A DNA stretch of 38,957 nt. Source: Planctomycetes bacterium UBA1146. Its GTDB lineage: Bacteria > Planctomycetota > UBA8108 > UBA1146. A model generated the notes under the pieces. The model was not told where the DNA came from. It searched no databases and was given only the letters and a program-made list of their open reading frames with translations. Of the stretch, positions 1 through 38,957 are shown one piece after another. Made by a program: the position numbers and the translations under genes. The stretch lies in assembly GCA_963854815.1 (NCBI GenBank), contig CAWLAN010000003.1, forward strand, positions 1-38,957, written 5' to 3'. The stretch's first letter is position 1; the number at the start of each line of letters is the position of its first letter.

Positions 1-135
1 CTGCGGCCCAGAGGCTACCGACATTCGACCCGCAGAGCGAGGTCCGACAGCAGTGGACACCCGCATCGGGTCGTGCCATCTTCTGGTGCGGCGGAGAAAT
101 GAATGCCGGGGCCACGTTCCGGGGGGGAATGACGG

Positions 136-642
136 TTGCGCTCGATCTTGCTGTTCCTGACGTTGCTCAGCTTCTGGCTGCTCCTTTCGGGGCAGTTCCA
201 TTCACCCTTCCTGATCACTACAGGGGTGCTCGTCAGCATCTTGACGGTCTTCATCTGCAGGCGACTCGATTTGATCGGCAGCCAGTACCAACCGATCGAA
301 TCGCTGCTGGGATTCCTGCTGTACCTGCCGTGGCTACTGGTCCAGATCGTCAAGGCAAGTCTCGATGTCGCCTGGAAGTCCTGGTCTCCGCGACCAGCGA
401 TCGCTCCCCGACTGGTCGAAGTACCGTCGCAACTCAAACACCCGCTGGCGAAAACCTTGCTGGCGAACTCCATCACACTGACTCCCGGTACGGTGACCAT
501 CGACGTCAGAGAAGACACGTTGCTGGTCCACGCCCTCAGTGAACGCGCACAAAGAGGAGTCCTCGATGGAACGATGGAGCAGCGCATTGCGAAGATGGTG
601 CCGGAGGATCCTCGAGCAGTGAGTCAGGAGGACACTCGTTGA
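136..642 (+). CDS. mnhE: Mrp/Mnh Na+/H+ antiporter subunit E
   Basis: Hydrophobic N-terminus (FWLLLSG) and the MnhE signature LANSITLTPGTVT; first gene of an overlapping operon; TTG start. Confidence 0.93.
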   Translation: MRSILLFLTLLSFWLLLSGQFHSPFLITTGVLVSILTVFICRRLDLIGSQYQPIESLLGFLLYLPWLLVQIVKASLDVAWKSWSPRPAIAPRLVEVPSQLKHPLAKTLLANSITLTPGTVTIDVREDTLLVHALSERAQRGVLDGTMEQRIAKMVPEDPRAVSQEDTR

Positions 643-905
643 ATATCGATGGCCATCTGATCGCAGCACTGCTGGTCCTGACCGGTGCCATCCTTTCGAT
701 GATTCGCGCCGCCAGCGGACCGACCAGTTACGACCGGGTACTGGCGGTCAACGTCTTCGGCACCAAGGCGGTGATGCTACTGGCCATCATCGGCTTCATC
801 GGGGATCGCAGCGGATTTCTCGATATCGCCATCCTCTACGGGCTGGTCAATTTCATCGCCACCGTCGCACTGCTTCGCTTCGTCGAGACCAAGAGGCTCA
901 CCTGA
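639..905 (+). CDS. mnhF: Mrp/Mnh antiporter subunit F
   Basis: 88 aa with 3 TM segments; GPTSYDRVLAVN and DIAILYGLVNFIAT motifs; 4-nt overlap with mnhE. Confidence 0.93.
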   Translation: MNIDGHLIAALLVLTGAILSMIRAASGPTSYDRVLAVNVFGTKAVMLLAIIGFIGDRSGFLDIAILYGLVNFIATVALLRFVETKRLT

Positions 906-1282
906 TGGGGGAAACGATCGCTGATATCCTGCTGATCCTGGGCGGTTTCATGGCACTGAGCGGCGCGCTCGGAGTGCTCCGTCTTCCCGACTTCTACTCG
1001 CGACTGCATCCGGCCGGAACCGCGGACACGCTGGCGCAGTTGCTGGTCATCTCAGGTCTCGTGCTGCATCTGTGGATCGACCCGAACGGCTCCTACCTGG
1101 CGATGGGAAAACTGCTCGCCATCTCGATGCTGCTGTTTGTGACCACTCCCGCAGCAACTCACGCCATCTCACGAGCTGCTTATATCAGTGGACTGAGACC
1201 ATGGACCGGAGACTCCGCCACTGACGATGACAACCAACTGGCGGATTCTGAATCTCCACTTCCCGACGAGGGAGGTGGTTGA
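905..1282 (+). CDS. mnhG: Mrp/Mnh antiporter subunit G
   Basis: GVLRLPDFYSRLH and TPAATHAISRAA motifs. Confidence 0.93.
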   Translation: MGETIADILLILGGFMALSGALGVLRLPDFYSRLHPAGTADTLAQLLVISGLVLHLWIDPNGSYLAMGKLLAISMLLFVTTPAATHAISRAAYISGLRPWTGDSATDDDNQLADSESPLPDEGGG

Positions 1283-1881
1283 TGGACCCGGTACTGCTTC
1301 TCGATGTGATCCTGCTGCTGCTGGCGGTCACGACAGCGATCGCCGCCATGGCCATCCGGGATCTGCTCGGCTCGGTGATGCTGATGGGGATCTATGGCCT
1401 CTTGATGGCAGTGATCTGGGCCGATCTATTCGCCATGGATGTCTCCTTCACCGAGGCCAGTGTCGGCGCCGGGGCAGCCACCATCTTGCTGCTGAGCGCA
1501 CTGACCAGAACCGGAACCCGCGAACGTACCGGCGGCGACCATCACCTGCCGGCTCTGGTGGTGGTCCTCATCACTGGCTCGGTGTTGATCCACGGCACCT
1601 CCCAGATGCCCGCCTTCGGCGATCCGCAAGCCCCCGCCCACATCCATGTGGCTCCACATTACCTCAGCCAGGACATCGGTAAGGTGTCCCAGAAATCGCC
1701 CGACGGTGCCACACGGCGAGACTTTGGCGACCACGTTCCCAACACGGTGACCGCCGTGCTCACCGCCTACCGCGGCTACGACACGATGTTCGAGACGGTC
1801 GTCATCTTCAGCGCCGGCGTTTGCGTGGTTCTGCTCTTGCGACCACGATCCCCGCTTCGACGGGAGCAAGCCGATGAGTGA
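1279..1881 (+). CDS. Mrp antiporter subunit B-like (DUF4040 + MnhB N-terminal part; corresponds to the C-terminal region of MrpA)
   Basis: AMDVSFTEASVGAG (DUF4040-type) and PNTVTAVLTAYRGYDTMFET (MnhB/MrpA C-terminal motif). Confidence 0.88.
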   Translation: MMDPVLLLDVILLLLAVTTAIAAMAIRDLLGSVMLMGIYGLLMAVIWADLFAMDVSFTEASVGAGAATILLLSALTRTGTRERTGGDHHLPALVVVLITGSVLIHGTSQMPAFGDPQAPAHIHVAPHYLSQDIGKVSQKSPDGATRRDFGDHVPNTVTAVLTAYRGYDTMFETVVIFSAGVCVVLLLRPRSPLRREQADE

Positions 1882-2293
1882 GAGCATCGTCTTGCGCACC
1901 GTCGGCGGCATGCTGTTTCCGTACATTCTCGTCTACGGACTCTACGTGCAGATGCATGGCGAGATCGGACCCGGCGGTGGCTTCCAGGCCGGAATCCTGA
2001 TCGCGGCCGCTTTCATCCTCCACTCGCTGCTCTTCTCTCCACAAGGCACCGATCGCCTGCTGCCCAGGAGACTGGTCGATATTGCCATGTGTAGTGGAGT
2101 GCTGCTCTACATCGGCACCGGAGTGCTGTGTATGCTGATGGGAGGCTATTTCCTCGACTATTCGGTACTGATCCCGTCCGATCCGGCCTATGCGGAAGCG
2201 CTCGGCATGACCCTGGTCGAGATCGGAGTCGGACTCACCGTGGCCTCGGTGATCCTGACCATGGTCCGCAAGATCCGCGGGGAGGCCACTTGA
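1874..2293 (+). CDS. mnhB: Mrp/Mnh antiporter subunit B
   Basis: HGEIGPGGGFQAG signature and EIGVGLTV. Confidence 0.92.
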   Translation: MSESIVLRTVGGMLFPYILVYGLYVQMHGEIGPGGGFQAGILIAAAFILHSLLFSPQGTDRLLPRRLVDIAMCSGVLLYIGTGVLCMLMGGYFLDYSVLIPSDPAYAEALGMTLVEIGVGLTVASVILTMVRKIRGEAT

Positions 2294-2661
2294 ACCCGCT
2301 CGATCTCTTCAACCACTGGGCCTTCGTGATCATCATGATGGTCGGACTGTACGCGATCATCAGCCGCAACAACCTGGTCAAGAAGGTGCTCGGACTGGGA
2401 TTGTTCCAGACCGGCATCTTCTTGATGTACATCACACTCGGCTTCAAGCACGGCGCCGGCGCACCGATCCTCCAGCAAGGAGTCGAGGCAACCTATGCCA
2501 ACCCGCTCCCGCACGTCTTGATCCTCACCGCCATCGTCGTCTCGCTCAGTACCATGGCGGTGGCACTCGCTATCGTCATCGGGATCCGCGAGGAATACGG
2601 CACCGTCGAGGCCGATGAGGTGGCACGCCTCGACAGCGAGGCGCAGGAGGCGGGATCTTGA
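2290..2661 (+). CDS. mnhC: Mrp/Mnh antiporter subunit C
   Basis: NLVKKVLGL and ANPLPHVLILTAIVV motifs. Start reassigned to TTG at 2290, which overlaps the mnhB stop and follows GGAGG; the ORF track start at 2128 is too early. Confidence 0.92.
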   Translation: MNPLDLFNHWAFVIIMMVGLYAIISRNNLVKKVLGLGLFQTGIFLMYITLGFKHGAGAPILQQGVEATYANPLPHVLILTAIVVSLSTMAVALAIVIGIREEYGTVEADEVARLDSEAQEAGS

Positions 2662-4172
2662 ATTTCCTCGGAGCCTGGTCACACCACCTACCCGTGTTGC
2701 TAGTCCTCATTCCGCTGATCGGCGGCGTCCTCTCGCCGATTGTCGCCAGAGGATCTCGGGGATGGGCCTGGGCGTTTTTGACGATGGTCGCGACCGCGAC
2801 GGTAGCGCTCGAATTGTTGCTGCGAATCCGCTCGTCGGGACCGATCTCGTACCCACTGGGAGGCTGGAATCTACCCTTTGGCATCGAACTATACGTCGAT
2901 CTCCTCAGTGCCATCATCGCCCTCGTGGTCGCGGGAGTGGGACTGGTCGTCACCTTCTATGCGCGCACAAGTGTTCGTTTCGAGATCCCCGATGATCGGT
3001 TCGGCTTCTTCTGGTCGCTGTGGCTGCTGGCCATCACTGGACTGATCGGCATCGTGATCACCGGTGATGCTTTCAACCTCTACGTGATGCTAGAAATCTC
3101 GTCGCTGACCATCTACGGATTGATCGCCATGGGTCGTATGCGTGACCGACGAGCCCTCACCGCGGCATTCAATTACCTGATACTTGGATCGATCGGGGCC
3201 GCCTTCATCCTCATCGCGATCGGTCTGCTCTATTCCGAGACCGGCACTCTCAACATGGCAGATCTCCATCGACGTCTCAGTGCCATCGAGGCCAATGCGA
3301 CGATCCGCAGTGCGCGGGCATTCCTGCTGGCGGGACTGGGGCTGAAGATGGCGCTGTTCCCGCTCCACCTGTGGATGCCCGCGGCCTACTCGCGCGCCCC
3401 CTCTGCCGTCGCCGGCCTGCTCGCCGCCACCGCAACCAAGGTCGGGATCTACATGGCGATGCGCTTCTTCTACACCGTCCTGGCCACCGATGAGGGCATC
3501 CTCACGGCGCCTAACGTGCTGATCCTGTCGGGCTGTGCCGGCGCAGCGATCGTGTTCGGATCGGCGACTGCTGCCCGCCAGCGCAGCCTGTCGCTGCTGC
3601 TGGCCTTCTCCAGTGTCGCCCAGATCGGCTACATCGTGCTCGGTATGGCGATCGGGCACAGCGACCCAACCGGCTACGCGATGACCGGCTCCATCTTGCA
3701 CATCATCAGCCACGCCCTGATGAAAGGTGGGCTGTTCCTGTGCGCAGGGATCTTCATCTGGCGACTGGGAACCAACGACTTCGACCAGCTCGCCGGCATC
3801 GGCCGACGGATGCCCTGGACCAGCGCCGCGGTGGTCGCCGGAGGACTGGGCTTGATCGGTGTGCCCGGCACCGCTGGATTCATCAGCAAACTATATCTTC
3901 TGCGCGGCTTGTTCGAGTCGGGGCACCCGCTACTGGCGGTACTGGTACTCACCGGTTCGGTACTGGCAGCGATCTACACCTGGAGATTCGTCGAGATCGC
4001 TTACCTGAAACCGCCGGTCGAGAACGGGCTGGACCACTCCGAGGCTCCGCTGGGAATGCTGATCCCGACCTGGATCCTCATCGGTGCCAGCCTTGTCATC
4101 GGTTTCTACCCGGGACCGATCATCGAGATCGCCAGCGAGGCTGCCAGTACTCTGCTGGGAGGATCCGGATGA
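2658..4172 (+). CDS. mnhD: Mrp/Mnh antiporter subunit D (NuoM/N-like), copy 1
   Basis: GDAFNLYVMLEI, KMALFPLHLWMPAAY, LAFSSVAQIGY, HALMKGGLF and PGTAGFISK motifs. Confidence 0.92.
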   Translation: MNFLGAWSHHLPVLLVLIPLIGGVLSPIVARGSRGWAWAFLTMVATATVALELLLRIRSSGPISYPLGGWNLPFGIELYVDLLSAIIALVVAGVGLVVTFYARTSVRFEIPDDRFGFFWSLWLLAITGLIGIVITGDAFNLYVMLEISSLTIYGLIAMGRMRDRRALTAAFNYLILGSIGAAFILIAIGLLYSETGTLNMADLHRRLSAIEANATIRSARAFLLAGLGLKMALFPLHLWMPAAYSRAPSAVAGLLAATATKVGIYMAMRFFYTVLATDEGILTAPNVLILSGCAGAAIVFGSATAARQRSLSLLLAFSSVAQIGYIVLGMAIGHSDPTGYAMTGSILHIISHALMKGGLFLCAGIFIWRLGTNDFDQLAGIGRRMPWTSAAVVAGGLGLIGVPGTAGFISKLYLLRGLFESGHPLLAVLVLTGSVLAAIYTWRFVEIAYLKPPVENGLDHSEAPLGMLIPTWILIGASLVIGFYPGPIIEIASEAASTLLGGSG

Positions 4173-5626
4173 TGCCCCAGCCGCTGTTGGCGCTGTTGAT
4201 TCCACTGGTGGGCGCCTTGCTACCATGGCTGCTTCACAGGTCGCCGACCGTGAGAAACGCCGTCACGTTGCTGATTCCGGTGTTGCTGCTGGTGACGGTG
4301 GTAAAGATGGTGCCGGCGGTACTGGCCGGGGAAACGGTGGCAGCGACTCTGGTCTCGATCGGGCCGGGGCTCTCCTTCGCGCTCGAGGTGGACGCGCTCG
4401 GCATGCTCTTTGCCCTGGTGACATCGAGCCTGTGGATCCTCAACAGCATCTATTCGTTCGGATACATGTACCCGCTCCACGGCAGCACTTTCGAGGGACA
4501 GGAACGCTTCTGGAGCTGCTTCTCAGTGGCGATCCTGGCCGCCATCGGCATAGCCTTCAGCGCCAACCTGTTGACCCTGTTCTTCTTCTACGAGCTGATG
4601 ACCTTCAGTACCTGGCCACTGGTCAGCCATTACAGAACTGCCGAGGCGAGACGCTCGGGGCGCATCTACCTGGGGATCCTGGTCGGATCCTCCACCCTTT
4701 TCCTGCTGACGGCCATCATCTGGACCTGGATCATCACCGGGACACTCGATTTCACCCCCGGCGGGATTCTCGCCAGTTCCGATGCGACCCCGGGTCAGAT
4801 CTCGATGCTGATCATGCTGTTCTTCTTCGGTGCCGGTAAGAGTGCCATCTTCCCGCTGCACCAGTGGCTGCCCAATGCGATGGTGGCGCCGATCCCGGTC
4901 AGCGCATTGCTACACGCCGTCGCCGTGGTGAAGGCGGGAGTCTTCACGGTGCTGAAGATCGCCACAAGCGTGATCGGTACCGGACTGCTCGCCGGCAGTT
5001 GGGGAGCAGAGGTGGTCGCCTGGACCGCTGTTTTTACCATCCTGCTGGCATCGTTGATTGCACTGACCCGACAACAACTGAAGGCACGTCTGGCCTACTC
5101 CACCATCAGCCAACTCAACTACATCGTACTGGGCGCGGTGGTCGCCTTTCCCGCCGCCATCGAAGGGGCTTCGCTGCACATCGCCATGCACGCCTTCGGC
5201 AAGATCACCCTGTTCTTCGCCGCTGGCGCCATTTTCGTGGCCAGCCACAAGACCAGAGTCGACCAGTTGTCGGGGATCGGTCGCCGGATGCCATGGACGA
5301 TGACCGCCTTCCTGATCGGTACGCTGAGCACGATAGGATTGCCACCTCTGTGTGGCATGTGGAGCAAGTGGCTGCTGGCCGAGGGGCTGGTAGCCGCACA
5401 CCAGTGGGCGTTCCTGGGTGCCTTGCTGCTGTCGAGCCTGCTCTCCATCGCCTACCTGATGCCGATCTGTGTACGCGCCTTCTTTTGCGATGAACAAAGC
5501 GATACCACCGAGCATGGTGAGGCACCCTGGAGTTGTCGAATACCGTTGCTGCTGAGTGCTGCAGCTTGCCTGGTTCTGTTCATTTGGCCGGGAATCTTCG
5601 CCCAGCTGGCGAGGATGGTCCGATGA
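4169..5626 (+). CDS. mnhD: Mrp/Mnh antiporter subunit D/A-like, copy 2
   Basis: FYELMTF, KSAIFPLHQWLPNAMVAPIPVSALLHAVAVVKAG and LAYSTISQL motifs. Start set at ATG 4169 (ATGA overlap with the previous gene). Confidence 0.9.
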   Translation: MMPQPLLALLIPLVGALLPWLLHRSPTVRNAVTLLIPVLLLVTVVKMVPAVLAGETVAATLVSIGPGLSFALEVDALGMLFALVTSSLWILNSIYSFGYMYPLHGSTFEGQERFWSCFSVAILAAIGIAFSANLLTLFFFYELMTFSTWPLVSHYRTAEARRSGRIYLGILVGSSTLFLLTAIIWTWIITGTLDFTPGGILASSDATPGQISMLIMLFFFGAGKSAIFPLHQWLPNAMVAPIPVSALLHAVAVVKAGVFTVLKIATSVIGTGLLAGSWGAEVVAWTAVFTILLASLIALTRQQLKARLAYSTISQLNYIVLGAVVAFPAAIEGASLHIAMHAFGKITLFFAAGAIFVASHKTRVDQLSGIGRRMPWTMTAFLIGTLSTIGLPPLCGMWSKWLLAEGLVAAHQWAFLGALLLSSLLSIAYLMPICVRAFFCDEQSDTTEHGEAPWSCRIPLLLSAAACLVLFIWPGIFAQLARMVR

Positions 5627-5853
5627 ACGATTTCAAGCTCAGGCGCCTCAAAACGGGCACCCTGCTGTTCGCCATCGGATGTGTCGTGGCTTTGCTGCTC
5701 GATGCAGCGATCGATCGCCATCTCGATACAGAGATGGAAGGGATCTTCGGTTTCTACTGCCTCTTTGGTTTCTTCGCCATCGTGGTGCTGGTGATCCTCT
5801 CCAGGGTCCTTCGCAGGATCGTTGCCCGAGAGGAACACTTCTATGGCGATTGA
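5623..5853 (+). CDS. Small two-TM membrane protein of the Mrp operon
   Basis: 76 aa from ATG 5623 (ATGA overlap); two hydrophobic segments (GFYCLFGF) and a C-terminal REEHFY; overlaps both neighbours. Confidence 0.75.
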   Translation: MNDFKLRRLKTGTLLFAIGCVVALLLDAAIDRHLDTEMEGIFGFYCLFGFFAIVVLVILSRVLRRIVAREEHFYGD

Positions 5854-7534
5854 AGGGTTCCATCCGTCATTCGTGTTCCTGATCGGTGCCGTTGTCGCCA
5901 CGTTCACCCGGGGCACACTGAGGTCAGTGGTGATGGTGGCGACACCGATCATCTCCTTTGCCTGCCTGCGCGGTCTACCGCTCGGTGACAGTTTCGTCGT
6001 CGAGATCGCACAGTGGACCCTCACCTTCAGTCATCGAGACGAACTCTCGTGGATCTTTGGTCTGCTGTTCCATCTGGCGGCATTGCTGGCGGTGATCTAC
6101 TCGCTGCACACCCGCAATCGGATGGAGCAAGTGTCTGCTCTGGTCTACGCGGCGAGCGCCATCGGTGCAGTGCTCGCCGGCGATTTTCTGACCCTCTTCA
6201 TCTGGTGGGAGATGCTGGCACTTTCCTCGACCTTTGTCGTCTTCGCGGGTCACCAGCGCCGTTCGATGGCGACCGGATTGCGTTACTTCGCCTTCCAGAT
6301 CGTCTCCGGTCTGTGCCTGTTGACCGGGATCTTGCTCTATTCCAACTCGGGCATGAGTCTGGAACTGGGGCGGCTCGATCTTGCGACACCGGGAACGATG
6401 TGGATCCTGCTCGCCTTCGGAATCAAGGCGGGATTCCCGCTCGTTCACAGCTGGATCGTCGACACCTATCCGGCAGCCAGTGCGACAGGGACCGTGTTCC
6501 TGTGTGCTTTCACGACCAAGACCGCGGTCTATGCGCTGGCTCGTTGCTTCCCGGGCACCGAGGAACTGATCACCATCGGGGTCGTCATGACCTGCTTCCC
6601 CATCTTCTACGCCATCATCGAGAACGATCTGCGCAAGGTCCTGTCCTACAGCATGATCAACCAGATCGGCTTCATGGTGGTCGGGATCGGAATCGGGACC
6701 GAACTGGCCATCAATGGAGCGGTCGCACACGCCTTCAACGAAGTGCTGTTCAAGGGACTGCTGTTCATGTCGATGGGGGCCGTTCTCCATGTCACCGGCA
6801 AGAGCCGCGGAACCGACCTCGGAGGCCTGTGGAAAAAGATGCCGTGGACGACGGGACTGTGCATCGTCGGAGCCGCCTCCATCTCCGCGGTACCGCTGTT
6901 CAGTAGTTTCGTCAGCAAGTCGATGGTGATGGCCGCAGCGATGGAGCAAGGGCACACCTGGCTGTGGCTGCTCCTGTTGTTTGCCTCGGCTGGTGTCCTG
7001 GAACACGCAGGAATCAAGATCCCCTACTTCGCCTTCTTCGCCCGTGATCGTGGTCTCGAGGCTAGCGAACCGCCTCGCAACATGTTGCTGGCGATGTCGC
7101 TGGCAGCACTGCTGTGTATCCTCATCGGATGTCGCCCCGATCTGCTCTACTCGATGCTGCCCTACGAAGTTTCCTTCGAACCGTTCACCACCACGCACGT
7201 CTTGACACAGATCCAGTTGTTACTGTTCGCATCGATGGCGGTGGTCGTACTGATGAAAACAGGGATTTATCCACCAGAGTTGGTGAAGGAAAACCTGGAC
7301 GTCGACGTGATCCCACGTCTCGGTGGCAGGGCACTGCTGAGGTGGCTGCGGGGAACTTTTGCACGAGTGACGACCCGACTGTCGGTCATGGTGCTCGACC
7401 GCATCCCGGCTGCCATCGCAGGTCCGAGAGGACCCGGACAGTTGCAGATGTCACTGCAGTGGCGACTGGTGCTGCCCGGATTGTTGCTGGTGGTGGCGCT
7501 GCTGGCGTTCTTGATCGCGAATCTGTACGGCTGA
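5843..7534 (+). CDS. mnhD: Mrp/Mnh antiporter subunit D, copy 3
   Basis: LFIWWEMLA, KAGFPLVHSWIVDTYP, LSYSMINQIGFM and FKGLLFM motifs; ATG 5843 follows GAGGA. Confidence 0.9.
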   Translation: MAIEGFHPSFVFLIGAVVATFTRGTLRSVVMVATPIISFACLRGLPLGDSFVVEIAQWTLTFSHRDELSWIFGLLFHLAALLAVIYSLHTRNRMEQVSALVYAASAIGAVLAGDFLTLFIWWEMLALSSTFVVFAGHQRRSMATGLRYFAFQIVSGLCLLTGILLYSNSGMSLELGRLDLATPGTMWILLAFGIKAGFPLVHSWIVDTYPAASATGTVFLCAFTTKTAVYALARCFPGTEELITIGVVMTCFPIFYAIIENDLRKVLSYSMINQIGFMVVGIGIGTELAINGAVAHAFNEVLFKGLLFMSMGAVLHVTGKSRGTDLGGLWKKMPWTTGLCIVGAASISAVPLFSSFVSKSMVMAAAMEQGHTWLWLLLLFASAGVLEHAGIKIPYFAFFARDRGLEASEPPRNMLLAMSLAALLCILIGCRPDLLYSMLPYEVSFEPFTTTHVLTQIQLLLFASMAVVVLMKTGIYPPELVKENLDVDVIPRLGGRALLRWLRGTFARVTTRLSVMVLDRIPAAIAGPRGPGQLQMSLQWRLVLPGLLLVVALLAFLIANLYG

Positions 7535-7582
7535 GTCGAAAACTCACCGCAGATCGCTGTGCTGGCGATCGATCAGCAACAT

Positions 7583-8626
7583 TCAGGTCGCATCGACTTG
7601 AGACGGGAGGGCATCGGATGCCATCTCCACCAGTGCTCTCGCCCAGGCCGGCTCGGCATTGAGGCAGGGCACCGTCTCGAACTGCTCACCACCGGCCTCG
7701 AGGAATGTATTTCTGGCACGACCGTCGATCTCCTCGATGGTCTCGAGACAATCAGCGACGAAGGCGGGGCAGATCACCTTCAATCTGCGCACCCCTTGCT
7801 GCGCCAATCTCACCACCGTTGCTTCGGTGGAGGGTTGCAGCCAGGGGTCATTGCCAAGACGCGACTGGTAGGCCACCGACCAGCGATGCTCGGGAATCGA
7901 CAGATCATCGGCGAGGAACCGTGCTGAACGTCGCACCTGAGCGCGGTAGCACGTCGAGATGGACGGGTGATCGTCAAAACAGCAGTCATCGCAACTCATG
8001 CAGTGGTCTCCAGCCGGATCGCTGCTGGTGATGTGGCGCAGGGGCACCCCGTGGAAGGAGAAGAGCAGGTGGTCCCATTCCCCTTCCAGATGCGGACGGG
8101 TGTTCTCGGCCAGCACCCTGCGATATGCCTTGTGATCGTAGAATGGCGCCAGAAAGTGCAATCGTGGTGCCCCCTTCGACCGTGCAGCAACCGCGCGCGC
8201 TTTCTCCACCGCCGTCTCGTAGGAACTCATCGCGTAATGGGGATAGAGCGGGACGACGATCACACTCTCGACTCCCTGTTGCTGCAGTTGTTCGAGTCCT
8301 ACGGCGATCGACGGATTGCCGTAGCGCATCCCCAGTGCCACCGGAGCGTTCCACAGCTTTGCAACCTGCTGCTCCAACCGACGGGAATTGACGATCAGGG
8401 GCGACCCCTCGGCGGTCCAGATTTTTCGGTACGCCTCGGCGGATTGGCGTGGACGCTTTCTCAAGATGAAGCCGCGGACCAGCAGCAGTCTCAGCAGATA
8501 GGGAGAATCGATGACTCTCCCATCCATCAGGAATTCATCGAGATATCGGCGAACGTCAGGAACCGAGGGAGAATCGGGGGATCCCAGGTTGACCAGCAAG
8601 AGACCCGGGTTCTGCTCTGTGGCCAT
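7583..8626 (-). CDS. hemH: Ferrochelatase
   Basis: LLVNLGSP, GMRYGNPS, PLYPHYAMSS, FSFHGVP, YQSRLG..WLQP and FVADCLETIEEI motifs. Confidence 0.96.
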   Translation of the reverse strand: MATEQNPGLLLVNLGSPDSPSVPDVRRYLDEFLMDGRVIDSPYLLRLLLVRGFILRKRPRQSAEAYRKIWTAEGSPLIVNSRRLEQQVAKLWNAPVALGMRYGNPSIAVGLEQLQQQGVESVIVVPLYPHYAMSSYETAVEKARAVAARSKGAPRLHFLAPFYDHKAYRRVLAENTRPHLEGEWDHLLFSFHGVPLRHITSSDPAGDHCMSCDDCCFDDHPSISTCYRAQVRRSARFLADDLSIPEHRWSVAYQSRLGNDPWLQPSTEATVVRLAQQGVRRLKVICPAFVADCLETIEEIDGRARNTFLEAGGEQFETVPCLNAEPAWARALVEMASDALPSQVDAT

Positions 8627-8644
8627 GCACTCCTTTGAACAGGA

Positions 8645-9220
8645 TCAGTAACTGTATCCGAAGCCGACATGCATCGCGTCGGCATAAGTCCCGTACCCCA
8701 GATCCACGATCCAGCCGCCACCGAGTTGCAGTAGAGAACCGAAGGTGGCATGAAATCCCCGGTCCTTGTCTCCCTTGTAGTGGTAGTAGCGTTCCATGTC
8801 GGCATCAAAACGTTCGATCCATTGCGACGAGAATCCGATGCCGATTCCGCCGTAGACCGCCATCTTGTCATTGACTGTCCAGGTCGGCCCGACCGCAATG
8901 ATCGCTCCATTACGCTCACGACCCGTGACCTCATCTCGGCTCCCCTCGTCGGGCAACCCTGGATAGCGAACACCGGTGACGGAACCACTGTAAGAAGTCT
9001 GAAGGTGGATGAACGTGCCCGGTTGTTGATCACGGAACCAGTACCCCGCGAAGCCGACTCCCGTGTCGGAGAGTTTCCCGTTCGGTTCGAAGACCTGGAA
9101 AACCGCGGCCTGGTTGCCAGCGCCGACCGGCATCACGACACAACCGGTCACCACCAGCAGGCATCCGAGCAGTATCCAGATTCCGAAAAATCGAACGGTC
9201 TGTGCAACTCGCAGAGACAT
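8645..9220 (-). CDS. Small outer-membrane beta-barrel protein, possibly lipidated
   Basis: Start at ATG 9220 after GAGGGAG; signal peptide ending VTGC; amphipathic strands (AVYGGIGIGF, WIVDLGY); C-terminal GFGYSY aromatic signature. Confidence 0.65.
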   Translation of the reverse strand: MSLRVAQTVRFFGIWILLGCLLVVTGCVVMPVGAGNQAAVFQVFEPNGKLSDTGVGFAGYWFRDQQPGTFIHLQTSYSGSVTGVRYPGLPDEGSRDEVTGRERNGAIIAVGPTWTVNDKMAVYGGIGIGFSSQWIERFDADMERYYHYKGDKDRGFHATFGSLLQLGGGWIVDLGYGTYADAMHVGFGYSY

Positions 9221-9352
9221 CTGTGCTCCCTCGCGCAAATCCTCCATCGTCGGGACTACGGTCGCAATAGCCCACCCGGACCGGGCCGTTGGCGCTTCGG
9301 CCGCTGCCTCTCGAACATCCCTGCGGTATCCTCCCTGGCGGAAGGAATCCAG

Positions 9353-10261
9353 ATGGCCACCCTGGCGCCAGAAATCCGTGAACGCTGGCGCCAAGGTCGC
9401 CGTCGCCTCGATCTGCCCCAGCATGCTGATTCCCTGCTCGATCAACTCCACTTGCCCTTCGTCGAGGCCCTCAAGTGCTGGCACCAGCAAAAGGAATCGA
9501 CCGTCATCGTCGGGCTGCAGGGTTGTCAGGGTTCCGGAAAGAGTACCCTTTGCGAACTGGTCCCTGGGTTGGCCCATGATCTTCACGAATTGCGTGTCGG
9601 TGTTGTCGCACTCGACGATTTCTACCTGCCTCGTGCTCGGCGGGAAGAACTGTCACATCAGCAACATCCACTGTGGATCACCCGCGGAGTTCCCGGCACT
9701 CACGATTCTCAACTGGCCGCCGAGGTGCTCGACAAACTGGCCACAGGCAGCGGTGATCCGGTCACCATCCCCTCATTCGACAAGGGTATCGATGACAGGC
9801 TCGAGATCTCGCAGACGATGGAGGGGCCCTATGACGTGGTGATCTTCGAGGGCTGGTGTCTCGGGCTGGGTCCCTGCTCCGATCACGACTGGGATACTCC
9901 CATCAATGAGCTGGAGCAACGAGAAGACGCCGAGTTGCTCTGGCGTCATCGCATCCGCAAAGAACTGGAAAGACCTTACCAGCAACTATTCTCCCGCTTC
10001 GATCACCTGGCAATTCTGCTGGTACCCGCCTGGGAGACGGTCTCGCTGTGGCGCAGCCAGCAGGAAGCCAAGTTGCGCCACGACCGTGGTGACACCGCCA
10101 CGCGCTCGATGGATGATGCTGCCTTGAAGAGATTTCTCGATCATTACGAACGTCTCACCCGATGGACCATCGAGACCCTGCCCGCCCAAGCCGACTTCGT
10201 GGCGCGGATTGCGGAGGATCGATCAGTGGTCTCTATCGAAACCAGACAGGAGAACCGATGA
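9353..10261 (+). CDS. P-loop kinase, D-glycerate 3-kinase (GLYK/Tda10)-like
   Basis: Walker A GCQGSGKST, LDDFYL, TRGVPGTHD, PSFDKGIDDR, FEGWCLG and WRSQQE motifs. Start ATG 9353 after GAAGGA. Confidence 0.82.
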   Translation: MATLAPEIRERWRQGRRRLDLPQHADSLLDQLHLPFVEALKCWHQQKESTVIVGLQGCQGSGKSTLCELVPGLAHDLHELRVGVVALDDFYLPRARREELSHQQHPLWITRGVPGTHDSQLAAEVLDKLATGSGDPVTIPSFDKGIDDRLEISQTMEGPYDVVIFEGWCLGLGPCSDHDWDTPINELEQREDAELLWRHRIRKELERPYQQLFSRFDHLAILLVPAWETVSLWRSQQEAKLRHDRGDTATRSMDDAALKRFLDHYERLTRWTIETLPAQADFVARIAEDRSVVSIETRQENR

Positions 10262-13200
10262 AAAGTTGCGGTCTATTACTGATCATCACCTGGCTGTGGA
10301 TCTTCGGTGCCTCGATCGTGGTCGCCCAACCGGTCCTGCCCGATCAGGGCTGGGTGTCGCTCTTCGATGGCACCAGTCTGTCGGGCTGGCAGGGGAATCC
10401 CGATCTGTGGCGTGTCGAGGACGGCGTGATCATCGGTGAAGGTCCCGATGGGGGTCCTGTTCCTGGCAATGATTACCTGTGGCATGTATCGAGCTGGAAG
10501 GACTTCGTGCTCGAAGCTCGGTTCCGGATCAAGGGCGGCAACAGCGGAATCCAGTACCGAAGCCGTCGAGCAGACGATGGAGAGGCGATCGGATATCAGG
10601 CCGATCTCGACGCCCAGAACAGTTACACCGGCATGCTCTACGAATCACGGGGTCGCGGCATCGCAGTTCCCAGGGGAGAGATGGCCATCCTCGCCGGTGA
10701 TGGCTCGCGCCGAGAGATCGGCTTTCATCCGGATGCAGAGAAAGCGGTAAAAGGGCTCACCGATGGCCAGTGGCACCAGATGCGGATCATCGCCCGCGGC
10801 AATTCTATCCGCCACGAGATCGATGGGGTCCCCGTCTGTGCTTTCATCGATGCCGCACCCGATCCCGTCCTCGAGGGGAAGTTCGGCCTCCAGATCCACG
10901 GCGGAGGTCCGATGCGTATCGAGTGGAAATCGATACAAGCGCGCTCATGGCAGCCGATCGACGGCGATCCTGTCGAGGATTGCGCACGCGTCACGCAACG
11001 CCCCGTCGAGAACCAGCCACAGTGGATCTGGCCACCGGGTGCCACTGAGGCAAATCAGACCATCGAACTGGTTCGTACCTTCAACGTTGAAAACCAGCAA
11101 CAACCGGTCGAAGCCGCCCTCTCGATGAGCGGCGACAATCACTTCGTGGCCTACCTCGACGACGAGGAGATCCTGCGTGGCGATCAGTGGGAGAAGCCGT
11201 CGCGGACCATCATCGACTCGTTGTCTGCGGGCACGCATCGACTGCGGGTCGAATGCAGAAACGATGGCGGCCCCGCGGGACTGGCGGCAATTCTCGCCTG
11301 GACCACCAGTGCTGGCGACGAGGTGACCATCGTCACCGACGACAGCTGGCATCTTCTCGACGGCGTGACCGAGAAGGCCATCGAACTCAAGGGTCCCGTC
11401 GGTAGTTCGACCGCTCCCTGGGGAGATATAGGACTCACCCCGGGCGGTTCGGTAACCCGCTGGAGTCTGCCGGCAGGATTCCACGCCGAAGTGATCCATC
11501 GGGTCGACCCGGCGGATGGTTCGTGGGTATGCATCGCACTCGAGGGTCCGGGCAGATTCATCACATCGCCACAGCGCGGCCCGTTGAAGAGAGTGGTGAT
11601 CGAAGATGAAGTCATCACCGTGACCGATTGCGCGAACATCGGAGATGCTCAGGGGTTGCTGCTGGTCGATGGAGATCTGTGGGTTCATGTCGCCGGCCAC
11701 CGCAAGGACCGGGGCGGTCTGTGGATCCTGTCCGATCCCGATGGCGACGGCTTCTTCGACCAGGAGAAACGACTCTCGGCGATGGGTCCCGGAGGAGAAC
11801 ACGGGGTCCACGCACTGGTGCGAGGCCCCGATGGTTTCGTCTGGACCGTGGTCGGAAACCACATCGATGTTCCCGAGCAGTTGCTGACCCGGGATCGCTA
11901 CCGCGACTGGCAGGAGGATTTGATCGTCGAACGTCTGTGGGATCCCAACGGTCATGCCGTCGGCCGTATTGCCCCCGCCGGACAGATCCTGCGCATCGAT
12001 CCGGCCACGCTTGAATGGGAACGGGTCGCCGGCGGCCTGCGCAATAGTTACGACCTGGCGTTCCACCACGACGGTTCCCTCTTCACCTACGATTCAGACA
12101 TGGAGTGGGATGTGGGCACCCCGTGGTATCGCTCACCGCGGCTGGTCGAGGTGGTCTCGGGAGGAGAAGCCGGTTGGCGTGGCGGAGATGCCAAGTGGCC
12201 CGATGGAATCCCCGATGCCGTGCTGCCATCGGTCGAGACCGATCTTTCCTCTCCGACCGGAGTCTCCTCCGGTCTCGAAGGGAACTTCCCCGGACGCTGG
12301 CGTCATGCCATCTACATCGCGGACTGGGCTTACGGTCGCATCCTGGCCTACTTCCCGACAGAGGAAGGAGCCGGCTGGAGAGGCCGTGTCGAACCGTTTG
12401 CCGCCGCCGCGGCCTTCAACGTCGCTGATATGGTGTTCGGTCACGACGGCGCCCTCTACGGTGTCACTGGCGGGCGCGGTACGGCAAGCACGATGTTTCG
12501 CATCCGTGCCGATGTGGATTCGCGTCCGGACATGGATGCCCCCATCACCGAACTGGGTCGATACGCCCGCGCCCTGCGAAGGAGCCTGGAGACGGGGCAT
12601 CTGTCCGCCCGTGCAAGTCTGCTCGGACTGGCCTGGCGGCATCTGGGCAATCCGGACCGATCGATCTCGTACGCTGCCCGCCTCGCTCTCGAGCAGATGC
12701 CATCGGAGATCTGGCGCAATCTGGTGCTCACCGATCTCGGTTCCAGTACCCGCATCGGTCTGCTGGCACTGGCGCGAGTCGGCCAACAGACCGATCGCGA
12801 TGTGCTGCTGGAAAAACTGTGTGACCTGTCGGCTGCTGCAGATCGGCGCCAGATCCTCGAGGAGTTGCGCATCGCCACGGTCGCCATCGCCCGCCGGGGA
12901 GATCCCGCCGGCGCCACCAGGCAGCGGCTTCTGGCCCGATTCGATCCCATCTTCCCGTCCGGAGATCTCGCCATCGATCGGCTCTGTGGCGATCTTCTCG
13001 CCCGTCTGCGCGCTCCGGCGCTCTCGAAGCGGGTCATCGCCTGGCTGACGGCAGAAGCCGCCAGCGCCGAGGGACTGGCCGCCCTGCGACTGTTGAGATT
13101 CACCCCTCGAGACGAGCTACAAGATGCTCAGGTTGCAGCGGCCCTGAAAGTGGTCCGCCAACGCAAGGGAGGCAATAGCCTGCGCGGGTTCGTCGATCAG

Positions 13201-13752
13201 ATTACCCGTCAACTCGATGACGGCTCGGGGCTTCTCATCGGTGAGGAACTTGCCCCTCCCGTGATGCCCGAACCGGTGGTTCGGTGGACCGAGAAATCGC
13301 TGCTGGCAGCCATCTCGGCCGGTACCGGTGATCCGGTACGGGGACAACAGGCCTACGACAAGGTCTTGTGTTCTCGATGTCACCGTTTTCAAGAAATAGG
13401 TGGTGGCTCGGGTCCCGACCTGACCGGAGTCCGATCGAGGTTCTCCGATGTCGACCTGGTGCGAGCGATGCTGGAACCGTCGCGTGACATCTCCGATCAG
13501 TATCACTGGAGTGTCGTGACCACTGAAGACGACATCGCTGTTGGCCGAATTCTTCAACGAGACGGCTCTTCTGTGGTCCTGAACACCGATCCCTACGGCT
13601 ATCAACCGTTCGTCCTCGAGGGCGAAATCTCATCCATCGAAGCCTCGCCGATCTCGCCCATGCCTCCCGGACTGCTCGACGGTCTCGATGCAGGCCAGGT
13701 CCGTGACCTGTGGGCATTTCTCGGCAATTCTTCCCCGCAATCCCGGGACTGA
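10258..13752 (+). CDS. Secreted multidomain PVC-type protein: DUF1080 domain, beta-sandwich, beta-propeller dehydrogenase-like region, helical repeats and a C-terminal c-type cytochrome
   Basis: Signal peptide; WVSLFDGTSLSGW, GNSGIQYRS, GYQAD and GLQIH (DUF1080); GEHGVH, GLRNSYD and DSDMEWDVGTPWYR (propeller); CSRCH..GPDLT..SPMP heme-c module. ATG 10258 overlaps the kinase stop. Confidence 0.85.
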   Translation: MKSCGLLLIITWLWIFGASIVVAQPVLPDQGWVSLFDGTSLSGWQGNPDLWRVEDGVIIGEGPDGGPVPGNDYLWHVSSWKDFVLEARFRIKGGNSGIQYRSRRADDGEAIGYQADLDAQNSYTGMLYESRGRGIAVPRGEMAILAGDGSRREIGFHPDAEKAVKGLTDGQWHQMRIIARGNSIRHEIDGVPVCAFIDAAPDPVLEGKFGLQIHGGGPMRIEWKSIQARSWQPIDGDPVEDCARVTQRPVENQPQWIWPPGATEANQTIELVRTFNVENQQQPVEAALSMSGDNHFVAYLDDEEILRGDQWEKPSRTIIDSLSAGTHRLRVECRNDGGPAGLAAILAWTTSAGDEVTIVTDDSWHLLDGVTEKAIELKGPVGSSTAPWGDIGLTPGGSVTRWSLPAGFHAEVIHRVDPADGSWVCIALEGPGRFITSPQRGPLKRVVIEDEVITVTDCANIGDAQGLLLVDGDLWVHVAGHRKDRGGLWILSDPDGDGFFDQEKRLSAMGPGGEHGVHALVRGPDGFVWTVVGNHIDVPEQLLTRDRYRDWQEDLIVERLWDPNGHAVGRIAPAGQILRIDPATLEWERVAGGLRNSYDLAFHHDGSLFTYDSDMEWDVGTPWYRSPRLVEVVSGGEAGWRGGDAKWPDGIPDAVLPSVETDLSSPTGVSSGLEGNFPGRWRHAIYIADWAYGRILAYFPTEEGAGWRGRVEPFAAAAAFNVADMVFGHDGALYGVTGGRGTASTMFRIRADVDSRPDMDAPITELGRYARALRRSLETGHLSARASLLGLAWRHLGNPDRSISYAARLALEQMPSEIWRNLVLTDLGSSTRIGLLALARVGQQTDRDVLLEKLCDLSAAADRRQILEELRIATVAIARRGDPAGATRQRLLARFDPIFPSGDLAIDRLCGDLLARLRAPALSKRVIAWLTAEAASAEGLAALRLLRFTPRDELQDAQVAAALKVVRQRKGGNSLRGFVDQITRQLDDGSGLLIGEELAPPVMPEPVVRWTEKSLLAAISAGTGDPVRGQQAYDKVLCSRCHRFQEIGGGSGPDLTGVRSRFSDVDLVRAMLEPSRDISDQYHWSVVTTEDDIAVGRILQRDGSSVVLNTDPYGYQPFVLEGEISSIEASPISPMPPGLLDGLDAGQVRDLWAFLGNSSPQSRD

Positions 13753-13906
13753 GCCCTCTTGCGAATTTGCTTGTAAGGGGGATAATTGGCGACGGCTCTG
13801 ATACTTACTTTTTGAAATCAAACGGAGTCCGCCCTGTCACTCCGGTGTTGTTCCCATCCGTGCGGATGGGAACGCTGGAATTCTCTTCGCGAGTAGAAGG
13901 AACCTC

Positions 13907-16900
13907 ATGTTCTCTCGACCCGTTTCCACGTTGTCGTTTGTACTTTCCATCTGTCTTCTCTTCATCTGTGTGCCAGCAGCTGCTGACATCTCCCTGAAGG
14001 AAGTCCCTGTCATCCAACTGCCAGGTCTCGATATCGAGATGCTGGCTCTCGAAGACGAAGAGCGAGACAGTCTCGGACTCGCACCACGCTATGCGGTGCC
14101 CAATCCGGTCACCATCACTCCTCAAACTCATGGACGCTGGACCAAACTCGACAACACAACCGCTGTCTGGCGTCTGCGCTTCTCCTGCAAGAATGCCATC
14201 AGCATGAACTTTGGATTCAGTCGATGGCTGGTTCCCATCGATGGTGAGATGCGCATCTATAATCTCGATCGCACCCATCGAATCCGTCCCTTCGATGTCA
14301 ATGACATCCAGGACTCGGGTGAACTGTGGACACCTCCGGTGGCCGGAGGTGACGTGATCATCGAGATCCTCTGCCCTCTCGAGGCACGCTGGCTCGTCGA
14401 ACAGGAAGTGGAACTCAGCAGTGTCAATCCGGGTTACCGGGGATTCTACGAGAACTTCGGTCAGACCCCATCAAGCAGCAGCGCGCCCGCCTTCTCGGGG
14501 TCCTGCAATGTCGATGTGGCATGCCCGCAATCGGCAGGGTGGGAGAACGAGATCGACTGCGTCGGTGTGATCTCCACCGGTGGCTTCCTCTTCTGCACCG
14601 GATTCATGGTCAACAACACCGCCCAGGACGGCACTCCCTTCTTCATGACTGCCGATCACTGTCAAGTCACACCCGGAAATGCCGGATCCCTGGTGGTTTT
14701 CTGGAACTTCGAGAATTCCTTCTGTCGCACGCCTGGCACCGCCGGAGCCGGTGGTCCCGGCGACGGCCAACTGAACCAGTTCAGCTCCGGATCCATCTAC
14801 CGTGCCGGCTCTTCGACATCGGATTTCACCCTGGTCGAACTGACCAGCCCACCGAACCCTGCTTTCGGGGTCTCTTTCTGCGGCTGGAATGCTACCACCT
14901 CCCAGCCCAGCAGTGCCGTCGGCATCCATCACCCCGATGTCGAGGAGAAAAGAATCTCCTTCGAGAACCAGCCCCCCAGCCTCTCGACCAACTTCGTGAC
15001 GGTCAATGATTGGGACCTGGGAACCACCGAGCCGGGATCGTCTGGATCTCCGCTGTTCGATCAGAACCACCGCGTCATCGGTCAACTCTGCTGTGGTTCC
15101 GCCGCCTGTGGTAACAACTTCTCCGATGACTACGGTCGCTTTTCTGCCTCCTGGAACCTCGGTCTTGGTTTCTGGCTAGATGCCGCGAACACCGGCCAAC
15201 TGTTCATCGACACCCTCCCCTCCGGAGGTGGCGGACCGGGTACGGAGAACTGCTCCAACGGTACCGATGATGACGGTGACGGACTCATCGACTGCGCCGA
15301 CCCCGATTGCGCCAGCAGCCCGGCTTGCTTGCCGCCTTCTGCTGGTGACGAGTGCGGTGACCCGATCGTCGTCATCGATGGTGCCAATGCTATCGATAAC
15401 ACCGGGATGACCACCGGAACCGATCCCATCTCCGACGCTCAATGCCCCGGCACCTTCCTGGGAGAGTTCGTCAATGACGGCTGGTACAGCTACACGGCCA
15501 CTTCCACCGGTGCGATGGATGTGAGCACCTGTAACAGCATCAGTTTCGATTCCGATGTTGCCATCTACACTGGCACCTGTGGTGCTCTCACCCAGATCGC
15601 CTGCAACGGCGACGGCACCGGCTGCGCCGGGTTCTCTTCCCTCGTCACCGGCGTTGCCGTGACTGCGGGAACCGAATACCTGATTCGCGTCGGTGGCTGG
15701 GATGCGGGCACCGGAGTTGGAAGCGGCACCATGACCATCACCGTTGGTGGTGGCGGACCTGCCACCGAGAACTGCACCAATGGAACCGACGATGACGGTG
15801 ACGGACTCATCGACTGCGCTGACCCTGATTGCGCCAACGACCCCGCCTGTGGTGGCGGCGGTGGAAACGGAGACGAGTGCATCGATGCAATCCTCGTCAC
15901 CGAGGGTGCCAACGCCTTTGATACAACCGGAATGACTGACAGTCCTGAGCCTGATCCGACCGGCTGCCCCAACGCCTATGGCGAGAACGCCAGCGATGGG
16001 TGGTTCTTGTACATTGCCAACTCCTCCGGCGACGTGACCGTCGAGACCTGCGACATAAATAGTTTTGATACCGACCTCGCCGCATACTCAGGCGGTTGCG
16101 GAAACCTGAACCTTCTCGCCTGTGACGGCGATGGTGGTGCTCCCGGCTGTCAGGCCTTTTCTTCCATGATCACCATTCCAGGAGTCCAGGCGGGGGATAG
16201 CATCATCCTTCGCGTTGGCGGCTGGAGTGCAATTGATCAAGGTCCAGGCACCCTCACCATCACCGTAGGAGGTGGCGGACCCGGCGGTGGCACTGGCGAC
16301 GAGTGCAACGACGCGGTCACCGCCAACGATGGAGCCAACCCCTTCAACACCACCGCCATGACCGACAGCCCCGAAGCTTCTGACGACACCCAGTGCCCAG
16401 GCACCTTCCTGGGAGATTTCGTCCAGGACATGTGGTTCACCTACACCCCGGCAGCCAGTGGCAGCATCGATGTCTCCCTCTGTGGTAGCAGTTACGATAC
16501 CGATCTCGCCGTCTACAGTGGTGCCTGTGGTGGTCTGGTTCAGATCGCCTGCAGCGGCGACAACTGCGGTCTCCAGTCGGAGATTCTCGCCGTTCCGGTC
16601 ACTGCCGGTGTCCCCGTGTTGATCCGGGTAGGTGGTTGGGCACCCGGTAGCGCCGGAGCCGGCACCCTCGTCATCACAGGCGGTGGCCCTGGCGTTGAAA
16701 ATTGCACCAACGGTACCGACGATGACGGTGACGGACTCATCGACTGCGCCGACCCCGATTGCGCCAACGACCCCGCCTGTGGCGGTGGTGGCGGAAACGG
16801 TGACGAGTGCAACGATCCACTCATCGCGGTGGTCGGTTCCAATCCGGTCGATACCACCACCATGACCGATAGTGCTGACCCCTACGATGATTTCACCTGC

Positions 16901-18190
16901 CCGGCCACCGCCCTCGGAGTGATGACTGCCGATGCCTGGTACCAGTTCAGCGCGCCGGTGAGCGGTACCGCAACCTTCTCCACCTGCGACCTCATCTCCT
17001 TCGACAGTGATCTCGTCGCTTACACGGGTGCCTGTGGCGCTCTGACACAGGTCGCTTGTAATGGTGACGGTGCCGGTTGTGGTGGATTCACCTCGTTGAT
17101 GGAAATGAGTGTTACTGCTGGCACCAACTACCTGATTCGCATCGGCGGTTGGTCTCTTGGGGAACAGGGAACAGGAACCCTCGAGATCACTCTCGCGGGT
17201 GCTCCGAACCCTGAGGACTGCACCAACGGCACTGACGATGATGGCGATGGGGATATCGACTGCGAGGATACGGACTGTGATCAAGATCCCGCCTGCACCA
17301 CTCCACCGGAGAACTGCAGCAACGGTGTCGATGACGACGGCGATGGACTCATCGACTGCAATGACCCCGATTGCGCTGCCGATCCGAACTGCCAGGCGCC
17401 TCCCAGTGGCTTCAGTTTCATCGCCTCGGATGAGACCGCCGATTACTCCGTTGATACCGGAGTCGGTAGTTTCAGTGCCACCCTCAGCGTCAGCGAGGAT
17501 TCGGGTGCCTCTGGATATCCCAACGATACCCAGGGCTTCTCCTTCGGTCTGTCTCACGATTCGAGCCTGCTGGCGGTGATCACTTTCACCGCGGGATCTG
17601 TTCTCACCGAACTCAACACGAACAATGGTCCCGATTTCATCGACATCAATAACTTTGTAGATGGCATCACGGTCGGCTGTGTCTACAACTTCTCCAATTC
17701 CGCCTTCATCACGTTCGTGACCCCAACCGCGATTGGATCGGTTTCTTACGACACCGTTCCTGGCGGACTCATCGGTAACAACACCGGCACCACCACCGGA
17801 CTCAACTGGAGCGATGCTCTCGGCACACCTCCTGTGGTGAATATCCTGGTCGTCAACGGCCAGGCCCAACCAGCCGCCTTCGATAACGGAACCGTCACCC
17901 TGGAACCGGCCATCGGTGGTTTCGTGCGCGGCGACTTCAACTCGGATGGCTCCATCAACATCGCCGACTGCGTGTCGATGCTGGCGGGGCTCTTCACCGG
18001 TGGTCTCATCCTTTGTTTCGATGCTGGCGACGCCAACGATGACGGTTCATTCAACGTCGCGGACGCGGTATACGAACTGACATGGTTGTTCTCCGGTGGT
18101 GCTCCGGTGCCACCGCCGGTCGGTCCCAACTGTGGCTCCGACCCGACTTCCGACAGTCTCGACTGTGCGTCCTACGACGCCTGTCCGTGA
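13907..18190 (+). CDS. Secreted lysyl-endopeptidase-like (S1) serine protease with Cys/Asp-rich repeats, four beta-sandwich repeats, a cohesin-like domain and a dockerin-like domain
   Basis: Signal peptide and propeptide; SGSCNVDVAC; triad motifs TADHC, SDFTLVEL and TEPGSSGSPLF; C-terminal RGDFNSDGSINIAD...DANDDGSFNVAD double EF-loop. Confidence 0.88.
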   Translation: MFSRPVSTLSFVLSICLLFICVPAAADISLKEVPVIQLPGLDIEMLALEDEERDSLGLAPRYAVPNPVTITPQTHGRWTKLDNTTAVWRLRFSCKNAISMNFGFSRWLVPIDGEMRIYNLDRTHRIRPFDVNDIQDSGELWTPPVAGGDVIIEILCPLEARWLVEQEVELSSVNPGYRGFYENFGQTPSSSSAPAFSGSCNVDVACPQSAGWENEIDCVGVISTGGFLFCTGFMVNNTAQDGTPFFMTADHCQVTPGNAGSLVVFWNFENSFCRTPGTAGAGGPGDGQLNQFSSGSIYRAGSSTSDFTLVELTSPPNPAFGVSFCGWNATTSQPSSAVGIHHPDVEEKRISFENQPPSLSTNFVTVNDWDLGTTEPGSSGSPLFDQNHRVIGQLCCGSAACGNNFSDDYGRFSASWNLGLGFWLDAANTGQLFIDTLPSGGGGPGTENCSNGTDDDGDGLIDCADPDCASSPACLPPSAGDECGDPIVVIDGANAIDNTGMTTGTDPISDAQCPGTFLGEFVNDGWYSYTATSTGAMDVSTCNSISFDSDVAIYTGTCGALTQIACNGDGTGCAGFSSLVTGVAVTAGTEYLIRVGGWDAGTGVGSGTMTITVGGGGPATENCTNGTDDDGDGLIDCADPDCANDPACGGGGGNGDECIDAILVTEGANAFDTTGMTDSPEPDPTGCPNAYGENASDGWFLYIANSSGDVTVETCDINSFDTDLAAYSGGCGNLNLLACDGDGGAPGCQAFSSMITIPGVQAGDSIILRVGGWSAIDQGPGTLTITVGGGGPGGGTGDECNDAVTANDGANPFNTTAMTDSPEASDDTQCPGTFLGDFVQDMWFTYTPAASGSIDVSLCGSSYDTDLAVYSGACGGLVQIACSGDNCGLQSEILAVPVTAGVPVLIRVGGWAPGSAGAGTLVITGGGPGVENCTNGTDDDGDGLIDCADPDCANDPACGGGGGNGDECNDPLIAVVGSNPVDTTTMTDSADPYDDFTCPATALGVMTADAWYQFSAPVSGTATFSTCDLISFDSDLVAYTGACGALTQVACNGDGAGCGGFTSLMEMSVTAGTNYLIRIGGWSLGEQGTGTLEITLAGAPNPEDCTNGTDDDGDGDIDCEDTDCDQDPACTTPPENCSNGVDDDGDGLIDCNDPDCAADPNCQAPPSGFSFIASDETADYSVDTGVGSFSATLSVSEDSGASGYPNDTQGFSFGLSHDSSLLAVITFTAGSVLTELNTNNGPDFIDINNFVDGITVGCVYNFSNSAFITFVTPTAIGSVSYDTVPGGLIGNNTGTTTGLNWSDALGTPPVVNILVVNGQAQPAAFDNGTVTLEPAIGGFVRGDFNSDGSINIADCVSMLAGLFTGGLILCFDAGDANDDGSFNVADAVYELTWLFSGGAPVPPPVGPNCGSDPTSDSLDCASYDACP
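15245..17392 (+). repeat. Five intragenic 84-bp repeats encoding E-[ND]-C-x-N-G-x-DDDGDG-x-IDC-x-D-x-DC-x4/5-C modules
   Basis: Copies start at 15245, 15767, 16697, 17213 and 17309. Copies 2 and 3 are near-identical over about 115 nt, including the GGGGGNGDEC linker. Confidence 0.9.
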
Positions 18191-18213
18191 TCGAGCGGTA
18201 GTTCGGCGCCGAA

Positions 18214-18251
18214 AAGAAGGGCCAGCAAGGTTTTCCTTGCTGGCCCTTCTT
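18214..18251 (+). terminator. Intrinsic terminator-like hairpin after the protease gene
   Basis: Perfect 17-bp inverted repeat AAGAAGGGCCAGCAAGG-tttt-CCTTGCTGGCCCTTCTT, starting 24 nt after the stop. Confidence 0.8.
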
Positions 18252-18268
18252 CCATCCTTGCCACCCTC

Positions 18269-18296
18269 TTGATAGCGAACAGATGTTCGCTATCCT
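18269..18296 (+). promoter_or_regulatory. Putative sigma70 promoter overlapped by a LexA/SOS box (CGAAC-N4-GTTCG)
   Basis: TTGATA-N16-TATCCT enclosing the palindrome GATAGCGAAC-AGAT-GTTCGCTATC (18271-18294), directly upstream of dnaE2. Confidence 0.72.
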
Positions 18297-18341
18297 GCTC
18301 CAGGTCGCCATCCTCCGATCCGAAGGTGTTTTGTGTCCGCC

Positions 18342-21300
18342 ATGCCCACTTCCATGCCGTCCACCTTGCTGTCTCTACGTTCCTGGGGTTCGCTCCTGCG
18401 CGGTCTGGAATCGATATCTGCACTGATCGAAACGGCAGCCAAACAGGGCTGGCACTGTGTTGCGGTGGCGGAGTACGCCGACCTGGGCACCATCGTCGAA
18501 GCGGCGAACGCCGGAACACGAACCCGGATGAAGGTCATCGGCGCCGCCGAGATCGATGACGGTCGTGGAAGTTCCATCGTCGCCATCGCTCGCGACAACG
18601 CAGGTCTCGAGCAGTTACATCAACTGGTGAGTCTACGTCGACTCGCAGGCACTGAAGAAAGTGCCGCCAGCCGGTCCGACAGCCTGAACGATTTCGATCT
18701 GATCGAGGCACTCAGCAGCGGATACCGGTCGCTGTGGATCCTGGTCCGATCTCCCCGACTGGCACGGGAACTGCTCGATCGTCTCGATCCCGGTGCCCGT
18801 CATCGAATCTTCATCGAAATCGATCGCCTTCGAGACTCCATCGCACGAGAGCGTCGTGGCCGCGAGGCCGCTGACCAGCTCGGACTCGAAATCGTTGCAT
18901 CGACCCGGGTCGGTATGCTGCAACCGACCCTCGATCGTCACCTGAATCTTCTCGAATCCGTGCGTTGCGTCTCGACCATCGAACGCATCGCCCGTGACCG
19001 CCACGACAACACCGACCCCGACATCTCTCCGATTCTCACTCCCGTCCCATCACCGGGTCGCTGGCGCCAACTGTACCGCGACCTGCCGGATGCGCTGGGA
19101 AACGCCGCACGGATCGGCAAGGATGCGATAAGAATCGACTTCACCGACAAACCCACCATCTTCCCGCCCTTTCCGGTGCCCGCGGGCCAGACTCCTTTCG
19201 GACTGCTGTACGAACAGTGCCATCGCGGATTGCTGCGTCGCTACGGCAGTATTACTCGGGCCGCGGTGGAGCGACTCACCCGCGAATTGCATGTCATCGA
19301 CACGATGGGGTTCGTCCCCTACTTCCTGGTGGTCGCAGACATCGTCGCCGAGGCCTACCGCCTCGGCATCGAATGTGCCGGACGCGGATCAGGAGCCGCC
19401 TCCATCGTCTCCTATGCCCTCGGAATCACCCAGGTCGACCCGCTCGCACACCGTCTGCGCTTCGAACGATTCCTGCACCCACAACGAAAAGATCTCCCCG
19501 ATATCGACATCGATCTGTGCTGGCAGGGGCGTGACGCTGTCATCGATCACGTTTATCGTCGCTACGGAACCGACCGGACCGCGATGATCTGCACCCGAAC
19601 CTCGCTCCAGGTGCGCTCGGCTCTTCGGGAAGCCGCCCGTGCTCACGGTCTGGCTCCCATCGATGTCGACCGGATCTCCCGTCGCCTACCCCATCGATCG
19701 GAACAAACGATTCCCCGGTTACTGGCAGAAGATTCTGCCCTCGCCTCCGTCAGTCTCCCGGCCACCGCTCGACAGCAGTTGCTCGAAGATGCCGAATGGC
19801 TCCGAGGCCATCCGCACCATCGCTCGATTCACCCGGGTGGCATCTGCATCTGCGACCGTCCCATCCAGCGCATCGCCTCTCTCGAACGAACCACCAAGGG
19901 TATCGTCGTCACTCAACTCGACATGTATTCCATCGAACAGACAGGACTCATCAAGATCGACCTGCTCGGCAACCGCTGCGTCTCGGAGATCGGCACGGTG
20001 CGCGATCTGGTCGAGCAAAGAAGCGGCAAGCGGCCGCAGATCGAGGCCATTCCCGAGCAGTGCGAGAAGACCGCCAAACTACTGTGCCGGGGAGAGACCC
20101 TCGGCTGTTTCCAGCTGGAAAGTCCCGCGATGCGATCGCTGTTGGTGCAGATGCAGGCTCGAACTGCCCGGGACACCATCCAGGCGATCGCGCTGATTCG
20201 ACCGGGACCCGCCTCCGGAGGTCTGAAGGAATCCTTCTGTCGCCGCATCCGGGGTCAGGAACACCCCACCCCCCCTCATCCTTGCCTTGCCGAACTACTG
20301 GGCGACCAGCAGGGACTGCTTCTCTACGAGGAGAACGTGATGGAGACGATCGCCCTCGTCACCGGCAGCAGTCTCGCCGAGGGAGATCTGGTGCGACGCG
20401 CTCTCTTGCAAGCCATCGGTTCCAACGACCAGGAAAAACTGAAAAGACTCGGCGATGAATTCATCGCAGCTGGTATCGGCAACAATTTCGGAGCCACCGA
20501 TGCCCGCCAGTTGTGGCAATACCTGCAACGCTTCGGTCGCTACTGCTTCAACAAGTCTCACTCTGCCTCTTACGGTCTTCTCGCCTGGCGTAGCGCGTGG
20601 CTCAAAGCTCACTACCCGGCCGAGTTCTTCTGTGCGTTGTTTCGTCATCACGCCGGCATGTATCCCTTCTCTGCTCTCGTCGCCGAGGCGAGGAGAGCTG
20701 GCATATCTCTGCGACCTCCTTGTATCCAGCGATCTGCCTCGACCTTCATCCTGGAAAGAGACGGATCGATCCGGATGCCGCTGGCGATGATCCGTGGATC
20801 GCGCCAGGCGAGCATCGATTCCGTGTTCGCCATGCGCCCCTTCGATTCTCCGGAGGACCTGATGCGACGTGCCAGGATTTCTCGCTCGGAACTCGAGGAG
20901 TGGATCCTCGCCGGTGCCCTCGACCAGTTCTCGATACCACGACCCCGGCTGCTGTGGCGCGTACGCACACGTCATCGACAGGAAGCCGCAACGACCCGTA
21001 CCACCGAAAACAGCGCCCCCGATCTGGCTGGAGTCGTCGACGAGGGGCCCCACCTCGACCAGTTTTCGCGCCGAAAGATCATCGAACAAGAAATCCGGCT
21101 GCTCGGAGCCGGTATCAGCGGCCACCCGATGAGTTTTCATCAAGATCTGCGGCGCCGACTCGGTTGCTTACCACTGGCAGAGATACCGCATCACGGTGCT
21201 TGCACGGTGCGAATCGCCGGCCTGCGGATCGCCTCACGTCATCACCGCACCGATCGGGGTCCGATGGGTTTCATCACCCTGGAGGACGAACAGGGAATCT

Positions 21301-21467
21301 GCGAGGTGACCTGTTTCTCGAACATCTGGGCACGGGTTCGCCGGCTACTTCTCGATCACTCCGGCCCACTGCTCATCGAGGGGAAGGTGGAGAATCGTCT
21401 CGGAGCGTTCTCCGTGATCGCCAGACGGGTGAGGCCACTGGTCAGCGAAACAACTGCAACCGAGTGA
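18342..21467 (+). CDS. dnaE2: Error-prone DNA polymerase III alpha subunit (DnaE2/ImuC-type)
   Basis: GRGSGAAS, FERFL, PDIDID, HPGG, KIDLLG, GCFQLESP and FNKSH motifs; degenerate PHP domain; C-terminal OB fold (FITLEDEQG); about 1040 aa. Start uncertain (18333, 18342 or 18354). Confidence 0.88.
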   Translation: MPTSMPSTLLSLRSWGSLLRGLESISALIETAAKQGWHCVAVAEYADLGTIVEAANAGTRTRMKVIGAAEIDDGRGSSIVAIARDNAGLEQLHQLVSLRRLAGTEESAASRSDSLNDFDLIEALSSGYRSLWILVRSPRLARELLDRLDPGARHRIFIEIDRLRDSIARERRGREAADQLGLEIVASTRVGMLQPTLDRHLNLLESVRCVSTIERIARDRHDNTDPDISPILTPVPSPGRWRQLYRDLPDALGNAARIGKDAIRIDFTDKPTIFPPFPVPAGQTPFGLLYEQCHRGLLRRYGSITRAAVERLTRELHVIDTMGFVPYFLVVADIVAEAYRLGIECAGRGSGAASIVSYALGITQVDPLAHRLRFERFLHPQRKDLPDIDIDLCWQGRDAVIDHVYRRYGTDRTAMICTRTSLQVRSALREAARAHGLAPIDVDRISRRLPHRSEQTIPRLLAEDSALASVSLPATARQQLLEDAEWLRGHPHHRSIHPGGICICDRPIQRIASLERTTKGIVVTQLDMYSIEQTGLIKIDLLGNRCVSEIGTVRDLVEQRSGKRPQIEAIPEQCEKTAKLLCRGETLGCFQLESPAMRSLLVQMQARTARDTIQAIALIRPGPASGGLKESFCRRIRGQEHPTPPHPCLAELLGDQQGLLLYEENVMETIALVTGSSLAEGDLVRRALLQAIGSNDQEKLKRLGDEFIAAGIGNNFGATDARQLWQYLQRFGRYCFNKSHSASYGLLAWRSAWLKAHYPAEFFCALFRHHAGMYPFSALVAEARRAGISLRPPCIQRSASTFILERDGSIRMPLAMIRGSRQASIDSVFAMRPFDSPEDLMRRARISRSELEEWILAGALDQFSIPRPRLLWRVRTRHRQEAATTRTTENSAPDLAGVVDEGPHLDQFSRRKIIEQEIRLLGAGISGHPMSFHQDLRRRLGCLPLAEIPHHGACTVRIAGLRIASRHHRTDRGPMGFITLEDEQGICEVTCFSNIWARVRRLLLDHSGPLLIEGKVENRLGAFSVIARRVRPLVSETTATE

Positions 21468-22646
21468 TCAGTAGAGGAGGATGTCGGAACGAAGAGCGAG
21501 GAAGTGGTCACGTTCCGGGTTACGTGCCTCGATGATGTCCCTTGCCGTGGCCCCTGCCGCAAGACCTTCGCGTAAATCACTACCACCCCACAGCAAGTCG
21601 ATGGCGATCGGCTCGCGAACGAACTCGTAGGGTTCGGTACGCCAGTCAAAATGTTCACCACCGATGACCTGCAACTGCTGAAGCAACATCACACCCAGCA
21701 GCAGTGCATCGAGGTGATGCGGTTGGGTGATATGCACCTCGATGCCACCACAGAGTTGACCCTCGAACTTGTGAAAGGTCGGAGTGAAATGAACCGGACG
21801 AAATAACACACCATCTAACCCCACCTCACTGGTAGCTCGATTGGCGGCAATGGCGAGTGTGTTGCCATCGAGCCACGGCGCTCCGATCTGATGGAACGGC
21901 CGAGTCGTGCCCCGACCCTCAGAGAGGTTCGTCCCCTCGAGTAGGCACATTCCCGGGTAGATCAGCGCAGTCTCGGCGGTCGGCATGTTCGGCGATGGTG
22001 CCACCCAGGGTATTCCCGTTTCCGCATGCAGCATCTGGCGCTGCCAGCCACGACAGCCGATCACCTCCAGATCGACATCGATCCCCACCACTTCGAGAAG
22101 GAAACGTGCGATCTCCCCCATCGTCATGCCATGGCGGATGGAGACCGGTAACGCGCCGACAAAGCTCTCGAAGCCAGGCTGTACCGTCCCCCCCTCCACC
22201 GCGACACCACCGATGGGACAGGGCCGATCGAGCACCATGACACGGGTGCCGGTAACCGCCGCCACCTCGAGGATGTAGCGCAGCGTCGCGGCGTAGGTGT
22301 AGTAACGGGTACCGATGTCCTGAATATCGAAGATGAGCACATCCAGATCCTCCAACTGTGACCGATCAGGTCGCACAGAGGTCTCATCCGAACCGTACAG
22401 GCTCACCACTTCCGATCGGCAGGAAACCACTGCTTCCATATCCTGGACGCTGGCGTCGATACCGTGTTCCGGTGCGAACAAACGCACCACCTCGATGCTC
22501 GCATCTGCGAGTAAACACGACAGGTGTCTGAGGCGATCATCGACGGCAGTAGGGTTGCAGCAGAGACCGACCCGGCAGCCACGAAGGGTGGCGATCCGAT
22601 CATCTCGGAAGCGATCGATGCCGCAGGAAACTTTTCTCTCAGCCAT
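21468..22646 (-). CDS. namZ: Exo-beta-N-acetylmuramidase NamZ family (DUF1343)
   Basis: LFAPEHG, SLYG, FDIQDIGTRYYTY, RHGMTMGE, PSPNMP and EGTNLSEGRGTTRPF motifs. Confidence 0.9.
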   Translation of the reverse strand: MAERKVSCGIDRFRDDRIATLRGCRVGLCCNPTAVDDRLRHLSCLLADASIEVVRLFAPEHGIDASVQDMEAVVSCRSEVVSLYGSDETSVRPDRSQLEDLDVLIFDIQDIGTRYYTYAATLRYILEVAAVTGTRVMVLDRPCPIGGVAVEGGTVQPGFESFVGALPVSIRHGMTMGEIARFLLEVVGIDVDLEVIGCRGWQRQMLHAETGIPWVAPSPNMPTAETALIYPGMCLLEGTNLSEGRGTTRPFHQIGAPWLDGNTLAIAANRATSEVGLDGVLFRPVHFTPTFHKFEGQLCGGIEVHITQPHHLDALLLGVMLLQQLQVIGGEHFDWRTEPYEFVREPIAIDLLWGGSDLREGLAAGATARDIIEARNPERDHFLALRSDILLY

Positions 22647-22972
22647 CAAGATACTGGCTTCTCACTGCCGTCCTTGAATCCTGTCAGCATCAGATAGATT
22701 CCGGTGACCAGCAGCACAAAGCCCGTGATTCCGAAGCCGATGGTGATCTTGTTCAACATCGCGGCCAAGTCCGCCGGCCTCTTAGCACCCGGAGACTCGA
22801 GATCGAACCCCGACCCGAACTCGAGCAACACGCGGGTCGGCAGCGACAGCACAGCTGGATCAGGGCTGCTGGCAGAGGATGCTATCTCCGTCAACTCGGA
22901 GTACCCCTGGACAAGGAATATCAGCAGCAGCAATCCGACCAGCAGCAGCAACAGACCGGCAATTTTCCTCAT
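22646..22972 (-). CDS. Small two-TM hypothetical membrane protein
   Basis: 108 aa with hydrophobic N- and C-terminal segments; tightly packed between the RLP gene and namZ. Confidence 0.7.
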   Translation of the reverse strand: MRKIAGLLLLLVGLLLLIFLVQGYSELTEIASSASSPDPAVLSLPTRVLLEFGSGFDLESPGAKRPADLAAMLNKITIGFGITGFVLLVTGIYLMLTGFKDGSEKPVS

Positions 22973-22975
22973 CTC

Positions 22976-24154
22976 TCAGCTTCCTTTCGGGCGGGTGAAT
23001 CTGTCTCGAACCAGTTCCAGGATGGAAACTGTCGCCTCCTCGACCCCCTTCTCATCGGCAAGCAATGCGCCGCCGATCAGCAGCATCGTATCGGACCCGA
23101 AGTCCTCGATCATCTCGGGGATCCTGTCGAGGCTCATGCCTCCGGCAGGAATCGCCCAACCCGGGGCGATGTGCCCCAGCGGTGCTCGCAGTTGCTCGGC
23201 GATCTGTCTTCCTTGCTCGCGGGTGGTAGAGAAGCGGCCTCCGGCGTTGACGAACACCGAGCCATCGAGCCCTGCCAATCGGGCCAGCGTACCATGCACG
23301 ATCGGCAGCGAGATGCCCCCGTCACGGTGAGCCGTCAGGACGCCGCTCATCGAGGGGTGCCCGATATGGACTCCTGGCCAGCGGGAAGTCAGCTCCCGAA
23401 CGCGGTCGAGACCGATGACCCAGGGTGCCATCAGAGCTCCATCGGCACCGGCTTCCAGTGCCACCTCCAGCCGCGCATCGAGTTCTTCGGCGGGAGCCAT
23501 CAGGTTGACCAGGTACAATACATGCCGATCTCCCTCGGTCTCTCTCACCGCCGCCGTGCAACGTTCGATTCGATCGCGAAAAGAAGCGAGGTCATCATCG
23601 AGCAGGTTGTGGTCGTCCTTGATCAGATCTCCGCCACCGGCAATGAAATCTCGACACACCTTGACCAGATCGGCCAGCGGAGCTCCCCTCGGCTTGAGGG
23701 CGGTCGCGACCAGCGGACGATCGTGAACTCCGGTGAGTTCTCTCACTCCGGAGATGCCGTGATTCGGTCCCGGGAAACCTCGCAGAACATCATCCGGGAG
23801 CCGCAGGCCGATGAGACGTACCCCCGGCATCATCGAACAGTTCCCCAGCAACAGATTGAGCCAGCGGGTCAGATCGGAGCCGGCCAGTTCCCCGGCGAAG
23901 GAGAGGGTCAACTGCTGGAGTCCAGGGGAGATCTCGTGCAGATCCTCGACCTTGGCGACGATCTCGCTCTCGATCCCCGGGTGGCGAGAGATGAGGGATT
24001 CCGGAACTTCTACCGTCAATTCGACGGCGATGGATCGTGCCATTGCAACAGAGCCATCTGTTGCAGACAGCACCCGATAGGTCGCTTCGATCCGTTCCAA
24101 GGTCACCTCTTCGAACCCGAATTTTCGTGAAGATCCCGGATCTCTCGCCCTCAT
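22976..24154 (-). CDS. RuBisCO-like protein (form IV), resembling the DeepYkr-type methylthioribulose-1-phosphate isomerase
   Basis: ALKPRG, GGDLIKDDH, HPSMSG, NAGGRF, PAGGM and LLIGGALL motifs; KDDH replaces the KDDE of true RuBisCO. Start may be GTG 24106 or TTG 24100. Confidence 0.88.
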   Translation of the reverse strand: MRARDPGSSRKFGFEEVTLERIEATYRVLSATDGSVAMARSIAVELTVEVPESLISRHPGIESEIVAKVEDLHEISPGLQQLTLSFAGELAGSDLTRWLNLLLGNCSMMPGVRLIGLRLPDDVLRGFPGPNHGISGVRELTGVHDRPLVATALKPRGAPLADLVKVCRDFIAGGGDLIKDDHNLLDDDLASFRDRIERCTAAVRETEGDRHVLYLVNLMAPAEELDARLEVALEAGADGALMAPWVIGLDRVRELTSRWPGVHIGHPSMSGVLTAHRDGGISLPIVHGTLARLAGLDGSVFVNAGGRFSTTREQGRQIAEQLRAPLGHIAPGWAIPAGGMSLDRIPEMIEDFGSDTMLLIGGALLADEKGVEEATVSILELVRDRFTRPKGS

Positions 24155-24275
24155 TGTCGGGTTCGCGGTATTCTGTCGGGGGCGAGAGTCAGTCGCTACC
24201 GATTACCGTCGGCCACTCTCGTGACAACGGGGACCCTGATCGGGGCTCGTGCCGATCCTGGACGGGAGTGTCTAG

Positions 24276-25310
24276 ATGAGCATTCGCGTAGGATTGATGG
24301 GCTTCGGTCGCATCGGTCGCAACGTATTTCGTGCCATCTACGGGCGAGATGATATCGAAATCGTGGCCATCAATGAACTGGCCGATATCGAGTCGATGGT
24401 TTACCTGCTGCGATTCGATTCGCTGCGGGGCCCCTTCGAGGAACCGATCCGCATCCTCGATGACGCCATCTACGCCAAGGGACGTCAGATACCCGTCATG
24501 CACCACCGCGAACCGGGGCAGATTCCCTGGTACGAGTATGGCGTCGACGTGGTCGTGGAAGCGACCGGAAAGTATCGCGCTCGTAACGACCTCGAAAAGC
24601 ACCTCGAACAGGGTGCCAACCGGGTCATCCTCACCACACCCCCCACCGACGATGTTGACCACCTGCATATCCGAGGAGTCACTCCCGACGAGGTGGACCG
24701 ATCGAACCGGATCATTTCGTGCGGATCGTCGACGGCGAATGCCACCGCACTGCTGGTCAAGGTGATCGATGACACCTTCGGAGTGGAGGAGGGCTCCTTC
24801 ACCTCGGTACACGCCTACACCGCCGACCAGAGTCTGACCGATGTTCCCACTTCGGGGGACCTGCGTAGATCCCGAGCCGCGATGCAGAACATCGTTCCCC
24901 AGACCACCTGGACCGATGAAGCCATCGAGGAACTGTTCCCGCACCTACGCGGTCGATTCAAGGGATTGAAACTGAACGTTCCCGTACCCGGTGTCTCCTG
25001 CAGTGACCTCACGGTTCAGACCAAAAGAACGGTCACCGCTGGCGAGGTGAATGAGGTGTTCCGCAGTGCTGCCGACAGCATCCACGATGGAATCCTCTCC
25101 TTCACCGATCAGCCCATCGTCTCCAGCGACATCGCAGGCAGCTCCGCATCGTGTGTTTTCGACAGTCTCGCCACCCTGGTCACCGACGACATCCTGCTGA
25201 AGGTGATCGGCTGGTACGAACAGGGAGGAGGGATCTCTCACCGGATCGTCGAACTGGCCACCCGGTTGGGACCGAAAGCCTCTAGCGGTGGGGAGAGGAA
25301 AAACCGATGA
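24276..25310 (+). CDS. GAPDH-family paralogue lacking the catalytic cysteine
   Basis: GFGRIGR, EATG, VHAYTADQ and DLRRSRAA are present, but the active site reads SCGSSTANA instead of SNASCTTNC, and WYEQG replaces WYDNE. Confidence 0.88.
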   Translation: MSIRVGLMGFGRIGRNVFRAIYGRDDIEIVAINELADIESMVYLLRFDSLRGPFEEPIRILDDAIYAKGRQIPVMHHREPGQIPWYEYGVDVVVEATGKYRARNDLEKHLEQGANRVILTTPPTDDVDHLHIRGVTPDEVDRSNRIISCGSSTANATALLVKVIDDTFGVEEGSFTSVHAYTADQSLTDVPTSGDLRRSRAAMQNIVPQTTWTDEAIEELFPHLRGRFKGLKLNVPVPGVSCSDLTVQTKRTVTAGEVNEVFRSAADSIHDGILSFTDQPIVSSDIAGSSASCVFDSLATLVTDDILLKVIGWYEQGGGISHRIVELATRLGPKASSGGERKNR

Positions 25311-26299
25311 AAGTTGCCATTAACGGTTTCGGACGCATCGGCCGCAGCGTGTTCCGGATCCTGACGGGACGCGATGACATCAATGTCGTCGCCATCAATG
25401 ACATCTCCGATCCTCACTCGCTGGCCTACTTACTGCGTTACGACTCCGTGATGGGGCCGTTCCCCGAACCGGTAACCCTTGACTCACTTACTCTCAGTGC
25501 AGGACGACAAAGTTGCCAGATGCTGGCCGAGAAGGATCCACAACAACTACCCTGGGAAGAACTGTCAGTTGATGTCGTCATCGAATCGACCGGCAGATTC
25601 CGAACTCGCGCTGAACTCGACATGCACCTCCAGGCCGGAGCGGGGAAAGTCATCCTTACGGTACCACCCAAAGATTCCGTCGACGCCCTGGTGGTGCTCG
25701 GTGTCAATGATGAGATCCTGGAGCCGAGCCATCGGATCATCTCAAATGCCTCCTGCACGACCAACTGTCTGGCTCCGCTGGTCAAGGTACTCGACGATTC
25801 TTTCGGACTGGTGCGTGGAGTGATGACCACGGTACACGCCTACACCAACGACCAGAGCCTGGCGGACTGGTATCACCAGGATCTGCGCCGATCTCGTGCA
25901 GCCGGGGAAAACACCATTCCCACCACGACCGGTGCCGCCCGCGCCGTCGGCGAGGTACTCCCTCAACTGGCCGGAAAACTGGACGGGATGGCGATGCGGG
26001 TTCCCGTCATCGACGGATCCGTGGTCGATCTGGTCGCCACCCTCGAGAAACCGGTCACCGTCGAGGACATCAACTCGGTGATGAAGGATAGTGCCGAGGG
26101 CCCGATGAAGGGAATCCTCGAGTATTGCACCGACCCGGTCGTCTCCTCCGATATCATCGGCAATCCCCATTCATCGATCTTCGACTCCCTGTTGACGATG
26201 ACGATCGGCACTCACGGTGCCAAGGTGCTGTCCTGGTACGACAACGAATGGGGATACTCGAGCCGGGTGGTGGATCTGATCGACCGGCTGCGGGACTGA
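25307..26299 (+). CDS. gap: Type I glyceraldehyde-3-phosphate dehydrogenase
   Basis: INGFGRIGR, SNASCTTNCLAP, TTTGAA and WYDNEWGYS motifs are all intact. Confidence 0.96.
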   Translation: MKVAINGFGRIGRSVFRILTGRDDINVVAINDISDPHSLAYLLRYDSVMGPFPEPVTLDSLTLSAGRQSCQMLAEKDPQQLPWEELSVDVVIESTGRFRTRAELDMHLQAGAGKVILTVPPKDSVDALVVLGVNDEILEPSHRIISNASCTTNCLAPLVKVLDDSFGLVRGVMTTVHAYTNDQSLADWYHQDLRRSRAAGENTIPTTTGAARAVGEVLPQLAGKLDGMAMRVPVIDGSVVDLVATLEKPVTVEDINSVMKDSAEGPMKGILEYCTDPVVSSDIIGNPHSSIFDSLLTMTIGTHGAKVLSWYDNEWGYSSRVVDLIDRLRD

Positions 26300-26318
26300 A
26301 GCGGGTGCATGAGAAACG

Positions 26319-26357
26319 AGAAGGGGCCCGGCGGGTGTTACCCGCCGGACCCCTTCT
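26319..26357. terminator. Probable bidirectional terminator hairpin between convergent genes
   Basis: AGAAGGGGCCCGGCGGGT-gtt-ACCCGCCGGACCCCTTCT; 17 of 18 positions pair. Confidence 0.7.
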
Positions 26358-26382
26358 TCACTGACCAGGCCTCGCCCCGGTT

Positions 26383-27378
26383 CTACAGGTACTTCTGAAT
26401 CTCTCCGAGGCGGATCTCTGCTTCACGCGCGGCTTCGGTACCGGAGTACCTCTTGGCCCTGGCAACGACGGCGTAGATCTTCGCCGCCTCCTCGTACTTG
26501 CCACGCTTTACCAGATCATGAGCCTCAGCCAGCATCTGTCCACCGGACATCTCGGCCTGAATCTTCTTGTCGCGCTTCCAGACCTTGAACTCCTTGTCGA
26601 ACTTCTTGGAGATGTCCATCCCCTTGAAGTCACGAATCCCTCGCTGAAGAGCTAACAGTCCCGTCTCGTACTGGCGCTTCTCCTTGAAGGTAGCGATGGC
26701 CGCGAACCGATCCTCGGAGAACTTGGTGATCTGTTCCATCGCTTCTCTGGCGGCATCCGCCACCGAAGCATCCTTGGCACGCTTGGCCTGCTTCTTCAGT
26801 TCACTGAAGGCCTTGCCGAACTGGCTCGCCTTGATGTACCTGGAGGCCTTGGACAGTTCCGACGGCAGGGAGATCTTCGGACCGACCCGCGCTCCGGCGA
26901 TGTGCTTCTCGATGATGGAGTTGTTCAGCCCTGCCGGGTGACCCTTCCAGACGATCTTCCCATTCGGTCCGACGAGCCAGGAATGCGGAATCCCGCGGGT
27001 CTTGTATTCGTTCGCACCGCCACCGTAGGCGATGGGGTACTTCATCTTGTTACGCTCGACGTAAGGCTTTGTCTTGGTTTCCGGTTCATCGGTGACCCCG
27101 ATGACGACCAGACCGCGCTCCCCGAACTCCTTATGAAGTTTGTTCAGGTGCGGGATCTGCCCTTTGCAAGGTCCTCACCATGTGGCCCATTTTTCGATCA
27201 GAATCAATTTTCCAGCGAGGGATTCCCAGGTCGTCGTTCCCTCGATGTTGATCCAGCCACCAGGCTTCATGGTAGGGGCAACATCCCCCACGGCAGAGCC
27301 TGCCAGGACCGGAAAACTCGCAAGCAAGCAGATGGCAACAATTGCCAGCCAACTGCGAGTTCGAACCTTGGTCAGCAT
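26383..27378 (-). CDS. Exported TlpA/ResA-like thiol-disulfide oxidoreductase, predicted selenoprotein (U68, UGPC motif), with a C-terminal helical/TPR-like domain
   Basis: ATG 27378 after GAAGGGAG; signal peptide; GKLILIEKWATW-TGA(27177-27175)-GPCKGQIPHLNKLHKEFGERGLVVIGV continues in frame into ORF 26383..27045 (GIPHSWLVGPNGKIVW). 331 aa when read through. Confidence 0.87.
27146..27174 (-). promoter_or_regulatory. Candidate bacterial SECIS hairpin of the TlpA-like gene
   Basis: mRNA after UGA reads GGACCU-UGC-aaa-GGG-[CAGAU]-CCC-GCA-CCU; the apical loop starts 16 nt after UGA. Weak, bulged stem, folded by eye. Confidence 0.45.
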
Positions 27379-27580
27379 TAGATTCTCCCTTCGAAACCGC
27401 CCCGGGCGGCTCCCGACATCCGTTGTCCTATTCTGATCTCGATCAGTACACAACGGAACGCCTCTTGGGGGTCCTTGCCCCTGTCGTGCCAAGTTATCGC
27501 GAACCGACCCGATCCGCAATATCATGGAAACGGTCCGGAAGGTGCCCCGGTTCCTTCAAAACCCCTGAACTCGCCGGGGG

Positions 27581-27609
27581 TTGCGGTTGAACGAGGAGGC
27601 TTCTAGCAT
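27581..27609 (+). promoter_or_regulatory. Putative sigma70 promoter for the first DUF1573-type gene
   Basis: TTGCGG-N17-TAGCAT. Confidence 0.4.
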
Positions 27610-27654
27610 CGATTTGTGATGTCGACCCGCCGATCAACAGGAATTGCCGCAACA

Positions 27655-28755
27655 ATGTCTCGATCCAGGTCCCTTTCGCTGCAGAACCGGCCATTGGCGT
27701 GGGTTCTGGCCATTTTCTTGGCTCAACTGTCAGTCGATGTGCCGCTATGTGGGCAAATCGATGACCCCCCGCTTCCGCTCTTGCCCGTTCCTGTCATCCA
27801 CATCGAGGAGATGGAACACGACTGGGGAAAAGTGCTCCAGGGAACCCGGGTGAAGCATATCTTTACCGTCGAGAACCGAGGCAAGGCGCCACTCAAGATT
27901 CTCAAGGTGTCATCCACCTGCGGTTGCACTTCGACTCGCTTCGACGAAGTGATCGAGCCAGGAGCCAGCGGAATCATCGAACTGCAGGTCGACACCACCG
28001 AATTCTCCGGAGGCAGACCGCGCAAGAATGCTGTCGTGAAAACCAACGATCCGGAACTCTCCGAGGTTCATCTGTGGATGGTTGGCCTGGTCGATCCACT
28101 CCTCCAGTTCGAGAGTTCGGTGTTCAAGCTGTCGGGTCTGGCGATGGAGAAGAAACAACTGAAAACCATCATCGTGCCAGCCGTGGAACTTCCCATCTCG
28201 CTGGTGCAAGCAAAATCGAAGAACGGATCATTTCTGGTCGCTGCTATCGAGTCTCTCGATAAGGGCTGGAAGTTGACTCTCACTGCGGATGTTTCCGAAC
28301 AGGTCAAGAGTCTCCGCGATGACCTGGAGCTGGTGGTTTCGATCGCTGATGGAAAACCCTTCACCATCCCGGTGCCGGTCGTGGTGGAACACAAGGACCG
28401 TATTCTCATGGTTCCGGCCGGGAATTTGATCTTCTACCGCCGTCATACCGCACCTCTCGATGGTCCGGTTCGTCGCGAAGTGGTGAAGGAAGTTCAGGTG
28501 CGCTCGGTGCGCGAGGACCTTCCCATTCTCGACTTCTCGGCAGAAATCATCGAAGCACCCGAGGGCCTGTTCGGCCTCAGGGTCATCGAAGTGATTCCAG
28601 GGCATCACTACAGGGTGCGCATCCAGGTGCTGCGAACCCTCCCCACTGCGCAGGGACGAGGGATCCTCCGGATGCGGCTCGGGCAAGGAAAAGACCAGGT
28701 GAGGGACAAGGGAGTCATCGCACAATTTCGGCTCAAACCGACCGATTCGCCCTAG
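27655..28755 (+). CDS. Exported DUF1573-type Ig-like domain protein (CGC motif), Cys paralogue
   Basis: HDWGKVLQG..HIFTVENRGKAPLKILKVSSTCGCT...IEPGASGII..K..VKTNDP pattern, followed by further beta-rich domains. Start may be 27616 or 27619. Confidence 0.82.
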   Translation: MSRSRSLSLQNRPLAWVLAIFLAQLSVDVPLCGQIDDPPLPLLPVPVIHIEEMEHDWGKVLQGTRVKHIFTVENRGKAPLKILKVSSTCGCTSTRFDEVIEPGASGIIELQVDTTEFSGGRPRKNAVVKTNDPELSEVHLWMVGLVDPLLQFESSVFKLSGLAMEKKQLKTIIVPAVELPISLVQAKSKNGSFLVAAIESLDKGWKLTLTADVSEQVKSLRDDLELVVSIADGKPFTIPVPVVVEHKDRILMVPAGNLIFYRRHTAPLDGPVRREVVKEVQVRSVREDLPILDFSAEIIEAPEGLFGLRVIEVIPGHHYRVRIQVLRTLPTAQGRGILRMRLGQGKDQVRDKGVIAQFRLKPTDSP

Positions 28756-28773
28756 TACGGTCCCTTTGTGGAC

Positions 28774-28801
28774 TTGACCTCATCGACGAATTCGATATCT
28801 T
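28774..28801 (+). promoter_or_regulatory. Putative sigma70 promoter for the second DUF1573-type gene
   Basis: TTGACC-N16-TATCTT; the spacer contains the dyad ATCGA-cgaat-TCGAT. Confidence 0.5.
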
Positions 28802-28859
28802 GGAAAATAGGCTCAAGTGGCCGCATCGCCTTGCCCCGATGAGAATCCCGATTCGGCCG

Positions 28860-28913
28860 GAACGGTCGATCCGAACGGTCGACTAGAACCGTAGACCCGT
28901 GCGAGAGGTAGAC
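28860..28913 (+). repeat. Short direct repeats with a 13-bp period in the leader of the UGA-containing DUF1573 gene
   Basis: GAACGGTCGAT (28860), GAACGGTCGAC (28873), GAACCGTAGAC (28886), plus a degenerate GAGAGGTAGAC (28903) overlapping the SD. Confidence 0.65.
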
Positions 28914-28918
28914 TCTCT

Positions 28919-30223
28919 GTGAAATACCGAAACATCCAGTTGCCGTTCGCCATGCTGGTACTACTGGTGCTTGCCGTTGCGCTACTACCGTTGTCCGGCT
29001 CGTTGAGTTTCGCCGCAGATGACGATCTCGGACCTCCACCGCCTCCCGCCCAGGAGGGACCTCGTATTCGTTTCGATAGCACCAGTTTCGACTGGGGTGA
29101 GGTGCTCCAGGGAGACAAGGTGGAACACACCTATCGATTCCACAACGTTGGAACTGGCATCCTTCGGATCACCCAGGTCAAGCCTGGCTGAGGTTGCGCT
29201 CGCGGGGCTTTTACCCGCGAGGTTCTCCCCGGAGGGGAGGGCGAAGTGACCCTCGTCGTCGACACCTCGAAACTGCGCACCGAAGCGGTGCGGAAGTACG
29301 CCACCGTCAGTTGCAACGACCCCCGACAGCCACAGATTCGCCTCACCGTCGGCGGAAAATTGCGCCATGTCGTCAAGGTGGAACCCGCCAGCCTCATCCT
29401 CAGAGGAGCCACCGGAGCTGATCTGGTCGGAAAATTGACCTTTTCGAAGGGGACAGATCTCGATATCACCGTCACAGGCGGTACAGCGGCGAAGAATCTG
29501 ATCTACGTCGGTGACATCGTGGAGATCTCTGCTGGTGAGAAGTACGAGATTCAGGTCGAAGCACCCAAGGCACTGGTTCCCGGGATGTTGCGTGACATTC
29601 TCAACGTGGAGATCGTCTGTAGTGACGGTGTGATTCGGACCACTTCGATTCCAGTGACCGTCGATCATCAGGCTCCGATCAGCGTCATTCCGCGCGGGAA
29701 TATCGTGTTCCAGCGCAAGGACACCGATCGCCTCAAGGTCGCGGGATCGGCGCCGGTGAAACGAGACCTGCAAATTTACTCCACCGCCCCGGGAACCCGG
29801 TTCAACATCACATCGATGACGATGGAAGGAACCCCCGAGAATCTATTTCGCCTCTCCCAGAGAGAGATTCGTTCAGGAGAACGCTATCTGGTGACGGTCG
29901 AGGTCACTGAACCACGTCCCGAGCGTTCGATCCGTGGAACCCTACGGATCCTCACCGATCACCCGGATATGCCGGAGGTCACCGCTCGAGTCTATGCTCA
30001 GTTCGGTGTTCCGACGCCGATTCGCCGGCCCGTAACGGTACCCGGCAAGAAGCCAGTTCCATCGCTCAAGGTGCCTGGCAAGAAGGCAACGGCTATCCCC
30101 GGAGTTCCCGGTATCCGGTTATCACCGACCGTGGACATCCCCTTCAAGCCGACTCCAAAACCGAAACCGAAACCGAAACCGGTCATACCCGACAAGCTGA
30201 ACTCCGGTCAGAAACCCGGGTAA
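28919..30223 (+). CDS. Exported DUF1573-type Ig-like domain protein, predicted selenoprotein (U91, UGC motif), with a Pro/Lys-rich tail
   Basis: ORFs 28919..29191 and 29246..30223 share a frame and are joined by one TGA (29189-29191): ITQVKPG-U-GCARGAFTREVLPGGEGEVTLVVDT. This aligns gap-free with ILKVSST-C-GCTSTRFDEVIEPGASGIIELQVDT of the upstream paralogue. 434 aa when read through. Confidence 0.85.
29199..29239 (+). promoter_or_regulatory. Candidate bacterial SECIS hairpin(s)
   Basis: Perfect 8-bp stem CUCGCGGG-[GCUUUUA]-CCCGCGAG (29199-29221), with the loop starting with G at +16 from UGA. A second hairpin CUCCCC-[GGA]-GGGGAG lies at 29225-29239. Confidence 0.65.
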
Positions 30224-30343
30224 TCAGCCCGACATCAGCGAGTTTTCAACGTTTCGGGGTATTTCCCCCGCCCTGGAAAATAAGATCTAGACGGTAGAGG
30301 GCACTGTTGGGGGGACATCTTTTGTCCGAAATCCGTATATTTT

Positions 30344-30564
30344 CGTAACATATTATAATAAAATGACTTACGATAGTTTCTGCGGTTCCTGAGCCAGCCC
30401 TGGTCCGCTCCCCCAAAAAAAACATGGAAATTTCTGCTGTGAAAACCTTGTTTGTAGGGCAGTCGATGTACGGCATCGCTTCAGGGCGTTGCCTTTTTTT
30501 GTGCCCGAATCCCCTTTTCGGCTCGGCTCATCACCCGTAACATCTTTATAAATAATAACTTATG
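30344..30564. repeat. Two 29-bp AT-rich imperfect dyad elements
   Basis: CGTAACATATTATAATAAAATGACTTACG (30344-30372) and CGTAACATCTTTATAAATAATAACTTATG (30536-30564); 21 of 29 positions identical. Confidence 0.7.
30472..30500 (+). terminator. Intrinsic terminator
   Basis: GGCATCGC-ttcagg-GCGTTGCC (one mismatch) followed by T7. Confidence 0.65.
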
Positions 30565-30697
30565 GAGATTCAGATGGGTCCGTGGACGATGCGGCCCGCC
30601 TCCGAAGGTACACGGGAGGCACAGGCGACCGCAGCCACCCTCCTCGACAAAGGCCCTGGCGGTCACTCGCTGCTGAGACCACCGCTATTTGCCCGTC

Positions 30698-32461
30698 CTA
30701 TTTGCCATCATTGCGCGAGAACTCGCCCGCCTTCAACTTGCGATCATATTCGCGCAACGAAGCGACCGCGATGTAACCGAGAGCCAGCACGATCGGAATA
30801 TTGACCACCAGCATCGATCCGGTGCCCAGGTCTGCCAGCAGCATCATCTGATCGGTGTTCTCGATCATCGCCGCACCGACGATCGCCAGCAGCAGGAAGG
30901 CAATCTTGTAGGGCAGAACCCCCCTCGCCCCGACCAGGAAGGCGACCCCCTTCTCGCCGTAGTAAGACCACGAGATCATCGTCGAGATGGCAAACAGCCA
31001 CGCCGCCAGGGTGACGAGCCACTTGCCCAGCCCCTCGAAGGCGCGATCGAAAGCGAAGGCGGTCAGTTGCGCTCCCTCGTATTCGCGGTAGATTCCCGCT
31101 CCGCCACCCTCCACCTCGAGAATTCGAATGTCACCAGGAATCCCGTCCCAGTCCGATGACTTCAGCTCGACATCCCCCCAGGAGATCACCAGAGTTACCG
31201 CCGCATCTGGATGTTCCGGGTCTGGCACTTCGTCGATCACTCCGGTGATCTTGAACCGGTTGGAACCGGTCGAGCGATGTGTCATTCCCTGCGCTTCTGC
31301 CAGCACGAAGAGTTTGTCGCCATGGGACCACTGGTCGAGCCTTTGTTCGGGAAGATGTGACACCGTCGCCGCCGTGACGACAATGTATTCATCACCCTCG
31401 CCAGCAGCTGCCAGACTGATCTCCGTCGCCAGAGGACCGATGGAATCCCGGTTCCAGGTTCCAGTCGAGAGGATCACCATCGCGGTCAGGGTGCAGATAC
31501 AGATGGTGTCGATGAAGGGTCCAAGACCACCGACGACCCCCTCACGGGCGGGTTCTGCCGTCTTGGCGGCAGCATGAGCGATCGGAGCCGACCCCTGGCC
31601 CGCTTCGTTGGAGAAGAGAGCCCGTTTCATCCCCACCACAAAGGCGTAACCAAGAGTTCCGCCGATGAAAGCCCCCTCGGCTTCAGCACTACCAAAGGCA
31701 CTATCGAAGACCAGTTTCAGTAGCCCCGGAATCTGGTCCGCGTTCACCACCAGCACGGCAAAACCAGCTATCAGGTACAGAAGACACATCAACGGCACCA
31801 GTTTTGACGCCACCGTCCCGATGCGCTTGATGCCACCGATGATCACCAGCCCGACCAGCATCGCCAGGATGATCCCGGTCGCTACCTTCGGCACGCCAAA
31901 GTAACCCTCGGTCAGTCCCGCCACGTTCCAGGCCTGGAACATGTTGCCGCCGGTGATGGTCGAGATGATGAGAGTGATGCAGAAGAAACCTCCGATGATC
32001 GAGCCGAACACCGCCCAGCCGCTACCCTTCTTGGCCAGAACCTGCTTCACGACATGCATCGCACCACCACTGGGGTTGTCCGGATCGGTTGTGTCTCGAT
32101 AGATCATCGCCAACGTGATCTCGATCGTCTTCAACGCCATGCCGAAGAAACCGACCACCCACATCCAGAACAGGGCGCCGGGACCACCGACCGAAATCGC
32201 CACCGCCACTCCACCGATGTTGCCGAGTCCGACGGTCGCTGATAACGCCGCCGACAGTGCCTGAAAGTGATTGATGGCACCGGGATCATCGGGGTCGTCG
32301 TAGATACCCCGGACCACCGCCAGGCCATGTGTCATCACCCGGTACTGGGTGAAGCGGGTCCACACAGTGAACAGAACCCCGGCCCCGAGCAGCGCCACGA
32401 ACGTGGGTGTACTCCAGATCCACTCGCCGATCAGTTCGATCCAATGCCAGAAGAGATCCAA
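30698..32461 (-). CDS. Alanine/glycine:cation symporter (AGCS family) with a large loop insertion
   Basis: FQALSAALSATVGLGNIGGVA, GGPGALFWMW, KRALFSNEAGQGSAPIAH, FIDTICICTLT and FAISTMISWSYYGE motifs. TTG start 32461 follows a purine-rich SD; the ORF track starts at 32491. Confidence 0.93.
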   Translation of the reverse strand: MDLFWHWIELIGEWIWSTPTFVALLGAGVLFTVWTRFTQYRVMTHGLAVVRGIYDDPDDPGAINHFQALSAALSATVGLGNIGGVAVAISVGGPGALFWMWVVGFFGMALKTIEITLAMIYRDTTDPDNPSGGAMHVVKQVLAKKGSGWAVFGSIIGGFFCITLIISTITGGNMFQAWNVAGLTEGYFGVPKVATGIILAMLVGLVIIGGIKRIGTVASKLVPLMCLLYLIAGFAVLVVNADQIPGLLKLVFDSAFGSAEAEGAFIGGTLGYAFVVGMKRALFSNEAGQGSAPIAHAAAKTAEPAREGVVGGLGPFIDTICICTLTAMVILSTGTWNRDSIGPLATEISLAAAGEGDEYIVVTAATVSHLPEQRLDQWSHGDKLFVLAEAQGMTHRSTGSNRFKITGVIDEVPDPEHPDAAVTLVISWGDVELKSSDWDGIPGDIRILEVEGGGAGIYREYEGAQLTAFAFDRAFEGLGKWLVTLAAWLFAISTMISWSYYGEKGVAFLVGARGVLPYKIAFLLLAIVGAAMIENTDQMMLLADLGTGSMLVVNIPIVLALGYIAVASLREYDRKLKAGEFSRNDGK

Positions 32462-32594
32462 GGTGGTCGTCCTTCCCCTCAGGAGCCGCACCGTCGAGGA
32501 ATTTCCCCCGTCCGGAGCCGAACACTAGGCAATCCTGGAGCCCGATACAAGGGAGCACCGTCGTGTCTGTATCGGCGGGAACGCTCCTTTGCAG

Positions 32595-33578
32595 CTAACT
32601 TCTCAGCAACCGCTCAAGTCGCTCATCGGAAACGTTGCCGCCGCTGATCACCGCCACATGAGTGCCCCCTGGCAGTGCCTCTCCTGTAGTCGGCACCAGC
32701 AGAGGCGCGACGGAGCAGGCCCCGCTCGGTTCTGCCTCGATCTGGCAATCGCAGCGGAGGATCCTGAGACTCTCGAGCAACTGATCCTCATCGATCACCT
32801 CGGCGACCACCCCGACCGAACTCAGCACTTCCCAGTTCCGTTGCCCGATCGTCAGCGGTAACAAACCATCGGCCTCGGATGTGCTGCTTTCGAGACGAAG
32901 CCGTCGCCCCTGGGCGATGGAGCGCGCCAGCGCCGCGGATCCTTCCGGTTCGACGGTATGAACCTGGCAGCCGGGAATCTGCGCCGCAGCGACCGCGGCA
33001 CAACCAGCGGAGAGCCCTCCCCCTCCGACTGGAACCCACAGGTGGTCGACCGTGCCGATCTCATCGATGATCTCGAGCATCAACGTTCCCTGGCCCGCCA
33101 TGATCCAGTCGTGATCGAAGGGAGGAATGATCGTCCAACCCCTGTCGGCGGCGATCTGCTCGGCGCGCTGTTTCCTCTCATCGGAGGTCGGTCCGACCCG
33201 GACCAGTTCCGCACCGGCATCGATCACCGCCTGAGCCTTGAGGGGATCGATGCTCCCGGGTGCCACCACCAGGGCCGGGATCCCCAGCACTTCTGCAGCC
33301 TCCGCCACCGCCCGGCCATGATTGCCGCTGGAGTAGGTCAACACCCCCGCCGGAACTCCCTCTTGCAACAGTCGCTCGAGGAAATGGGTCGCCCCCCTCG
33401 CCTTGAAGGATCCGGAACGCTGGCAGCACTCCAGTTTGACAAGCAGCCGGTCAGGACCAGCCACGACCAGATGGGAGGGAATCTGCACGAGAGGAGTCCG
33501 TATCAGCTTTTCTCGCAGCATCCGTGCCGCTTCGCACGCCAGGGTTGCGATCCGCTCGTGGCGAGAATCTCCGATCAA
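32595..33578 (-). CDS. PLP-dependent serine/threonine dehydratase or serine racemase family enzyme
   Basis: KLECCQRSGSFKARGA, SSGNHG, GQGT, VGGGGL, EPSGA and SGGN motifs; no ACT domain. TTG 33578 follows GAGGGAG; alternative start at 33662. Confidence 0.9.
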   Translation of the reverse strand: MIGDSRHERIATLACEAARMLREKLIRTPLVQIPSHLVVAGPDRLLVKLECCQRSGSFKARGATHFLERLLQEGVPAGVLTYSSGNHGRAVAEAAEVLGIPALVVAPGSIDPLKAQAVIDAGAELVRVGPTSDERKQRAEQIAADRGWTIIPPFDHDWIMAGQGTLMLEIIDEIGTVDHLWVPVGGGGLSAGCAAVAAAQIPGCQVHTVEPEGSAALARSIAQGRRLRLESSTSEADGLLPLTIGQRNWEVLSSVGVVAEVIDEDQLLESLRILRCDCQIEAEPSGACSVAPLLVPTTGEALPGGTHVAVISGGNVSDERLERLLRS

Positions 33579-33813
33579 GCCTGCTCCCTCTCCCAGACGA
33601 TATCCATCCCGTTCGGTCGGGGATCCTTGATGGGTTCCTCTGGCCTGCATATCGTACGCCACGTGACGGAGGGGGAGCAGCGAAACCCGGACTTCCGCCG
33701 GCAGACCTGGCCCGGCGAAGTCTGGTCCGGATCGAAATACCTCACCCCGCTCGTCTTTGCAGGCTCAGTGATCATCGTACAACCGGAATCCAAACCTCGC
33801 GGAAGGAACCGTC

Positions 33814-35751
33814 ATGGTCCGCAGTTCTTTCGATGCTCCCGCTCTCAGTGAAGAACACATCCGCTGGCATCAGGAAGCCGTGATTCGTTGCCGTCGTGCG
33901 ATCATCCAGATGACGAGTCTGGCGGCCTCGGGACACCCCGGAGGATCGTTGTCGTCCCTCGATCTCTATCTGGTGCTGTGGTCGTGCGCCCGCGTCGAGG
34001 CGGACAACCCCTGGATGACGGGGCGGGATCGCATCGTTGTCAGTCACGGTCACACCTCGCCAGGTGTCTATTCGGTGCTTGCCGAGCTCGGCTTTGTCGA
34101 TAGGGAAGAGGTGATCGCATCCTTTCGCAGCACACAGAATCTTTTCGAGGGACACATCGAACGAGAAGTGCCGGGTGTCGAATGGACCACCGGCAATCTC
34201 GGCCAGGGGTTGTCGGCAGCCTGCGGCATGACCCTGGGAGAGAGGATCCACGGTCGCCGTGCGCGGATTTTCGTTCCGATGGGAGATGGGGAACAACAGA
34301 AGGGTCAGATCAGTGAAGCGCGCCGCTTCGCCGTCAAGTTTGGCCTCAACGAGATCACCGCCATCGTCGACCGCAATCAGCAGCAGATCAGCGGAGGCAC
34401 GCAACAGATCATGCCCCAGCGCATCGTCGAGAACTGGGAGTCCGATGGCTGGCACGTGGTGGAGATCGATGGCCACGATCCACAACAGATCTTCTCCACA
34501 TTGCAGCAGGCAGGCCGCGACGAGCAGCGACCCTGGTGCATCGTAGCGAACACGGTGATGGGCAAGGGAATCTCCTTCATGGAGAATCTATGCGACTTCC
34601 ATGGCCGCGGTCTGAAACCGGAAGAGTTTGCCGCTGCAATCGAGGAACTGGGCGAAGATCCGGCGCTGTGGGATCTGGGTCCCTTCGAGCAACGCCGCAA
34701 CCGGCGCCCGGCCAGCACCATCCCCTCTCTGCCGCATCAGTTCCCGAAACTGAATCCGGGAGAGCCGGTCACCTACGGAGTCGATGAACGGACCGATTGC
34801 CGCAGTGCCTTCGGCAAGGCGATTCACGATGTCGCCCTCGCGACCGACAGCAAGTCTCCTCCGATCGCTGCCTTCGACTGTGACCTGGAGGGATCTGTCA
34901 AACTGGGTGCCTTCCACGAGTCCTTCCCCGATCGTTTCTTTCAGTCCGGGGTCCAGGAACATCACACGGCCACCTGCGCGGGAGCCCTTTCCACCTGCGG
35001 AGTCACTACCGTGTTCGCTGATTTCGGGGTCTTCGGAGTGTGCGAGACCTACAACCAGCATCGACTCAGCGATATCAATCACGCCCAGTTGAAGATCGCA
35101 TGCACCCATCTGGGTCTCGATGTCGGTGAAGATGGTAAGACCCATCAATGCATCGATTATGTCGGCTTGCTGCGAAACATCTTCGGCATGAGCATCTTTG
35201 TGCCGGCAGATCCGAACCAGACCGATCGCATCGTGCGTCATGCCCTGACGACACCGGGAATGGCATTCATCGGCATGGGACGTTCGAAACTGTCCACCAT
35301 CACCGATGAAAATGGTGCGCCTTTCTTCGCTGGCGACTACCAGTTCGAACCGGGAAGGATCGACTTCATCCGCACGGGAACCGCCGGCATGGTGATCTCG
35401 ATGGGTACGCCGACCGGACGCGCACTGGAAGCCGTCGATGCTCTTCGCGCTGAGGGACTCGATATCAGTCTCGCCCACGTCGCAACTCCGGCCGAATTGG
35501 ATCGATCCTCTGTCCAGGAAATCGTCGGGCAACCCTTCATCGTGACTGTCGAGGATCATTCGGTCAGGACCGGACTGGGCAACTGCATCGCCGAGGCACT
35601 GTTCGACATCGGGACGACCATCCCGCATCTGCGTCTGGGCGTCGAGAAATACGCACCGAGCGGACCTGCCGTCGAGGTCTATCGTCATTGCGGTCTCGAT
35701 ACCGACTCCATCAAGGAACGGGTCCAGGCCTTTGCTCTCGAGCGGCAGTAG
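33814..35751 (+). CDS. tkt: Transketolase
   Basis: SGHPGGSLS, DRIVVSHGH, GNLGQGLS, TPP motif GDGEQQKG..N, GVQEH, GEDGKTHQ and VEDH. Confidence 0.93.
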   Translation: MVRSSFDAPALSEEHIRWHQEAVIRCRRAIIQMTSLAASGHPGGSLSSLDLYLVLWSCARVEADNPWMTGRDRIVVSHGHTSPGVYSVLAELGFVDREEVIASFRSTQNLFEGHIEREVPGVEWTTGNLGQGLSAACGMTLGERIHGRRARIFVPMGDGEQQKGQISEARRFAVKFGLNEITAIVDRNQQQISGGTQQIMPQRIVENWESDGWHVVEIDGHDPQQIFSTLQQAGRDEQRPWCIVANTVMGKGISFMENLCDFHGRGLKPEEFAAAIEELGEDPALWDLGPFEQRRNRRPASTIPSLPHQFPKLNPGEPVTYGVDERTDCRSAFGKAIHDVALATDSKSPPIAAFDCDLEGSVKLGAFHESFPDRFFQSGVQEHHTATCAGALSTCGVTTVFADFGVFGVCETYNQHRLSDINHAQLKIACTHLGLDVGEDGKTHQCIDYVGLLRNIFGMSIFVPADPNQTDRIVRHALTTPGMAFIGMGRSKLSTITDENGAPFFAGDYQFEPGRIDFIRTGTAGMVISMGTPTGRALEAVDALRAEGLDISLAHVATPAELDRSSVQEIVGQPFIVTVEDHSVRTGLGNCIAEALFDIGTTIPHLRLGVEKYAPSGPAVEVYRHCGLDTDSIKERVQAFALERQ

Positions 35752-35761
35752 CGGAGGCGAA

Positions 35762-36220
35762 ATGTTCGAGCCGCGCATAAGCATCATCACGCTGGGCGTG
35801 GCCGACATGGCGAGGTCCATCGCCTTTTACCGCGACGGCCTCGACTTTCCGACGGACATCACTGGCGATACCGCAGATTGGGCAATCTTCCAAACCGTCG
35901 GCACTCGCTTTGCGTTGTACCCGAAGGACTTGTTAGCCGCGGACATCGCCGCAGATTATCCGAAAACCGGCATCGGTTTCGGTGGCATCACGCTGGCTCA
36001 CAATGTTCGCAACGAGTCTGAGGTTGCCAAGGTGCTCGCCTTCGCCGAATCGGCTGGCGGCGAAATTCTGAAGCCCGCTCAACCGGCAGAGTGGGCCGGC
36101 CACAACGGCTACTTCGCCGACCCCGACGGCTATCCGTGGGAGGTCGCCTTCAACCCCAACAACGTCTTCACCGACGATGGCACAATCTGGGGCGGCTCGC
36201 TCGGGCCAATCTCGTGGTAA
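35762..36220 (+). CDS. VOC/glyoxalase family protein
   Basis: ISIITLGVAD..RSIAFY, ITLAHNV and GYFADPDGYPWEVA motifs; ATG 35762 after GGAGG. Confidence 0.9.
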   Translation: MFEPRISIITLGVADMARSIAFYRDGLDFPTDITGDTADWAIFQTVGTRFALYPKDLLAADIAADYPKTGIGFGGITLAHNVRNESEVAKVLAFAESAGGEILKPAQPAEWAGHNGYFADPDGYPWEVAFNPNNVFTDDGTIWGGSLGPISW

Positions 36221-36249
36221 CGGGAATCAGCACCCGGACGGAAGACGAG

Positions 36250-37674
36250 TTGAGCCTGCCCCATTCCTGCTCGTTTCCACTCCCTCTTGCTGCTGGCATC
36301 GTTGTAATCCTCATCGGCGGCCTTATCGGTTGTCAGGGATCGGGATTCGGCAATACCAGGTCGGCGCGAAAACCACCATCGATCGTGATCTTGCTCGCCG
36401 ATGATGCCGGCTACGTCGACTTTGGTTTCACCGGTCTCCAGCAGGTTGCGACACCCCACATCGACCGGATCGCTGCCGAGGGAGTGACCTGTTCCCAGGG
36501 GTACGTGTGCGCCTCGGTGTGCAGCCCATCGAGGGCAGGCCTGTTGACCGGCCGTTACCCGCAACGATTCGGTCACGAGATGAACCTGCCTGCCGGCTCG
36601 AAGTTGGGCTTGCCAGTCACGGAACAAACCGTGGCCGATCGGTTGCAACAACACGGGTACACCACCGGAGCGATCGGCAAGTGGCATCTGGGTGAGGAGC
36701 CGCCTTTTCGTCCGTTGCGTCGCGGATTCGATGAGTTTCGCGGTTTTCTCGGGGGCTCGCGTACCTACCTGGACCGCAAGAACCTGTCGCGCAGAACCCT
36801 GTGGCTCGATGGAGATGAACCCGTGCCCTTGCCTGCCGCTTACGTCACCGATGCCATCGGATTGGAAGCGGCACGCTTCATCCGCGACCATCATTCCAGG
36901 CCTTTCTTCCTCTATGTTTCCTTCAGCGCCGTCCACACGCCGATGCAGGCTCTCGAATCCGATCTCGCCTCGGTGCCCCGAGGTGAAACTGACAAGCGCC
37001 GGAAGTTGCTGGCGATGACGATCGCCCTCGATCGCGCCGTCGGCGAGATCCTGGCAGCCATCGATGACAGCGGAATCGCCGACCATACCCTGGTGATGTT
37101 CGTCAACGACAACGGAGGTGCGACCAACAACGCCAGCGACAACGGTCCTCTGCGTGGCATGAAGGGATCGAAGTTCGAGGGTGGGATCCGGGTACCCTGG
37201 GCAACTCGCTGGCCCGGCCACATTCCAGCTGGAAGCCGATTCGATGCGCCGGTCAGCACACTCGATATCGCCGCCACCGTTTTGTCGGCAGCAAAGGTGC
37301 CGGCTGATGTGCTGCAGCAACTCGATGGCGTCGATCTCTCGGATCATCTTGGTGGGGTACGAAAAGACGCTCCCCACGAAGTTCTGTTCTGGAGGAGAGC
37401 TGTAGCCGCGGCGGTCCGCCATGGGCCGTGGAAGTTGATTCGAGTCGAAGGCCTCTCAACACAGTTGTTCCATCTCGAACAGGATCCCGGCGAGAGGGAT
37501 GACATCGCCTCGGAGCACCCGGAAATCAGCGCCGATCTACTGGCTCGCCTCGAACAGTGGGAACAAGGACTGATCGATCCCGCCTGGCAGACCGGCGAGG
37601 TGTGGCGACGTAACCAGGTCGAGAAACATCGCATCGATTTTCTCGGCAGGGCCAAGGAACGGACGCGGCCATGA
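36250..37674 (+). CDS. Arylsulfatase-like S1 sulfatase, probable lipoprotein
   Basis: LADDAG, CSPSRAGLLTGRY (formylglycine motif), GKWHLG, VHTP, NDNGG and EGGIRVP; lipobox LIGC. TTG start at 36250 is inferred. Confidence 0.92.
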   Translation: MSLPHSCSFPLPLAAGIVVILIGGLIGCQGSGFGNTRSARKPPSIVILLADDAGYVDFGFTGLQQVATPHIDRIAAEGVTCSQGYVCASVCSPSRAGLLTGRYPQRFGHEMNLPAGSKLGLPVTEQTVADRLQQHGYTTGAIGKWHLGEEPPFRPLRRGFDEFRGFLGGSRTYLDRKNLSRRTLWLDGDEPVPLPAAYVTDAIGLEAARFIRDHHSRPFFLYVSFSAVHTPMQALESDLASVPRGETDKRRKLLAMTIALDRAVGEILAAIDDSGIADHTLVMFVNDNGGATNNASDNGPLRGMKGSKFEGGIRVPWATRWPGHIPAGSRFDAPVSTLDIAATVLSAAKVPADVLQQLDGVDLSDHLGGVRKDAPHEVLFWRRAVAAAVRHGPWKLIRVEGLSTQLFHLEQDPGERDDIASEHPEISADLLARLEQWEQGLIDPAWQTGEVWRRNQVEKHRIDFLGRAKERTRP

Positions 37675-38410
37675 CCACACCTTGGCCCGGGAAATTGCTC
37701 GTCCATCTCGTCAGTCGGGTCACCATCCGAGATGGCCATCTACGATCCGCGACGCGTGTGTTGATGTTGATTTGATGTTGATGGCAGAGGGATTCACTGC
37801 GGTCTGATCTGATCCCCTCGCTGTCGGGCGCTGTCGACTCGACGTGCCACCGTCCCCCGGCGGCAATAAATTTCACCGCCCAGCACCGAAAAGTACACTT
37901 GCTGGACCATTCTGGTGATCAGCGGATCCTGTCATTCCTGTCATAGATTCGGCCTCGAACGGTCCCCATCCCCCCCCTCGGCCGGTTTGGCTCCCAGGGG
38001 CTAACCGGGTTCGACCGCGACCGGGAAGCCCCCCAGCGGCCCCTGCATCGCTCTCGTTAATGCTTCTTGGCAAACAACTTATATCAGCAATATTTGCCGT
38101 GCGTGAAAATCCGGCGGTTTCGGCGCTGAGGTTCGAAAAATGCCCAAACTTCTCCTGAGAGACCCTGTTGCGGACATCAGCATAGTCCAATAAAGTTGTA
38201 GATACGGTTTAGTGGAATCTATCCCTAAACTGCTTGGGCTGAGCGAGGTGCTCTTCTCGTGAATTTCTGCAGTGTCCTTCTCGAAGGTCACGTGGGTTCT
38301 CTGGCGGTTCCCTCGCGCATTTTAGTTGGTTCATTTGATTCTATTGGTTGTCGTCACCGAGGAGGTGTCGATTGACCTTGTCTTTTCGACAAAAGAAGGA
38401 AGGCCTTTCC

Positions 38411-38957
38411 ATGAGTGCTTATCGTTTCTGTATGACCTTCGCCGCAATGCTGGCGCTCGTCATCGCAAGTCCTGTAGTGCACGCGGATGATGAATGTGCG
38501 ACCGCAAGTCCAGTGAGCTATGGTGCCAACGCTTTTGACACCACCGGCTACACTCCAAGCGCGGAGCCAAATCCGACCGGTTGCACCAACGCTTATGGTC
38601 AGAACCTGGCCGACGGCTGGTACAGTTTCACCGCAGACTGCGATGGAACCACGACCTTCGAAACCTGCGACGCAGCTAGTTTCGACACCGACCTCGCCGT
38701 CTACGATGGTGGCTGCGGTGCTCTCAACCTGATCGCCTGTGACGGCGACGGTGGAGCGGCTGCTGGTTGTCAGGGCTTTGATTCGGCACTTACCATTTCA
38801 ACCACGGCCGGAACCACTTATCAGGTTCGAATCGGTGGCTGGGGTGGCGGCGAAGAGGGTCCTGGTACTTTGACCATCACGAACACCGCCCCCTGTCCTA
38901 CTCCTGACGAGTGCGCTGGTGCGGCTACCGTCGTCGATGGTGCCAACGCTTTTGACA
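38411..38957 (+). CDS. Secreted Cys-rich beta-sandwich repeat protein (partial; runs off the window end)
   Basis: Not in the ORF track because it has no stop in the window. ATG 38411 after AAGGAAGG; translates MSAYRFCMTFAAMLALVIASPVVHA-DDECATASPVSYGANAFDTTG...FDTDLAVY..GCG.L..IACDGDG...VRIGGW....GPGTLTIT, the same module repeated in the 13907..18190 protease. Confidence 0.85.
   Translation, partial: MSAYRFCMTFAAMLALVIASPVVHADDECATASPVSYGANAFDTTGYTPSAEPNPTGCTNAYGQNLADGWYSFTADCDGTTTFETCDAASFDTDLAVYDGGCGALNLIACDGDGGAAAGCQGFDSALTISTTAGTTYQVRIGGWGGGEEGPGTLTITNTAPCPTPDECAGAATVVDGANAFD

Follow-up and report, generated by a model that had tools for sequence, protein, structure and literature searches.

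The window analysed here, a 38,957-nt stretch of DNA from Planctomycetes bacterium UBA1146, encodes on its minus strand a 331-residue protein with a predicted selenocysteine (Sec) at UGA codon 68, and we are highly confident that this reading, including the parts of the protein and the mechanism proposed below, is the best explanation of the data as a whole. The protein would probably be built of three parts: a cleavable signal peptide, a thioredoxin-fold domain with the U68-G-P-C71 motif and cis-Pro131, and a TPR-like helical domain. Since UxxC redoxins are already known as a selenoprotein family (PMC13188914), the present protein is a new member.

When TGA is read as Sec (U), the translation of 27378..26383 on the minus strand is a single frame of 331 codons with TAG as its sole terminal stop, and U68 is the only codon across the 331 residues that departs from translation table 11 (Table 1). 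The ATG at 27378..27376 is preceded, a few bases to its 5' side, by a Shine-Dalgarno-like stretch (AGGGAGA), while a terminator-like hairpin lies 26 nt 3' of the stop, between the selenoprotein gene and a convergent GAPDH gene. The initial annotation, made from the DNA letters alone, had proposed a hidden selenoprotein with an in-frame TGA at the first Cys of a CxxC motif, followed by 43 stop-free codons that join a downstream open reading frame (ORF) with a GIP cis-Pro motif. Each of these points holds: the translation reads W-A-T-W-U-G-P-C with U at 27177..27175, codons 69-111 are without stops, the 220-aa table 11 ORF (26383..27045) starts at M112, and the cis-Pro motif is G129-I130-P131, its P131 being invariant in 32/32 aligned homologues. 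Gene callers do split the gene, as had been predicted. The 15 best database matches are all unnamed fragments of 220 or 254 aa, the public gene calls among them covering only the C-terminal 220-254 residues.

Table 1. Features of the selenoprotein gene, its mRNA and its product, with positions in the window.
Feature	Position	Strand	Basis
Selenoprotein gene, 331 codons + TAG	26383..27378	minus	Translation; full-length orthologue alignment
Start codon ATG (predicted)	27378..27376	minus	Orthologue N-termini and Shine-Dalgarno-like stretch
Signal-peptide-like N-terminus, residues 1-27	27298..27378	minus	Sequence reading
Thioredoxin-fold domain, TlpA/ResA/DsbE type, residues about 28-164	26887..27297	minus	Pfam, VIA-align, Foldseek
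In-frame TGA, proposed selenocysteine codon 68	27177..27175	minus	Same column in 37/40 homologous loci
Redox motif U68-G-P-C71 (UxxC)	27166..27177	minus	Sequence and alignment A2
H2, long irregular hairpin, proposed structured spacer, +15..+71 (57 nt)	27106..27162	minus	MFE and covariation
H3, UCAUCGG-GGUCA-CCGAUGA, +73..+91, candidate SelB-binding SECIS	27086..27104	minus	Folding and covariation
H3 loop GGUCA	27093..27097	minus	80 nt after UGA
Cis-Pro motif G129-I130-P131	26986..26994	minus	Within thioredoxin-fold domain
C-terminal all-helical TPR-like domain, residues 165-331 (167 residues)	26386..26886	minus	AF2 model
Terminator-like hairpin, 18 pairs	26319..26357	minus	Consensus scan only

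The in-frame TGA is conserved well beyond chance expectation. Among the 40 best homologous loci, which come from 37 genomes and are 24-100% identical, TGA occupies the same alignment column in 37 (20/20 close loci and 17/20 more distant ones), two have Cys (L048 and L052) and one has Asn (L046). Full-length Cys homologues are L048, L052, P0018, P0019 and P0022, the last three with the motif WATWCGPC. U68 therefore aligns with Cys in homologues, the Sec/Cys pairing that serves as a criterion for bacterial selenoprotein genes. In alignment A2, in which U is displayed as C, C71 is invariant and position 68 nearly invariant. The genome also has the complete Sec machinery: selA (510.9 bits), selB (378.3 bits), selD (339.6 bits) and a tRNA-Sec with the anticodon TCA (67.9 bits) all score above curated cut-offs. 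The genes selA and selD and the tRNA-Sec are clustered on one contig (C13), selB is on another (C42), and selD has an in-frame TGA of its own, in the motif CAG-U-ASK. Two checks that the initial annotation had called for among others, TGA or Cys at this site in homologues and Sec genes in the genome, both came out in favour of a selenoprotein. The lineage looks rich in selenoproteins: several candidate paralogues with a thioredoxin fold contain Sec, as do forms of SelD and of MsrA-like, deiodinase-like and DUF1573 proteins. A screen of all in-frame TGAs by codon usage was noisy and served only to pick obvious redox-motif candidates.

Residues 1-27 of the protein consist of basic residues, a hydrophobic core and then VLA-G/S, with A-G-S conserved in orthologues, and the AF2 model places a helix with low pLDDT at residues 7-20. 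This N-terminus, together with the extracytoplasmic nature of the structural relatives, makes export to the periplasm the putative fate of the protein. In the AF2 model (pLDDT 87.3), a helix begins at residue 69, and the CxxC-type motif accordingly sits at the N-terminus of helix 1. A TlpA-like thioredoxin fold, as had been claimed, is evident from matches by Pfam, VIA-align and Foldseek. Two Pfam families score above their gathering cut-offs, AhpC-TSA PF00578 (55.9 bits versus 26, E 5.2e-15) and Redoxin PF08534 (41.2 bits versus 26.6, E 1.8e-10). The closest superposition by VIA-align is with DsbE 3gl3 (Z 18.2, rmsd 1.9, 132 aligned residues), followed by ResA 2f9s (Z 16.8), TlpA 1jfu (Z 14.1) and CcmG 1kng (Z 13.9), with 126-132 aligned residues overall, and Foldseek finds DipZ and ResA at E about 1e-7 (range 4e-8 to 5e-6). 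The C-terminal domain, when modelled alone, folds into eight helices with a pLDDT of 94.2. It has no match in the PDB at E <= 0.001 by Foldseek, the best hits being BamD and the YbgF TPR (E 0.054), and its weak NCBIfam matches are BamD and the C-terminal portion of NF041382. The protein scores below the cut-off of every NCBIfam equivalog. This helical domain and the distant position of the candidate SECIS described below are two features absent from the initial annotation.

This architecture suggests how the protein might work. In the periplasm, Sec68 would make the nucleophilic attack and Cys71 would act in resolution, and a Sec68-Cys71 selenylsulfide would form while disulfides or oxidised thiols of client proteins are reduced. 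The helical domain would probably hold the client or a partner. The protein would be re-reduced by a membrane electron carrier of the DsbD/CcdA type; the genome has one DsbD_TM gene (91.9 bits). Both the direction of the redox reaction and the partner are putative.

In bacteria, the apical loop of the SECIS usually lies 16-37 nt after the UGA, and the minimal E. coli stem-loop is 11 nt from it (PMC13188914, PMC10778597, PMC8659212). Downstream of codon 68, we found two conserved hairpins, H2 and H3 (positions with a plus sign are counted from the U of UGA). The segment +13..+95 has an MFE of -37.1 kcal/mol, versus -24.8 +/- 3.1 for shuffled sequences (z = -3.92), only 1/200 of which folds as well. 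RNAalifold detects no common structure over all 37 Sec sequences, and since subfamilies place their hairpins differently, the main clade of 27 sequences was analysed alone. In this clade, the 19 pairs of H2 are formed in 86.2% of cells, with eight pairs changed on both sides, and H3 is paired in 27/27 sequences, with two pairs changed on both sides, AU being replaced by GC in four and CG by UA in three. Taken jointly, H2 and H3 are paired in 89.9% of cells, versus 26-42% when the structure is slid along the alignment, and 0/500 shuffles reach 89.9%, a control that overstates the support because the tested structure came from a member of the alignment and all 27 sequences are related to one another. 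Over codons about 69-105, synonymous-codon entropy is 0.24-0.7, compared with a mean of 1.0 for the gene, and the minimum of the whole gene lies over H3.

Several observations point to H3 as the candidate SECIS. No other conserved hairpin satisfies the bacterial SECIS rules: by the published bSECIS criteria, 27/27 main-clade sequences have a conforming hairpin whose loop is at +80/81. In none of these 27 does the loop of such a hairpin fall at +16..+37, the published distance, and it is against the 16-37 nt figure of two reviews that we judge H3 to be unusually far from the UGA. In sister subfamilies of this protein the hairpins are ordinary, at +20 or +32-36, and among the distant Sec homologues 10/10 have a conforming hairpin at +20, +32 or +36. 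The GGUCA loop of H3 is invariant in L019-L037. GGUC-type loops on stems of at least 6 bp also occur 24-34 nt after the UGA in other credible Sec genes of the genome, namely two thioredoxin paralogues, a gene on contig C33, selD and the deiodinase-like gene, with stems of 7-9 bp in the four other Sec genes that were folded. Recoding of the UGA would then depend on H3 (7 bp, loop GGUCA), which a folded H2 would bring within about 13-14 single-stranded nt of the UGA. We give roughly even chances to such a new bacterial SECIS geometry in this subfamily, in which SelB would bind H3 80 nt behind the UGA and H2 would act as a structured spacer.

Other searches around the UGA gave the following. A third hairpin, H1 (+4..+18, GACCUU-GCA-AGGGUC), was considered as a SECIS and rejected: the codons for Gly-Pro...Gly-Gln account for its core pairs, covariation at its third-position pair (idx 5/17) is not consistent, and it would sit inside the ribosome with the UGA in the A site. 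Rfam returned no matches at the gathering threshold across the whole window, and may have no model for such an element. Genome-wide, 88/385 hairpins with a GGUC loop have an upstream in-frame TGA, which is no enrichment over four control loops (72/431, 102/521, 49/230 and 88/442); this count is uninformative because the open-frame filter is too weak in a genome of 58% GC.

The main alternative, which we regard as possible although rather doubtful, is that the gene is a genuine selenoprotein gene but H3 is not its SECIS. SelB would instead recognise a non-canonical element closer to the UGA, within H1 or H2, such as the apex of H2 (+37..+52), and H3 would be kept for the IGVTDE motif, for mRNA stability or for pausing. 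Indeed, the apex of H2 is near the published 16-37 nt range, the eight doubly changed pairs are in H2, and some bSECIS elements are described as deviating from the consensus (PMC13188914). Moreover, H3 overlies the family-typical peptide (V/I)IGVTDE, and part of its conservation is therefore protein-level, while a partial H3 hairpin is kept in the Sec-less homologue L046. However, the apex loops of H2 vary (AUAA, ACGC, ACAC, GAAC, AAUAA) and shift register between orthologues, and the range +16..+37 is devoid of rule-conforming hairpins. It is also H3 rather than H2 that shows the minimum of synonymous variation and carries an invariant loop like those of the other Sec genes of the genome.

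In the codons before the TGA (28-67), diversity at positions 1/2/3 amounts to 0.193/0.120/0.483, and in those after it (69-112) to 0.151/0.086/0.308. This coding-type pattern shows that protein-level selection acts on one frame on both sides. It bears on the notion that the TGA is a true stop, arising from pseudogene decay, a recent nonsense mutation or an assembly error, with only the 220-aa C-terminal ORF or nothing being made. Such a stop would agree with the table 11 public calls, which are only 220- or 254-aa fragments, and with TGA being the commonest stop of the genome, but we consider it extremely improbable. Conservation of the TGA in 37/40 loci, down to 24% identity, excludes a sequencing error or recent mutation as its cause; protein-level selection in one frame acts on the 67 codons upstream as well as on the 43 that separate the TGA from M112; and the 220-aa fragment would be left without the active site, half of the thioredoxin fold and the putative signal peptide. 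On the comparative sequence data, a true stop is thus already contradicted. Equally hard to credit is a non-Sec reading of the UGA, by genome-wide reassignment to Trp or Gly or by near-cognate read-through: any code in which TGA specifies a residue would leave the frame open, but TGA closes 1017/1625 stop-to-stop frames of at least 300 codons in the genome and 22/32 in the window, as well as the selenoprotein gene itself in five orthologues, the in-frame TGA coincides exactly with the catalytic Cys position and is paired with Cys in homologues, and the genome has a complete selABCD set. The initial view that there is no genome-wide code change, since many genes end in TGA, agrees with these stop counts. 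Together, the Sec machinery, the conserved TGA, coding selection on both sides of it and the use of TGA as an ordinary stop elsewhere support the selenoprotein that was first suspected.

The gene neighbourhood is conserved within the family. The order GAPDH-selenoprotein-DUF1573 is kept in 20/20 family-level loci, and among 14 further loci only the two of the same family keep it. In four loci from other families (L062-L065), the neighbours that were checked are unrelated enzymes and transporters. A functional link to the neighbouring DUF1573 genes was considered and set aside; the order is lost outside the family, and we treat it as synteny. The loci examined outside the family gave no hint of a client or partner from the neighbourhood. 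G027 has a DUF1573 pair at a distance of about 5.8 kb.

An important implication is that public annotation lacks a conserved redox enzyme of marine Planctomycetota, probably a periplasmic one, since its only representatives in public protein collections are unnamed C-terminal fragments. Splitting of selenoprotein genes by gene callers is routine. If H3, at 80 nt, is the SelB site, the accepted distance rule for bacteria would have to be relaxed, and SECIS-based gene finders that apply the 16-37 nt rule would miss a class of selenoprotein genes. With a true distal SECIS, the gene would also offer a structured spacer that occurs naturally within coding sequence, and SECIS position would have to be regarded as mobile over the evolution of a single gene family.

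Among known systems, the nearest are the selenoproteins that one review lists in a table as Prx-like thiol:disulfide oxidoreductases (PF00578, UxxC/UxxU), alongside a "thiol:disulfide interchange protein" (PMC13188914). As in the Prx-like group, the protein described here is bacterial, has a thioredoxin fold matched by PF00578 with Sec first in UxxC, is predicted from a Sec/Cys pair and would have its SECIS inside the coding region. In contrast to the entries of that table, the present subfamily adds a putative signal peptide and the 167-residue TPR-like C-terminal domain, and the only one of its hairpins that conforms to the rules lies 80 nt, not 16-37 nt, from the UGA. NF041054 (WAxxUGC_long) is likewise a long ResA/TlpA-like selenoprotein with a W-A-x-x-U-G context, and its match spans residues 51-231, past the thioredoxin domain. 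However, the score is 37 bits versus a cut-off of 300 and the motif here is U-G-P-C (UxxC), not U-G-C, which places our protein outside that family; the only literature on a family of this type that we found is the same review (PMC13188914). Table S9 of another paper (PMC4807772), which lists planctomycete selenoprotein candidates, may bear on novelty.

With TlpA of Bradyrhizobium, ResA of Bacillus and CcmG/DsbE, which are extracytoplasmic Cys-based reductases, the protein shares the fold, the W-x-x-W-C-x-P-C-type site, the cis-Pro and an expected dependence on a DsbD/CcdA electron donor. It differs from them by having Sec in place of the attacking Cys, by its extra helical domain, by scores below the equivalog cut-offs (TlpA NF047696 41/230, ResA NF002854 60.2/170, DsbE TIGR00385 30.7/123.15) and by a neighbourhood in which no cytochrome-maturation or Sco/Cox genes adjoin the selenoprotein gene. 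Fusion proteins of the CnoX/YbbN type likewise have a TPR-like helical domain after a thioredoxin-fold domain, CnoX being cytoplasmic and Cys/Ser-based. The domain order in these fusions is the same as here, a likeness that we treat as a lead.

Finally, H3 can be compared with the E. coli fdhF-type SECIS and the bSECISearch consensus. The UGA and the H3 loop are separated by 80 nt, versus 16-37 nt, a conserved 57-nt hairpin lies between them and there is no evident bulged U. In other respects H3 is similar to this element, with a 7-bp stem and a 5-nt apical loop starting G-G-U, as in the rules set out in PMC13188914, and its loop resembles the G23/U24 loop described in PMC8659212.

The gene under study is almost certainly a selenoprotein gene, with selenocysteine (Sec; U) predicted to be inserted at one in-frame TGA. 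This codon, residue 68, is the only one that departs from a table 11 reading and falls at the first Cys position of the active-site motif, in the context ...LILIEKWATW-U-GPCKGQIPHLN.... Under table 11, the gene falls into two pieces, one frame that ends at 27175 and one open reading frame of 220 aa (26383..27045) starting at M112; the 43 codons between the TGA and M112 are open. Public gene calls cut the gene short, since the best 15 of 128 matches in a 5.8-billion-protein collection are fragments without a name, either 220 or 254 aa long. The initial annotation had described an exported TlpA-like UxxC selenoprotein, with a TGA at the first Cys of the motif and a stop-free stretch joining the downstream reading frame, split by gene callers. 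This description proved accurate in each checkable detail.

Features of the selenoprotein locus, its surroundings, and the Sec genes (window coordinates unless a contig is named; hairpin positions count the U of UGA as 0)
Feature	Position	Strand	Basis or detail
Selenoprotein frame, 331 residues, TAG stop	27378..26383	minus	translation with TGA read as U
In-frame TGA, U68	27177..27175	minus	WATW-U-GPC
AGGGAGA stretch	just 5' of ATG at 27378	minus	read from sequence
H2, long irregular hairpin	+15 to +71 after UGA		
H3, UCAUCGG-GGUCA-CCGAUGA	+73..+91; 27104..27086	minus	
Terminator-like hairpin, 18 pairs, 3' of stop	26357..26319	minus	consensus scan only
selA, selD, tRNA-Sec, adjoining (loci L001/L009/L011)	source genome (G000) contig C13:6008..8659	minus	
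392-aa protein	22976..24154	minus	
Tandem GAPDH genes	24276..25310 and 25307..26299	plus	4-base overlap
DUF1573 / Ig-like exported protein	28919..30223; TGA 29189..29191	plus	Pfam DUF1573, 61.2 bits

A six-frame search of the source genome and 40 relatives gave a match in all 41, and the loci compared are its top 40 rows, from 37 genomes. The TGA column is shared by all 20 of the closest loci (45–100% identity, all one family), where WATWUGPC is invariant, and by 17 of the next 20 (24–45% identity), which come from other families, from other orders, and from the class, although the relatives are kin and these counts are not independent events. Cys occupies the column in two distant loci, L048 (WCNPC) and L052 (NCPPC), and full-length Cys forms with WATWCGPC occur in the 5.8-billion-protein collection: P0018 (326 aa, 36% identity, 97% coverage), P0019, and P0022. 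Both kinds of homologue that the initial annotation had proposed to look for, with TGA or with Cys, are therefore present. A full-length match was not found in G001, G008, G014, and G038, which are incomplete assemblies. Among the 20 orthologues, codon positions 1/2/3 have diversities of 0.193/0.120/0.483 over codons 28–67 and 0.151/0.086/0.308 over codons 69–112, which shows protein-level selection in one frame on both sides of the TGA. No sequencing error, recent nonsense mutation, or pseudogene could give rise to this two-sided coding pattern of variation. The span from 100% to 24% identity and the Sec/Cys pairs have the look of a real selenoprotein family. The Sec/Cys residue has been lost in L046 (WNWLC; G036:C4, about 3936322..3937197), where Asn takes its place (STW-N-WLC). 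L046 still has the second Cys and the fold, together with a partial H3-like hairpin, and may descend from a Sec ancestor as a redox-dead form.

The complete Sec machinery named as a check in the initial annotation (selA, selB, selC, and selD) was found in the source assembly (2.70 Mb, 232 contigs, 88.4% complete), of which the window is contig C3. Contig C13 carries selA (510.9 bits vs. a cut-off of 267.9), selD (339.6 bits vs. 125), and tRNA-Sec (67.9 bits; anticodon TCA according to ARAGORN), and selB is on contig C42 (378.3 bits vs. 242.25). The selD gene is itself a selenoprotein gene, its one in-frame TGA sitting in ...SCAG-U-ASKL..., at the site that is Cys or Sec in SelD proteins. As the initial annotation had held, TGA is not reassigned in this genome: of the 1625 stop-to-stop frames with at least 300 codons, 1017 end in TGA (22 of 32 in the window), and so do five orthologues of the selenoprotein gene.

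The lineage looks selenoprotein-rich. A second likely selenoprotein, the DUF1573 / Ig-like protein, reads VKPG-U-GCA vs. SST-C-GCT in its neighbor at 27616..28755 and has a strong hairpin, CUCGCGGG-GCUUUUA-CCCGCGAG, at +10..+32. In 20 relatives, counted per match, there is one TGA in each of the 11 best matches and none in the more distant ones. Many further in-frame TGAs in redox motifs lie on contigs C58 (about 5751), C5, C1, C194, C20, C33, C4 (about 4398), C50, and C228, among which only the genes on C58 and C5 are backed by a search of relatives. They include four to six thioredoxin-fold paralogues (WGNW-U-GPC, WGDW-U-RPC, GYS-U-GIC, APW-U-GWC, LPG-U-EEC), an MsrA-like GGG-U-FWG, a deiodinase-like FGSYT-U-PPF, and SYSP-U-PPC.

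As for the protein, residues 1–27 resemble a signal peptide by eye (K/R-rich, then WLAIVAICLLASFPVLA, then G-S), with an A-G-S that is conserved in orthologues. Residues 28–164 (approximately) match Pfam AhpC-TSA (55.9 bits), Redoxin (41.2 bits), and Thioredoxin (29.4 bits). In an AF2 model from 32 homologues (pLDDT 87.3), this thioredoxin-fold domain aligns by VIA to DsbE 3gl3 (Z 18.2, rmsd 1.9 over 132 residues), BVU-2223 4grf (17.1), ResA 2f9s (16.8), the DipZ C-terminal domain 5cyy (16.5), TlpA 1jfu (14.1), and CcmG 1kng (13.9), with Foldseek in agreement. These aligned proteins are extracytoplasmic thiol-disulfide reductases, and the TlpA-like assignment in the initial annotation holds. 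So does its reading of G-I-P as the cis-Pro motif, P131 being invariant, like C71, in 32 of 32 sequences. Residues 165–331 form eight helices (domain model pLDDT 94.2) and are best described as TPR-like, without a close solved relative: Foldseek against the PDB gave no match at E ≤ 0.001, its best rows being BamD and the YbgF TPR domain (E 0.05–0.1, TM about 0.3), and several Cys homologues have Pfam TPR families in this part. Since the protein scores below every curated NCBIfam cut-off (ResA 60.2 of 170, TlpA 41 of 230, and 37 of 300 bits for the selenoprotein family NF041054 "WAxxUGC_long"), it is related to these families and belongs to none of them. The C-terminal part also has a faint NCBIfam match to the VPGUxxT thioredoxin-like selenoprotein family.

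The gene stands alone: it converges with the GAPDH pair and diverges from two DUF1573 genes. All 20 family-level loci keep this order, as do 2 of 14 further loci, both from the same family; at four of those 14 loci (L062–L065) the flanking genes were checked and are unrelated. The neighborhood is therefore no reliable guide to the client. One DsbD/CcdA-type membrane carrier is encoded in the genome (PF02683, 91.9 bits), a type that is the usual electron donor of TlpA/ResA/CcmG systems. Overall, our explanation, including export and reductase function, is very probably right as to identity, and we are less confident of the mechanism. The GAPDH pair is kept beside the selenoprotein gene across the family, and the 392-aa protein, whose sole match is the RuBisCO large-chain catalytic domain (67.2 bits), is probably a RuBisCO-like protein.

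Among the 20 orthologues, synonymous-codon entropy, with a gene mean of 1.0, falls to 0.24–0.7 over codons 69–105 (approximately), with its minimum at codons 90–100. Three hairpins, H1 to H3, lie behind the UGA. With the first 12 nt omitted, as if ribosome-covered, +13..+95 folds to exactly H2, one unpaired base, and H3, at −37.1 kcal/mol; 200 shuffles give −24.8 ± 3.1 (z = −3.92), and one of them reaches as low an energy. H3 is identical throughout L019–L037, though the proteins diverge to 47% identity, and in the rest of the main clade it shows paired substitutions: in L041 (CAUUGG/CCAAUG), in L042 and L043 (CGUUGGA-GUU-UCCAACG), and in L044 and L045 (CGUCGG-AGUUA-CCGGCG). On a gap-free alignment of the 27 main-clade sequences, H3 is paired in 100% of cells (AU to GC in four sequences, CG to UA in three, UA to UG in two) and H2 in 86.2%, with 8 of its 19 pairs changed on both sides. 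Together they are paired in 89.9% of cells vs. 26–42% when partners are slid by 1–3 columns, and the observed covariation was reached by 0 of 500 shuffles, for a structure that was itself derived from the minimum free energy of one row plus the consensus and for rows that are kin. Both hairpins lie in coding sequence, and some paired changes coincide with I-to-V and D-to-N/G replacements; the partner changes, however, are at third positions and synonymous.

Elsewhere in the genome, further credible Sec genes have GGUC-type loops 24–34 nt past the UGA on stems of at least 6 bp (7–9 bp in the four folded), namely two Trx paralogues (CACGAGC-GGUC-GCUCGUG), the gene on C33 (AUGGAAGGG-GGUC-CCCUUCUAU), selD (GGGGAUCU-GGUCG-AGGUCCUC at +21..+41), and the deiodinase-like gene. 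When published SECIS rules taken from a figure legend are applied, with 5 bp as the shortest stem allowed, all 27 main-clade sequences show a conforming hairpin whose loop is at +80/81, and none of the 27 has one with the loop at +16..+37. In the 10 distant Sec homologues, which belong to other subfamilies, the conforming hairpin is at +20 (five), +32 (one), or +36 (four), each with its own compensatory changes. The normal UGA-to-loop distance is 16–37 nt according to two reviews (PMC13188914 and PMC10778597). We give about even credence to H3 being the SelB site, i.e., a distal SECIS, in which folded H2 would act as a structured spacer with about 12 single-stranded nt before it and one after. 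The main rival, which we find rather doubtful, is that a non-canonical element inside H2 binds SelB and H3 is conserved for other reasons. Against H3 stands its partial relic in the Sec-less L046; a genome-wide count of GGUC-loop hairpins, listed on the same side, was uninformative. H1 (+4..+18) was rejected as a SECIS, as it mostly follows from the Gly-Pro-Cys-Lys-Gly-Gln codons.

Thioredoxin-fold selenoproteins with UxxC, as here, are already known as predicted families, those listed in the review PMC13188914 including "Prx-like thiol:disulfide oxidoreductase, PF00578, UxxC/UxxU", "thiol:disulfide interchange protein", and "UGC-containing TlpA family", and planctomycete selenoproteins have been reported before (PMC4807772). 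The subfamily combining WATW-U-GPC with a TPR-like domain is captured by no curated model. The candidate distal SECIS is the part possibly new in kind, although our literature search was limited and it could have been described earlier. The minimal stem-loop of E. coli begins 11 nt past the UGA, with G23/U24 in the loop (PMC8659212); with H2 folded, the spacing of H3 to the UGA would be close to that of E. coli.

Follow-up and report, generated by a model that had tools for sequence, protein, structure and literature searches.

A divergent locus with two predicted selenoprotein genes of known families and a cysteine paralog in Planctomycetes bacterium UBA1146

The divergent three-gene locus described here most probably (with a probability of roughly 0.8) comprises two authentic selenoprotein genes and one Cys paralog, which belong to known families, are accompanied by a full selenocysteine (Sec) machinery in the genome, and are neighbors by inherited gene order. 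The locus lies in a window of 38,957 nucleotides, the whole stretch of DNA that was analyzed, which spans positions 1 to 38,957 of contig CAWLAN010000003.1 in assembly GCA_963854815.1 of Planctomycetes bacterium UBA1146.

Organization of the locus

Three ORFs were confirmed. A thioredoxin-fold gene resembling TlpA and ResA (26383..27378, minus strand; 331 aa with its TGA read through) diverges from two DUF1573 paralogs on the plus strand, termed A (27616..28755) and B (28919..30223; 434 aa with its TGA read through). Gene A encodes 379 aa when counted from GTG 27616, and its true start is possibly ATG 27619 or 27655 instead. The in-frame TGA of the thioredoxin-fold gene (27175..27177, minus strand) corresponds to U68, the first residue of a UxxC motif, and that of gene B (29189..29191, plus strand) corresponds to U91, which opens the UxC motif in KPG-U91-G-C93. 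Paralog A is the Cys form, with the sequence SST-C102-G-C104-T. A basic and then hydrophobic N-terminal stretch, signal-peptide-like as judged by eye, was found in all three proteins, which appear to be exported. The initial annotation of this DNA had described three signal-peptide proteins, two of them with UGA at a motif cysteine, and the confirmed ORFs agree with that description.

The same annotation had bounded the locus with two terminator-like hairpins, one of which is convincing. A G+C-rich hairpin at 26319..26357 (18 pairs, 13 of them G-C, and a loop of 3) is located between the convergent GAPDH gene (end 26299) and the thioredoxin-fold gene (end 26383), and is probably a two-way terminator. 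The other, placed at 30472-30500, amounts to a weak terminator-like site (30483..30495, plus strand) with a 5-pair stem and a T run, 260 nt past the stop codon of gene B and no better than shuffles. Because five terminator-like sites were found across the region against 4.6 expected from shuffling, only the hairpin at 26319..26357 stands out.

The thioredoxin-fold gene and gene A share an intergenic region of 237 bp (27379..27615). In an alignment of 10 such regions from genomes of f1, the planctomycete family to which this genome belongs, the GATGCTAG block is almost invariant, and a promoter-like pair for gene A is conserved on the plus strand (TTGCGG at 27581-27586, a 17-nt spacer, and TAGCAT at 27604-27609). 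The promoter-like calls in 27379..27615 are made at the pattern level only; two separate patterns of this kind were seen there, and no shared palindromic operator.

Selenocysteine recoding

As judged by comparison of related sequences, both in-frame TGAs are selenocysteine codons and not defects, because they are conserved in related genomes of the Planctomycetota, Cys is found in some homologs, selA, selB, selD and tRNA-Sec are present, and the hairpin of gene B fits the SECIS rule. In 60 related genomes, 52 of 55 two-domain matches (a hand count), with identities as low as ~24%, retain the thioredoxin TGA, which is also conserved at loci L001-L003 and in the f1 loci read. The three matches without it have Cys in two cases (CNPC and CPPC) and Asn in one. 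UGC is kept in every B ortholog read, and Cys aligns with the U91 column in the B-like genes of three outgroup genomes. On both sides of each TGA, the protein sequence is conserved in related genomes. With these counts, the earlier argument that neither TGA is a product of chance holds for both genes. The sel genes, on whose presence the initial annotation had made its proposal depend, were all found: selB (378 bits), selA (511 bits), selD (340 bits, with an in-frame TGA of its own), and a tRNA-Sec gene that adjoins selD/selA.

If the TGAs were real stops, the genes would be pseudogenes, split genes or assembly errors, in agreement with the division of each TGA-containing gene into two ORFs under table 11. 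However, dozens of genomes assembled independently have the codon at an identical position, flanked by strongly conserved protein sequence, relatives have Cys at the homologous column, and the sel machinery is complete; we give this explanation practically no credence.

A bacterial SECIS element is a hairpin that lies a short distance past the UGA and whose apical loop contains a G. The SECIS-like hairpin of gene B (29199..29221, plus strand) agrees with this consensus, having an 8-bp stem 10 nt downstream of the TGA and a 7-nt loop, GCUUUUA, that starts 16 nt after the TGA. For the 71-nt segment following the TGA, the folding energy is -38.5 kcal/mol (z -2.25), a stability that 5 of 200 shuffled sequences match. 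A second hairpin predicted by folding in gene B (29222..29242, plus strand), with two-sided changes in 3 of its 8 predicted pairs, overlaps a conserved PGGEG-coding stretch. Of the 15 Sec-type DUF1573 genes folded, 14 form a hairpin at a distance of 10-16 nt downstream of the TGA, with differing underlying sequences. The mean MFE of positions +9..+42 was -11.8 kcal/mol for the 15 Sec genes versus -6.4 kcal/mol for 28 Cys genes (Mann-Whitney p = 6e-5), a comparison in which p ignores kinship and which is confounded by relatedness and G+C content (0.66 vs. 0.59).

Hairpins had been claimed after both TGAs; this stands for gene B, whereas the fold after the thioredoxin TGA is weaker (z -1.53; 17 of 200 shuffles fold as well). 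The candidate SECIS hairpin of the thioredoxin-fold gene (27116..27152, minus strand), proposed from single-sequence folds and covariation, extends 26-62 nt past the first base of the TGA. Across 19 orthologs, 75.8% of its cells are paired and four pairs have two-sided changes. The covariation score of a three-helix structure, which was taken from the window's own fold, was reached by 6 of 500 shuffles, and RNAalifold returned no consensus pairs for the post-TGA region of this gene. The SECIS support for the thioredoxin hairpin is moderate.

The thioredoxin-fold selenoprotein

The thioredoxin-fold protein is composed of a signal peptide, a redoxin domain (residues ~30-160) with the active-site motif WATW-U68-GPC, and a helical C-terminal domain (~165-331). 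It matches the AhpC-TSA/Redoxin/Thioredoxin families of Pfam, with scores of 55.9 bits for PF00578 (cut-off 26) and 41.2 bits for PF08534 (cut-off 26.6), and among solved structures it is closest to a redoxin domain protein (E = 4e-17), ResA (E = 7e-14) and DsbE-like proteins. The U-x-x-C active site follows the first strand and is accompanied by a conserved Pro loop, as in TlpA/ResA-type proteins. C71 and P131 are invariant in an alignment of 31 orthologs, P131 being presumably the cis-Pro. The helical C-terminal domain of ~170 residues is specific to the family, is conserved in orthologs and gave no Pfam match. No equivalog-level match was obtained among the NCBIfam models ResA, TlpA, DsbE and WAxxUGC_long, all of which scored far below their cut-offs (ResA 60 vs. 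170, TlpA 41 vs. 230, WAxxUGC_long 37 vs. 300).

The routes from CcdA/DsbD to TlpA, ResA and CcmG are reductive cell-envelope pathways, and they include TlpA acting on ScoI/CoxB. By analogy with TlpA, ResA and CcmG, the thioredoxin-fold protein would most likely be an extracytoplasmic thiol:disulfide reductase, in which the U68 selenol would act as the attacking nucleophile and which may be re-reduced via a CcdA/DsbD-type membrane protein. One DsbD_TM/CcdA gene (91.9 bits) is found in the genome. As far as the genes tell, these pathways and the present case have in common the CcdA-type gene and an exported protein that resembles a thioredoxin-fold reductase; they differ in that the nucleophile here is Sec instead of Cys, and no cytochrome-maturation or cox genes are located within the window.

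The DUF1573 paralogs

Both paralogs contain the DUF1573 domain (PF07610), with scores of 63.0 bits for A and 61.2 bits for B against a gathering score of 26.1. The NCBIfam model NF041425, which covers the DUF1573/UGC family, gave 94.9 bits for B and 92.7 bits for A, a near miss for both at the curated cut-off of 100, and the two proteins may represent a somewhat divergent branch of the NF041425/DUF1573 family. Since the scores fall under the curated cut-offs, none of A, B and the thioredoxin-fold protein ranks as an equivalog of any named NCBIfam family. The U/C-x-C motif is located at the conserved DUF1573 position in both paralogs. The Cys motif of gene A (C102-G-C104, at 27919-27927) is CGC in 11 of 11 f1 loci read, and the U/C91 column and C93 are the sole invariant columns among 47 members of the DUF1573 family.

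In protein B, a signal peptide precedes three Ig-like beta-sandwich domains (50-150, 152-251 and 254-361) and a disordered Pro/Lys-rich tail. Its AlphaFold model (mean pLDDT 85.2) places the C/U-x-C motif in an exposed turn between two strands of the first Ig-like domain, which is DUF1573, and a Foldseek search with the model retrieved Ig/ASH-like domain arrays. We propose that A and B would both be exported proteins with three Ig-like domains each, the first being a DUF1573 domain with C/U-x-C, and that B would be a selenoprotein of the OS_HP2 or 'DUF1573 UGC' type and A its Cys paralog. The only solved relative that a sequence profile retrieved, PDB 2qsv (E = 2e-6), is an uncharacterized Porphyromonas gingivalis protein with a related Ig-like domain (Foldseek rank 33). 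Because CxC is absent from 2qsv at the aligned position, no solved structure found shows the reactive turn. The interchange of Sec and Cys at the first motif position suggests, by analogy, that the site is reactive, in redox chemistry or in metal handling, rather than a structural cysteine.

Conservation of the gene neighborhood

A relay such as the initial annotation had envisaged would have the Sec-containing TlpA-like protein specifically reduce or oxidize the CxC/UxC motif of the neighboring DUF1573 proteins, as a selenium-dependent module at least in f1. Several features of the locus agree with it: the genes diverge from a common intergenic region, all three products look exported by eye, and both partners have reactive Sec/Cys motifs. 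TlpA-type reductases also serve cysteine pairs in beta-sandwich proteins, as with TlpA and ScoI/CoxB. In addition, the arrangement is kept in every readable f1 genome. All 11 f1 loci retrieved contain the trio of thioredoxin-fold gene, A and B (two of the contigs stop after A), and by coordinates it occurs in 23 of 23 f1 genomes having a thioredoxin ortholog, with thioredoxin identities within f1 as low as 37-38%. However, the flanks are ordered equally well, with two upstream GAPDH genes in 11 of 11 loci and a downstream alanine symporter in 9 of 11, and because these housekeeping genes are equally conserved in order, the conservation of the trio is not trio-specific.

Outside f1, a DUF1573 gene was adjacent to the thioredoxin ortholog in none of 29 loci, and 28 of the 29 had none within ~7 kb. 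The remaining locus, from a sister-family genome, has the two genes 5.8 kb apart, and counts in favor of the relay. In the one-contig genome G045, the thioredoxin ortholog and a DUF1573 pair are separated by 1.2 Mb; many outgroup genomes are fragmented, and a location on different contigs is weaker evidence than such a measured distance. Conversely, among 18 non-trio DUF1573 loci, a TlpA-like gene within 7 kb was clear in one (the genome with the 5.8-kb spacing) and scored 16.8 bits in another. Two genomes, G042 (96% complete) and G047 (89%), have a Sec-containing thioredoxin ortholog but lack any P0002-like protein at E <= 1e-25. The UBA1146 genome itself contains a third Sec-type DUF1573 copy on contig C21 and Cys copies on C119 and C39, none of which has a TlpA-like neighbor. 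Together with the absence of a visible shared operator from the intergenic region, these observations stand against the relay, which we consider unlikely. The expectation that the three-gene neighborhood would be conserved in related genomes was largely not borne out: the trio occurs only in f1, where its flanks are equally syntenic, and elsewhere the genes are unlinked.

The tandem DUF1573 pair is a more deeply conserved unit than the trio. The conserved neighbors of outgroup pairs are genes for a cytidylyltransferase, a transketolase, a PLP enzyme, TruD and a TPR-aspartyl protease; these pairs have no conserved redox partner beside them, and metal-transport or resistance genes are not conserved near DUF1573 pairs either. 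An alternative role for the C/U-x-C turn is that of a site for a soft metal such as Cu(I) or Hg(II), with A and B as metal-handling or adhesin-like proteins of the periplasm or the surface. The lack of a conserved redox partner is in keeping with such a role, as is the modeled location of CxC in an exposed Ig-domain turn and not in a thioredoxin fold. However, conserved metal genes are missing from the neighborhood as well, the invariant ligands are just two, and Sec is mostly found in redox-active sites; a metal site is conceivable, albeit doubtful.

Relation to known families

The DUF1573 UxC selenoprotein corresponds to the OS_HP2 family, in print since 2007 (PMC1976440, PMC2398784). The parts of PMC2398784, PMC9312934 and PMC13188914 considered here list both the DUF1573 selenoprotein, with the motif UxC/UGC, and UxxC Prx-like/TlpA-like selenoproteins, and the review tables (PMC9312934, PMC13188914) give the DUF1573 family only a domain name. 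Both selenoproteins of the locus are fresh members of families already described as predicted selenoproteins, and the initial designation as a candidate new system is mostly unsupported, since OS_HP2/NF041425 and the UxxC TlpA/Prx-like families had been described.

With OS_HP2, protein B shares the DUF1573 domain, U-G-C at the CxC position, Cys homologs and a SECIS-like hairpin, and A is a Cys member that scores above the Pfam cut-off and just below that of NF041425. By comparison, the domain in A and B is the first of three Ig domains in a protein of 380-430 aa, and the genes form a conserved tandem Sec/Cys pair; most f1 genomes have four DUF1573 paralogs each. Neither the three-Ig architecture nor the tandem Sec/Cys pairing was found in the consulted portions of the published OS_HP2 descriptions. 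The thioredoxin-fold protein has in common with the UxxC TlpA/Prx-like selenoproteins an exported redoxin domain with Sec first in the motif, but its U-G-P-C motif is of the classic thioredoxin kind instead of UGC, and it adds the conserved helical domain after the redoxin domain.

Discussion

The adjacency of the trio looks like inherited local gene order and not like a new redox system. It was found in one family, at the level of background synteny and not across independent lineages, and because it is confined to that family and reflects inherited order, it is no specific evidence that the thioredoxin-fold protein serves the DUF1573 motif. A thiol/selenol relay between this protein and A or B is possible from the sequences, which lend it no specific support. 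The stable divergent arrangement across f1 is compatible with a lineage-specific functional link; background synteny makes the arrangement uninformative rather than refuting.

Within f1, it is conceivable, if quite improbable, that the Sec-containing TlpA-like protein has become a dedicated redox partner of the DUF1573 pair, and that the pair constitutes a non-thioredoxin, Ig-fold redox module in which B as Sec subunit (UGC) and A as Cys subunit (CGC) cooperate, for example through an inter-subunit selenylsulfide. If true, this would provide the first function for the predicted DUF1573 selenoprotein family.

Selenocysteine codons in the thioredoxin and DUF1573 genes

Open reading frame analysis with translation table 11 yielded three frames at the locus: a minus-strand frame of 220 aa (26383-27045), a plus-strand frame of 379 aa (27616-28755) corresponding to the DUF1573 paralogue A, with SST-C-G-C-T at the equivalent motif site, and a plus-strand frame of 325 aa (29246-30223), which is the 3' part of the second DUF1573 paralogue, B. 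When the in-frame TGA is read through, the first frame is extended by an upstream segment to a protein of 331 aa (26383-27378), which has the motif WATW-U-GPC and an N-terminus resembling a signal peptide, and B becomes a protein of 434 aa (28919-30223) with the motif KPG-U-GC. These results confirm the three genes and their motifs, two of them with UGA, as described in the initial annotation. Pfam placed an AhpC-TSA/Redoxin/Thioredoxin domain at residues 31-146 of the thioredoxin protein, which had weak NCBIfam matches of the ResA/TlpA type; this Sec-containing TlpA-like protein with its helical C-terminal domain falls under no NCBIfam equivalog. Both A and B matched DUF1573, overlapping a HYDIN/VesB/CFA65-like Ig-like domain, and B and A scored 94.9 and 92.7 bits, respectively, against the NCBIfam model NF041425, "OS_HP2 family (seleno)protein", for which the cut-off is 100.

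The source genome (2.7 Mb, 88% complete), of which the window is contig C3, encodes SelB (378 bits vs a cut-off of 242), SelA (511 bits) and SelD (340 bits), and a tRNA-Sec with the anticodon TCA directly adjoins selD and selA. The latter three genes form one minus-strand cluster outside the window (contig C13:6004-8659). Since selD contains one in-frame TGA, it probably encodes a selenoprotein form of SelD. In the closest public relatives, which are Planctomycetota MAGs, both TGAs of the locus are found at identical codons, and the proteins before and after them are 70-86% identical. The alternative that the TGAs mark pseudogenes was rejected in view of the conserved TGAs, the Cys homologues and the complete sel machinery. 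Exactly one TGA was present in 52 of 55 thioredoxin matches reaching the C-terminal domain, at identities from 93% to ~24% (a hand count among the matches listed for 60 related genomes); in the remaining three, the site reads CNPC, CPPC or a degenerate WNWLC. Across these 60 genomes, most of which belong to a single Planctomycetota class, the Sec-TlpA-like protein is conserved and nearly always contains Sec. One thioredoxin-fold orthologue (L037, G039:C4:3936322-3937197) carries Asn where the others have Sec or Cys (TWNWLC) and retains the second Cys and the C-terminal domain; it looks like a redox-inactive or monothiol derivative. In an alignment of 47 members of the DUF1573 family, the two motif positions are the only invariant columns, the first being either U or C. 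The B-type genes have UGC in every locus read from f1, the taxonomic family of the source genome, as well as in two outgroups; those of three further outgroup genomes have CGC.

Of the 15 Sec-type DUF1573 genes that were folded, 14 have a hairpin that begins 10-16 nt downstream of the TGA, with sequences differing between lineages. In B, it consists of an 8-bp stem and the loop GCUUUUA, which starts 16 nt after the TGA, an arrangement that we take to fit the bacterial SECIS rule. The mean fold energy of the region from +9 to +42 was -11.8 kcal/mol in the 15 Sec genes vs -6.4 kcal/mol in 28 Cys genes (p = 6e-5, a value inflated by relatedness and by the difference in G+C). RNAalifold, applied to 14 Sec-type DUF1573 genes, recovered a second hairpin only and not the first, which upon inspection of the folds lies in different registers in different lineages. 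In the thioredoxin gene, a hairpin with moderate covariation is located 26-62 nt downstream of the TGA, and the SECIS is less clear than in B; RNAalifold predicted no pairs for 19 thioredoxin orthologues. Taken together, the selenocysteine machinery, the conservation of the TGAs, the Cys homologues and, in the DUF1573 genes, the hairpins show that the thioredoxin gene and B are both genuine selenoprotein genes, thus confirming the selenocysteine assignment originally proposed for the two TGAs.

The Cys gene A (27928-27960) and its orthologues from the genera g1 and g5 also keep a hairpin of fair stability (-11.5 to -14.7 kcal/mol) at the site that corresponds to the SECIS of the Sec paralogues; the A genes folded from other f1 genera gave -4.3 to -8.7 kcal/mol and have no such stable hairpin. 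The hairpin of gene A may be left over from an earlier Sec state or may have arisen by chance. As for the two terminator-like hairpins that had been suggested to bound the locus, the one at 26319-26357 (18 pairs) was above shuffled sequences, whereas the one at 30483-30495 is weak and was not. Searches of the window with Rfam (gathering threshold) and ARAGORN gave no matches.

Genomic context of the three genes

To assess the gene neighborhood, 40 thioredoxin matches were chosen among 150 listed, mostly the best per genome, and fetched with ~7 kb on each side, taking in 11 of the 27 f1 genomes and 29 loci outside f1; the loci were searched by tblastn and with a DUF1573 HMM made from the five copies of the source genome. 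The divergent arrangement of the thioredoxin gene, A and B was present in all 11 f1 loci, two of which run off the contig beyond A. Where the motif search located them in these loci, the thioredoxin and B have Sec in the motif and A has Cys. According to match coordinates, an A- or B-type gene lies less than 3 kb from the thioredoxin gene in 23 of the 23 f1 genomes having a thioredoxin orthologue. The flanks of the 11 loci also keep the same order, with two tandem GAPDH paralogues upstream in 11/11, a sodium:alanine symporter downstream in 9/11 and the next gene beyond it in 7/11. Since these flanking genes keep their order in the same loci, the trio is conserved no better than its housekeeping surroundings.

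Outside f1, none of the 29 thioredoxin loci had an adjacent DUF1573 gene, several of these loci being short or ending near the match. The nearest case is a B-type UGC gene 5.8 kb from the thioredoxin gene in one of the 29, from a sister-family genome (G030), where a cytidylyltransferase gene is located between the thioredoxin gene and the DUF1573 pair. In another related genome, G045, which consists of one contig, a distance of 1.2 Mb separates the DUF1573 pair from the thioredoxin orthologue. The ORFs flanking the thioredoxin gene at five loci of distant genomes look different from locus to locus when inspected as bare ORFs, with no evident conserved partner. In the converse test, which covered 18 DUF1573 loci away from the trio, outgroup tandem pairs included, a clear TlpA-like gene was found within 7 kb in a single locus (that of G030), and one other locus had a 16.8-bit match. 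The conserved neighborhood expected for a new system, in which the thioredoxin-fold protein would serve the CxC/UxC motif of the DUF1573 proteins, is therefore not borne out: the order of the trio is kept in f1 only, with equally syntenic flanks, and there is no adjacency in the 29 loci outside it.

The tandem DUF1573 pairs are themselves conserved. Most f1 genomes have four full-length DUF1573 paralogues (E <= 1e-25); in the genomes with loci read, these are of the types B (Sec), A (Cys), C21 (Sec) and C119 (Cys), the last two named after contigs of the source genome. The f1 copies of the pair that were read keep a fixed state, with one paralogue Sec and the other Cys, and several outgroup genomes have two or three paralogues in tandem. 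The conserved neighbors of the outgroup pairs are housekeeping genes, namely a cytidylyltransferase in divergent orientation, a transketolase, a PLP-dependent enzyme, TruD and a TPR-aspartyl protease, and no redox partner was found beside these pairs. In the window, a PLP enzyme (32595-33662) and a transketolase (33814-35751) are encoded downstream of B. We infer that the tandem pair with housekeeping flanks is ancestral, and that in the f1 ancestor a local loss or rearrangement would have put the GAPDH-GAPDH-thioredoxin block beside the pair, an order inherited since. The comparative evidence provides no specific support for the thioredoxin serving the U/C-x-C turn, and the genomic evidence does not favor a thioredoxin-DUF1573 partnership over inherited gene order.

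Outside the trio, the source genome has three further DUF1573 copies, on C21 (Sec, NGT-U-GC) and on C119 and C39 (both Cys). The C21 copy (~18882-19922; locus L014:5616-6944), a third, Sec-type paralogue with the motif NGT-U-GC-TV, has its own hairpin after the TGA and no thioredoxin neighbor; ORF inspection shows a response regulator in its vicinity, along with secreted repeat proteins of giant size. All five C21-type loci read (L014, L067, L068, L070 and L071) have Sec at the motif.

Carbon-metabolism genes surround the trio locus (22976-26299 and 32595-35751), including a minus-strand gene for a RuBisCO-large-chain-like protein (22976-24154) and the two tandem GAPDH paralogues (24276-25310 and 25307-26299), the ends of which overlap by 4 nt, together with the PLP-dependent enzyme and the transketolase noted above. 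The order of both GAPDH genes beside the thioredoxin gene is the same throughout f1, and also in a genome of a sister family. The region 10162-18190 contains two very long ORFs (1196 and 1427 aa) whose products look secreted; a single Pfam domain is recognizable in each, in one case a 3-keto-disaccharide hydrolase domain and in the other a galactose-binding-like T9SS-associated domain. Between the divergent thioredoxin and A genes we saw no shared operator, only two separate sigma-70-like promoter patterns. The pattern upstream of A (27581-27609) is conserved and consists of TTGCGG, a spacer of 17 nt and TAGCAT. The -10-like block lies a mere 7 nt ahead of the GTG codon at 27616, so that the true start of A may be the ATG at 27619, which would be leaderless-like, or the ATG at 27655. 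A sigma-54-like reading of TTGGCAC was inconsistent across genomes and was dropped.

Predicted structure and proposed mechanism

The structural model of B has a mean pLDDT of 85.2, with most blocks within residues 50-360 above 93, and predicts three Ig-like beta-sandwich domains (50-150, 152-251 and 254-361) followed by a disordered Pro/Lys-rich tail. The U91-G-C93 motif is predicted to lie in a turn between strands 82-89 and 94-98. To our knowledge, the Ig-like fold is not usually linked to thiol redox chemistry. Foldseek with this model returned only generic Ig/ASH/cadherin-like arrays and no functional lead, and a phmmer search of the PDB sequences with B brought no meaningful match. The single solved relative retrieved by sequence profile is P. 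gingivalis 2qsv, which, unlike B, lacks the CxC motif. The C-terminal tail of B (30030-30223) is of low complexity, with PKPKPKPKP here and repeated PVPQK in genus g5, and varies in length and sequence among closely related genomes; the match in G002, the closest relative, is broken by a TAG. Residues 30-160 of the thioredoxin protein resemble a redoxin domain protein, ResA, DsbE and TlpA, and the protein has a conserved helical C-terminal domain of ~170 residues without a Pfam match.

The thioredoxin protein would be an extracytoplasmic reductase, the selenolate of which would attack client disulfides, with C71 resolving the mixed bond and CcdA/DsbD serving to recharge the protein; the genome has a DsbD_TM/CcdA gene at another site. 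The DUF1573 proteins would be exported and made of three Ig-like domains, with a turn in which the U/C-x-C motif is reactive, and the use of Sec at this motif argues for a putative role of the turn in catalysis or metal handling rather than in structure.

Relation to described selenoprotein families

OS_HP2 is named in Table 2 of the Olavius symbiont study (PMC1976440), and the GOS study (PMC2398784) lists "OS_HP2, pfam07610, UxC", for which it counts 2 Sec and 354 Cys sequences. The portions of such selenoprotein tables consulted also include UxxC Prx-like thiol:disulfide oxidoreductases, thiol:disulfide interchange proteins and a TlpA family containing UGC. Both selenoproteins thus belong to families already described and are not new, and the OS_HP2 sets of the 2007 and 2008 papers may already hold planctomycete members. 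The main text of the BSepDB paper (PMC13326102) had no match to the terms searched. The consulted parts of the literature on DUF1573 contain no link to a TlpA-like protein and give no function for the U/C-x-C motif. Overall, the initial annotation was correct in its observations, the weak downstream terminator excepted, and in inferring selenoproteins, and its claim of a new system is unsupported, the DUF1573 UGC protein being OS_HP2 and UxxC/TlpA selenoproteins already appearing in the tables consulted.

A standard gene caller would split or truncate the thioredoxin gene, B, the C21 DUF1573 copy and selD, which are to be read through as selenoproteins. As it stands, the finding is mainly a matter of annotation, of which some points may interest selenoprotein specialists. 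If it were true that the neighboring thioredoxin is the partner of the DUF1573 proteins, this would offer a handle on the function of the DUF1573 family.

Follow-up and report, generated by a model that had tools for sequence, protein, structure and literature searches.

A probable DUF1573 (OS_HP2) selenoprotein gene with a predicted two-hairpin SECIS element, clustered with a predicted selenocysteine-containing redoxin gene in a marine Planctomycetota bacterium

Within a 38,957-nt stretch of DNA from Planctomycetes bacterium UBA1146 (hereafter the window), positions 28919-30223 very probably constitute one gene, Sec1, which carries selenocysteine (Sec) at residue 91 (U91) and belongs to the known OS_HP2/DUF1573 family, an assignment based on sequence, comparison with relatives and the presence of the Sec machinery. 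Translation with table 11 splits this interval into a 90-aa open reading frame (28919..29191) and a 325-aa open reading frame (29246..30223); with TGA read as U, the plus-strand interval 28919..30223 is open over 434 aa and contains exactly one odd codon, that of U91. Read directly from the sequence, the motif codons are TGA-GGT-TGC at 29189-29197 in Sec1 and TGC-GGT-TGC at 27919-27927 in the tandem paralogue Cys1.

28919..30223, plus strand: Sec1, predicted DUF1573 selenoprotein gene, 434 aa with U91, GTG start, TAA stop, a single TGA in the open frame
29189..29191, plus strand: predicted Sec codon U91 (UGA), first residue of U-G-C; TGA in 21/21 family orthologues, TGC/TGT in paralogues
27616..28755, plus strand: Cys1, tandem paralogue of 379 aa with C-G-C codons at 27919-27927, assigned to DUF1573 by domain matches and placed in a separate clade with support 99

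A BLASTP alignment of the read-through Sec1 product with Cys1 (28% identity over 295 residues, E 1e-33) contains two gaps, both located away from the motif, so that PGUGC pairs with STCGC column for column. The pairing of the two motif codons proposed in the original prediction is thereby borne out, and the tandem C-G-C gene, whose first Cys aligns with U91, serves as the valid Cys-homologue control it had been suggested to be. The letters at 29189-29191 are the same in contigs from three seawater or marine metagenome runs belonging to three studies (X2, X3 and X4); the X2 contig is near-identical and may come from the source sample of the assembly, while the X3 and X4 contigs differ elsewhere and thus do not represent the same strain. 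None of the runs listed as containing 27400-30400 was RNA.

The product of Sec1 would be an exported 434-aa protein in which a signal peptide precedes three Ig-like domains and a tail rich in Pro and Lys, with U-G-C placed in a β-turn of the first (DUF1573) domain.

28919..29014, plus strand: predicted signal peptide spanning residues 1-32 (KYR, then a hydrophobic core, then SFA-A), assigned by eye
29066..29365, plus strand: domain 1, residues 50-149, predicted Ig-like β sandwich corresponding to DUF1573 (AlphaFold2 model with a mean pLDDT of 85.5; Pfam)
29372..30001, plus strand: domains 2 and 3, residues 152-251 and 254-361, predicted Ig-like β sandwiches (model; tandem Ig-like matches in Foldseek)
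30002..30220, plus strand: predicted disordered Pro/Lys-rich tail, residues 362-434 (pLDDT 46-76; sequence)

In the AlphaFold2 model, residues 10-20 form a helix with low pLDDT, and U91-G92-C93 lie in the turn joining strands 82-89 and 93-98. Pfam PF07610 (DUF1573) matched residues 50-146 across the TGA with 61.2 bits against a gathering score of 26.1 (profile positions 1-96 of 98), and NCBIfam NF041425, named "OS_HP2 family (seleno)protein", matched with 94.9 bits, just short of its curated cut-off of 100 (E 2.9e-27, profile positions 3-97 of 98), a score computed with C substituted for U. The NF041425 model was matched by all 39 aligned homologues, with a best E of 1.1e-33. Because these matches and the modelled β sandwich span the TGA, each half alone would be half a domain. 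A PDB sequence search with the single protein yielded nothing relevant, and a profile of the 39 homologues retrieved only 2qsv, an uncharacterised P. gingivalis protein (E 9.7e-07), the chain of which lacks a CxC at the aligned place, so that no solved structure shows the motif. Foldseek against the PDB returned 2qsv and generic tandem Ig-like arrays (ciliary central-apparatus proteins, cadherins and titin), and provided no functional lead.

A Sec1 orthologue is found in 21 of 24 genomes of the same family, at identities from 97% down to 45%, with TGA at the U91 column in every one of the 21. Other families of the order have TGC (three loci) or TGA (L044 and L045) in their nearest relatives, all 55 rows examined show either TGA or TGC/TGT in the motif column, and only five columns, U/C91 and C93 among them, do not vary across 39 homologues, although such counts overstate the independent support because the relatives are kin. 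The row labelled SEC_L025_1750_2883 has TGC as its motif codon and a separate TGA near its 3′ end, and is not a Sec form; the SEC group of the tree therefore consists of 21 true rows with this row excluded, and the five label changes as printed are one too many. The original prediction that the locus hides a DUF1573-domain selenoprotein with U-G-C is supported by the domain matches crossing the TGA and by these orthologues, and the TGA, which would have counted against that prediction had it been unique to this assembly, also occurs in the orthologues and in the X2, X3 and X4 contigs.

Decoding of the UGA at 29189 as selenocysteine would be aided by a two-hairpin SECIS element starting 7 nt downstream.

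29199..29221, plus strand: predicted SECIS hairpin 1, 8-bp stem CUCGCGGG / CCCGCGAG with the 7-nt loop GCUUUUA, starting 7 nt after UGA
29222..29242, plus strand: predicted SECIS hairpin 2, 9-bp stem with loop GGA, abutting hairpin 1

The 8-bp hairpin that had been noticed after the TGA was recovered at 29199-29221, and the second hairpin was found directly behind it; the core of the latter, CCCCGGAGGGG, occupies 29227-29237 and lies 38 nt beyond the T of the TGA. The 71-nt stretch containing both hairpins folds with −37.2 kcal/mol (z = −2.90), and none of 200 shuffles folded equally well, placing the folding beyond chance. The element CCCCGGNGGGG is linked to the TGA, occurring exactly +38 nt from it in 24 of 26 TGA forms and in none of 29 Cys (TGY) forms, and the hairpin 2 core has only six copies in the 2.7-Mb genome, two of which are at +38 of the two Sec DUF1573 genes. 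Mean folding in the same family is −27.7 kcal/mol for Sec forms (n=21) versus −19.0 for Cys forms (n=29). In a fixed register over 20 sequences, 97.2% of hairpin 2 cells are paired, compared with 71.9% for hairpin 1 in fixed register, which keeps no single register; each of the distant orthologues has a hairpin at the hairpin 1 position, built from different letters. Hairpin 2, near-invariant as CUCCCC-GGN-GGGGAG and at a fixed distance, is common to both Sec paralogue groups and the Acidobacteriota member, and the two-hairpin arrangement recurs in the Sec form of the A+T-rich Acidobacteriota MAG (L075). The stem-loop required of a bacterial selenoprotein gene is thus present in Sec1, its hairpins going with the UGA rather than with the encoded peptide.

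The canonical bacterial SECIS, exemplified by the single stem-loop after the UGA of E. coli fdhF, is one hairpin with G in the first apical-loop positions and a loop ~16-37 nt after the UGA. Sec1 resembles this model in having a stem-loop that starts a few nucleotides after the UGA inside the frame, with apical-loop G residues, but differs from it in having two abutting hairpins, the first variable in sequence and register and the second nearly invariant. The hairpin 1 loop lies 15 nt after the UGA and begins with G in this window, a loop that is not conserved among relatives, and hairpin 2 displays an invariant GGN loop ~39 nt after the UGA. This latter distance exceeds the range of the usual bacterial SECIS model. 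An Rfam scan of 26000-31000 with E up to 10 returned no SECIS family, only weak matches at chance level.

Prior description of the family is found in the selenoprotein catalogues, as had been suggested for checking: DUF1573 (PF07610) with U-x-C has been catalogued as selenoprotein family OS_HP2 since 2007 (Zhang & Gladyshev, NAR 2007, PMC1976440, table 2; table of the 2008 GOS survey, PMC2398784), and review tables of 2022 and 2026 (PMC9312934 and PMC13188914) give the motif as UGC. The first published members of OS_HP2 came from deltaproteobacterial Olavius symbionts and ocean reads. Sec1 agrees with the literature definition in that the pfam07610 domain contains U91-G92-C93 and homologues have Cys in the U91 column, many of them as C-G-C, and shares with OS_HP2 the Sec as first residue of U-x-C and a stable stem-loop after the UGA. 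It differs in its host, an uncultured marine Planctomycetota lineage, and its product combines three Ig-like domains with a Pro/Lys tail. Sec1 very probably encodes a real selenoprotein, the family itself being already known.

Upstream of Cys1 lies a divergent gene that also contains an in-frame TGA.

26383..27378, minus strand: predicted exported thioredoxin-like redoxin with W-U-G-P-C and U68; TGA at 27175-27177 of the minus strand

Matches to Pfam AhpC-TSA (55.9 bits), Redoxin (41.2 bits) and Thioredoxin, together with the motif W-A-T-W-U-G-P-C, identify its product as a thioredoxin-fold redoxin, and the redoxin matches carry one TGA in all 21 family relatives that have the redoxin. In 18 of 24 family relatives redoxin, Cys1 and Sec1 lie next to one another on a single contig, with three more cut by contig ends; the wider neighbours are genes for GAPDH, a RuBisCO-like protein, a Na:Ala symporter and a PLP enzyme. 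No redoxin gene stands beside the second paralogue of either type (Sec on contig C21, Cys on C119) or beside the Acidobacteriota Sec form. The neighbours of the C21 and C119 paralogues, a cadherin-like giant and FG-GAP proteins in one case and PDZ/DUF6288 and S41 peptidase proteins in the other, offer no redox clue. A redoxin-like open reading frame was present in the flanks of 42 of 80 DUF1573 loci from named genomes, these 42 being made up of 18 planctomycete orthologous loci and 24 closely related Weeksellaceae. In the latter the redoxin is convergent and lies on the far side of a yajC-like gene; the DUF1573 gene follows what we read as a nusB-like gene. A general rule placing a redoxin beside DUF1573 was rejected, the Weeksellaceae representing at most one weak extra lineage.

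TlpA keeps the copper-site cysteines of ScoI and CoxB reduced. The planctomycete redoxin resembles the TlpA/ResA oxidoreductases in being exported, in its thioredoxin fold and in W-x-x-W-[U/C]-x-P-C, and its conserved position beside two exported proteins bearing a two-chalcogen motif recalls such an enzyme with its clients. It differs in that Sec replaces the first Cys and a helical extension of ~170 aa follows at the C terminus, and the presumed clients, Ig-like DUF1573 proteins, are unlike the Sco, CoxB and cytochrome c clients of TlpA/ResA. CXC motifs have redox precedents as well, a C-G-C peptide mimicking protein disulfide isomerase, and CXC also occurs in the copper chaperone CCS. Like these motifs, Sec1 has its chalcogens one residue (Gly) apart in a turn, so that a strained ring or metal binding would be possible, but its first position is Sec and its scaffold an Ig-like sandwich.

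From the sequence, it is plausible that the CxC of DUF1573 is redox-active or metal-binding, as originally proposed. The conserved three-gene cluster would point to an exported selenol/thiol redox site, and, given the gene neighbourhood, the motif invariance and the usual placement of Sec at redox sites, we see a roughly even chance that U91 and C93 act as a redox-active selenol/thiol couple closing to a selenylsulfide outside the cytoplasm. Sec1 would then work with its conserved neighbours, the Cys paralogue and the TlpA-like redoxin carrying Sec (W-U-G-P-C), which would keep the U-G-C motif reduced or pass electrons to it.

Alternatively, U-G-C and C-G-C could bind a metal, for instance a soft one (Cu(I), Hg or Zn), instead of serving as a redox relay, the Ig-like protein then being an exported carrier and the redoxin only keeping the ligands reduced. 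Two invariant chalcogen ligands two residues apart in a turn that the model suggests is exposed would suit such a site; CxC motifs bind metals in other proteins, and the cluster with a TlpA-like redoxin fits the redox and metal readings alike. The selenoprotein catalogue also lists several metal-handling families beside OS_HP2. The invariant and near-invariant columns of domain 1, however, contain no further His, Met or Cys, and the near neighbours include no metal transporter or chaperone gene, leaving a metal site fairly unlikely; this alternative concerns the proposed function only and leaves Sec decoding unaffected.

The adjacency of the Cys and Sec forms of one domain family, 163 nt apart, had also suggested that the cell might switch between them, Cys1 being a selenium-independent spare for Sec1 used according to selenium supply, on the model of methanogen Sec/Cys isoenzyme pairs. 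Differentially expressed Sec/Cys pairs do exist, as described for fmdB in PMC4807772, and one promoter-like site lies between Cys1 and Sec1 (28774-28801). The promoter scan is nevertheless at chance level (three promoter-like sites against 2.0 ± 1.6 expected, five terminator-like sites against 4.7 expected), which gives no verdict on a separate promoter; no terminator-like site was found between the two genes, and the intergenic stretch 28740-28925 folds no better than shuffles (z −0.23). Cys1 furthermore lacks the Pro/Lys tail, and its clade is separated from that of Sec1 with support 99 in a tree that has several long branches and unsure deep nodes and was used for this separation only. At 28% identity the two genes are ancient paralogues, so the switch idea is not supported, and their joint retention as neighbours in 18 of 24 family relatives makes them look like different parts rather than spares. 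We therefore consider a switch improbable.

A still weaker case can be made that the TGA is a true stop in a split or decaying gene, of which only the 90-aa piece, the 325-aa piece starting at GTG 29246, or both, would be made. Gene callers annotate the downstream piece only, and all 19 close public homologues, called "hypothetical protein" where named, are 261-336 aa long and start after the TGA. Against this stand the retention of a single TGA in the same column, with conserved protein sequence on both flanks, while identity falls to 45%, the absence of the TGA-linked hairpins from Cys forms, the model, in which either piece alone would be a broken β sandwich, and a complete Sec machinery. 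The same genome (88.4% complete, 2.7 Mb) encodes a tRNA-Sec (67.9 bits against a gathering score of 47; ARAGORN anticodon tca), selA (510.9 bits), selB (378.3 bits) and selD (339.6 bits), the three genes all above their family cut-offs and selD itself carrying one in-frame TGA, as in a Sec-containing protein. A true stop is thus very improbable. A changed genetic code, with TGA standing for an ordinary amino acid throughout the genome, would explain a frame that opens once the TGA is read through but is practically negligible, considering that each of the three genes examined has exactly one TGA, at a Cys-aligned column, compared with 4-20 in wrong frames, that most paralogues have no internal TGA, and that tRNA-Sec, selA, selB and selD are present.

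With Sec1 read as a selenoprotein gene, possibly new points are the start of all 19 public orthologue records after the TGA, the two-hairpin SECIS and the conserved three-gene cluster. The accessible text of the literature on DUF1573, OS_HP2 and planctomycete selenoproteomes contains no mention of the cluster with the Sec-redoxin or of the two-hairpin element, although supplements and figures of PMC4807772 (S9 Table, two planctomycetes) and PMC1976440 may show planctomycete or multi-domain members. As every public record found for this marine planctomycete lineage splits the gene wrongly, selenoproteome counts for these ocean bacteria are too low. For the recoding field, hairpin 2, tied to the TGA at a constant spacing, is a clean natural system in which to ask what SelB recognises. 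Taking these points together, we tentatively propose, well short of an even chance, that redoxin, Cys1 and Sec1 constitute an undescribed extracytoplasmic selenol/thiol relay of marine Planctomycetota with DUF1573 as the redox-active part, and that hairpin 2 (CUCCCC-GGN-GGGGAG, +38) is a SECIS module specific to this family and retained across phyla. The large DUF1573 family has no assigned function, and Sec at one of its two invariant cysteines, beside a Sec-thioredoxin-like gene, is the best available hint of a chemically active CxC turn, one that gives a testable protein pair; if true, the relay would be the first mechanism for this widespread domain.

On the forward strand, the triplets TGA-GGT-TGC at 29189-29197 lie 1270 nt downstream of TGC-GGT-TGC at 27919-27927. 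Under translation table 11, the Sec1 region is divided into two ORFs in the same frame, of 90 aa (28919..29191) and 325 aa (29246..30223), and reading the TGA as selenocysteine (Sec, U) fuses them into a single 434-aa frame in which U91 is the sole odd codon; the wrong frames of the region hold 4 to 20 odd codons each. The Pfam family DUF1573 (PF07610, gathering score 26.1) matched Sec1 at 61.2 bits, from residue 50 to 146 and spanning the TGA, and matched the tandem gene Cys1 (27616..28755, 379 aa) at 63.0 bits. Cys1 is a paralogue of Sec1 (BLASTP, 28% identity over 295 residues, E 1e-33), and because the alignment is gap-free near the motif, PG-U-G-C of Sec1 stands opposite ST-C-G-C of Cys1, as originally noticed. 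The original prediction of a hidden DUF1573 selenoprotein with U-G-C is real and well supported, and at the sequence level Sec1 is shown to be one gene with a predicted Sec at U91 and a predicted two-hairpin SECIS.

Using the read-through Sec1 protein as a query against its own genome and 40 relatives, we located the U91-aligned codon in every fetched locus. Sec1 orthologues were recovered from 21 of 24 same-family genomes at 97% down to 45% identity (BLASTP), all 21 with TGA at the U91 column, and none was found with this query in the family genomes G008, G010 and G014. The nearest relatives in other families of the order carry TGC at loci L041-L043 and TGA at L044 and L045; of the paralogue rows lacking TGA, 29/29 carry TGC or TGT in this column. 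In addition, contigs from three other seawater/marine metagenome runs, belonging to three studies, read TGA at 29189-29191 without exception. Differences from the window at other positions mark two of them as other strains; the third is almost identical and might itself be the source sample. Since relatives and contigs of other runs keep the TGA, it is not a peculiarity of this assembly.

The host genome (2.7 Mb, 232 contigs, 88.4% complete) contains tRNA-Sec, selA, selB and selD, so that UGA is readable as Sec:
Contig C13, tRNA-Sec, 67.9 bits against a gathering score of 47, ARAGORN anticodon tca
Contig C13, selA, 510.9 bits
Contig C42, selB, 378.3 bits
Contig C13, selD, 339.6 bits, itself carrying one in-frame TGA (C-A-G-U-A-S)
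tRNA-Sec, selD and selA adjoin on one strand (C13:6008-8659), with selB apart on C42.

The 8-bp hairpin originally noticed after the TGA is present at 29199-29221 (CUCGCGGG / CCCGCGAG, loop GCUUUUA; hairpin 1) and is abutted by a 9-bp hairpin 2 at 29222-29242 with loop GGA. The 71 nt holding both folded at -37.2 kcal/mol (z -2.90), and 0/200 shuffles folded as well. Across 20 distinct Sec-form sequences aligned without gaps, 97.2% of hairpin 2 cells were paired, with both-side changes at two pairs, versus just 71.9% for hairpin 1 in fixed register; folded individually, each distant orthologue has a hairpin at the hairpin 1 site, in other letters and a shifted register. The 57 nt after the codon folded at a mean of -27.7 kcal/mol in Sec forms (n=21) and -19.0 in same-family Cys forms (n=29), a gap whose significance is overstated because the Sec forms are somewhat G+C-richer (0.70 versus 0.62) and the rows are kin. 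The clearest of the RNA signals is the hairpin 2 core CCCCGGNGGGG: 24/26 TGA rows (25/26 with one U-G wobble permitted) have it at precisely 38 nt from the TGA's T, against 0/29 TGC/TGT rows, though several Cys forms encode the same peptide (PGGEG) with other codons. The whole genome holds six copies, two of which occupy the +38 position in Sec1 and Sec2, the Sec-type DUF1573 genes. Either hairpin may be the one bound by SelB: hairpin 1 lies at the usual distance from the UGA, yet its loop is not conserved, and hairpin 2, with a GGN loop that never varies, lies farther off than in the standard SECIS model. Rfam returned no SECIS match.

The genome encodes four DUF1573 paralogues, Sec1 and Cys1 in the window, Sec2 on contig C21 and Cys2 on contig C119, and a redoxin gene lies divergently beside Cys1:
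26383-27378, minus strand, redoxin (AhpC-TSA/Redoxin), a further hidden selenoprotein with an exported thioredoxin fold and its own in-frame TGA at 27175-27177 in the Cys column (W-A-T-W-U-G-P-C)
Contig C21:18882-19922 (locus L129 4616-5944), plus strand, Sec2, V-N-G-T-U-G-C, with the hairpin 2 core 38 nt past the TGA
The redoxin, which table 11 splits into 116-aa and 220-aa ORFs, has a C-terminal helical extension (about 170 aa) and is present with one TGA in 21/24 family relatives; many genomes beyond the family also have it with one TGA. Redoxin, Cys1 and Sec1 are adjacent on one contig in 18/24 family relatives, contig ends interrupt the trio in three more, and its flanking genes are unrelated housekeeping genes. 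Sec2 lies between the genes of a cadherin-like/Big_9 protein (1493 aa or longer) and of an FG-GAP repeat protein; most relatives have an orthologue of Sec2 with one TGA. No redoxin adjoins Sec2 or Cys2.

Several features were noted around the trio. Directly past the redoxin (26319-26357, minus strand) is a strong terminator-like hairpin of 18 pairs, 13 of them G-C, with a T-rich tail, which also underlies a weak, chance-level Rfam match to CsrC. The stretch 22979-26296 holds a gene resembling the RuBisCO large chain (67 bits; its product is probably a RuBisCO-like protein) and, after it on the opposite strand, a tandem pair of GAPDH genes with a 4-nt overlap between their ORFs. The intergenic DNA 3' of Sec1 is unusually A+T-rich for the genome, with two words similar by eye (CGTAACAT..TT.ATAA..AA..ACTTA; 30344-30372 and 30536-30565) about 190 nt apart and a terminator-like hairpin between them (30483-30495).

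An Acidobacteriota MAG (JBBISU010000049.1, locus L075 2941-4233) encodes a 430-aa Sec-type DUF1573 protein with R-P-S-U-G-C, about as long as the Sec1 protein, and has the same two G+C-rich hairpins in an A+T-rich genome; the U-G-C and both hairpins therefore place the Sec form and SECIS in a second phylum. Its neighbours, read by eye from translations, are lipoyl-synthase-like and amine-oxidase-like genes. Another record (QNYK01000070.1), titled 'Bacillota bacterium', holds a planctomycete-type cluster with a Sec-redoxin beside a Sec1 orthologue (67% identity, best segment), and its bin label is probably wrong.

An AlphaFold2 model of the Sec1 protein built on 39 homologues (mean pLDDT 85.5, pTM 0.65) contains a hydrophobic N-terminal helix, taken by eye for a signal peptide and suggesting export. 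Three beta sandwiches of Ig-like type follow, at about residues 50-149, 152-251 and 254-361, and the C-terminus is a Pro/Lys-rich tail without order. In the model, U91-G92-C93 lies in the turn joining strands 82-89 and 93-98, and just five columns of the 39-sequence alignment are invariant (G65, N76, U/C91, C93 and G146). Foldseek matched tandem Ig-like arrays and the uncharacterised P. gingivalis structure 2qsv, which a profile search gave as the sole solved relative and which lacks the CxC; no function for DUF1573 was found in the literature searched. We propose, at roughly even chances, that U91 and C93 form a redox-active pair cycling from selenol/thiol to a selenylsulfide ring and served by the adjacent Sec-redoxin, with the Cys paralogue as a second, distinct component. 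The main rival on function, a metal site at the motif, seems less likely. Switching between Cys and Sec versions from a separate promoter, as originally proposed, is unlikely given that Sec1 and Cys1 are so divergent, fall in separate clades (Cys1 clade support 99) and are both retained in tandem across the family, and that a promoter scan stayed at chance level.

The best and only NCBIfam match of Sec1 was NF041425, 'OS_HP2 family (seleno)protein', which 39/39 aligned homologues matched; Sec1 (94.9 bits) and Cys1 (92.7) score slightly under its curated cut-off of 100. OS_HP2 is listed among six new families in table 2 of Zhang & Gladyshev 2007 (PMC1976440), a 2008 ocean survey (PMC2398784) counts 2 selenoproteins and 354 Cys homologues under OS_HP2 (pfam07610, UxC), and Sec use in Planctomycetes is on record too (PMC4807772). 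Sec1 is a well-supported, real selenoprotein gene, a further member of a family catalogued since 2007 rather than a new one. Its orthologues in named genome records come from marine Planctomycetota MAGs, and the 19 close public homologues, of 261-336 aa, all start past the TGA, the named ones as 'hypothetical protein [Planctomycetota bacterium]'. The redoxin cluster and the fixed hairpin 2 are modest new leads that, along with the set of four paralogues, may add to the record of this family, as may the wrong truncation in public records.
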